A stretch of 64,000 nucleotides of DNA. It comes from Macrostomum hystrix (taxonomy: Eukaryota > Animalia > Platyhelminthes). The stretch is from contig CATNEN010000033.1 in NCBI GenBank assembly GCA_950097015.1, positions 62,001 through 126,000 of the forward strand, written 5' to 3'. The position numbers and the translations under genes are program-made. Below the pieces are notes generated by a model. That model worked only from the letters and a program-made list of their open reading frames with translations, ran no database searches and had not been told where the DNA came from. Positions 1 through 64,000 of this stretch are shown piece after piece. The stretch's first letter is position 1; the number at the start of each line of letters is the position of its first letter.

Positions 1-1
1 G

Positions 2-1509
2 AATGGGCACCGAGTCTGCGGCTTCTTCCATCCGGGATTCGCTCGCACTGCGTCCGCCGCCTGGAATTTCGACAAATCGACCGGCAACGTATTTGAGCAC
101 ATCACAGCCACCGAGCTCTACAAGCTGAGCAACAAGAAAATTCCAGGCCAGAACGATGACGACGATGACGATGAGAAGGCTCAGTGCTTCAACTTCAACG
201 AAGCCTGCGAAATGATTGCCACCGGGGGCAAGAAAGCAAAAAAAGGAGAAGCGGAGAGTGTGCCGCCATTCGCTGCGGAGGACTCCGATGGTGACAAATT
301 TCTTGAGAGAGACTTTCAAAAATTTCACTGGCGCTTAAAGTACATGATTGAAGTGCTGTGCGCCAAGATGGACCCTATTGTGCGAGACAAGCCAGGCACC
401 TTCCAGATCTTTGGGCTCGACATACTAATCGATTCCGACACCAAGGTAAATAAAGGGTAAAAATAGAATAATCAGAGTACTACTCTCAATAATTCTTCAC
501 CTACAAATTGCAGCCCTGGCTACTTGAGGTCAACTCTCATGTGGCCACTGAGCAAATCTATGATCGAACTCAGTGTCAGGTTATCTCAAATGTTGTCACT
601 GAAGCCATCTGCATCGTAGTTGAATTGTTTCAGAAGGCTATCGAGGTAACTTCACTATTTTATAATGGTGTTTGAGCAAGCTATCGAAATCATACTTTTT
701 TGTTCGATTAGGTCCTAGTAGAAACAAATTTGCAGATCGATTTTGAATCAGAATAAACAGAAGTTTCAGTCAAATTTAGTTTTATGTCACTCAAAGATCA
801 ACCGCTCCACTTGTCACGCCACAGGAGGAGGCCATCGCCCTTGAGATTGAGCAGCGAGAGGCTCCACTAGCCAAGCTGTCGCGGTCCCAGCGCTTCATGA
901 CAGCCAAGGATCAGCAGGAAGCCATCGATAATCTCTCCGCTTTGTTAGATATGACGGAAATCTCCAAGCGAAAGCCGCCAATCTTCATGCAGAACTTCTT
1001 CTGGTGGTACGACACGCCACGCTATCGCTGGATCAAGCCGTGGGTGATTCGCAAACCCAGGCCAGTCCAGGAAATCCCGTGGTATTCGCAGACTTTCCTC
1101 ACCTTGGTCAAACGAAACGACGCCATGATGCGATGCAACATCAAAGCCGATGAAGTCACCGCGAATCACGACAAAATGGACTATTTCAGACATGTTTTCT
1201 GGCGGGTGAGCGATTAGCAAATTCTACCAATAAGCCATTAGGCCCGTGCAAATACGATTATGACAACTTCTAGCAACTAGCGTGTTACATGATTTATGAC
1301 ATTCAAATAGCATATCGAACGCCCGATTTTCAAATCCGCAGGATAATATGGAGTCGCAGATAAATGCTTTCGAAAACAAGATTCAGAAGCAGGGAGAAAA
1401 ATTTCAGCAGCGGAAAGAAAGAATTCAGCAGCCAGCCAGCAGTGGCACCAGTGTCAGCGAATCTCCAGCAGGCCATGTCTTCGAATCTAGCAACATTTCG
1501 CCCAAATGA
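2..1509 (+). CDS. Tubulin-tyrosine-ligase-like protein, closest to the TTLL10 polyglycylase type (5' end outside window)
   Basis: Exons <2-445, 514-645, 825-1205, 1342-1509; all junctions GT-AG and phase 0. Contains FQIFGLDILID and PWLLEVN (TTL ATP-grasp core). VISNVVTEAICIVVELFQK resembles the TTLL10 VIPGVVIETLDLVLETF segment. Confidence 0.8.
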
Positions 1510-2012
1510 ATTTAAAAGAGGTGTTCGGACTGATGTGCGAATCAAAAACATGATGTTCCACAGGCTGAACCAGCTCAAATGGAATATTGAACTTGCTATC
1601 GACTTTGCGGCCATACTGTTGTTTTGAGCGGTGTATCGAGTTTTTGCATTGTACCATTTTCATTTTGTATACTTTACAAACAGAATGCTTTTTGTAACCT
1701 CTTTAGAAATTGAAGCCTTTTGGGCCTAAGAAAATATATGACCATGTACCATATTCTGTGATTTTTCCGTTTTTTTCTGGCTTGAATACAAGCTAAACGA
1801 TAAACTACCAACAAACACTTGAAAATTTAGGTTTAAAAATAATATAGATGAACTGCAGGCTTGAAGGCAAAGCAAGTGTTAAACTACGATTTGGCATTGC
1901 GGGCCACAATGTGTAGAATAATTTCAAAAGTCTTAAAGAGCTAGCTTGCATTGAATCAAAACTAATAGCAGCAATAAGATTTTTAATAGGTTGGCAAATT
2001 AAACCAAACAAT

Positions 2013-5000
2013 TCAAAGTGCCACAGGCGATGCAGCTTCGTTTATTCGGCGCCTGGAATTACTTCCAGAAGGGCAACTGTTGACCAGCACGAGGCTTGCA
2101 GCCACCGGAGCATCAGTGCTTCGACTCTTCACCAGGAGGTGTTGCAGCAGCTTCCTCCGCTTCTGCATAGGAGGCTGATCTTGTACAGAGTGAGTCGCTT
2201 CGCAAGGAGATGACCGGACTGGATTTCTAAAGATTGGGAATCAGCAGAATAAATAGCAGAGAGCTGAAGTTATGCGTAAAAATTTAAACTTTTCCTGATT
2301 GTTTTGAGCACCCAATGGCATATGCTACGGTTGGCCGTTGTTTTAACTATTCGCAAAATTACCTTTGGATGCCTGCCGAGCACTTCTGCTGCTGAATCTC
2401 CTGCTGGTGCTGCTGCCAGAGCTTCTTCAACTGTCGACTTCGTCTTCGCCTGGCTCGCGTGCGCCTGAGCTCGCGGATGTTACTAACAGCCAGACTGTAG
2501 CCTTTGTGCAGCGTGAGCAGAACTCCGCACAGGGCGGCCCCGACACTCCACACGGACTGGGTGCGCATGATGTAGGACTCGGCTACGATGCTACTTTTCC
2601 ACTCGAAGAAGAGGAAGAACTGCTTCTGCTGCTTTCCTCGACGCTGCTGTGAAGCATTGCCGTCAGTTTGGTGACGGTCCCAATGCCACACAAGGCTGTA
2701 CTGTAAATGATCGAGGCGCAATAGTTGTGTGCGGCATACTTGACCTGTTGGGGATTTCCCTTGGCAAATACATCCTTTTTTATTTACACGAGGCCTTCTT
2801 AAATTCATTCGATCCTGAAGAAGCCTGAAGAAAAATGTATGAAATCATGCATCATAATGTATGTTAGCATGCATCATAATGTGTGTTAGCATGCATAAAT
2901 CTCACCTCCAAGTCAAGAACCACCTGTGTCGTCTCGTCGCCGCCCTCCAGCTCCATGCGAGTCATGCTCAGCCGGTTCCACATGCGCAGCCCAGCCGAAG
3001 CGGCGTGCATCGGCTGGTGACTGCGGATGCCGCTGATGAAGTCCAGCTGATCTGCCTGTGAGCTGGAATGACATCGATCAATTATAAAATTTGTCTTTAA
3101 TATTTTCACAACTTCGAGATCAACTATTCTTAGTAGTAAAAACGTGCAGAGCACGAAGCATATTTCACCGAATAGATTGCCTGATTGAATAATTTCGATT
3201 TTTATAAGCAATACGACGAAACAAGACGAAAACAATCAATAGTCACTCATGTCTACAAATACCATGCAAAGTACCATGCCATCAATAAATTGATGCAACC
3301 AACCGATTCGAAAACAGCCAGTAGTTGTGAAACATCAGAAACCCCAACGAGTAAAACTCCTGGTCGTCATTGCTGTCAACGGTGAAGTACAGAAAAAGCG
3401 TCTCCTTCTCTTTGACCCTGGCCGGTCCCATGAATATGAGGATGCCATGCCCAGCAGACTCGTCAGTTTCATTGTCTGCCCCATCTTTGTAGGTCAAGCT
3501 TCGATAGTTGCAGTTGGTCTGGTTCAGATTCCACTGGGTGGCGTGGTCTGAAATCGAGATGGTTTAAAGCGTGATTGGATCCTTGGGGAAGAAGACAGAC
3601 CAGCTCGTGAGAGGTCTCCGGGTCAGGCTCCCGTCTGGTCCTCCGTCATCAACGTCATCAATTTGTACGAGTAGTGGCGCCCCGTGGTGGTGGCGCCCCC
3701 CATTAATGAAGCTGGCGCCTCATGGTAGTGGCATAGTGGGGCCCCCTCATAGTGGCGCACCCGTGGTAGTGGCGCGCCCATGTGGAGCTGAACATGGCCC
3801 TGTGTGGATACCTCTCTTTGCCGCGATGGACTACAACCAGATAGTGGACCTGCTTGCCAAGGCTGGCGACAAGGAGTCTCTAAACTCATGACGAGTTCAT
3901 CTCATTTATGCCGTCCTTGGAGGCCAAATAGTGAAGCCATTTTACCTGCACACGACTCTTCAACAAGTTTGCTTCAAAGATTTCCTTTATCATAATGTCA
4001 TACATAATAATTAAACTTAAATTATGTTTCTGCGTGGAATATAGATGCAAAACGAAATTTATAAACAAATATGGAAGCATTTTGATTTCGATTTCCGTGG
4101 TCAGTGGCCAGTGGCGTATTTGTAGTCAGTGGCGTACCACATGGTGACGCCCCCGTTGTAGTGGCGTCCCCATGCGGTAGTGGTGCCCCCATGTGGTAGT
4201 GGCGCCCCCATGTGGTAGTGGCGTCCCCATGTGGTAGTGGTGCCCCAATGTGGTAATGGCGCCCCCATGTGGTAGTGGCGTCCCCATGTGGTAGTGGTGC
4301 CCCAATGTGGTAATGGCGCCCCCATGTGGTAGTGGCGTCCCCATGTGGTAGTGGTGCCCCAATGTGGTAATGGCGCCCCCATGTGGTAGTGGCGTCCCCA
4401 TGTGGTAGTGGTGCCCCAATGTGGTAATGGCGCCCCCATGTGGTAGTGGCGCCCCCATGTGGTAGTGTGGCGCCCCCATGCGGTAGTGGCGCCCCCATGT
4501 GGTAGTGGCGCCCCCATGCGGTAGTGGCACCCCAATGTGGTAGTGGCGCCCCAATGCGGTAGTGGCGCCCTGGAGAGGAAGCAACGCCCTTGAGAGGCAT
4601 TGTAGTCAGTGTGGCGTAGCCAGGATTTTTGTCTAGGGAGGGCCGCACATTTTGGGGGCGCCACGACTGGGGGGCACCACTACCTGGGGGTCTAGTGAAA
4701 TAGGCGTTTCATTAAGCAATGAGGAGATGAGTAAAGCAAAGCGTGATTGGAGATGCAGAAACAACAAATGCCAAATTCTAATCCTGAACCTGAAATATTA
4801 TCTTTCTAGTATGAGTAAGAACTGCTATAAATTATGAGCTAGATTTAAACTGGTTATTTTGTTCAGTGCCCCATCCCTAGAATGCATTCTGAGACTCACG
4901 CACTCCAGAACTCAGCGCTGAGCAGTCTGTAGTAGCTGCAGGACTGCAGAGCCGGTCCGCTAGGAAAGAATGCGATGCCTGCAGTTTTGAGGAGCAAATT

Positions 5001-5920
5001 AACGACGAGTAAAAAATTTTTCTGAGAAACACGATCTCTACTGTGATGAGTTTCTTCCATATTAAGCACATAGTTGACCGCAGCCGTATTGGATGTCTTG
5101 TGTCTCTTGGGAGTTTTGTGGAAAGAAATTCACTTGCCATAGCAGTTGGCTGTGTCAAAGCAAAGTGGAATGCAGCAGTCAGCAGGGCTTCTGTCGACTA
5201 GTTGAGTCCAAAATTACTAGTTGAGTTGCGGTGCGAGTTTGACTTTCTTCCGAATTTCAGCTCCACTTTCCTTAATTTTTCGCACTTCTCTCAAGTTTCC
5301 TTAAATAGTTCCTAATTTCGTTTCTCTCGCTAGTTTACACTCCCACTTACGTTTTCGTATCATTCTGATCATTCCAAAATCTAGTTTTATTTAGCTTGCG
5401 AAACAAAATTCTATTGCAACCTACCCGGCGCCTCATACTGGTCAACTGGTCGATGCTTCACAGAGCGCACAGGAAACCGAGTTGCCTGCAGCAGGTCCTG
5501 GATCAGCTGCACTGTAAAAAGGCATGCTGCTACGCCAACAATCGCCATGGCAACGGTGCTGATCACGCGCCAGTAATATTCGCGTTTGGATATGTACTTT
5601 TCTTCAACTATCGGTTGTTGGCCAGTTGAGGCACCAGCTGCTGCAGTAAAACCTGTGGAGCTGTATTAATTTAGAAATACTAAATGAAACCTAAGCTGAA
5701 CTAGGAGGTCAATTAGTACTCTAGAACCAGGAGTTACTAATTGCTCTATAAAAGTATGCAAAAAATTATCAACTGCATGTACTAAGGAACGCGGACAATC
5801 ATAAAACTAAAACCACACTTACCTGGCGCCTGCAACAAGACTACTCGCACTTCGAATCATAGCCTTACTCCATCGCCGTCCATCGGAACTGCTGGGTGCT
5901 TCACAATTATTCATTTCCAT
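2013..5920 (-). CDS. PACC1: Proton-activated chloride channel PACC1/TMEM206 homolog, about 453 aa, 7 exons
   Basis: Exons 5920-5823, 5660-5425, 4978-4904, 3547-3304, 3062-2906, 2700-2363, 2226-2013 join in frame (1362 nt). TM1 is followed by FPVRSVKHRPVDQYEAPGIAFFP..LQSC (human HPVMSVSYKEVDRYDAPGIALYP..LLSC). Also FMGPARVKEKETLFLYF (QGPREVKKRELVFLQF), SAGLRMW (SGGFRTW), FFLFFEWKS (FFVVFEWKD) and TM2 WSVGAALCGVLLTLHK (WNTIALLCGAFLALFK). Confidence 0.85.
4120..4580. repeat. GC-rich minisatellite, ~19-bp unit (CCCCATGTGGTAGTGGCG) with a ~57-bp higher-order period, in PACC1 intron 3
   Basis: Visible tandem units. A related short patch lies at ~3676-3790. It is flanked by CAGTGGCGTA-type MITE-like ends at ~4110 and ~4607. 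Confidence 0.9.
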
Positions 5921-6836
5921 TTCAGCGCTACAAAAGGAGAACACATGTGCTGCCTTGTGGGAGCCTCTCGTGTCCTTTTATATTCATCCTGCAAATCGAC
6001 CTCAGCCAAACAAATTCACGCACTGCCTGTAATTCTGACTCAAGTCCCATCTGACCATCAAGGGAGCCAATCATAGCTGTTTGAGTGATCTCAGAAGTTT
6101 GCGCATGATTAGTAAAGGAAGTTTCTCTTGGATTCTCGTAGAATCAATTGTCAATAAGTTTCCTGGTAAAAAAACGGAATGTGAGCTATTAAATTAATTA
6201 CAACATATATAAACTTTTACAAAGTTTGACAAGTATTCCAGGCGAAGAAAAGAAAATTAATTTAAGTGCTTCCAATTGAGGACATAGCAATAAAGCGAAG
6301 TTAAATAGAAAATTTTAGCTTTTATTTTTGAGTGACTTCTGGTAGTTGCATCTTCAAAAAAACATGTTTCGTTCATTCGATTGATTTATTGCAATTGGAC
6401 GTTAGGACTTAAAATCAGGAGTTTCTTAGAATCTCATTGTCGCCTCCTTTTAGGGCAAAAACAAGCCGAGATAAATGGATTTTTTGGTAGCTCTGTGCAT
6501 TATTGGCTAGGTTTTAAAAAACGTTCGCAGAATAAACCAAGGAATCTACTTATTACGCCCACATTTTAGCATGGCTTCCTTAGGCCAGTTGTATGTATTG
6601 CTTTATTTATTTTAAATTATTTTTATCGATTTTTAAAGCCTATTAGATTTTATTACTTTTTAGCTTATACAAATGATTTTATTTTTTTCATGTCCAACAG
6701 TTCAACTAGGCCAACTAGGCCTAGGGCCTAGCGAAATATCTTCAGTCAGGAATAGGACTGCTATTGTATATTATTTATCTAAAATTCTAACTTAGGGCAG
6801 GCCTAGCCTAGGCCTATAACATCAAATCATGTCGAG

Positions 6837-6991
6837 CAGTAGCATAGTGGGGTCATAGGCAATGGCTCCATGGGCCATGCCAAAGCCACTGTCATTGCCC
6901 ACTGTGTAGCAGGATTAATCCTAAAAATCTGGCATCTGGCCCTGGTGGTCAATGTCATGACCCTCCTTGACCCCTGTTGGCTATACCACTG
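6837..6991. mobile_element. Old hAT-like MITE
   Basis: Imperfect TIRs CAGTAGCATAG / CTATACCACTG. The 8-bp flanks ATGTCGAG and CTGTCAAG match at 6/8. Confidence 0.5.
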
Positions 6992-7684
6992 CTGTCAAGA
7001 ATAATAAAGGCAAAAGTCATTGGTAAATGATTATGCTAGGCCTATATAGAATTTTGTACCAGGCAACATGTAGGCCTATCTCTATGGCTGGTATAGGTAG
7101 CTAGCCTCAAATGACAGGTAATAGTATAATTAAGTATATACCTATGGGCCTAAATGACCATAAAATGATAGCATTCTGAAACCACAGCATTTCTTGTCCT
7201 TAGTTGGCCTAGAGTAGGTGAAAATAAAACTAATTTAAAAGAAAATGAGTATGTAGATATTCTCTATATGATAAAATGTTTCATATTGAAAGTAATATCA
7301 AATCTATTAAAGTAAATTTTTTTCATATGCTTGAATTTTTTTTCAAATGTCTTCATTCAAGCATATGACCTAAGGTTCTGTCATTTAGAAAGTGTTTAAC
7401 CTGAGTATGATATACAACAGGCAGACACATGAAATTTGTCTTATTAACATTAGACCATCAAGAAATGTTTTTCACACCTTGACAAATAGACAATCTTGGT
7501 ATATTATGTGAATCACATATGTGAATATGTGAATGGTCTGAGTGATTTTTGCAATTAAGTCCTTGTTTATTAGCTTAGACAACTAAAACTCAGATATATA
7601 TCATATGAGAAAATAATTTTCCCTCTATCCTCTCTGACATTATCTATCCTCCTTGCTGTGTATTCTGAACTTGTACACTCAGAA

Positions 7685-9830
7685 ATGTTCGGTCAAGTAG
7701 TGATTGGTCCGCCGGGCTCTGGAAAGTCCACCTATTGCGCTGGTATGTCTGAACTACTTCGGCGCCATCTGAAACGCAATGTGGTGCTGGTTAACTTGGA
7801 CCCAGCCAATGATCAGCTACCATACAAAGCAGACATTGATCTGACTGAGCTGGTGCGCCTGGAAGAAGCTATGGAGCGCTTGGGCCTCGGACCAAATGGT
7901 GGCTTGCTCTTCTGCATGGACTTCCTACTGAAGAATGTCGACTGGCTCCTGGATAGAATGAAAGAATTTTCCAACGCCTACTTTCTATTAGACATGCCAG
8001 GTTTGTGATAGATGCGTAGAAAAAAACTTGTGCATGGATCATATCGGCTCGTAGCTACTCAAATAATGGCACTGCAGTGTCACCTTTCTGAAAATTTTAA
8101 GTTGGACCGATTTACAATTAGTGGCACAGCAATTCGCATGCAAAAACACTAGGTACAGTACAGCTGTTCAGTCCACGGACTGGGGATGCCCTTCCTAGCG
8201 GAATATCATACGAATTCAGAATCCAAACTCATATCAATTATAAAAGTAACTGCAGCAACTAACAAATACAAAACTCAACAGGCCAGGGGGAACTGTACAC
8301 CAGCGACCAATCAGTGCAATTCACCCACCTCCCCAACAGGCCAGGGGGAACTGTACACCAACGACCAATCAGTGCAATTCACCCACCTCCCCAACAGGCC
8401 AGGTGGAACTGTACACAAACGACCAATCAGTGCAGCGGCTGCTTGACCACCTGACTAGCAAATGTGACTACAGACTAGCCTGCGTTCACCTGGTCGACTC
8501 TCATTATTGCACAGACGCCGGCAAATTCATTGCAGTACTGCTCACTAGCCTGAGTGCTATGCTCAACCTGCAGCTGCCTCACGTTAATGTTCTATCCAAG
8601 GCTGACCTCATTGAACAGTACGGCGAGCTGCCATTTCACATAGACTACTTCACTGACGTGCTGGACCTGTCCTATCTGGTGCGGAGCCTGGAGGGAGACC
8701 CCGTGCTGCACAAGTATCACAAGTGAGCATAGACTGACTCATTTCAGCAGCACCGATTGTTTTTGCATTGGGCTTGTTTAGGGCTGTCAATTTCCTCCGA
8801 TTATTCAGGGTCACCTTCCCCCTCCAATAATTCAGGGTCACCTTCCCCCTCCTATAATTCAGGGTCACCTTCCCCTCTAATAATTCAGGGCCACCTTCCC
8901 CCTCCTATAATTCAGGGTCACCTTCCCCTCTAATAATTCAGGGTCACCTTCCCCTATAATAATTCAGGGCCACCTTCCCCCTCCTATAATTCAGGGTCAC
9001 CTTCCCCTCTAATAATTCAGGGTCACCTTCCCCCTCTAATAATTCAGGGTCACCTTCCCCCTCTAATAATTCAGGGTCACCTTCCCCCTCTAATAATTCA
9101 GGGTCGACTTGCCCCGGTTATGCAGTGTCACCTTCCCTCCAATAATTCAGGGCCATCTCCCCCCCCGATTATTCAGGGTCACCTTTCCCCCCCCCGATTA
9201 TTCAGGGTCCCCTTTCCCACCGATTATTCAGGGTCACCTTCCCCCCGATTATTCAGGGTCACCTTCCCCCCGATTATTCAGGGTCACCTTCCCCCCGATT
9301 ATTCAGGGTCACCTTTCCCCCCGATTATTCAGGGTCCCCTCCCCCCCGGTTATTCAGGGTCACTTTCTACCGATTATTCAGGGTCCCCTTTCCCCCCGAT
9401 TATTCAGGGTCACTTTCTACCGATTATTCAGGCTCCCCGCGATTATTCAGGGTCACCTTCCCCCCGATTATTCAGGCTCCCCGCGATTATTCAGGGTTTG
9501 ATTTGAAGCCACCCGGTTCGCACCCACCCTAGATTCACCAGCGCCCTGGCGGATCTGGTTGAAAGCCACTCGCTGGTTAGTTTCAGCCTTCTGGACATTC
9601 AGGATCGCGAGTCGGTACTCCGTCTGCTGCGCGGCGTCGACCAGGCCAACGGCTACGTGTTCGGCGATGCCGAGGAGAGGAGCATTGCCGCGCTGCTGTC
9701 CTGCGCTGTTGGCGCTGATTTCGAGTACGCCAAGATTCAGTCGGTGCACGAGAAGTACACTGGCGGGGGCGAGGCCAAGAATGCAACGCCAGATGGCGAA
9801 GAGGACATTCAGATCGACTTTCTGGCATAG
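7685..9830 (+). CDS. GPN2: GPN-loop GTPase 2
   Basis: Exons 7685-8000, 8398-8722, 9533-9830 in frame. Motifs GQVVIGPPGSGKSTYC, NLDPAND, GPNGG loop, DxPGQVELYT, HVNVLSKADL and VDQANGYVFG. Confidence 0.92.
8276..8433 (+). repeat. 58-bp triplication spanning the GPN2 intron 1 / exon 2 junction
   Basis: CAACAG|GCCAGG(G/T)GGAACTGTACAC...GACCAATCAGTGCA occurs three times, giving acceptors at 8282, 8340 and 8398. Confidence 0.9.
8790..9497. repeat. ~23-bp minisatellite (ATTATTCAGGGTCACCTTCCCCCCG) in GPN2 intron 2
   Basis: Visible tandem units of variable C-run length. Confidence 0.92.
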
Positions 9831-10029
9831 GGCATTGTTCGCTTTTTACTGAATGTCATTTTGGGCCGTTTCTCGTGGTCCCCTTGACTGATTTGTTATA
9901 ATATATCTGTGCCGGTTCCCTAATTACTCTGCTGTCAGTCCGTTTTCACTGTCAATATCAGCCATTTACCTGATTGTTTCTACTGTTTTCCTAGCCTTCT
10001 GCTGTTTCCTTCCAAATCTTTGGGCTATT

Positions 10030-11520
10030 TCCCTGATCCATTCAGCTGCTTCTCAAACCTATTCGGCTGTTTCCCCATTCTATTCGGCTGTTTCCCAAAT
10101 CCATTCGACTGGTTCCCAAATCCATTCGGCTCTTTCCTTAATCCCATAGGCTGGTTCCCCGTTCTATTCGGCTGGTTCCCCGTTCTATTCGGCTGGTTCC
10201 CCGTTCTATTCGGCTGGTTCCCCGTTCTATTCGGCTGGTTCCCCGTTCTATTCGGCTGGTTCCCCATTCTATTCGGCTGGTTCCCCATTCTATTCAGCTG
10301 TTTCCTTAATCCATTCGACTGTTTCCCAAATCCACTCGACTGGTTCCCAAATCCATTCGACTGGTTCCCAAATCCATTCGACTGGTTCCCAAATCCATTT
10401 GACTGGTTCCCAAATCCATTCGGCTGTTTCCCTAATCCATTCGACTGTTTCCCTAATCCATTCGACTGTTTCCCTAATCCATTCGACTGTTTCCCTAATC
10501 AATTCGACTGTTTCCCAAATCCATTCGGCTGTTTCCCTAATCCATTCGGCTCTTTCCTTAATCCATTCGACTGTTTCCCTAATCCATTCGACTGTTTCCC
10601 TAATCCATTCGACTGTTTTCCTAATCCATTCGACTGTTTCCCTAATCCATTCGACTGTTTCCCAAATCCATTCGGCTGTTTCCTTATTCCATTCGACTGT
10701 TTCCCTAATCCATTCGACTGTTTCCCTAATCCATTCGACTGTTTCCCTAATCCATTCGACTGTTTCCCTAATCCATTCGACTGTTTCCCTAATCCATTCG
10801 ACTGTTTCCCTAATCCATTCGACTGTTTCCCTAATCCATTCGACTGTTTCCCTAATCCATTCGACTGTTTCCCTAATCCATTCGACTGTTTCCCTAATCC
10901 ATTCGACTGTTTCCCTAATCCATTCGACTGTTTCCCTAATCCATTCGACTGTTTCCCTAATCCATTCGACTGTTTCCCAAATCCATTCGGCTGTTTCCTT
11001 ATTCCATTCGACTGTTTCCCTAATCCATTCGACTGTTTCCCTAATCCATTCGACTGTTTCCCTAATCCATTCGACTGTTTCCCTAATCCATTCGACTGTT
11101 TCCCTAATCCATTCGACTGTTTCCCTAATCCATTCGACTGTTTCCCTAATCCATTCGACTGTTTCCCTAATCCATTCGACTGTTTCCCTAATCCATTCGA
11201 CTGTTTCCCTAATCCATTCGACTGTTTCCCTAATCCATTCGACTGTTTCCCTAATCCATTCGACTGTTTCCCAAATCCATTCGGCTGTTTCCTTATTCCA
11301 TTCGACTGTTTCCCTAATCCATTCGACTGTTTCCCTAATCCATTCGACTGTTTCCCAAATCCATTCGACTGTTTCCCTAATCCATTCGACTGTTTCCCTA
11401 ATCCATTCGACTGTTTCCCTAATCCATTCGACTGTTTCCCTAATCCATTCGACTGTTTCCCTAATCCATTCGGCTGATTCCATAATACATTCGGCTGATT
11501 CCATAATACATTCGGCTGTT
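10030..11520. repeat. 21-bp minisatellite (TGTTTCCCTAATCCATTCGAC)
   Basis: About 70 units, diverged at the left edge and homogeneous in the core. Confidence 0.95.
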
Positions 11521-12214
11521 TCCTTGATTACCAGTCTGTTTTCCTGCTAACATTGGGTGGTTTCCTTTTAAGTTTTTCGGTTTCCCCGGCCTCCCTGGCC
11601 GGGATTCGGATTAGGTCGATACAAATTTGGCGAGCCTATTTTCTCTTTTGTTATAAATAGTCGCACAGTTGATTTAAAAATGTTTAATAAAACTTAGAAA
11701 TAAATATTTCTTTACAATGTCTGCATTTCCTACTAACTAAGTAGACAGTGCTGCTACTGTGCTGCTGCTGTACACAAAAGGTACAAAATGTCAATAAAAA
11801 AAGTGTTTTTTGTAAGCATAAAGAATACAAATAATTAAACATAAACTTAGAGAAAGTGCATTATTAGGATTTCTAAAAATTGTCAAAACAATGATATAAA
11901 AAATTACATAGGCCAATTCGCATTCGTGGCTAATTACGAGTAACAAGGAGCTATAATTTAAGATTAACTTTAAGTTGATAAGTGCTTCGATATGGATACT
12001 CGATACGAGGTGGCTGTGCGATTGATAATTCTGGAATAAAAGCTTAACTTTCCTATACGACCTACCTGTTAATTGCGTGACTAGATTAACTCGTGCGAAG
12101 GCGGCAGCAGATTTAAAGAAAGGGAAGACAAAGGAAAAAAACTGAAACATAATAGTAACACTCAGCTAGTTGATTATGGCTAATAGGATTAAACTACTCC
12201 TATAATAGACAAAC

Positions 12215-13152
12215 AGGTGACACCATAGTCTATAGGGTGACACCCTAGTCTATCAGGTGACACCCTAGTCTATCAGGTGACATTTTAAGGTGCTCATTTT
12301 AAGTCAGGTGACATTTAAATCAGGTGACACCCTAGTCTATCAGGTCACACCCTAGTCTAACAGGTGACACCCTAGTCTATCAGGTCACACCCTAGTCTAA
12401 CAGGTGACACCCTAGACTATCAGGTGGCACCCTAGTCTAACAGGTGACACCCTAGACTATCAGGTCACACCCTAGTCTATCAGGTCACACCCTAGTCTAA
12501 CAGGTGACACCCTAGTCTAACAGGTGACACCCTAGACTATCAGGTCACACCCTAGTCTATCAGGTCACACCCTAGTCTAACAGGTGACACCCCAGTCTAT
12601 CGGGTGACACCCTAGTCTAACAGGTGACACCCTAGACTATCAGGTGACACCCTAGTCTAACAGGTGACACCCTAGACTATCAGGTGACACCCTAGTCTAA
12701 CAGGTGACACCCTAGACTATCAGGTGACACCCTAGACTATCAGGTGACACCCTAGACTATCAGGTGACACCCTAGACTATCAGGTGACACCCTAGTCTAA
12801 TAGCTGACACTCTAGTCTAATAGCTGACACTCTAGTCTAATAGCTGACACTCGAGTCTAATAGCTGACACTTTAGTCTAATAGCTGACACTCTAGTATAA
12901 TAGCTGACACTCTAGTCTAATAGCTGACACTATAGTCTAATAGCTGACACTCGAGTCTAATAGCTGACACTCGAGTCTAATAGCTGACACTCTAGTCTAA
13001 TAGCTGACACTCTAGTCTAATAGCTGACACTAGTCTAATAGCTGACACTAGTCTAATAGCTGACACTCTAGTCTAATAGCTGACACTAGTCTAATAGCTG
13101 ACACTCTAGTCTAATAGCTGACACTAGTCTAATAGCTGACACTATAGTCTAT
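12215..13152. repeat. 20-bp minisatellite switching from CAGGTGACACCCTAGTCTAT to TAGCTGACACTCTAGTCTAA
   Basis: Visible tandem units; the unit type changes near 12800. Confidence 0.95.
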
Positions 13153-13206
13153 CAATTGAAACCTGTTCAAAGTTCAACAAGTGATTCGTCCACAGCAAAC
13201 TTCGAA

Positions 13207-15352
13207 TCATCCGATCTTCTTCTCGTCTTCTGTGGCGTCGACCTCCTGTGGCAGCGCGCTGTCCAGCAGGGCATTCAGCCGGTTGACCAGGAGGCCGCAG
13301 ATGCCGATGCCCAGAGTCAGGTGTAGCAGGCAGGCGCCCAGCCTGACGCGGCTGTCCAATCCGGGTGTGAAATCGCCCAGTCCCACACTGCTCACCGACA
13401 CCATTGAGAAGTAGGCGCCGTCTGTCACCGACCAGCTCTCGGTGGCCGCGAACAGCAGGCCGCCCGCCAGGCTGTGACCTGCCAGCAGGGCTGCCGTAGT
13501 GCTCACTGGCAGGTCGTCGCCCACAGCTCCGCCGCCGCCGCTAAGCAGCTGAGCCGGCAGGCGGGAACGAAGGATTCTCTGAAGGCTGGCGCTGAGCCGA
13601 CCGGCGAACACCAGGAACAGCGGGATACCAGCCATGGCGTACAGGACGCTGAACCACTTGCCTGCCTGGCTGCTGGGGTGCGCGTGCCCGTAGCCTTGGG
13701 GATGGGAGAGAGAAAGCAATTCTATTTATAGACTGCATTCTTAAATTAGATCGTATTGATTCGATTGAATAGATTGTTTTGTTATTTAGTAAACACAGAA
13801 TACAGACACTGCGACTGCGACTAGGCAGATGTGAGCCGAGTGGGCACTGTCTATGGCCTGTCCCTCTTCCTTTTCCTCTCAATTTGCCCCCTCTTCCTCA
13901 CTTTCCTACTATTTCCTTCCCTTATTTATTGTCTTCTCACCCTATTCCTACTCCTCCCAGTCTATTCCTCTTCCTCTCACTCCATTCCCCTTCATGTCCG
14001 ATTGAGGTGTGAAATTTACACCACGCTGCGCGAGACAGGCACAACTGGGCAGCACTCGACTGCCGACTCAAATACGAGTACAACTCAGCTTAAGTCGGTG
14101 GGTAGGGGGGCGAGTGGGTCAGCGGCTAACGTCGCTGCCTCGCACTCCAAAGGACGCTAGTTCGATTCACCCTTTAAGTCACGATTGATTTCGGGACTTG
14201 CTGGGGGGTTTGGACAGTAGCGACCGGCGGAGGTGCACCATATTTCGTGCAATCAAAGCTTGAAATAATAGCTTCGCTCCTACCTTCTGTGTGCCTGTTC
14301 TGCGTTGTGTGAGTTGTGTGCGTTAGTGCTGGGGCGTGAGACCTTGCGGGAGGTGGCTGGAGGGCGGGTGTACACCGCCGCGCGCTTTCTGGACTTCCGT
14401 CAGCGCGATTGGATAAGTGTACACTCATCACCCGGCCCCCCCTGAGGACTGATTTCTTATCAGCCTTCCGCCCCGGCTTGGTCTGCTATGTGCGTGTGGG
14501 GCTGGGGTGGGGGGCACTGCTGCCTATTCTGGGTGCCTCCTGCCCTCCCCGGCTGGTCTGTGCTGCTGTGTGTGGTGCCTGCTCAGGGGAGGCGGCGCGA
14601 TGGGCGCAAAAGCGCCTAGTTCGCCGGTCTGGGGGCGTGCCGCTCCGTCGCTTGTGCGACAAGTGCCCCGGCCCCCCTGCAAATAGATAGAAATAGATAG
14701 ATAAGTCGGTGGGTGGTGGGTGTCTGGAGTGGGTGTGGGCTTTGGGTGTCTGGAGTGGGTGTGGGCTTTGGGTGTCTGGAGTGGGTGTGGGCTTTGGGTG
14801 TCTGGAGTGGGTGTGGGCTTTGGGTGTCTGGAGTGGGTGTGGGCTTTGGGTGTCTGGAGTGGGTGTGGGGGTGGGTGTCTGGGGTGGGTGTCTGGGGTTG
14901 GTGTTTACACCCAATCAGCGAGCTTCGATTGTAGACATAAGATAGACAAATCTGATTGATCGATAGGGCCCGGGTTGTTCTCAAATGGATCAGCGGCCGT
15001 CACCTATGGTGGTGTAGAGCGTGAAGCAGTACAGGAATGCGCTGTTGAAGTTCCATTCCAGCCGGGTCCTGTACTGCTGCCATTTGGCGATCTGCTTCCT
15101 TGAGGCCGCCACAAAGTCCTCCCTGGACACCAATTTGCTGGTACGGATCTCGTACAGTTTGTACAGAAAATTCTTGTCCACCTCGTCCGCTCTCAAGCCT
15201 CTCTGCTTTGGCGGCAGCTGGCTATTCTCCAGCTTCATCACAATCGCTGCTCCCAGACAGGTGTACACCAGCAGAATGCCTATCAGGCCGTGTAGACTGG
15301 CCAGGTTCTTCAGCACTAGAGCGATTGGACTAGAGCCGCTTTTAGAGGCCAT
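13207..15352 (-). CDS. Two-pore-domain potassium channel (K2P/KCNK family)
   Basis: Exons 15352-15004 and 13694-13207 (phase 1). The splice completes P1 as W.F.SAFLYCFTLYTTIG|YG. M2 is FSVLYAMAGIPLFL; P2 is DGAYFSMVSVSSVGLGDFTP. Confidence 0.88.
14104..14701 (+). mobile_element. tRNA-derived SINE, ~600 bp, in the K2P intron
   Basis: A-box-like TGGGTCAGCGG at 14115-14125 and B-box-like GTTCGATTC at 14160-14168. 3' tail AAATAGATAGAAATAGATAGA. 13-bp TSD TAAGTCGGTGGGT at 14091-14103 and 14702-14714. Confidence 0.75.
14714..14890. repeat. 26-bp G-rich minisatellite (GGGTGTCTGGAGTGGGTGTGGGCTTT)
   Basis: About 6 visible tandem units. Confidence 0.9.
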
Positions 15353-15869
15353 TTTGGTGCTGCAGAGTGACTTCCCTAGTGGGATATAATTCCTGTTGTG
15401 CCTAGAAGTGTCGCAGGAATCTCATTTTTATTGACGCAAAAATGGGAGCTGGATGGTAGGAAGAGAGGGTGGAAAAGAAGGGAAAGGGAGTGACCGGTTT
15501 CGTATTGGCGATGTACTTTAGCCAGTCTCCCCCGCGGTGCCACAGTCTGTTGTACACTGGCTAGGGCATCTAGCCTACCATTTGCCGACCGGTCCTCACG
15601 TTTGGCAAAGCCGCAACTGTCCGTTCGCTTCCCAAGTAAAATGATCCCCTCCCGAAGAAAAATGGCAGTGTTCCTTTTTCCTCACACGATTCCTGCATCT
15701 TAACTGGAGGTCTGGCCTTCTGTGTATTTGTTGCTTCATTATCTTCAGGCTGCTGGAATTAGACAGTTGGCGTAAATACTGCATAGGCTTATCAATCACA
15801 GCCAGTTCTAAGCTCTGATTTATCGAAAGGCGTTCCTAAAATTGCCAGAATAGTGAGAAGAAGAAACTA

Positions 15870-17290
15870 GCGAGAGAGAAATAATGGAGTGAGAGGAATA
15901 GAAAAAGGAGTGAGAAGAATAGTAAAGGAGTGAGAGGAATAGAAAAGGGAGTGAGAGGAATAGTAAAGGAGTGAGAGGAATAGAAAAAGGAGTGAGAGGA
16001 ATAGTAAAGGAGTGAGAGGAATAGTAAAGGAGTGAGAGGAATAGTAAAGGAGTGAGAGGAATAGGAATGGAGTGAGAGGAATAGAAAAAGGAGTGAGAGG
16101 AATAGAAAAATGTGTGAGTGGAATAGTAAAGGAGTGAGAGGAATAGAAAAAGGAGTGAGAGGAATAAGTAAAGGAGTGAGAGGAATAGTAAAGGAGTGAG
16201 AGGAATAGTAAAGGAGTGAGAGGAATAGTAAAGGAGTGAGAGGAATAGGAATGGAGTGAGAGGAATAGAAAAAGGAGTGAGAGGAATAGAAAAATGTGTG
16301 AGTGGAATAGTAAAGGAGTGAGAGGAATAGAAAAAGGAGTGAGAGGAATAGAAAAAGGAGTGAGAGGAATAGAAAAATGTGTGAGTGGAATAGTAAAGGA
16401 GTGAGAGGAATAGAAAAAGGAGTGAGAGGAATATAAAAAGGAGTGAGAGGAATAGAAAAAGGAGTGAGAGGAATAGAAAAAGGAGTGAGCGGAATAGGAA
16501 TAGAGTGAGAGGAATAGAAAAAGGACTGAGAGGAATAGAAAAAGGAGTGAGAGGAATAGAAAAAGGACTGAGAGGAATAGAAAAAGGAGTGAGAGGAATA
16601 GAAAAAGGAGTGAGCGGAATAGGAATAGAGTGAGAGGAATAGAAAAAGGACTGAGAGGAATAGAAAAAGGAGTGAAAGGAATAGAAAAAGGAGTGAGAGG
16701 AATAGAAAAAGGAGTGAGAGGAATAGAAAAAGGAGTTAGAGGAATATAAATGCAGTGAGAGGAATATGAATGCAGTGAGAGGAATATGAATGCAGTGAGA
16801 GGAATATGAATGCAGTGAGAGGAATATGAATGCAGTGAGAGGAATATAAATGCAGTGAGAGGAATAGGAATGCAGTGAGAGGAATAGGAATGCAGTGAGA
16901 GGAATATAAATACAGTGAGAGGAATATAAATGCAGTGAGAGGAAAAGTAAAGGAGTGAGAGGAATAGAAAAAGGAGTGAGAGGAAAAGTAAAGGAGTGAG
17001 AGGAATAGGAATAGAGTGAGAGGAATAGAAAAAGGTGTGAGTGGAATAGTAAAGGAGTGAGAGGAATGGTAAAGGAGTGAGAGGAATATAAATGCAGTGA
17101 GAGGAATATGAATGCAGTGAGAGGAATATGAATGCAGTGAGAGGAATATGAATGCAGTGAGAGGAATATAAATGCAGTGAGAGGAATATGAATGCAGTGA
17201 GAGGAATATGAATGCAGTGAGAGGAATATAAATGCAGTGAGAGTAATATAAATGCAGTGAGAGGAATAGGAATGCAGTGAGAAGGAGTGG
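15870..17290. repeat. Purine-rich 20-21-bp minisatellite (GAGTGAGAGGAATA + variable tail)
   Basis: Visible tandem units; variants AGAAAAAG, GTAAAG and TGAATGCA occur in blocks. Confidence 0.92.
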
Positions 17291-18017
17291 GATAAGTGGA
17301 ACAGGAATCGAATGAGAGGAATAGGGTGAGAAAACTGGTATGGTTGACAGGAACATAAGGAAAGTGAGAAAGTGAGGTGAAGCATGAGAGGAACAGAAAA
17401 ATTCGGGAAGAGAAATTGAGCGAGGGGTAACAGTGAGGAAGATGAGAGGAATGGTAAGAAATGGAAAGGAATGGGAATTAATGGGTAAAAATCGATAAAA
17501 AAATGATGTAGATACGCCACAATCAGCTGACAGAGGTGAGTTCAGATGCAGTATTTGCGTACTATTAACAGGCTTCATGATTTAGCTCGTATTTTAGCCA
17601 AAACGCACGAATAAATGTCTTGAAGTCACGCAGAGCCGAACTAACTGCTTATCAATCTGGCCTAACCTGCTCAGCTGTCCCTCTATCTATCTGTGCTCAG
17701 CGAGGCGTATTACAATCGAAATGCAACCATTATCAATGTGAATCGTGTGTTATTTCTGTCCTTTGACTCCTACTGCCCGTTACTGTTATACTCGTATATA
17801 TACTGACTTTGCCTAGCTGGTCGCTTTTATGCTGATTCGGATTTAAACTAAGCTAAACAACTTCTTAAACTAGTAAATTCGCACTTTTTATTAAATCACA
17901 CATTCTGTGGAAGCAAACGAGAACGCGAAAAAAATTTTTCGAAGCACTGCCCATTCGATACTCAAACTAATGTTGCTGGTAAGTCTTCTTTGACATGGCC
18001 TTCTAAACTATTGAGTC

Positions 18018-19200
18018 GGACTGCTTGACCCCGTGTTTCAGGACTGCTTGACCCCGTGTTTCAGGACTGCTTGACCCCGTGTTTCAGGACTGCTTGACCC
18101 CGTGTTTCAGGACTGCTTGACCCCGTGTTTCAGGACTGCTTGACCCCGTGTTTCAGGACTGCTTGACCCCGTGTTTCAGGACTGCTTGACCCCGTGTTTC
18201 AGGACTGCTTGACCCCGTGTTTCAGGACTGCTTGACCCCGTGTTTCAGGACTGCTTGACCCCGTGTTTCAGGACTGCTTGACCCCGTGTTTCAGGACTGC
18301 TTGACCCCGTGTTTCAGGACTGCTTGACCCCGTGTTTCAGGACTGCTTGACCCCGTGTTTCAGGACTGCTTGACCCCGTGTTTCAGGACTGCTTGACCCC
18401 GTGTTTCAGGACTGCTTGACCCCGTGTTTCAGGACTGCTTGACCCCGTGTTTCAGGACTGCTTGATCCCGTGTTTCAGGACTGCTTGACCCCGTGTTTCA
18501 GGACTGCTTGACCCCGTGTTTCAGGACTGCTTGACCCCGTGTTTCAGGACTGCTTGACCCCGTGTTTCAGGACTGCTTGACCCCGTGTTTCAGGACTGCT
18601 TGACCCCGTGTTTCAGGACTGCTTGACCCCGTGTTTCAGGACTGCTTGACCCCGTGTTTCAGGACTGCTTGACCCCGTGTTTCAGGACTGCTTGACCCCG
18701 TGTTTCAGGACTGCTTGACCCCGTGTTTCAGGACTGCTTGACCCCGTGTTTCAGGACTGCTTGACCCAGTGTTTCAGGACTGCTTGACCCCGTGTTTCAG
18801 GACTGCTTGACCCCGTGTTTCAGGACTACTTGAACCAGTGCTTCAGGACTGTTTGCCCAAGTGTTTCAGGACTGTTTGCCCCGGTGTTTCAGGACTGTTT
18901 AACCAAGTGTTTCAGGACTGCTTGACCCAGTGTTTCAGGACTGCTTGACCCAGTGTTTCAGGACTGCTTGGCCCAGTGTTTCAGGACTGCTTGACCCAGT
19001 GTTTCAGGACTGCTTGGCCCAGTGTTTCAGGACTGTTTGCCCCGGTGTTTCAGGACTGTTTAACCAAGTGTTTCAGGACTGTTTAACCCAGTGTTTCAGG
19101 ACTGCTTGGCCCAGTGTTTCAGGACTGTTTAACCCTTAGGATTAGGGTTGTTTGCCCCAGTGTTTCATGACTATTTTACCAAGTGTTTCAGGACTGTTTG
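18018..19200. repeat. 23-bp minisatellite (GGACTGCTTGACCCCGTGTTTCA)
   Basis: About 50 units, near-perfect to ~18780 and then degenerate. Confidence 0.95.
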
Positions 19201-19261
19201 ACCCTGTGTTTCTGGGCTACTCGATTTATAACGTTAGGGTGTACTGGAAATAGGGCTAGTA

Positions 19262-19570
19262 AAGCTAGTACATTTAGGGCTACTATAGCTAGTACATTTA
19301 GGGCTACTAGAGCTAGTACCTACTAGAGCTAGTACATTTAGGGCTACTAGAGCTAGTACCTACTAGAGCTAGTACATTTAGGGCTACTAGAGCTAGTACC
19401 TACTAGAGCTAGTACATTTAGGGCTACTAGAGCTAGTACCTACTAGAGCTAGTACATTTAGGGCTGCTAGAGCTAGTACATTTAGGGCTGCTAGAGCTAG
19501 TGCATTTAGGGCTACTAGAGCTAGTACATTTAGGGCTGCTAGAGCTATTACATTTAGGGCTACTAGAGCT
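19262..19570. repeat. AGCTAGTACATTTAGGGCTACTAG-type composite minisatellite
   Basis: Visible 24-bp and 16-bp subunits. Confidence 0.9.
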
Positions 19571-19572
19571 AG

Positions 19573-19801
19573 TCCACTTCGAACCTGCTGCAGTCGCCGC
19601 CAGCCACGGGCGCCTACAACCCGGACACTGGGCGGAAAATATCTCGCCTGCCGGCCTACATGGAGATCATTCGGGAGAGCGAACGACGGAAGATGCTAGC
19701 TTCGAATCGATCCCTGATGGACCGCTACTCCGCTTATGCCAGGCGCTGCAGCCGCTGGCTCCAGGAGTCCCTGGCGGCCAGGGTCGTCAGGAAGCGGCTG
19801 G
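19573..19801 (+). CDS. Unassigned putative coding exon
   Basis: 76 open codons with high GC3 (NLLQSPPATGAYNPDTGRKISRLPAYMEIIRESERRK...) ending at a G|GTGAGC donor. A possible first exon ATG TTG CTG|GTAAGT lies at 17970-17978. No family recognised. Confidence 0.4.
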
Positions 19802-20087
19802 GTGAGCCGATGGGAAAACTTTCTGCTGGGATGGAAGGGGATACGGGAGGGGAGAAGAGGTGGGTGGAAGAGACTAGAAGTCAAAAGCAGACTTCAAAAA
19901 CTGCAAACGATCACCCGAGTTTTAAAAGCCATTCTTCCCTGTCGGCAACTGATCCTCAAGTCGATAAATTATTCTCACCCGGAGGAGGAGAGGAATAGGG
20001 GAGAACAGTTGATTATGGGGAGAGAAAAGAGAGAACGGGGCAATAAGAAATAAAGGTGATAGCAAAGGTAGACAGTAGCGTACTCAC

Positions 20088-20454
20088 AAGCTTGCTGCTC
20101 ACACAGCGGTTGAGCATGTCCACAAAGTCCGAGCGGCTGGTGTACAGGACGGGGCCGTCGGGACTCTGACTGTAATTAGAAAATCAACAAACGCAGAAGG
20201 CATAAAAATGTGTTGCTGAAGGGGGTCCATTGTGCTGATGTAGTGCCGCACTCTCATTCCAAGCTCGAGTACTCAACTATACCTTCAAACACTGCTCAAT
20301 GGCTGCTCAGAATAGAGCAGAGAGGGAGTCAGGGTGTGGGTCGGACGAGGGGACACTGGCCTCGGAGGGGCTCTGGGCGCGGAGCAGCTGCGCCAACCCC
20401 TCCGCGCGTACCCTCGAGACCCGCCCAGCGTGGCGACGAAAATTTGCATGCCAT
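20088..20454 (-). CDS. Unassigned putative small spliced gene (5' exons)
   Basis: Exons 20454-20412, 20302-20283 and 20165-20088 join in frame: MACKFSSPRWAGLEAIEQCLKSPDGPVLYTSRSDFVDMLNRCVSSKL. The last exon ends at a strong GTGAGT donor; the next exon is unresolved. Confidence 0.35.
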
Positions 20455-20668
20455 GCTTATTCCGCCGCCAAGTCTGTGAAGAGAACAGCGAGAGAAAAAC
20501 TGGCAAAACTTTGAGAATTCGAAGAACCGGAGGAGAATTCGTTTTCGATTGTTTGTATGAACTTTCTGCTAACTTGCCCAAGCACAGAGATTGGGAGAGC
20601 TGTGGATTTAGGAGAGAGTGACAAACTGAGAGGAAAAGAGACCAGAGAGAGAGAGAGACAGACAGGCA

Positions 20669-21563
20669 ATGAAAGCCAGGCCGACGGACACTCTGCGATC
20701 AGTTCTGCGACGCCGTTTAACAGGCAGCAGCGTCGGAAGCGCCGGTCAGGCGGGCGACGCCGACGGTCCAGCCGAGCCGGACGGCCCCAGCCAGGAGGAG
20801 CTGGCGGAGGAGGGCCGCCGGCTCTGTCGCGACTATATTCGGCACCGGCTGCAGCGCAGCGGTGTCCTCACCCAGAAGCTAGCCGACTCGATGTCGGCCG
20901 ATGCTGCAGCAGCCGCCACAGCTAGCACCGCTGCCCAGACTTGCCAGGAGCTGCGTCTAGTCGGCGAGCACCTGGAGTCGATGTACCCGGATCTGTACAA
21001 GAATGTGCACAAGCAGCTGAACATCACCATGCACTCCGAAGAGGTGGTCAGGCGCACCTTCGGCATGTTCGCCGAGCAGTTGTGCAGCGGCGGCATTCAC
21101 TGGGGCAAAATTGTTGCGCTATTCGCAATGGCCGGAGCGTTCGCTGTCGACTGCGTCCAGCAGGGCCACCAGGAGTTTGTTGCGCGCATTGTGGACTGCT
21201 TTGGCAGCTTTGTGGCAACACGGCTGACGGACTGGCTCAGGAAACAGGGCGGCTGGGTCCTGGTGAGTCTCGGGCTGATGGGTACCTGCTAGTCCAGGAT
21301 TGTTGGGTACCCTGGCGTCAGTCCCGATCCTGTGAGCCGGGTCCATGGGTACCTGTGAGTCGCTCGCGGTCGATACGTACCCCTTATAGCGGGCTAATTG
21401 GTATGATTAGTATCGTGATTTAACAAATGCATCTCATGCACTGCAGCCTGAAGTGACTCGAGATGCGAAGCGCGAGAGCGACAGAACCTGGTTCTGGCTG
21501 ATGTTGTCGGTGGGTGCCCTGGTGCTGTTCGTCTCGACATTGCTTATTTCGGCATCGCTTTAA
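20669..21563 (+). CDS. BOK: Bcl-2 family protein, BOK-like
   Basis: Exons 20669-21262 and 21447-21563. BH4-like LCRDYIRHRL, BH3 LRLVGEHLE, YKNVHKQL, BH1 GIHWGKIVALFA, AVDCVQQG, BH2 WLRKQGGW, and a C-terminal TM anchor TWFWLMLSVGALVLFVSTLLI. Confidence 0.88.
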
Positions 21564-22729
21564 TCGGTGTCCAAGCTGAATCATTTTCACAGGCTTTCAG
21601 TAACTTTGAGTTCGGCTCAAATATACCACATTATTATAATATTTTTAATTTTCCTATACGATTCGTTCCTGTTGCTGATTTGCCCATAAATAAACGGATT
21701 TGACATGAAAAATGTGAAACACGCGTTCCGAATTTGTAATAGTTGCTGCAGCCTACATAAGGAGGCACATACAATAGCTTTAGAAAAGTAGTTTCTAGCT
21801 TTTATTTGCTAAGCGCTTCCCAAGCAAGGGGGTTCGATTTTGCTAGTCTATATACAAACCAATCATTCATAACTTCCCGTCGGTAGACTGAATAGGTTGC
21901 AAATGCACTAGATTGGCTGCAATTTTCAAATGGCGCATTCTGTTTTTTCGATTTTTACGCTCGTAATTTGGTCGTCTGAAATATTGCCACTTATCAAGGA
22001 ATTAAACAGCTAGATTGCTAAATAAATAATAATAATAATATAATTATATGGGCTGCATTAATAGTGAATGCATCGTTACATTAAAGTTGTACATTAAAGT
22101 TGTACATTAAAGTTGTACATTAAAGTTTTAAAGTTGTAAATTTGTACATTAACTTTAGTTACATTATGATGCATCGGTACTGATGGAATATAGCTCGTAA
22201 AAAACAATTCATCTCTCGTTCCTCTACCTCCCTTCTGCCTGTCCCAATAAGCAGTATTTGGGAGCATAGCAACCAAAGTGTACTTAGGGGCGATCGTACT
22301 CAAAGGAGACTACTCAGAAGAGACGGCCTGGCAACTGTGTCTAGAAAGATGAGTTCAGCTGTGTGCTCGTGTGGACTCAGTAAACACGGCCCGCTCACAA
22401 AACCAGGGAAAATTCCTGTCCAAATCTCAATCCAACACTTCATTTGCTGTCTCTCCACTCCCCGGCAGTCGGCCGCACCCTCCGCGCGGCCGGTGTGATT
22501 CACCTTAGCTGTGAACGGCGGGGAAGGAAAGTGGGATCTGGGAATCGGCCGTAGGCGGTGGGTGGGAAGACCGTGAGTTTGCAGTGAACGTACCTGATCA
22601 CTTCCTAGAGTCCTAGAATTTGAGTCTGTCTATCCCTGCATTTGCTATAAAATTGCCCAAAACAGCAAGACATTGCACCGGAGTTCATTCGTCACTGATC
22701 CGAGTGTCAACAGAAACCGCAGCTGGTCC

Positions 22730-25221
22730 ATGAGGCGCAGTCCAGATGTGTGGAATCTGGCCGGAGCCAGTCGGAACGAAGCGGCTATCTACTACATCGA
22801 CTCGCAGCAGCAGCAGCAGCAGCAGTGGCAGCAGCATCAAATGCAGCAGCCAGCAGTCTACGTCAACTCCGGCTACTCAATCAGCGAGGCTGAATTCCAT
22901 CCCAAGCGTCTGCACCAGACGACGATGCAACTGCAGCAGCCATTACCATCTATTCTAGACAACGAAGACGACTACAGGGCCTGGCTGACTGCGAACTACC
23001 AGCCGATGTTCGCTCCCTACGCGTCTGTTAGAGGCATGCCGAATCGGCTGTTCCTGGAGCTGTTCTCGCGCCAGGATCTGCTGAGAAATCGGAAGCTCAC
23101 GGATCTGATGTCGCGCATCGATGCTAATCGTGACGGCCGCGTCTCCTGGCCGGAGTTCTACAGCTTCATGACTTACAGGCAGCGGCGCGAGGTGCCCGCA
23201 GGTCGGCGCTTCCTAAATGGAATAGTACGCGGCGCGGCGCCGGCGGCTGCGCGCAAGGAGAGCGAGGTTCGCGCCGACAATCTCGCCGCCGGGGAGCCGG
23301 TGCCTGGCGAGGCCTACTTGGAGTTCTACGACTGCAAGCCCCCGCCAATATTCGTGCCGCTAACTGTCGTTGGCATCTGGGTGGCATTCCTCATCTACAT
23401 GGCCGAGCTCAACAGGGGCCCCGAGTCGAATTGGGTCACCTGGACTGGCGGCGTGCCCTACTACAGTCCTCTGTGCTTCTGCCCGGCTAGGCGGCAAGAG
23501 GTGCGTCGATATTCACAAAGACATTCACAGAGACATTCACATAGATTTAGTCCAAGTCCCCAGTCCACGGACTGTTAGAAGTGGTGCATAATTTGAGGAT
23601 CGTTTAAATAGGAATACTTACTTGTTACTTAAGTAGTTGTGTTTCAAATTATTATCCTATTTCTCCCTTCAAACAAACAGGTGTGGCGCTTTCTCACCTA
23701 CATGCTGCTTCACGTTGGCTGGCATCACATCATATTCAACTCGGCCCTGACGCTGCTGCTGGGCATCCCGCTCGAGCTGGTGCACAAGGCCTGGCGGGTG
23801 GCACCCATCTTTCTCGCCGGCGTCCTGGCCGGATCCATGCTATCGTCTATGGCCGAACCCGCCGTCACCCTGCTGGGCGCATCCGGCGGTGTCTACGCCC
23901 TGATTGGCGCGCACTACGGCCTGGTGATCATGAACTGGGAGGAGCTGCAGGAGGGCTGGCAGGACTGGCGCAAGAACCCGCTGCGCCTATTCTCTAGCGG
24001 TGTGTTCCGCCTGCTACTGCTGACTCTGCTGGTGGCCCTGGACTTTGGCGTGGCGCTGTACAGGTGACACCGCTGTCCGTTGTCCGTTTCCTGAGTCTGT
24101 TCAGTCTGTTTCCAGTGTCTGTTCAGTCTGTTACTGGAGTCTGTTCAGTCTGTTTCCTGTGTCTGTTCGGTCTGTTTCCAGTGTCTGTTCAGTCTGTTAC
24201 TGGAGTCTGTTCAGTCTGTTTCCTGTGTCTGTTCGGTCTGTTTCCTGAGTCTGTTCAGTCTGTTTCCTGTGTCTGTTCGGTCTGTTTCCAGTGTCTGTTC
24301 AGTCTGTTTCCTGTGTCTGTTCAGTCTGTTTCCTGTGTCTGTTCGGTCTGTTTCCTGAGACTGTTCAGTCTGTTTCCTGTGTCTGTTCAGTCTGTTACTG
24401 GAGTCTGTTCAGTCTGTTACTGGAGTCTGTTCAGTCTGTTACTGGAGTCTGTTCAGTCTGTTTCCTGTGTCTGTTCAGTCTGTTTCCTGTGTCTGTTCAG
24501 TCTGTTACTGGAGTCTGTTCAGTCTGTTACTGGAGTCTGTTCAGTCTGTTACTGGAGTCTGTTCAGTCTGTTACTAAAGTCTGTTCAGTCTGTTACTGGA
24601 GTCTGTTCAGTCTGTTTCCTGTGTCTGTTCAGTCTGTTTCCTGTGTCTGTTCAGTCTGTTACTGGAGTCTGTTCAGTCTGTTACTGGAGTCTGTTCAGTC
24701 TGTTACTGGAGTCTGTTCAGTCTGTTACTGGAGTCTGTTCAGTCTGTTACTGGAGTCTGTTCAGTCTGTTTCCTGTGTCTGTTCAGTCTGTTTCCTGTGT
24801 CTGTTCAGTCTGTTACTGGAGTCTGTTCAGTCTGTTTCCTGTGTCTGTTCAGTCTGTTTCCTGAGTCTGTTCAGTCTGTTACTGGAGTCTGTTCAGTCTG
24901 TTTCCAGTGTCTGTTCAGTCTGTTTCCTGACTGAGCAACCTGATCACACCAGAGTGTTAAGCATGACCTGCCCACCCATCCAGGCGTTACACCTTGGCCA
25001 GCTTGGACAACTCGGTCTCGCTGACCGCCCACGTCGCCGGCTTGCTGTGCGGCATCCTGGTGGGAGTTCCCTGCCTGCGCAATCTGGACAAGAAGCCCTG
25101 GGAGATGGTGCTGTTCTGGATAGCCATCGTGCTGCTCCTGGCCTTCTTAGTTCTGGCTGTGCTGTGGAACATCTTCTACAAGGGCTACCCGTTGGACATT
25201 CCGTGCAATTTGGGAACTTGA
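22730..25221 (+). CDS. Rhomboid intramembrane serine protease with N-terminal EF-hand (RHBDL3/Rhomboid-4-like)
   Basis: Exons 22730-23500, 23681-24063, 24984-25221. EF-hand DANRDGRVSWPEF, PPPIF, WRFLTYMLLH, catalytic GASGG and AHVAG. The start codon is uncertain. Confidence 0.9.
24085..24930. repeat. GTCTGTTCAGTCTGTT(TCCTGT/ACTGGA) ~22-bp minisatellite in rhomboid intron 2
   Basis: Visible tandem units of two variants. Confidence 0.92.
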
Positions 25222-25334
25222 GACTAAGACTTAAGTAGTGCAATTTGAGAGTTAAAAGATAAAAACTTGAGAGATAGGATTTAGAAAATGGGATTTAGAA
25301 GCTGAGAAATTTGATTCAGAAATCTGGAGTCGGC

Positions 25335-25597
25335 ATTTGGGATTCGGGAATTGGGATTCGGGAATTGGGATTCGGGAATTGGGATTCGGGAATTGGGATT
25401 CGGGAATTGGGATTCGGGAATTGGGATTCGGGAATTGGGATTCGGGAATTGGGATTCGGGAATTGGGATTCGGGAATTGGGATTCGGGAATTGGGATTCG
25501 GGAATTGGGATTCGGGAATTGGGATTCGGGAATTGGGATTCGGGAATTGGGATTCGGGAATTGGGATTCGGGAATTGGGATTCGGGAATTGGGATTC
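25335..25597. repeat. 14-bp minisatellite (TGGGATTCGGGAAT)
   Basis: About 18 perfect units. Confidence 0.95.
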
Positions 25598-26464
25598 TGG
25601 ATGAAGGGATTTGCGAGCTGCATGGGATTTAGAAGCTGGAGTTCTGCTCGCTAATCCGGGGACAGGGGTTTGAAGGGACTGATTGTATTGAATAAGCACC
25701 AATCATTTAACAAAACTAATTAACATTTAAGTAATCTTAACATGTTCCCAAATTATCCACAGTACTTACATTTTAACTTAAAGGCAGTTGTACACTCTCT
25801 TCTTGTTGTCATCCTTAAGTAAAATTTCTTTTTTCTTCATTACTTATTCAAAAAACAAGTTGAACAATTCAGCGAACTGTTAGCAGCTTGTTCACTCATT
25901 CTACTCGGACCTGTAAAAACACATTCTCTTCCCAGTTATAGTTTCTTTAAAAAACGCGCACTGGATAATAGGACACTAAGTTTTCATTTTGTTTTTTTAT
26001 AAAAATCTTTAGAACTGTGTTCTAGCTGTGTGTCTGCGACGCCACAATTACTTACGAATAAACTTTTACTTTAATTGATCCGAACGCGGAGCCTTTAATA
26101 CAGCTTTACTCTCATAGCAAGTTCACGAATTCTCAAACTACGAGTGGCAGTGTACAACTTACGCTGGTACATAATCTGTAAATATAAAAAAACTGGAGAT
26201 TTTTACAAGAAAAGCGCTTTGTAATCTTCAATTTTCGATACTGCAACTACTAAACAATGTACTTTGTAGTAGTAGTGGCTAGGATGCGCGTACAAGCTAT
26301 ACTACTAATCTTGCTTCAGTAGTAGAAGTAGTATTTGAAGCACCATAAAAATACATCAGAAAGCGCTCTATTTTGCTAGCCCATTAGTGACAGAAACTAA
26401 GGAAAACTTTCGGTGCATTTACTTTGCTTCGTATAAAATTTTTTTCGACTATCAACTTAACCAA

Positions 26465-26978
26465 TAGAGTGGTATGGGTCATCCCTCAATGTACGAGTAC
26501 ATTGCTAGCCAGCAGAGTGGTATGAGTCATCGCTACATGCACTGCTAGCCTGCAGAGTGGTATGAGTCATCGCTACATGTACTGCTAGCCTGCAGAGAGG
26601 TATGAGTCATCGCTCCCTGTACTGCTAGCCAGCAGAGTGGTATGAGTCATCGCTACATGCACTGCTAGCCTGCAGAGTGGTATGAGTCATCGCTACATGC
26701 ACTGCTAGCCTGCAGAGTGGTATGAGTCATCGCTCCCTGTACTGCTAGCCTGCAGAGTGGTATGAGTCATCGCTCCCTGTACTGCTAGCCTGCAGAGTGG
26801 TATGAGTCATCGCTTCATGCACTGCTAGCCTGCAGAGTGGTATGAGTCATCGCTACATGCACTGCTAGCCAGCAGAGTGGTATGAGTCATCGCTACATGC
26901 ACTGCTAGCCTGCAGAGTGGTACGAGTCATCGCTACATGCACTGCTAGCCTGCAGAGTGGTATGAGTCATCGCTTCAT
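26465..26978. repeat. 40-bp minisatellite with ATGAGTCAT in each unit
   Basis: Unit GAGTGGTATGAGTCATCGCTACATGCACTGCTAGCCTGCA, about 12 copies. Confidence 0.93.
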
Positions 26979-27399
26979 TGCTGACTAATGGTATGTTATT
27001 ATCGACGCTGGCGTCCACTTCACGCCCCAAAAGGCGTGATGGCTAAGTGCAAGCTTGCTGGTGCGGCTAGTAAGGCGCTATCAACATTACGGTATTTGCT
27101 GACTCATTCACTTTATCAAGAAATGAAAGCGAAGGCTAAACTTTTCTGCTCAATCCGATCAAACAATTTCCAGAATCACAAAAAATCTGCATCGTCAAGA
27201 TATTCAACGATTCGCGTCTGGGTGCTGCAACAAAAACCCACCAAAATAGGCATAATTATTATGCTCATAAAATTTCATCATGTTACTATGTCGTTTATCA
27301 TTGTTTATTTATTCCATTTATTATATAGTTAATTATTACATTATTGAACCAATATGGATTTATGGATATTCGATTCCTGACTCCATTAGCACTTCACTG

Positions 27400-27510
27400 G
27401 CCGTTAGCAAGACACGTAACTGTGCCATGGTCATTTCCCTCAGTCCATGGACTGAACAGCCGTACATCAGATACTCTACGCAATAGCTGCGGCTGGGCTG
27501 TCGGCTGCAC
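27400..27510 (-). mobile_element. Degenerate copy of the SINE-like element at 30135-30345
   Basis: Shares GCCGCAGCTAT...GTATCTGA...TACGGCTGTTCAGTCCATGGACTG and GTGTCTTGCTA with the 30.2-kb copy. Confidence 0.55.
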
Positions 27511-27906
27511 ATCTGGCTCAATCTGGCCAGGCGTAATCAATTCCAATAAATTATAGATTTCTATGTTTATATCAAGCTTCTTTAGTTTGATTTGGTTTTC
27601 CACAAAATATGGAAGCACCACTGGCTGTACGTCTGGCCATGCTGGGTGCAGTTATAAGATTGACTCAATAAAACTAATCACCTCAATGAATGGGCCTGAG
27701 AGAATAAATAAACTGCGCGGAAAATTCCGCTAAAAGATATAGAAAAAAACTGTATTTTTTAGCTACCTGCCAAACAAGCATCTATATAACAGTGCATCGT
27801 ACCTTCAATTTTAGTGATCGTAGGTAAAGTTTGCTGCCAATATACGAGTATATTAATGAAAAGCTGCTCAAATGTAAAGTTTCATTGCTGTTTCCCGTTG
27901 GCGCGG

Positions 27907-28043
27907 CAGAGGTGATGGTGCGAAAGAACAATGGTGGAGTTTTGGGGTGCAAGAGAATTGCAGGCGCAGCTTTGCACCGGAGCGCCGGCATCCGGCATCC
28001 CTCCCAGATGTTGCGGTCGATGGTGGAGTTGCAGGCGTCCCAC
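27907..28043 (-). pseudogene. Internally deleted partial duplicate of the C-type lectin gene 3' end
   Basis: 27907-27963 matches 28658-28714 (downstream of the stop). It is joined at a shared CAG to 27961-28043, which matches coding 28895-28981. Confidence 0.8.
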
Positions 28044-28489
28044 GATTCAGCATTATTTTTCCACTAAAAAAGCAAAAGAGGGTTTTCTGGTTTGACCCAG
28101 TTATGGTTCTTCCACAAGTCAGGTAAAGTTAGCATTAATAAATTATGCATCGATCTAGCTGAGTTTGAGGCCAGCCGTACAAGTCCAGGTGCAAGCTAAA
28201 GCGGCAGCAATCATTTTGTTGCTGTTGTCGTTATGGTTATTCTCAGGTCGAAAAAAACGTGAAGTTTACTCAGGGCTTGTAAAAATCCTATCGCTGTCTT
28301 AAGGCATTGTGAAAGTAAAAAAATCGAGTATTTAATAAATTTCTTGTGCCTTGCATGCGAAAGACTGATATTGTCTCTTAACTATGCAAGAGCCGCATAG
28401 GAATATTTTGTGAAAATTCCATTGTAACTTCAGAGAAAAAGCGGCGAAGCAAAGTGAATGTGATCGGTATTTTGCCAGTGGCGGAGTGA

Positions 28490-28640
28490 GGTGGGTGTAG
28501 ATAGTGGCAGGGTGAGGTGGGTGTAGATGGTTAGTGGCGGAGTGAGGTGGGTGTAGATGGTTAGTGGCGGAGTGAGGTGGGTGTAGATGGTTAGTGGCGG
28601 AGAGAGGTGGGTGTAGATGGTTAGTAGCGGAGTGAGGTGG
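28490..28640. repeat. 30-bp minisatellite (GTGGCGGAGTGAGGTGGGTGTAGATGGTTA)
   Basis: About 5 visible units. Confidence 0.85.
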
Positions 28641-28806
28641 GGGCAATAGGCCAGCAACAGAGGTGATAGTGCGAAAGAACAATGGTGGAGTTTTGGGGTG
28701 CAAGAGAATTGCAGCGGAGAGAGGCGGGTGCTGCATAATCGCGGAGAGATTGGGAAGTTTGGTACTGTGTGCAGTCCATATCAGGAGCTGAGTCAGAGGG
28801 TGAGCT

Positions 28807-29682
28807 CTAAAACACTGTCGGGCACTCGCAGATGTAGCCGATGGACGAGTAGCAGAAGAAATCGTCGAGGCCGCTGCTGAACTCATGGTACAGACAGGCG
28901 CAGCTCTGCACCGGAGCGCCGGCATCCGGCTGGCCCGCCTCCCAGATGTTGCGGTCGATAGTGGAGTTGCAGGCGTCCCACACCCAGTTGTCCTTCTTGT
29001 CGGCGCTGGCAATCAGCTGGAAACCGCTCAGGTGGTAGCTGACGCCTGGCGACCTGAGCGACATCAGCCAGGCCAGCTCGTCCGAGTCCCCTACGTCGGC
29101 CAGTTTAGCGAGGCCACCGTTGGCGGCGCAGGCAGCCTTGGCGGCCGATGACGTGGCCGTCGGCGATTTTACTACCTTGTATGAAGTGCCATTGCTGTGG
29201 GAGGACCGGATCGATACGGTAATGAGAACGTGAACTGTGGCTAGAGAACAAAGACGACCGCGTGCCTACCGAGAATGTGAATATCCGGTCGGACAAAGAC
29301 TGCCTGGAGCTGCGCCAGACAATCGACGCACAAATACTTTGCCATCGGCGCCGTCGCCGCTGCCGCAAGCCACAGACGAGTCCCTGACAGCATGGCTGCA
29401 CTTGTCGAAAAGGAATAGCCGGCATCGGCACAGGCTGAGCGGCTGGAAGGCCTGGCACCGCTGGTTGGCGGCACAGACCAGAGCGCACGACTGCGCGCCG
29501 CAGACTGCATGCAGAACTCGCTGAAATTCCAACCTTACCCCGCAGGCGCCGCCTGTGCCGGCCACTTGATCAAAGTCGGAGCAGGCTGCCGCTAGCTGTC
29601 GTTGCCATGGCAACACAAGCAGCAGCAACATATGGGATAAAGTCATTATAGAAACGGAAGGGAAGTGGCATTTGGCTTCCAA
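28807..29682 (-). CDS. Secreted protein: signal peptide + PAN/Apple-like Cys domain + C-type lectin domain
   Basis: Exons 29682-29270 and 29194-28807 with a 75-nt intron. Hydrophobic leader, then SCALVCAANQRCQAF..C.C.LF. CTLD has A...C...GG.LA, WVW, WEAGQPD, C.CL, LDDFFC and YICE. Confidence 0.82.
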
Positions 29683-30134
29683 AAGAGGTTTTCATGGCTT
29701 CATTAGCAGATGTGCAGGTAAGCCTTTTGTATCTCACTCTACCAAATGATGGCTTGTTTACTTCGTGAGAACCAATGCGCGATAGACGCCGGGGTAGCAG
29801 GCTATTGTGCTAAGATTGCTCAGGGGAAAAAACTGGGAATGCAATGTCTGGGGGAATTCTCTCATTCCAAGTTCCCATTGCTAGTTTATTCTCAAGCTGG
29901 CAATATCGGAAGGCGAATTAACGGAAAACTGTGCAACACTTTCAAAGACAAATAATCAGTTAGGTAAGAAATAAAAAAACTAAGAGAAAACTCATTACCT
30001 GAATACGGTTGGGCCAGTGGCTAAGTGACCGTGAAACTGGTATCTGGCATCTGATGCGTTTAAATATGCATTCTATACATCCAGTAATAATTATTAATAT
30101 TAATCATTGATTGCACCTCCCCCAATTACACCTT

Positions 30135-30345
30135 CCAGAGCCGCAGCTATCGCGCGGTGTATCTGAGGGCTGCGTACGGCTGTTCAGTCCATGGACTGGG
30201 GGGACGCCACACCTACCTCAATTACTCCAGCTGATGCTGGTACCCATTAAACACCTGGGTGAACTGAAGCAAAGCAAAGTGTCTTGCTAAAGGACACAAA
30301 TCGTTCCGAACCACCGACCTTGAAGTATGAAGCAGCCGGGCCTCC
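30135..30345 (+). mobile_element. SINE-like element with an L2/CORE-type body
   Basis: CTGGTACCCATTAAACACCTGGGTGAACTGAAGCAA...AAGTGTCTTGCTAAAGGACAC resembles metazoan SINE core/L2-tail motifs. Related pieces lie at ~8161, ~23558 and 27400-27510. Confidence 0.55.
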
Positions 30346-30380
30346 TTCCTGTGCTTCCGAGTGAAGAGGCCCCGAATTTT

Positions 30381-30757
30381 GATGCTTGCTATACTCAGAT
30401 GCTTGCTATACTCAGATGCTTGCTATACTCAGATGCTTGCTATACTCAGATGCTTGCTATACTCAGATGCTTGCTATACTCAGATGCTTGCTATACTCAG
30501 ATGCTTGCTATACTCAGATGCTTGCTATACTCAGATGCTTGCTATACTCAGATGCTTGCTATACTCAGATACTTGCTATACTCAGATGCTTGCTATACTC
30601 AGATGCTTGCTATACTCAGATGCTTGCTATACTCAGATGCTTGCTATACTCAGATGCTTGCTATACTCAGATGCTTGCTATACTCAGATGCTTGCTATAC
30701 TCAGATGCTTGCTATACTCAGATGCTTGCTATACTCAGATGCTTGCTATACTCAGAT
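30381..30757. repeat. 17-bp minisatellite (GATGCTTGCTATACTCA)
   Basis: About 22 near-perfect units. Confidence 0.95.
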
Positions 30758-31689
30758 GCCTTACTGCCGGCGCCAGTGCATATTCCTGCATTTCCTGTTG
30801 CAGCAGAAACTCAGCCAAAATGAAGGCAAGTCCATTTAAAAGACTCGCAGGGTCTGGTATTTCTAAGAAAAGTGACCAAATTAGCAAGCTAATGCAACAA
30901 GGTAAAATTCGGCAGATCAAATAATAAAACCTTGATTTTGCAGTCTATTTTGCATTCAGTTTTAGTTTGACAATGTAGAATTTCGCAGAGAGTTCTTATT
31001 TGAACTACAGCACAAGAAAAAAATCTTTTACACTGAATTCATTGATTCACTGTGATATCATATTGTTAGGTAGCGATTGACCAATTGTAATTGATTCTCA
31101 GCAGAATTCTCAGCCAATTCAGCTATAATGCGCGAGTGTACACGATAGAGCAGGACGATGAAGGGAGAGGTCGCAAAAAACAGTCGGACAAAATACGGGA
31201 ACGAATAAGTTAAGAGCGCCAAACTGATGCTACTTGTATTGCAGTAGATTTTTAGCTTTAAAAAACCAACCAAAGATCAAGCTGTCAAATTAGTTTAGGA
31301 AAATAGTGGACCGATTTGCTTACTAGATATGCTAGTTGTAGCCGACGAGACAGACTAGCGACCACAGACGAAAACCATCACCAATCAGCAAAAACAGGGA
31401 GGAAACAATTCGCTTCCAAAAAGCGTAACTTGCTACTGTCCGCTCGCAAGTAGGTAGTAGTATAAAGCGAAAACTTTAGCTTTGCCGTGGAAATATCAGG
31501 CGAGCAATTTTTTCAAGCCATAATAAGTAGAAATAACTTTATGTTAAAAATTAACAAAAACTGCACACTTTTATCAAGTATGAGGCGTCAGAAAATATCA
31601 GAAAACCAGAACGAGAACAGGGCAAAACAAAAGTATTGCAATGCCTGCTTTGCCAATGCCTCAACTGGGACGAAGAAGAGCTGCGAAGA

Positions 31690-33200
31690 CAGTAGATGGG
31701 AGATAGGAGACAGGAGTCAGTAGGCAGCAGATGGGAGATAGGAGACAGGAGTCAGTAGGCAGCAGATGGGAGATAGGAGACAGGAGTCAGTAGGCAGCAG
31801 ATGGGAGATAGGAGGCAGGAGTCAGTAGGCAGCAGATGGGAGATAGGAGACAGGAGTCAGTAGGCAGCAGATGGGAGATAGGAGGCAGGAGTCAGTAGGC
31901 AGCAGATGGGAGATAGGAGACAGGAGTCAGTAGGCAGCAGATGGGAGATAGGAGACAGGAGTCAGTAGGCAGCAGATGGGAGATAGGAGGCAGGAGTCAG
32001 TAGGCAGCAGATGGGAGATAGGAGGCAGGAGTCAGTAGGCAGCAGATGGGAGATAGGAGACAGGAGTCAGTAGGCAGCAGATGGGAGATAGGAGACAGGA
32101 GTCAGTAGGCAGCAGATGGGAGATAGGAGACAGGAGTCAGTAGGCAGCAGATGGGAGATAGGAGACAGGAGTCAGTAGGCAGCAGATGGGAGATAGGAGA
32201 CAGGAGTCAGTAGGCAGCAGATTGGAGATAGGAGACAGGAGTCAGTAGGCAGCAGATGGGAGATAGGAGGCAGGAGTCAGTAGGCAGCAGATGGGAGATA
32301 GGAGACAGGAGTCAGTAGGCAGCAGATGGGAGATAGGAGACAGGAGTCAGTAGGCAGCAGATTGGAGATAGGAGGCAGGAGTCAGTAGGCAGCAGATGGG
32401 AGATAGGAGGCAGGAGTCAGTAGGCAGCAGATGGGAGATAGGAGACAGGAGTCAGTAGGCAGCAGATGGGAGATAGGAGACAGGAGTCAGTAGGCAGCAG
32501 ATGGGAGATAGGAGACAGGAGTCAGTAGGCAGCAGATGGGAGATAGGAGACAGGAGTCAGTAGGCAGCAGATGGGAGATAGGAGGCAGGAGTCAGTAGGC
32601 AGCAGATGGGAGATAGGAGACAGGAGTCAGTAGGCAGCAGATGGGAGATAGGAGACAGGAGTCAGTAGGCAGCAGATGGGAGATAGGAGACAGGAGTCAG
32701 TAGGCAGCAGATGGGAGATAGGAGACAGGAGTCAGTAGGCAGCAGATGGGAGATAGGAGACAGGAGTCAGTAGGCAGCAGATTGGAGATAGGAGACAGGA
32801 GTCAGTAGGCAGCAGATGGGAGATAGGAGGCAGGAGTCAGTAGGCAGCAGATGGGAGATAGGAGACAGGAGTCAGTAGGCAGCAGATGGGAGATAGGAGA
32901 CAGGAGTCAGTAGGCAGCAGATTGGAGATAGGAGGCAGGAGTCAGTAGGCAGCAGATGGGAGATAGGAGGCAGGAGTCAGTAGGCAGCAGATGGGAGATA
33001 GGAGACAGGAGTCAGTAGGCAGCAGATGGGAGATAGGAGACAGGAGTCAGTAGGCAGCAGATGGGAGATAGGAGACAGGAGTCAGTAGGCAGCAGATGGG
33101 AGATAGGAGACAGGAGTCAGTAGGCAGCAGATGGGAGATAGGAGACAGGAGTCAGTAGGCAGCAGATGGGAGATAGGAGGCAGGAGTCAGGAGACAGGAG
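31690..33200. repeat. 35-bp minisatellite (GTAGGCAGCAGATGGGAGATAGGAGACAGGAGTCA)
   Basis: About 42 units with recurrent A/G and G/T variants. Confidence 0.95.
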
Positions 33201-33654
33201 TCAGGAGAGAGCTCCGAGAGAAGAGCTGTATCCGAGCAGCTGATTGGGACAGCCGGACAGCAGGCCGGAACAGGTTCTACAGAATTCGACAGAAACAACA
33301 ACAGAAAAACATTGCTTCAAAGACAGCAGCTCTAAAGCAGGTGGCGTGTATCTTAGGCAACAGCAAAAATAAAGGAAAAAAATAGGTTTCTAAGCGCCAA
33401 CTACTAGAGTATCAACAATGCTACAAGTACTCTCACAAAGATATTAGTTTTCCTTTAAAAAACGCGAGCATGCATAGACAGCTTTGCGGAAAATGGCGAT
33501 TTGGGCCACAGAGATAGAATAGGAAGCACCTGACATTAGCCGGGATTAGAACAGAAGGTTGATTTGCATTTTACAAAAATAAAACAAAGCCGTAAAGCTG
33601 CACAATAAGGACTTAGATAATAAGACAAAAAATAGTGATCCTAAGCGGCGGTAC

Positions 33655-34040
33655 CGGCTGAACCTAAGGACCTGAGGCTTGGAAGCAGCTGAACCTAAGG
33701 ATCTGAGGCTTGGTAGCAGCTGAACCAAAGGATCTGAGGCTTGGTAGCAGCTGAACCAAAGGATCTGAGGCTTGGTAGCAGCTGAACCAAAGGATCTGAG
33801 GCTTGGTAGCAGCTGAACCAAAGGATCTGAGGCTTGGTAGCAGCTGAACCAAAGGATCTGAGGCTTGGTAGCAGCTGAACCAAAGGATCTGAGGCTTGGT
33901 AGCAGCTGAACCAAAGGATCTGAGGCTTGGTAGCAGCTGAACCAAAGGATCTGAGGCTTGGTAGCAGCTGAACCTAAGGATCTGAGGCTTGTTAGCAGCT
34001 GAACCTAAGGATCTGAGGCTTGGTAGCAGCTGAACCAAAG
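33655..34040. repeat. 31-bp minisatellite (GGATCTGAGGCTTGGTAGCAGCTGAACCAAA)
   Basis: About 12 units. Confidence 0.95.
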
Positions 34041-34044
34041 GACC

Positions 34045-35660
34045 TGATCCTGAGGATTTTGGGGAGCTGGTTGGTGGCTGATCCTGAGGATGTTGGGGTT
34101 CTGGTTGGTGGCTGATCCTGAGGATGTGGGTGCTGGTTGGTGTCTGATCCTGAGGATGTTGGGGTGCTGGTTGGTGGCTGATCCTGAGGATGTTGGGGTG
34201 CTGGTTGGTGGCTGATCCTGAGGATGTTGGGGTGCTGGTTGGTGGCTGATCCTGAGGATGTTGGGGTGCTGGTTGGTGGCTGATCCTGAGGATGTTGGGG
34301 TGCTGGTTGGTGGCTGATCCTGAGGATGTTGGGGTGCTGGTTGGTGGCTGATCCTGAGGATGTTGAGGTGCTGGTTGGTGGCTGATCCTGAGGATGTTGA
34401 GGTGCTGGTTGGTGGCTGATACTGAGGATGTGGGTGCTGGTTGGTGGCTGATCCTGAGGATGTTGGGGTGCTGGTTGGTGGCTGATCCTGAGGATGTTGG
34501 GGTGCTGGTTGGTGGCTGATCCTGAGGATGTGGGTGCAGGTTGGTGGCTGATCCTGAGGATGTTGGGGTGCTGGTTGGTGGCTGATCCTGAGGATGTTGG
34601 GGTGCTGGTTGGTGGCTGATCCTGAGGATGTGGGTGCTGGTTGGTGTCTGATCCTGAGGATGTTGGGGTGCTGGTTGGTGGCTGATCCTGAGGATGTTGG
34701 GGTGCTGGTTGGTGGCTGATCCTGAGGATGTGGGTGCTGGTTGCATGGTGGCTGATCCTGAGGATGTTCAGGTGCTGGTTGGTGGCTGATCCTGAGGATG
34801 TTGGGGTGCTGGTTGGTGGCTGATCCTGAGGATGTGGGTGCTGGTTGGTGGCTGATCCTGAGGATGTTGGGGTGCTGGTTGGTGGCTGATCCTGAGGATG
34901 TGGGTGCAGGTTGGTGGCTGATCCTGAGGATGTTGGGGTGCTGGTTGGTGGCTGATCCTGAGGATGTTGGGGTGCTGGTTGGTGGCTGATCCTGAGGATG
35001 TGGGTGCTGGTTGGTGTCTGATCCTGAGGATGTTGGGGTGCTGGTTGGTGGCTGATCCTGAGGATGTTGGGGTGCTGGTTGGTGGCTGATCCTGAGGATG
35101 TGGGTGCTGGTTGCATGGTGGCTGATCCTGAGGATGTTCAGGTGCTGGTTGGTGGCTGATCCTGAGGATGTTGGGGTGCTGGTTGGTGGCTGATCCTGAG
35201 GATGTGGGTGCTGGTTGGTGGCTGATCCTGAGGATGTTGGGGTGCTGGTTGGTGGCTGATCCTGAGGATGTGGGTGTTGGTTGCTGGATTATCCTGGGGA
35301 TGTGGGTGCTGGTTGGTGGCTGATCCTGAGGATGTTGGGGTGCTGGTTGGTGGCTGATCCTGAGGATGTGGGTGTTGGTTGCTGGATTATCCTGGGGATG
35401 TGGGTGCTGGTTGGTGGCTGATCCTGAGGATGTTGGGGTGCTGGTTGGTGGCTGATCCTGAGGATGTGGGTGTTGGTTGCTGGATTATCCTGGGGATGTG
35501 GGTGCTGGTTGGTGGCTGATCCTGAGGATGTTGGGGTGCTGGTTGGTGGCTGATCCTGAGGATGTTGGGGTGCTGTTTGGTCGCTGATCCTGAGGATGTG
35601 GGTGTTGGTTGCTGGATTATCCTGGGGATGGGGGTGTTGGTTGTTGGCTGATCCTGGAGA
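34045..35660. repeat. 34/32-bp minisatellite (GATCCTGAGGATGTTGGGGTGCTGGTTGGTGGCT)
   Basis: Two unit lengths are interspersed. It directly abuts the 31-bp array. Confidence 0.95.
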
Positions 35661-35812
35661 TCAGATAAATCGTGGAAAATGAAGGTTTTCATAGCATTTT
35701 AGCTGAGACCAAAAAACAAGAGCAGCATTATCATAATGGAGAGAAAATATAATGGCACTAAGAAGGGAGCATTAAGTTCGCACTTTCAAGGGCTTTTAAA
35801 TTCTTGCTAATC

Positions 35813-44009
<8,197 letters not shown>

Positions 44010-44993
44010 GCTTTCTGTGCGTGCATCCATGTTAAATCAGGCTTGCAGTGTAAATAAAAGTGAGTATTCCATACTAGGAAAATGTAAAGTATAAAAATAT
44101 CAATTACTATAAATATTGAGTGTATAACTATCATTAAATCTGAAGCCGAAACTTCTAAAGTATATCATTTAAAGTGCTTAAAGTACTTGGTAACGATATA
44201 ATTTGTCGTAGAAAGGCCAGATTTTTTTATTTTAAAAAGCTACAAAGACACTTTATATAACAAAACAAAAGTAGTAATTTTATTTCAGTATTTAGCTCAG
44301 TATTTAGTATTTGTTTTTAGTATTTAGGGATAAAAATTACTGTGGCAATATCCTAGGAAAAATAAGGCTCGCAAATTAGACGAATGCCTTTGAACCATAA
44401 TGCTAAAAAAACTAAAATACGATCCGTGATGACAAGAAAAGTATTTTATACAACCAATTTGAATAATTTCTTACCCCCATATTATAGCCCAACCATATTG
44501 TTACATATAGTATTCCATAGGTAGGTATGCCTCTTTGCAAGCATGCAACTGCTAAAGTAAACGAGAACGTACTACAACTACACTTCTACTCACTAGTACT
44601 AGTGCATATGTTCTTTGCATGGATTGTCATGCATAGCTAACTTGACTTAGTACGCTCCTCGCTCCGCGCCTCGACGTTTCAGTTCATTTCCGTCCGAACA
44701 GCTGCCAGTCTATATTATGGGTAAGCTGGCTGTCTTGCAACGCGGTTGAAACGCCGTACATTTGTCCGCCGTCACTGTCTATGGTTGAAGCATATTTCAA
44801 TTATATTCAATTCATCACTTAGAGTCACTGTATATTTCAATGCCAACAAACACAAGACCAAACACAACAGGAATGAAATATTAGATCATGGATGTTTAAT
44901 GCGCATTCTAAGGTTAGAAAGTCCGAGGCTGCATATGATGGTCACGAGGCGAGCGAAGCGAGTGAGGAATTCAATAACAGACAATGGAATTAG

Positions 44994-46030
44994 CGTGGTG
45001 ATCGCTATGCCGCTTCTACTTTGAAGGACTTCTTCAGCATGCTGCAATACTATTTGGTAAACGAGTGTGGAAAGCCATGGAGCCTCTGGACGGATATGGA
45101 ATTCAATGAAAGCCGGCGTGCGCTTGATGCTTCAATGAAGCTGAGTACCCGTGAGGGAAAGGGCAGTGGATTGCGACGTGGACGACCTGTTCCACCTAGC
45201 ATCGAGGAGAAGCTCTGGTCTGAAGGTATGCTTGTTGGTAGTGAGAGCCCACGACAACTGCTGAGTGCCGTGATTTGGGGTCTCGAAAACATTTTGCACT
45301 ACGCGGGGGTTCCGAGTTGCGAGACCTACAGTACAATCGACATATCCGGCTAGAAACCGTTGGTGAAGAGGTCTGCTTAGTTTACAGGGACAACACTAGA
45401 TCGAAGACCAACCAGGGTGGTTTGAAGAGCCTTCGAAGAGAACCGAAGATCGTTAGAGCCTTCCACACCGAAGACGATTCTAAGTGCATCGTCTGTCTGT
45501 ATACCGAGTACGTTTCGCGTCGGCCGAGCGAATTTTGCGAGGCTCTTTTCTTGTCATGCAACAGGCAATGGAAACCCGATGGTCGCTCGGAATGGTTTAC
45601 AAGGACTCCGATTGGACGGCATACGTTGGCCGAAACAGTGAAGTCGCTTGTGACGAAGGTGGCTCCGGACGACACTACTCGCTACACTAACCAGTCATTG
45701 CGCAAAACCTGCGCGACTGTTTTACACGATGCTGGTGTACCGCGCCAGGATATCGCACGGCACACGGGCCATAGTAGCTCTGCTCTAGAGCGATACATCG
45801 ATGTTTCGTTGACTCAGCAGAAGCGCTTCAGTACCATTCTGTCCCGTTCTGTCCAGGTGAAGGAAGGCGAAGAGACGCGGTGCGTGAGCACTGCTAGCAC
45901 CTCTGCGGTGGTGGGATCTGGAGACGTCGAGAGGCATCAAGAGGGGCCTGCCAATGGACAGACACTAGCGAAGAAGATGCGTGTGGAGTTGTGCGGTGAG
46001 ACGAATCGTGTAGTTGTCTACTTTGATTGA
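44994..46030 (+). mobile_element. Crypton-type (DUF3504-like) tyrosine recombinase, frameshifted
   Basis: Y..STL, EEKLW, SPRQLL, then a frameshift near 45285, then FALRGG.E, SKTNQGGL, C.V.LY..Y..RRP, TNQSLR, TGHSS and RY. Confidence 0.8.
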
Positions 46031-46382
46031 GCTGCTTTATGACCCATTCACTAACTTTAAACGGAAAAGTTGGTGTTATTTATTTGTTCATAACATTGTA
46101 ATCTGTTGTCTACAATATTATTATTATAAACATAGACAAAATAGAATAAAAAATCGTTATTCGTGCGTCTAATTTTTTTGGATCGTTTATTTGGCTCGGG
46201 CCAAATAAACGACTTTAACATTGGACCATAGATTTATTTGGAGCGACCAAAAGGTATAAAATAAGCAGTCGGATTTTATACACGAAGTAAACGAAATAAT
46301 TCAGTAAATAACGCTTGGAAGCTCAAAATGATATTTGGCTGGAGAGTTTATCAATAGTTACCTCAATAGTTACATCTGTCAG

Positions 46383-47090
46383 TTAGCGTGGTCTAATATT
46401 GAATGTGCAATTCTCAAATTTGCAGTTCTCAAAAACGCTCGCCTGGTTGGCACCAATCGATACGCCCTGGTTAGCTACAATTGACCCAGGCATGCCCAAC
46501 GCAGTCGTATTTTGTTGCAGTACGATGCATCCAGCAGTCGAACTTGTTCCCGCGTTGCTGACGCTCTGACCAGCCGATGCCAGTGTTTGTTCCGCAGTGC
46601 CAGAGAGTCGCCCACTGATTGCTCGGGATAGGTTGACTTTTTTGGAGAACTTAAATCTCTTGTTGTAATGTTCAACACTCTCCGCTCGTTTGTGACCGGT
46701 CACGGCTTGAATCTCGGAAACACTGACGCCTCCTCCATCAAATTGGTTACAACGGAGGCGCGTATGCAATGATTGGTGTGCGCACGATTGCTCAGTCCCG
46801 CCAGCTCGCACAATTTCTTCATAAACTCATTTACCCAGTGTTTGCCGAGTACAGGGCTCTTGTGATACCAGAAACCTTCCATGGAAAACCCTCGTTCCAG
46901 CGGTTTAGGCCACAGACAACCGACGTCATCTGGTATTTTTGCCAGGTACATCTCCATCGCACGAACCGGACACGTATTCGGGTCAGTCGGCTTTTCTTCC
47001 AAAAAGATCGTCTTTCGAGTTGTTGGGTTGTCCGCCGTTACTGTCTTCTCAATGCCATTCTTCACCAAGTCGATATATCGAACTCCATCG
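46383..47090 (-). mobile_element. Second Crypton-type tyrosine recombinase, 5'-truncated and frameshifted
   Basis: CPVRAMEMYLAK, WY..SPVLG, TNHCIRAS, then a frameshift near 46733, then IQAVTGHKRAESVEHY. Confidence 0.75.
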
Positions 47091-47690
47091 CATTACAAAA
47101 TACAACTGCTTTGGGCATGCCTAGGTCACTAGTAGCAAACCAGGGCGTATCGATTGGTGCCAAGCAGGCAAGCATTTTTGAGAACTGCAAATTTGACAAT
47201 TGCACATTCAACATTACATCACGCTAACAGACAGATGTGTCGTGGATTGCAGTTTATAACTACGACCTTGTATTTGAAGTAACAATTAATGAACTATCCA
47301 ATGGGCCGCCCGCCCGCTGTGCATATCTATGGAATTCGACCACAGACAACAGCAGAGGGTGGGCTGCCGTTAGTTTCAACCTCCTTTCAACATGCGTAGG
47401 CTCTACAAATAAGTGAAAAAATCGCTTTGACCATAGACAATGACGGCGGACAAATGTGGAGCGTTTCAACCCAGGCAGCCTGCCCATAATCCTGAATATA
47501 AGCAGAGTGCTTTATATTATACGTAGTATATTAGCTTTATGCTACATGGTATTTAGACGAGTATAAGTCTTTGTCTTTGACCAAACCACTAAAACCAGGA
47601 CCCGACCTCTTTCCTAAAACATTTTAACTCCACTCGGTCACGTTAACATTTGCGTATTGCAGAGTAGAGAGCGAAGTGAGCGAGCGATTA

Positions 47691-47805
47691 CCATATTTGG
47701 TAATCAGCGCGCCCGCGGCCCGCGCTCAAACCCCCATTCCCGGGGTGAGGAAGTCTAAATTTGGAAATTCTCTCTGTGAGGCTAGGACATGATTGCCATA
47801 TTTGG
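47691..47805. promoter_or_regulatory. Two CArG boxes (SRF sites) upstream of actin
   Basis: CCATATTTGG at 47691-47700 and 47796-47805 fits CC(A/T)6GG. A near-match CTAAATTTGG lies between them. Confidence 0.7.
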
Positions 47806-47911
47806 AAGTGCAAGTTTCTCGTCTCTAAAACCAGACTATATCAGCCGAATAAAAATACATTAGTAGTCACGCTGTCTAACTTAGCTCAGTTATATTTTCA
47901 ACTTTAAGTAA

Positions 47912-49152
<1,241 letters not shown>

Positions 49153-51349
49153 AAGCAGATTTCGAGAACAAGAATTTTTTGTGACAGTTTAGTCGTGAAA
49201 TGATATGCCACATTTGGGACAATTTTTCTACAAAATTGCAATTCGTGCAATAATAAACAGATTGGGATCAACGTGAAGCTGTAAGTGTGACTGCTAACTG
49301 TTACCAAATATTCCCTTGCCCTCCAGAGAATCTCTTCAACTCTGGCAGATTTTTGCACAATTCATCAGCTGGCAAATAAATATTTTACAATTCTTGTCCA
49401 TAAATTATTATAAACATCTTGTTTGTTACTTGTTTATTACTCCAGTGCGACGAAGACTATGATTAAAAAGAAGATAATAAAAAGTGTAAAAATATAGTCT
49501 TGTTAATTCTATTGTTAATGTTTGTGACACCATTTAAAACAGCCTTTTTTGCTTTTAAATAAGCCATATAAGACCGGTCATCAGCGACCTAAAGCAGATC
49601 CTATATTAATAAATGAAATAATATACGTCAAAATTAAATTTGACGTACTGTGGGGTTGGGTTCTCCAATCCACAGGTGCCTACTTAAAGTAGATACAGAT
49701 CTTTAAAAAGATAAAAGAATGAAATGATAAAATTGATGGCTTTAGGAAGTGAAACAAAGACTACACGATACACACGTCCTTGTATAATACACTATAAATT
49801 TAGCGACGTGAAAGATGTAAGGATGTTTAATTGGTCTTCTAATTGGTTAGAGCTGAAAGTCAAATTTTGAGGAATATGAAGTTTATGGCGATTATGACCT
49901 GTGGGGGAAGTGATATCCAATGGTTTGGGATGATGTGAAATAACATGTGAATTTGGGATTATGGAACACCCTCTTCAATCCAAAAATAAATATATAAAAG
50001 ACGAAGGGATGGAAAGCGGCCATCGATTTATGGATTTAACTTTTGTGGTAAAAATGAAGTATGATTTTGTCTGAATTGATTGGATTATGCCAAAGTACAT
50101 TTTAGGAATGGAATCACGACAAAAATTCTGATCCCGCGCGCTGTGAATCTGTTAACAGTAATTTCAGATCCGAATTACAAAATATCCCAGGATCCCAGCC
50201 ATAATTTTATTCCCCAATTCTGACCACGAAAGTTTTGGTCTTTCAGACTCTCTGACCCTTATAACTTAGGTAAATCTTTGACACACATTTATACCATTTG
50301 CATGCAGTCCAATAACGACTTAAGGCAAATTTTTACCAATTATAATGCCTTAGAAATATATCTATCATGTTTTTAATACGGTTTAACTGTAGGTATATCC
50401 CACTATCTCTCAGTAAAGCTGTACCTTTAACTTTTATGAGCACTTCCATTCGAAACACTTTATGTATTCGTACTTAATCGAGCAACATGCAGTATATTTA
50501 ATCAAGACCTGAATAACTTAAACAGAAATAAACATTGGATTTGTAAATGTTACTGAAAGTAGCAACAGACGCAAGTAAGTAGAAAGGTTAGAATTTACTG
50601 ACACTTATGATGGATGATGTAATGTTGTAAAACGTAGGAAACTCTGAAAGTGCAAAAAGTATTTATATTTGATTTTTAAGCCATTATACTCGTATTCAAT
50701 GAGGTAACACTAATATAACATTTTATTCAAAGACTATATAAACGAAATCCAGTCACAAGATATAACGCTTGTTACCATCGGAATGTTTGATTGCTACCAT
50801 ACCATAAAATTTATTTCTAACCCAAACCTCTGAGACAGGACACCTGAACCTGTCAGATTAGACAAACAAACATGTTTAGACAGAACACCCGAACAGTTAG
50901 ACAGTACATCCGTCTGTTTAGAACCTATAAAGCCTTGCAAAAACCAAATTCCTTTTCGAAAAGGCGTGCAGCAGAATTCGCAGCAGAGGCTAAGCTCAGT
51001 TCGGGTAGATCTTCTAGCCCTGCTAATATCATAGCAGCACTTCCGCTGTTTAAATTAGTCACTGCGTTTAATATAACCTAACTCGCAACTGTATGTCACG
51101 TGCAACGTGTAAAATGTAAAAAAGTTACTGGACCCGTTAGAAAAGGTCAATTATTTTAATTGCTGACGCTGCAAGTGCATCTGCGTGAAGCAACAAAAAA
51201 TAAACATTTTTCTGTAGCCGAAATAGAAGTTTCGCTTGACTGATCGTATCATGTTTTTTTCCTGCAGAATTAGTACTGTTCTTTCAAACGGGTTACCTTC
51301 CAAATGATTGACAGGCATCCTTCTTTAACTGATGTCGATACTGTTTAGG

Positions 51350-52020
51350 CGGTTATCCTCTCAAGATTGCTTCAGCGTGCTGGGCTTTGCCAATGACCTT
51401 CTTCCATTTCCATTCCTCGCCCTCGCCACAGAGGTGAAATGTTAACGCCGATGGTGGCCTGATAGGCTCGCAGAGATGGGCAGCGGTCGGCACGCAGTTG
51501 GCATAAAATCCGCTTTTGTCGCCGGGTGAGCTCCTTCGCCGGTGGCGGTGGAAGACGGCCCGCGGTGCACGCAGCATGCCAAGCCAGCGAGCTAGCGCAG
51601 GCCGTCAAAGCAGCAGCCGCGCTGTTCTTTTCTTGCCAGCGACAGAGGCTGTTGCGGCGGATGGCAGATCTTGCCGCCGAAAGCGGGATAGGCGCGGCGT
51701 CCTGCTCAAGCCGCTTGGCGATCTCGTCGACGGCCTCGTTCCCGGGGATGACCGGGCACCCACTGCAGATGAACTTGGGCCCCGGCGGCGGCTAGGGCTG
51801 CGAGGTTGGCCCAGATTCTGCCGGCTGTAGTGGTGCTAGTAGAGCCAGGGCCAGACTCGAGCGCAGCCAGGGCGCTCAAGGAGTCGGAGCAGATCCCCAC
51901 CGGTGAGAGTTCAGCGGGGTCCGGGACCGCAAGCGTCCACCTGAGGGCCTCAGCAATAGCCACCAGCTCGGCGTGGTAGCTGGACGTCACGCGGCCAGCT
52001 GGGACGCAGATGCCGATAAC
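51350..52020 (-). mobile_element. 3' fragment of an RNase H-bearing non-LTR retrotransposon (I/R1/Loa-like)
   Basis: AELVAIAEAL, ICSDSLSAL, QWVPGH, then a frameshift, then GNEAVDEIAK, followed by LTRRQ..ILCQLR and a degenerate CGEGEE. Confidence 0.75.
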
Positions 52021-52129
52021 CTCACCCTCCTGTCTTTATCGTTTAAAAAAACAAGCGTCGGCCTAGTCGGCTAAAGACCGCGCGGTGACACGCAGGACGA
52101 CAATCCAGCGAACTTGACATGCCGCGGTG

Positions 52130-52560
52130 GCACACTCGCTCGTTGTCGCAGGAGACCGTCCTGCTGTACAATATCGACACTTGGTCACGGACAGCTACAC
52201 TGGAGCGGCAGCTTGACTCAGTGTCAGTGCACTCAGAGCTGCTTCACGCACGTGGCCTTCGAAGCAGTCGAGAGCGTCGGAAATGATGCCCTGTACGAGA
52301 GAGGACCCAGCTGCAACGCCCATCCAGTATTGGCGAAGGCGGAGGCTTTAACTATCGAGCTACTTGTGTGATCCGGGCGAGAGCTACTGCCCATCGTCTG
52401 CACAGGACGTCCTGCTTCTCGTGTTGCAGTGTCCGCTCAGACGGGGACAGGCTCGACCTCGTAGATACGGACTGCATTTTCTGTGACGCCAAAGCGCCTG
52501 ACTGCCAACCGGGGGGGACTATGCACCCTCTCTGGAACAGAAGCGCGCTGACGCTGACTC
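52130..52560 (+). mobile_element. Degenerate 3' fragment of an RTE-type LINE
   Basis: ETVLLYNIDTWSRTATLERQLD, NDALY and QDVLLL...RRGQAR pieces across frames resemble the RTE ORF2 C-terminus. Confidence 0.55.
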
Positions 52561-53939
52561 GTTTTCCTTTGAGGGTAGTTCTTCTCTCTGAGTACGCTTA
52601 GTTGGTCTAACAGGATAGACAGCAACCTGGTTAAAACGCAAGCTATCGGTCTTGCTTGACAGCAACCTGTTTAACGACAGTTCAGCCAAAAATCAATTTT
52701 GTAGAGAGACTTGAAGACGTGATAAAAGAAGACATTTTTCCGACAGTATAGGACGAAGTGAGTTCGCTTTCATTCGGCTTTAAATAAAAAAGCAATACTT
52801 CATTTTTCCTGTACACTTCGCTCACATTTCTCATCCATAATAACAGCTACGAAGTATATGCATCTCAAGCCAAGCCAGCTCGTCATTAATGAATTCTGGG
52901 ATATCATTCAGAACAATCACCCGAACGCATCATTTTCCCATTTAGCCTTATACTTTTACAGCTGGATTTCGGCAAGATAAAAAGCCGTGATATGGAGATT
53001 GGAGTTCAAAATGTGGGCCTTATGTGCTAAAATGACGAACTCCGAACAAGGTTATACTCATATGCGAAAGGCCAACTGGATTCCTGTAAGGCTGTTTTGA
53101 TTTGCACTTTGCACTCTACACGAGACCCGCAAAAAATTGGCTTTTTAGTTTAGCCTTATATATGTACTCGTAGTTTGTCAGTCACAATCTTCTGGTTCTG
53201 TCTGCCTATTCTGTCCTCTGGTGCCTTGAAGTGTGTGTGTGTGTGTGTGTGTGTGCAGATACAGAAAAAAATTCTTTCTGTGCTTAATCTGACCAGATCC
53301 AGACCAGAAGAAAGCAGATCCAGAGCCCGGCAGAGTGCACAAGTGAAAGAGGGCCCTAGACAGGAAACTCTTGCGCAGAGGGGTAGAGTATCAAGTCACA
53401 TTAGTGGCCCTAGCAACCTCAACCGCCGCGTCTGTACAATAGTCGCGCGCGTGTTTGTGTGCGCTTTCACCAAAAACCAGCGAACCCTCACAACAGACCG
53501 TACCAACCAAGAGAGGAGGACCTTTGTGACTCTCTTACCCTGTTCTATCCCACTAGATCTCTGCAGTTGTGTGTATTTTTCCCCAAATCCATTTTGCACT
53601 CTCGTCCTCCCATTGGTTATGAGGGAGTTTAGCTTCCAGGCCATTGCTACAATATTAGGACAATTTTCTCTGTCCTTGTTCAAAGCATAAAGCACCCAAC
53701 ACGCAGCGATCCGCAGACACTGTTTGCTGTAGCCAACGGCTAATCCGACAGAAGTGAATAGCAAGCACAAAATACCAACGTAAACTGTTCATGCGCTTAG
53801 ATTTTTAACTTGAGCTAAGGACAACTTCAGTACAGAGCCTATTTTAAATCTTGACTGTAAACAATGACTGCCGCCTGCTGCTTAGCTCATTGTTGCTCGT
53901 AACTGAGCAGTATAGCTAGTCAATCTTGAGTCAATCTCA

Positions 53940-55758
53940 ATGCTGGCTGCGTCAACAGCCGCTGCAGGCACCAATGGCACTGTCGGCACTACAGATCTAC
54001 CAGCTGTTCATCAGCTGCAGGTGAGAATCCTGTGTGCTCAAGAAGCCTGAAGTATTGGGTTTAGGTGCTGCCCCTCCTGCCTGAAGAATTGGGGTCAGAC
54101 ACTGTCCGTCCTGCCTGAAGAATTGGGGTCAGACACTGTCCGTCCTGCCTGAAGAATTGGGGTCAGACACTGTCCGTCCTGCCTGAAGAATTGGGGTCAG
54201 ACACTGTCCGTCCTGCCTGAAGAATTGGGGTCAGACACTATCCGTCCTGCCTGAAGAATTGGGGTCAGACACTGTCCGTCCTGCCTGAAGAATTGGGGTC
54301 AGACACTGTCCGTCCTGCCTGAAGAATTGGGGTCAGACACTATTCCTCCTGCCTGAAGCATTGGGGTCAGACACTGTTCCTCCTACCTGAAGCATTGGGG
54401 TCAGACACTGTTCCTCCTGCCTGGAGAATTGTGATCAGACACTGCCCCTCCCACCTGAAGTATTGGGATCAGACTCTGTCCCTCCTGCCTGAAATATTGG
54501 GATCAGACGCTGTCCCTCCTGCCTGAAATATTGGGATCAGACGCTGTCCCTCCTGCCTGAAGTATTGTGACCAGGTCTGAAGTTTGTGAGGCCAGACACT
54601 CAATGCAGTTTCCATCCCAACACTCATTCAGATTAGTATCTCACTTCGCTGAAACCGAAATCATTGTATCTGCCAGGGTCAGCGGAAATCGTTTTCATAA
54701 TTATTTTTGTATTAGCCCAAATAGCTGAAATAAACATTTTCCGATCCCACAAGCTTTTGCTGAAATGCTCAGTCAGAACTAAAGGCAGAGAGGGAAATTT
54801 GGGGGAAAAGCTAGCTACTAATTTCGATAATTGAATGCAATCACACCTATCCTAAAACAGGATTATTTAATTAAATTAGGAAGGCACTTCATGGTTCGCT
54901 GAAATTCCCCGGTAATTATTAGACTCAGAGGCAGATCCTAGGGGTGGGAATAGCGGGTCGCGGGACTTTGGAAAATTTGTGTGACATCAGACAGTGGAGC
55001 TATTAGAAGGTGGTGAGATAAGATGGTGGAGAGATGAGACAGAGGAGAGATGAGACAGGGAGAGATGAGACAGGGGGAGATGAGACAGGGGAGAGATGAG
55101 ACAGAGGAGAGATGAGACATGGAAGAGATGAGACAGGGGGATATTAGCTAAACTAATCAGTTCTCTCTATTTCCAGCCCAAGAGTACAGCTTCTGTCCTT
55201 CAGCTGAGCAGTATGCGGGACCACTGCCCAGCCTACATCAACTTCCAGCCGCTGCACGGCCAGGTCATAGCGACATCGTCTCAGTCGATTAGCCGTTATC
55301 GCGAGTACGCCAATCTCGAAACAAATCCGCAGCAGCAGCAGCAGCAGCAGCAAAAGCGGCCCTGTGAAGCTTCACAGAACCCGTCAATGGCGGCGGAGCT
55401 GAGCAACCCACGGCTGAACTACATGGAGCTTGACTTTACCAGCGGGCGCGGCACAGTGCCGCTCGACAGGGACTTCAGCCGCTGCTGCCCGAAGCCGCCT
55501 TTGGCCTACGTCGAGCTCGACTTCCGAGCCATGTCGGCGCTAGCGGCGACGGCTCAGGCAGAGCGTGAACTGCCGGCCGCTTCCAGGATCGCCTGCGGCG
55601 GTCATCGGGTTCATCTGGACCGGCCGGCGAGCGAGCCGCCAGTCTCTAGCAAAGTGTCCTCTCTTGGTCGGCTCCGTGCGTCTTTCGCCAAGTCGCTGAC
55701 GCGGTTCAGCCTGCGGCGGCGGCCAAGCAACAAGGCATCGGGAGCGTCGCACAACTAA
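53940..55758 (+). CDS. Tyrosine-motif docking/adaptor protein tail (FRS2/Gab/IRS-like)
   Basis: Exon 53940 (or 53916)-54020 splices in frame to 55177-55758. Motifs YINF, YANL, LNYMELDF and LAYVELDF. No PTB/PH domain was found in the window. Confidence 0.6.
54070..54570. repeat. 34-bp minisatellite (CCTGCCTGAAGAATTGGGGTCAGACACTGTCCGT) in the adaptor intron
   Basis: About 14 units, degenerating rightwards. A GAGATGAGACAGGG patch follows at 55015-55140. Confidence 0.92.
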
Positions 55759-56754
55759 GCAGCTGTTGGCTGAGCAGTTTGACGACTCCTATTTAGCAAT
55801 ACAATTTGCTGTATGTCGAGCCCGTAGTTCAAATCTGGTGTTTCTCTATTGTTGTTTTTTGATAAATTGTCTGTTTTGTTTTATTTTTTTGCATCTGGAC
55901 TCGATCACCATCTTCGTCCTCTTGCCTAGAAGTAAGTTTTGCGTATTTAATGTAATGCAAGTAAGCCATAGATGCACTATTAACTGTCAATGTTTATTGT
56001 TTATTGCCTTTTCAGATAGTTCTACCTCTCATCCTTATTCCCAAACGTTATGACATCTCAAAAAATTGGTACGATTGTTTTATCTAGAAGTTTTTTATCT
56101 GAGCTTGCCGCCCACGGCAGTAAATTTTATTCGATTCGAATACCAGGTGCAGTAACTAGGGTGCCCAGATCTGTTTGCCCAGACCGACCCCTGCCGCAAC
56201 AGATGCGAACTGGGCAGTGCAAATATCCCACTATCAGATTATATTGGGAGCGGCGTGCTCCAGTTGAAGGTGCCGACCATGGTAAACAGTCCCGCCAAAG
56301 ATCGCTCGAACTGGGAAGGTCAGATTCAGGGCCAGGGGCTGACGTTACCGAATGCGAGCTCACAGTCCCCACGGAGATTGCCCAGCAGCAGTTTGAGTCT
56401 TTTCATTTTGTCATTTCCTGCGGCTGTGGCAGATGGGCAAACAGATTTATATTATTAGCATCGCGTTATACAGCCAGTTGAATGACTGATTTGTGTATTG
56501 TTCAGTTGTCGATTTATTTTTTTCTATTGTCTATTTACCTGCCTTTTTGATTGTGAATATTTTTCTTTTTTTAACTGGCAGCCTAATAAAAGTGTCGCTG
56601 TATATTTTTACTGCCAGCAATATGCATTGGAATTCAGCCCAAACTGCTATTCTGTCTTACCAATGGGATACACTAGTACTGAATTTAGGACCAAATATAA
56701 AACTATTTAAAGCTTTGGCGTTCCGATTCATTTCATTCATATATTGAAAAAGTA

Positions 56755-57553
<799 letters not shown>

Positions 57554-58309
57554 CGGCAGCGATAGCAATTGGGTCATCATAATGGATTAGCTTGGGTGTC
57601 GAAGTGGTCCCAACTTAAGCTCTGGTTGGACACATTTATTGCGGTCAAATTTACTCTCCTTTGAACTGCCGCTGCCGATAGATGCCATAAAAAATTGTTT
57701 GTTGCAGCAATAGCACTTTTAGTGCTTATGCACCAAAGCATGCTTGATACTTTATTGATTGAATGCTGCTACTGTGCTCAGGATGTCAACAGAAGGCTCC
57801 TCACATTAGTATTAACTAATCCAGTACATTACAGCTATTGTAGAACAATTTACTCAACACGCGACAGTCCATGCTACTGCTAGCAGACGAAGCCGCGTTC
57901 TGCTTATTAGAAAAACCGAATTCTGAAGGCGAATTAAAAACTGTTGGGCATTACACAAAATAGCAAGAAAAGTAGTATATTAATCAGTATGTGTATTTTT
58001 TATATTAAATATTCTTTTTTATAATTTTCTGCAAATCGGAAATAACTATTTTTTCTTTTTGACAAGGTCTTCACAAGCACGACTAATAATGAGAGTGCAC
58101 TTGTCTTCTTACAAAAAATAAATTCGTACGATATAGGGCAATTCATTAGTGACCTGACTAAAGGAATTTGTTTAAGACTATAAGTAGGATTTCAGGTAGA
58201 ATGAATTAAACTAATTGATCGGGCAAGACTTGTTTGTACTCGTAAATTTTTCATAGTCACTTAGAACAACAAAGTGCCACGCGCAAAAGGAAAAATATTT
58301 TTCTTGACC

Positions 58310-58602
58310 TTTATCAGCAACCTTACGGCATCATCGGCAACCTCATCAGCAACCTTACAGAATCATCAGCAACCTCATCAGCAACCTTACAGAATCATCA
58401 GCAACCTTATCAGCAACCTTACGGCATCATCGGCAACCTCATCAGCAACCTTACAGAATCATCAGCAACCTTATCAGCAACCTTACAGAATCATCAGCAA
58501 CCTCATCAGCAACCTTACAGAATCATCAGCAACCTCATCAGCAACCTTACAGAATCATCAGCAACCTCATCAGCAACCTTACAGAATCATCAGCAACCTT
58601 AT
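58310..58602. repeat. 32-bp minisatellite (ATCAGCAACCTTACAGAATCATCAGCAACCTC)
   Basis: About 9 units. Confidence 0.9.
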
Positions 58603-59028
58603 CATACCTTTCAGCCTCGATAGAAGACTTAACAGTTTTGGCAGAACCTTATACACATTTAGTGAGTAAAAATTCAATATCTTTAGGCCGTAAAGTTATT
58701 GCAACGAAAGAAATGATAAGCAGAAGAGTATAACAATAGAAAACGTCTAAATCGCCCAGTTTTATGTGGCAGCACCGCTGTTAGTTTAGCTTAAAAGTAA
58801 TAGCCGTCAAGACCAGATATGCATTTGTATGTACGAGCGTATAAGAGAGGGAAATAATAAAAAAGGCACACCTTTAGTAAAGCAGGTGTGCCAGTACTGC
58901 AAGAAGGCTAAGGCAATAAAATACCCGCTTCGTTGACTCTAGAGATCGCCTTTTGCCGAAAACTAAATTGTTTTCTAAATAAGCTGCGCAACTCTTATGT
59001 ACATAATAATGTGAATGGCAGCAACCAA

Positions 59029-60692
59029 TCACAGCTCGGAGCCGCGACCAGTGGAGTGGCCAGCCAACCAGGTTGGTCTGGGCTTGCCAGGTACTGGGAA
59101 AAATATCCCCTTGCCCTGCGGAGGCGACGTCTGCAAATAAAAAAGTTAGTTCATGGTTCAAGTACCACATATGTAGGGAAAAACAAGCCCAGCTTATAGA
59201 GACAGGTAGGTAGAGACTCTAACAGGAAAGGTGAAAGGTTCTCAGGCTAAAAGGTGACATGAATCCCTGGCTATTAATAGCAAGTACATTCGTATCGCGA
59301 TCGGGAACTCACCAGCATCCCTGATGGTGACGATGGTGGCAGCTGGTTATCTGTTGAGTTGCCGCTTGCAAGCTGCTGCTGCTGCTGCTGCTGCTGCGCT
59401 GTAGAGCGAGGACTGGCGGCGGGAAGGTCAAGCAGCCGCTGATGGCCCAGCCAGGGAGGACCCGCATTCGCACCGTCGAGCAGCTGAGAGCGACTGCGTG
59501 CGTCGAAAATATTGAGTTTATACACACAGCTCCAACTGCACATCCCCAAACTGCACACCCCCAAACTGCACATCCCCAAACTGCACATCCCCAAACTGCA
59601 CATCCCCAAACTGCACACCCCCAAACTGAACATCCCCAAACTGCACACCCCCAAACTGAAAATCCCCAAACTGCACATCCCCAAACTGCACATCCCCAAA
59701 CTGCACACCCCCAAACTGAACATCCCCAAACTGCACACCCCCAAACTGAAAATCCCCAAATTGCACATCCCCAAACTGCACATCCTCAAACTGCACACCC
59801 CCAAACTGAACATCCCCAAACTGCACATCCCCAAACTGCACATCCCCAAACTGCACACCCCCAAACTGAACATCCCCAAACTGAACATCCCCAAACTGCA
59901 CACCCCCAAACTGCACATCCCCAAACTGCACACCCCCAAACTGCACACCCCCAAACTGAACATCCCCAAACTGAACATCCCCAAACTGCACATCCCCAAA
60001 CTGCACACCCCCAAACTGAACATCCCCAAACTGCACATCCCCAAACTGAACATCCCCAAACTGCACATCCCCAAACTGAACATCCCCAAACTGAACATCC
60101 CCAAACTGCACATCCCCAAACTGCACACCCCCAAACTGAACATCCCCAAACTGAACATCCCCAAACTGCACATCCCCAAACTGCACACCCCCAAACTGAA
60201 CATCCCCAAACTGCACATCCCCAAACTGCACATCCCCAAACTGCACATCCCCAAACTGAACATCCCCAAACTGAACATCCCCAAACTGCACATCCCCAAA
60301 CTGCACATCCCCAAACTGAACATCCCCAAACTGCACATCCCCAAACTGCACACCCCCAAACTGAACATCCCCAAACTGCACATCCCCAAACTGCACAAAC
60401 CCAAACTGCACACCCCCAAACTGAACATCCCCAAACTGAACATCCCCAAACTGCACACCCCCAAACTGCACATCCCCAAACTGCACACCCCCAAACTGCA
60501 CACCCCCAAACTGCACACCCCCAAACTGCACACCCCCAAACTGCACACCCCCAAACTGAACATCCCCAAACTGAACATCCCAAAACTGCACATGCCCAGA
60601 CTCTCACGGGCTGAGAGGTCGAAACAGGCTGCTAGTTGCTCCCGGAGGCGCCAGTGGAGCAGCCGGGGAAGGCCCGCTGGAGAAACCGTTCA

Positions 60693-60723
<31 letters not shown>

Positions 60724-62918
60724 AATTGATGAGTGCGTGCGCCTTTTAGTCTTCTTCTTCTTCTGCCTCAGTTGGGCCGGAGGTGCAGCCGCGGCTAACA
60801 CTTCGCCATTCGCAGAAATGGTCGAAGCGTCGGCATCGAGTCGACGGCCAGCAGGCACAGGGCCCAGTGGCTCCAGCTGTGTTGGCAGCGGGCGCGGCGC
60901 TGTGTGTGTGGAAGATTCTGTTTTGGTTACTGGTCCCAACTTATCAAAAGATGCTGAGTAGCTGGATGTGTCTAAAGTAGTCAACGACTCTGATTGGTTC
61001 CCTATGTTTTTAGTAGTGAATGATTTTAGCTGGGTCACTGTGTTCTCAGTAGTGAATGGTTCTGATTGGTTCGCTGTGTTTTCAGTAGTGAATGATTCTG
61101 ATTGGTTGGTTCGCTGTGTTCTCACTAGCGGACGATTCTGATTGGTTGGCCCATGAAACATACGTTAATTAACGAAGTAATCGTGATAACATGCCAATGC
61201 CATCATAAAAATTGATTCGAGTTATTTTATTTGCTCACATGGAGGCACTGGCCGGTTGACTCCAGTCGCGGCCTCAGCGTCAACACCAGCAAAGCTCGAA
61301 CCGTCGACCTCACCTACGTTGGCCTCTGCCTGAAACTGTGGCGGCGGAGGAAGCAACAGAAGGCCACTCTCCGATGCTGGGTCTCGGTCTTTGTCGTCTG
61401 CATTGAAGTCTTCCTGGTCATCATCGAATATTATCGCCGGGCCAGCGATGTCGCCGACATCGTCTGCTATGACCGTCGCTGAAGCAGCACCACCACTGAT
61501 GGGGCCGCCAGTGCTGGCACCGATTAGGCCGAGCAGCGGGTCTGCGAGGATTCGATGAGCACCATTTACACTGACTAATCCCAGAACTACAGATCCCAAA
61601 ACTACAGATCCCAACACCACAGATCGCAACACTACAGACCCCAACACTACAGATCCCAACACTACGGATCCCAACACTACAGATCCCAACACTACAGATC
61701 CCAACACTACAGATCCCAAACATTAAAGCTCATCTATCGGCAATTTTCTTACCTGGAATTCCTGCGGTCGCGACAGCAATCTCCAGGCCGTCGTCTTCGC
61801 TCTCCTTCCGGTCGAATCCCCCGGAAGTCTCTGCCCAATTGTCAGCTGCGGAGCTAGGACGCGACGCAGCCGCGGTCACCGCCGCCGCAGCTCCCGTCGC
61901 CGCTTCAACTGTCGTCTCCAAGCTTCTTAATCGTCGCCGAATAGTTGGCGGTGGAGTTGTTGGTGGCCGGGGCGACATTTCCTGGAATGTTCAAATTTTT
62001 AACGTTGTTTCGAAAAAGTAAAGCTCGGAAGCTTGCTCATTTGAGATCTAACTGAAATCGGTTATGAAATCTTTGTGTAAAAGAGTAAAGGTAAAATAAA
62101 ATAAATAAATGTAAAGTGCAGTGTAAAAGAGTGCTCAACAACAATTCTACTGTTGGTGCTCAGGTGTGAAAAAATTCGATCTCTAGAGTCATCGAGCCTA
62201 GACTGTCTAATATTCGATTGCATTGCTAAAAGTGAAACGAGAATCTGATTAGCACATGCGAGCTACGTGTACTTAAAATATTAGACTATTTCGGTGAGAA
62301 ACTTCAATGCACACTAAGAGGCATATTATACGCTCGTAGTATCCATAGAAAAATGTAAAAAGTAAAAGAATAACGCAGCTGGACATCTATCAAGCATCGT
62401 GGGATATAGCGAGCTTGGTCCGTGCAATCCTCACTTTGCCTCTCGCCTGCCTGTCGACATCATCCTCATTGTCCGCATTCTCAGACGCTGCATCCGCCTG
62501 TTGACCATTTTCTTCGGCAGCTGGCACTGAGAAGCTGCTCTGCTTGTCCAGCGGTGCCTTCTTCTTGGCGCGACGAGGCGTCGGAGCCGACGGTCGGCCG
62601 CCGCCGTCTTCGTCGCTGACATCAGACTCGTAGCAGGAGGCGTCCAGGCCAACAGCCGAGGAGGATTCGACACGAGAGCGACTAAGAGGCAGCGGCGGCG
62701 TCGGCGGCTGCGTTGACGGCATCGGCATTGTCCGAGGAGTTCTGGGTGTTCGCGGAGTTCGCGGAGTTCGCGATGCCGGTGCCGATGCGTCACCACTGGG
62801 CGGCGGCAGTGGCGGCGGCTTCGGGCGCATTGTGAATAGGTTGCCAGCGGGGCTGCCGACACCGCCAGTAACGCCACTGCCCTGCGAATGCGACCTTTGG
62901 GCGTGGCCAGAACCACCC

Positions 62919-62962
<44 letters not shown>

Positions 62963-63715
62963 TGCTGCTGATTTTGTCGCGGCAGCCAGCGATGCCGAGG
63001 GGATTTGGGCCTGCTGCTGCTGGGATCGGGGACTGGGAGACTTTGCCAGCAGCTACCGCAATTGGAATGGAAATTCAACGCCGAACATTGTGCCAGAGAT
63101 AAGAGTGGATAAGAACGTTCAGGTAAGCCACACAATTCGCATGCATCTACGTTAATAGTAATTAGTAGCGTTAATAGCCGGGCTTGCTATCCAAAGTTTT
63201 TTGTAGCACTTCGAACAAGATGATCCATCTAAACAAAATTTCAAAATTTCATAAAAAATTTGACTGACTTCACTAGCCCCGATCTCGACTACCCTCGACT
63301 AATCACTCACCGTTGGCATGGACCCTCGCAGGTGCTCGTGGGTCGAGTTTAGACCGAAGCCACCAGCCGCAGCATCAGCGTCGCGATACCGCTGCCGACA
63401 ATGGCTGGCTATGATCAGCTTGCAGTAGTTAAGGTGCCTCTGCTTGGCGTAGTCCCAGAGACTGGCGCCTTCGCTGTCGCGGAACTCCAAGTTGGCTGGG
63501 GCAAATTGATTTAAAGTTCTTGAAATCCTCTAATTCTTTATTTGAAAAAACTGTTCTCTCACCTCCACAGTCCAGCAAATAGTTAAGAACCTCCCCGTGA
63601 CCTCCGAGAGTGGCCAGGTGGGCAGCCGTTCTCTGGTCCTGATCCTTCTGGTTAATGGCATCAGTTGCTAAGTCTTTGCACACGTCCAGGATCAACTTGC
63701 AGGCCGGCAGGGAGC
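59029..63715 (-). CDS. Ankyrin-repeat protein with a long low-complexity C-terminus (5' part outside window)
   Basis: Exons 63715-63563, 63495-63311, 63052-62435, 61981-61753, 61574-61239, 60953-60608, 59493-59313, 59130-59029 join with consistent phases. Ankyrin motifs DQDQRTAAHLATLGGHGEVLNYLLDCGANLEFRDSEG. Confidence 0.72.
59529..60594. repeat. 15-bp minisatellite (CCCCAAACTGCACAT) in an ankyrin-gene intron
   Basis: About 70 units. Confidence 0.95.
61580..61722. repeat. 15-bp minisatellite (ACTACAGATCCCAAC) in an ankyrin-gene intron
   Basis: About 9 units. Confidence 0.88.
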
Positions 63716-63816
63716 CTAGAAGATTAGTTGAAACTTTTTTTAAATAGAGCTGTAATAGAACTCATTATTTGGCCTCGTTTACCTTCTAAGTTTGTGGGCC
63801 AGTAGCTGCTATACCA

Positions 63817-63990
63817 TTGACTCTTCCTGATTGGCTCACTAGCTACCAGCTATAGTTCTTCCTGATTGGCTCACTAGCTACCAGCTTTAGTTCTTCCTGA
63901 TTGGCTCACTAGCTACCAGCTTTAGTTCTTCCTGATTGGCTCACTAGCTACCAGCTTTAGTTCTTCCTGATTGGCTCACTAGCTACCAAT
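63817..63990. repeat. 35-bp minisatellite (TTCTTCCTGATTGGCTCACTAGCTACCAGCTTTAG)
   Basis: About 5 units at the window edge. Confidence 0.88.
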
Positions 63991-64000
63991 TTTGTTTCTT

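What the first reader, a model, noticed from the sequence alone, without database searches (positions are those of the whole stretch)
2013..5920. Intact invertebrate homolog of the proton-activated chloride channel PAC (PACC1/TMEM206)
Seen in sequence: seven exons splice into a ~453-aa, 2-TM protein. It matches human TMEM206 collinearly across the TM1 exit (YEAPG), both ectodomain cysteines, GP.VK..E..FL.F, the FEWK strand and TM2 (LCG..L.L.K). Knowledge: PAC has been characterised almost only in vertebrates and is absent from fly and nematode. Inference: this lineage retains an ASOR/PAC-type channel, useful for dating and testing the family. The ORF track shows only fragments, so automatic annotation could miss it.
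Basis: partly seen in the sequence, partly recalled or inferred. Interest (0 to 1): 0.8.

Follow-up and report, generated by a model that had tools for sequence, protein, structure and literature searches.

The report
Flatworm PAC (TMEM206) chloride channel gene
This is a real, apparently intact flatworm gene of the PAC/TMEM206 acid-activated chloride channel family; papers place the family only in vertebrates and acorn worms, although sequence databases already name relatives in ribbon worms, annelids and one flatworm.

Summary
On the minus strand, seven GT-AG exons (5920..2013) add up to 1362 nt, or 453 codons. Searched one by one, exons 2, 4 and 6 hit only Pfam TMEM206 (PF15122), in the right order. 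In the PDB they hit essentially only PAC channels. Exons 2-6 align without a break to the 306-aa PAC-like protein of the ribbon worm Tubulanus.

The nearest relative is a 249-aa Macrostomum lignano fragment that UniProt names "Proton-activated chloride channel". In a tree, exons 4, 5 and 6 each join it inside a spiralian clade.

Conserved:
- both transmembrane helices
- both ectodomain cysteines
- the TM2 lysine that sets anion selectivity (human K319)
- E181, E261 and D269

Not conserved: the three histidines that set human pH sensitivity (H98 is F, H130 is Y, H131 is Y), and E257 is probably Q. Anion conduction is therefore likely, but acid gating is unproven.

Exons 1 and 7 have no homology support, and no RNA evidence was obtainable. 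Papers say the family stops at deuterostomes, but NCBI and UniProt already label nemertean, annelid and M. lignano proteins as PAC-like. I class it as a new member of a known kind, of moderate interest. The scan holds no earlier PAC note on other DNA.

The parts
5823..5920 (-). Exon 1 (ATG at 5920-5918; 32 codons plus 2 nt). Putative cytoplasmic N-terminus.
   Evidence: This is the first ATG after an in-frame TAA at 5980-5978. The donor is CAG|GTAAGT. Exon GC is 0.50 against 0.33 in intron 1. It has no homolog and no RNA support, so it is unverified.
5425..5660 (-). Exon 2: N-terminal cytoplasmic stretch, TM1 (about 5501-5566) and the TM1 exit ...TRFPVRSVKHRPVDQYEAP(G). The codon TTT at 5476-5474 (Phe) stands where human PAC has His98.
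   Evidence: Pfam TMEM206 15.4 bits, profile positions 18-60. PDB PAC chains match at human residues 75-114. blastp to Tubulanus P0005 residues 3-57, E 5e-10. Family HMM 28.2 bits. Kyte-Doolittle 19-residue maximum 2.40 at residues 32-50.
4904..4978 (-). Exon 3: (G)IAFFPSGPALQSCSYYRLLSAEFW. It holds the first ectodomain Cys (4940-4938). Tyr-Tyr at 4934-4929 stands where vertebrate PACs have His130-His131.
   Evidence: It aligns to P0005 residues 59-74, directly after E2, whose match ends at 57. The Cys-to-Cys spacing to exon 4 is 24 residues, the same as in Tubulanus. Only the donor GGA|GTGCGT keeps the frame into exon 4. Alone the exon is too short to hit Pfam or the PDB.
3304..3547 (-). Exon 4: ectodomain finger and beta-ball strands. 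It holds the second conserved Cys (3512-3510), sequons NQT and NET, GPARVKEKETLFLYF, and Glu at 3404-3402, which matches human E181.
   Evidence: Pfam TMEM206 27.7 bits, profile 92-155. PDB PAC at human residues 146-209, E 5e-5. M. lignano P0001 43% identity, E 2e-20, and P0005 residues 86-158. Family HMM 43.8 bits.
2906..3062 (-). Exon 5: ectodomain, ...HAASAGLRMWNRLSMTRMELEGGDETTQVVLDLE. The final Glu matches human E261.
   Evidence: No hit alone in Pfam or the PDB. It matches M. lignano P0001 residues 83-130 (44%, E 3e-13) and Tubulanus residues 163-209 (E 3e-6). Family HMM 21.8 bits. The E4/E5 junction has a second in-frame option, exon 4 ending at 3301 and exon 5 starting at 3055, which gives a protein one residue shorter.
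2363..2700 (-). Exon 6: YSLVWHWD (Asp 2679-2677 matches human D269), the FFLFFEWK strand, TM2 (about 2485-2556) with Lys at 2505-2503 matching human K319, then a basic cytoplasmic stretch.
   Evidence: Pfam TMEM206 34.3 bits, profile 220-292. PDB PAC chains E 2e-6 to 7e-4, with K319 aligned. P0001 77% identity, and P0005 residues 210-294 following directly on E5, whose match ends at 209. Family HMM 71.6 bits. The alternative acceptor at 2814 would add 38 residues that have no homolog.
2013..2226 (-). Exon 7: a 71-residue C-terminal tail and the TGA stop (2015-2013).
   Evidence: The acceptor is tctttag|A, phase 2. The frame is open from 2240 to the stop. GC is 0.55 against 0.37 in intron 6. 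It has no homolog. If intron 6 is retained the protein ends ...AGIQR at the TAA at 2361-2359, giving 383 aa. Unverified.
1982..1987 (-). ATTAAA hexamer, resembling a poly(A) signal, 26 nt after the stop codon.
   Evidence: Read directly from the sequence. By itself it is only a consensus match.

Best explanation
The locus is a single-copy, seven-exon, protein-coding gene of the TMEM206/PAC family in a Macrostomum-type flatworm, inherited vertically within Spiralia.

By analogy with solved vertebrate PACs, the product would have two transmembrane helices and a glycosylated, beta-rich ectodomain of about 250 residues. It would assemble as a trimer in which TM2 lines the pore, and the conserved TM2 lysine would make the pore anion-selective.

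Shown here: family membership, collinearity of exons 2-6 with full-length relatives, two hydrophobic helices, two conserved cysteines, and the K319, E181, E250, E261 and D269 equivalents.

Inferred: trimer formation, chloride conduction, and opening by acid on the luminal or extracellular side.

Acid gating is the weakest step. The three histidines that set pH sensitivity in human PAC are Phe, Tyr and Tyr here, and E107 of the acidic pocket is Pro. If the channel is proton-gated, it must rely on carboxylates such as the D269 equivalent, and its pH dependence is likely to be shifted.
For: - Pfam PF15122 is the only family hit, on three exons in profile order, and two exons pass the 27-bit gathering score on their own.
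- PDB searches with E2, E4 and E6 return PAC chains (7jna, 8h8d, 8zlb and others) for every hit better than E 0.3.
- An exhaustive HMMER search with exon 6 gives 23 hits. The best is M. lignano A0A1I8GFN0, 'Proton-activated chloride channel', at 75% identity. Others are named PAC-like in Tubulanus, Ridgeia and Ptychodera.
- Per-exon blastp is collinear with Tubulanus P0005: 3-57, 59-74, 86-158, 163-209, 210-294. This fixes the E2/E3 and E5/E6 junctions to the residue.
- A family HMM built without flatworm data hits E2, E4, E5 and E6 in order.
- In a maximum-likelihood tree, the separate rows for E4, E5 and E6 all join M. lignano (99/100) inside a spiralian clade (100/99).
- All splice sites are GT-AG. 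Exon GC is 0.49-0.63 against 0.33-0.40 in the five short introns. GC3 is 0.70-0.81 in E3-E6.
- The roles of the residues come from Osei-Owusu 2022, PMC9351481.
Against: - There is no transcript evidence. The only public contigs that match are collinear with the genome and run unspliced through intron 6 and the exon 6 acceptor.
- E1 and E7 have no homolog, and their GC3 (0.38 and 0.50) is lower than in exons 3-6.
- The donors of introns 3 and 4 are weak (GTGCGT, GTTGGT), and the E4/E5 junction has an in-frame alternative.
- The pH-sensor residues H98, H130 and H131 are not conserved. E257 is probably Q, a change that nearly abolishes current in human PAC.
- The flatworm branch is long, 1.92 changes per site, so function may have drifted.
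- No fold or trimer model of this protein was made.
Confidence: 0.9

Rival explanations
1. It is a true PAC-family protein that is not proton-activated. It would be either constitutively or otherwise gated, or active only at much lower pH, because the histidine sensor set is missing.
For: H98 is F, H130 is Y, H131 is Y and E107 is P. [quoted passage not shown] E257 is probably Q here, and human E257Q is almost dead.
Against: D269, E181, E250 and E261 are kept. H131 is Tyr in all invertebrate relatives seen. H98 is N or R in Lineus, Owenia and Ptychodera, so the vertebrate sensor set may simply not be the ancestral one. No invertebrate PAC has been recorded, so nothing is known either way.
Confidence: 0.35
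2. It is a decaying or unexpressed gene copy (pseudogene) that still looks open by chance.
For: There is no RNA support. Some donors are weak. The branch is long. The only M. lignano entry is a fragment.
Against: - 453 codons are open across seven exons, all with canonical splice sites.
- Identity to M. lignano peaks in the functional core (77% over FFEWK-TM2) and is lower in loops (43-44%). This is the pattern expected under purifying selection.
- Both cysteines, K319 and E181 are kept.
- The exon/intron GC contrast is strong and GC3 is high.
Confidence: 0.06
3. It belongs to another trimeric two-TM channel family (DEG/ENaC/ASIC or P2X) and only resembles PAC.
For: The PAC ectodomain is structurally similar to ASIC/ENaC.
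Against: No exon hits Pfam ASC or P2X even at E<=1. No ASIC, ENaC or P2X chain appears in any PDB search at E<=10. All named relatives are PAC or PAC-like.
Confidence: 0.01

Closest known systems
Macrostomum lignano A0A1I8GFN0 (P0001), 249-aa fragment named 'Proton-activated chloride channel' by UniProt
   Same: It is the nearest relative: 43% identity over exon 4, 44% over exon 5 and 77% over FFEWK-TM2. It shares LHAASAGLR.W, KQFFLFFEWKS and VWSVGA.LCGVLLTLHKGYSLA. Each window exon joins it in the tree at 99/100.
   Different: It is a fragment that starts at the residue matching the exon 3/4 junction, so TM1 and the H98/H130 region cannot be compared. It has a 30-residue Arg-rich insert before FFEWK that the window gene lacks. 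It is too divergent to be the same species' allele.
Spiralian PAC-like proteins: Tubulanus polymorphus XP_074645017.1 (P0005), Lineus longissimus, Owenia fusiformis, Capitella, Lamellibrachia and Ridgeia
   Same: They are collinear over exons 2-6 and share the YEAPGI exit, both cysteines, FRGP/FMGP, SxGLRMW, YSVV, FFxFxEWK and LCGVxLTLHKGY. Fragments P0004 and P0008 read '...LQ' directly before YSVVKF, which suggests the same intron position as intron 5 here.
   Different: Identity is only about 27-43% per exon. Tubulanus, Lineus and Owenia keep His at the H130 position and Tubulanus also at H98, whereas the window gene has Tyr and Phe. The window protein has a longer C-terminal tail, if exon 7 is used.
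Human PAC / PACC1 / TMEM206 (PDB 7JNA, 7JNC); zebrafish and pufferfish PAC structures
   Same: Two-TM topology. The equivalents of C128, C149, the N162 sequon, E181, E250, E261, D269, FEWK288, LCG312 and K319 are all present.
   Different: Identity is about 25-35% over the alignable parts. H98 is F, H130 is Y, H131 is Y, E107 is P, Q296 is Y, D297 is I, and E257 is probably Q, next to a two-residue insertion. The N- and C-termini are unrelated. Function has been recorded only for vertebrate proteins.
Hemichordate PAC (Saccoglossus, Ptychodera, Glandiceps)
   Same: These are the only invertebrate members mentioned in the papers read, and they belong to the same family.
   Different: They lie outside the spiralian clade that holds the window gene. 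Identity to exon 6 is 32%.

Membership tests
PAC / TMEM206 (Pfam PF15122) | Significant match to the family profile, above the 27-bit gathering score | tested here: met
   Exon 4 scores 27.7 bits and exon 6 scores 34.3 bits, each alone. Exon 2 scores 15.4 bits. All three hit in profile order. My own family HMM gives E2 28.2, E4 43.8, E5 21.8 and E6 71.6 bits. The joined protein was not scored.
PAC / TMEM206 (Pfam PF15122) | Two transmembrane helices flanking a large ectodomain | tested here: met
   The Kyte-Doolittle 19-residue maximum is 2.40 in exon 2 (VISTVAMAIVGVAACLFTV) and 1.29 in exon 6 (…VWSVGAALCGVLL), at the positions of PAC TM1 and TM2. No other exon exceeds exon 6's value, and exon 7 peaks at 1.09.
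PAC / TMEM206 (Pfam PF15122) | Two conserved ectodomain cysteines (human C128 and C149) | tested here: met
   Cys is at exon 3 residue 13 and exon 4 residue 12. These are the only cysteines in the ectodomain exons, and their spacing is identical to Tubulanus.
PAC / TMEM206 (Pfam PF15122) | TM2 lysine that determines anion selectivity (human K319) | tested here: met
   Exon 6 residue 66 (AAA at 2505-2503) aligns with K319 in 7jna. The role of K319 is stated in PMC9351481.
PAC / TMEM206 (Pfam PF15122) | H130-E181 pair needed for folding and assembly | tested here: inconclusive
   E181 is kept as Glu. H130 is Tyr. In human PAC, H130R works and H130E does not. Tyr was not tested in the paper, and Saccoglossus has Lys at this position.
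PAC / TMEM206 (Pfam PF15122) | pH-sensor residues H98, H130, H131 and D269 of human PAC | tested here: not met
   The equivalents are F, Y, Y and D, so only D269 is kept. These residues define the vertebrate gating mechanism rather than family membership: H131 is Tyr in all invertebrate members seen, and H98 varies among them.
PAC / TMEM206 (Pfam PF15122) | Joint-region glutamates E257 and E261, whose alanine mutants are dead | tested here: inconclusive
   E261 is Glu, the last residue of exon 5. E257 aligns to Gln next to a two-residue insertion, or to Val if the alignment is ungapped. M. lignano also lacks Glu there.
PAC / TMEM206 (Pfam PF15122) | Homotrimer with an ASIC-like hand-shaped ectodomain | not tested
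This needs a model of the joined protein.
PAC / TMEM206 (Pfam PF15122) | Acid-evoked, outwardly rectifying chloride current | not testable with these tools
   This needs electrophysiology.
DEG/ENaC/ASIC (PF00858) and P2X (PF00864) | Match to the family profile | tested here: not met
   No exon hits either family at E<=1. No such chain appears in the PDB searches at E<=10.

The most novel reading that the evidence does not exclude
PAC channels date back at least to the last common ancestor of protostomes and deuterostomes, not to deuterostomes as the papers read here say. This fast-evolving flatworm branch is a natural 'histidine-less' PAC (F/Y/Y at 98/130/131). It either senses protons through carboxylates alone or has switched to another gating stimulus. 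That would make it a ready-made test of the current pH-sensing model.
Probability: 0.3. Interest if true: 0.6.

Novelty: new member of a known kind. Interest (0 to 1): 0.4.

Why it matters
The papers I could read state that PAC has no homologs below hemichordates (eLife 2019) or is restricted to deuterostomes (bioRxiv 2022). This locus is an intron-containing gene sitting among ordinary animal genes. Together with the nemertean, annelid and M. lignano database entries, it shows that the family is also spiralian. The family is therefore probably as old as bilaterians, and was either lost or is still undetected in other lineages.

No invertebrate PAC has been recorded. This one keeps the selectivity lysine but lacks all three histidine sensors, so expressing it would directly test which residues are really needed for proton gating. 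Macrostomum is also an experimentally tractable flatworm (my own knowledge), in which a physiological role could be probed, for example in endosomal or gut acidification.

The gain is limited because automatic annotation already names such proteins.

Tried and rejected
- RNA support. The look-up of sequencing runs found only two low-share runs of one study. When laid on the window, their contigs are genomic-like: 1938-2600 runs unspliced through intron 6, and 2506-2774 runs through the exon 6 acceptor. They say nothing about splicing.
- Exons 3 and 5 alone against Pfam and the PDB gave no PAC hit because they are too short or too divergent. They were validated against closer relatives instead.
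- Alternative exon 6 acceptor at 2814 (phase 0, adding 38 aa). Rejected because the extra residues match nothing, and E5 and E6 abut exactly in Tubulanus at 209|210.
- Alternative exon 3 donor GTGAGT at 4899. Rejected because it breaks the frame into exon 4.
- Looking for the window's own protein in the databases. It was not found in three word-index searches or in the exhaustive search. The word searches are length- and word-limited, and one search was capped at 8000 candidates, so this is weak evidence that the protein is unannotated.
- Fetching the M. lignano locus to compare introns. P0001 is not on record in the contig index.
- Naming the taxa of the unnamed ENA and JGI fragments. P0091 lies on a 3.1-Mb ENA contig for which no DNA is served. 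P0023 is an intronless 2.2-kb JGI contig of unknown origin.
- Rfam and tRNA scans of the whole window found nothing.
- Yang 2019 (PMC7305803) is not held in the library.
Full report
**Observation.** The minus strand between 5920 and 2013 carries seven open segments that can be joined in one frame only. They are E1 5920..5823, E2 5660..5425, E3 4978..4904, E4 3547..3304, E5 3062..2906, E6 2700..2363 and E7 2226..2013. All six introns begin GT and end AG. The exons sum to 1362 nt, which is 453 codons plus a TGA stop.

The ATG at 5920 is the first ATG after an in-frame TAA at 5980. Exons have 0.49-0.63 G+C, against 0.33-0.40 in the five short introns. Third-position G+C is 0.70-0.81 in exons 3-6. 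Intron 3 (1356 nt) is inflated by a tandem repeat with a 19/57-nt unit at 4158-4570.

- Pfam gives one family only, TMEM206 (PF15122): exon 2 at 15.4 bits (profile 18-60), exon 4 at 27.7 bits (92-155) and exon 6 at 34.3 bits (220-292). The hits are collinear, and two exons pass the 27-bit gathering score alone. No DEG/ENaC or P2X hit appears even at E<=1.
- The PDB sequence search returns PAC chains for every hit better than E 0.3 (7jna, 8h8d, 8zlb, 9hqn and others). Exon 6 has E 2e-6 at human residues 275-340. Exon 4 has E 5e-5 at residues 146-209. Exon 2 is weaker, at residues 75-114. One unrelated chance hit with E above 0.3 appears in each.
- Exons 3 and 5 are too short or too divergent to hit vertebrate PAC alone.

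**Relatives.** An exhaustive HMMER search of 1.84 billion representatives with exon 6 gave only 23 hits at E<=0.001.

- The best hit is P0001 (75% identity), which is UniProt A0A1I8GFN0 of Macrostomum lignano. It is a 249-aa fragment named 'Proton-activated chloride channel'.
- Other named hits are 'proton-activated chloride channel-like' proteins of the nemertean Tubulanus polymorphus (XP_074645017.1) and the hemichordate Ptychodera flava, and a Ridgeia piscesae protein that UniProt names PAC.
- Word-index searches seeded with these added Lineus, Owenia, Capitella, Lamellibrachia, Glandiceps, Saccoglossus and many vertebrates. All carry PF15122.

**Support for the exon model.**

- Per-exon blastp against the 306-aa Tubulanus protein is strictly collinear: E2 to 3-57, E3 to 59-74, E4 to 86-158, E5 to 163-209 and E6 to 210-294. 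The E2/E3 and E5/E6 junctions are therefore right to the residue. The 38 extra residues that an alternative exon 6 acceptor (2814) would add match nothing.
- The spacing between the two conserved cysteines across the E3/E4 junction is 24 residues in both proteins.
- Exons 4 and 5 match M. lignano at E 2e-20 and 3e-13.
- A family HMM built from vertebrate, hemichordate, nemertean and annelid proteins, with no flatworm sequence, hits E2, E4, E5 and E6 in order at 28.2, 43.8, 21.8 and 71.6 bits.

**Phylogeny.** I built a maximum-likelihood tree in which exons 4, 5 and 6 were separate rows. Each joins M. lignano (99/100). That pair sits with nemerteans and annelids in a spiralian clade (100/99). 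The clade is separate from the hemichordates and from the vertebrates, which I used as the outgroup. This pattern is what vertical descent predicts.

Earlier, unchecked notes of this scan call the genome a Macrostomum-type flatworm, and my nearest hit agrees. The flatworm stem is long, at 1.92 changes per site.

**What is not verified.**

- Exons 1 and 7 have no homolog and lower GC3.
- If intron 6 were retained, the protein would end ...AGIQR after 383 residues.
- An ATTAAA hexamer lies 26 nt after the exon 7 stop.
- The E4/E5 junction has a second in-frame solution (3301|3055) that changes two residues to one.
- There is no transcript evidence. The only runs holding the stretch are kept as contigs, and those contigs are collinear with the genome through intron 6 and across the exon 6 acceptor.

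**Functional residues.** I mapped residues to human numbering from the printed PDB alignments and the family alignments. Their roles come from Osei-Owusu et al. 2022 (PMC9351481).

| Human residue | Role in human PAC | Here |
|---|---|---|
| K319 | TM2 lysine, anion selectivity | Lys (2505-2503), kept |
| C128, C149 | ectodomain cysteines | kept |
| N162 sequon | glycosylation sequon position | kept as NET |
| E181 | partner of H130, needed for assembly | kept |
| E250, E261, D269 | ectodomain acidic residues (E261 gating joint; D269 pH sensor) | kept |
| H98 | pH sensor | Phe (5476-5474) |
| H130, H131 | pH sensors | Tyr-Tyr (4934-4929) |
| E107 | acidic pocket | Pro |
| Q296, D297 | H98's resting-state partner (my own knowledge) and its neighbour | Tyr, Ile |
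| E257 | gating joint | probably Gln, beside a two-residue insertion |

[quoted passage not shown] E257Q is almost dead.

Among invertebrate relatives, H131 is always Tyr and H98 varies: N in Lineus and Owenia, R in Ptychodera. H130 is His except in Saccoglossus, where it is Lys, and in this gene. Among the complete sequences I compared, the flatworm protein departs furthest from the vertebrate sensor set.

**Mechanism.** The steps shown are family membership, topology, and the selectivity and structural residues. The steps inferred are a trimer with a TM2-lined anion pore that is opened by acid on the luminal or extracellular face, releasing chloride as vertebrate PAC does in endosomes.

| Claim | My estimate |
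|---|---|
| Genuine PAC-family gene | about 0.9 or higher |
| The exact 453-aa model is right in every junction and both ends | about 0.5 |
| Anion channel | about 0.7 |
| Proton-activated in the vertebrate pH range | about 0.5 |

**Comparison with what is known, and novelty.** Ullrich et al. [quoted passage not shown] A 2022 preprint on DEG/ENaC evolution says PAC channels 'are restricted to deuterostomes'. I found no paper that links PAC with flatworms or annelids.

RefSeq and UniProt, however, already label nemertean, annelid and M. lignano proteins as PAC or PAC-like. The finding is therefore a new member of a known family. It is not a new kind of channel. Its value lies in confirming protostome PAC at a genomic locus with introns, among ordinary animal neighbours: a GPN-loop GTPase, a K2P channel, a Bcl-2 family gene, a rhomboid, a kinase and an actin. 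It also offers a histidine-less natural variant.

Absence from flies and nematodes was not tested here.

The seven exons were not joined into one protein for any search, alignment or fold.

Noticed in passing
window 4158-4570 (with related degenerate copies about 3650-3790 and 4654-4690): Intron 3 of the PAC gene holds a tandem array of about 21.6 copies of a 19-nt unit (GTAGTGGCGCCCCCATGTG), organised in a 57-nt higher-order repeat at 94% matches. It creates long spurious ORFs on the minus strand (208, 187 and 152 aa). Short contigs from public run X1 also match it.
   Followed up: partly
window 2834-2896: A 22-nt unit repeated 2.9 times (AATGTATGTTAGCATGCATCAT) sits inside intron 5, just after the exon 5 donor.
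   Followed up: no
window 7574-8723 (+): Two exon-sized ORFs hit Pfam ATP_bind_1 (the GPN-loop GTPase family) at profile positions 1-100 and 100-193. The gene is transcribed divergently from the PAC gene, leaving about 1.65 kb between the two starts, so a shared bidirectional promoter is possible.
   Followed up: partly
window 13210-15421 (-): ORFs with Ion_trans_2 pore domains (71 and 20 bits), probably exons of a two-pore-domain potassium channel gene.
   Followed up: partly
window 20630-21289 (+); 23633-24064 (+); 28810-29265 (-); 38398-39661 (-); 48082-49149 (+): Other neighbouring genes: a Bcl-2 family domain (90.8 bits), a rhomboid domain (86.7 bits), a C-type lectin (23.3 bits) and a protein kinase, which looks S6K-like by eye. 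There is also an ORF that is plainly actin by eye, not run through a tool.
   Followed up: partly
window 41591-42926 (-) and 45245-46027 (+): A Pif1-type helicase fragment (Pif1_2B domain, 69.6 bits), possibly Helitron-like. Beside it is a DUF3504 plus phage-integrase (tyrosine recombinase) ORF, possibly a Crypton-like mobile element.
   Followed up: no
window 30324-30836, 33549-34004, 36614-38404, 58246-58730, 59274-60730: Several long ORFs are artefacts of tandem repeats or satellites whose periods preserve the reading frame. They give spurious low-complexity Pfam hits, for example from 36626-38404.
   Followed up: no
proteins P0004 and P0008 (ENA fragments) and P0001: ORF-style fragments of PAC relatives from unnamed ENA assemblies read '...LQ' immediately before YSVVKF. 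The M. lignano fragment starts exactly at the residue of the window's exon 3/4 junction. This hints that the positions of introns 5 and 3 are conserved across spiralians.
   Followed up: no
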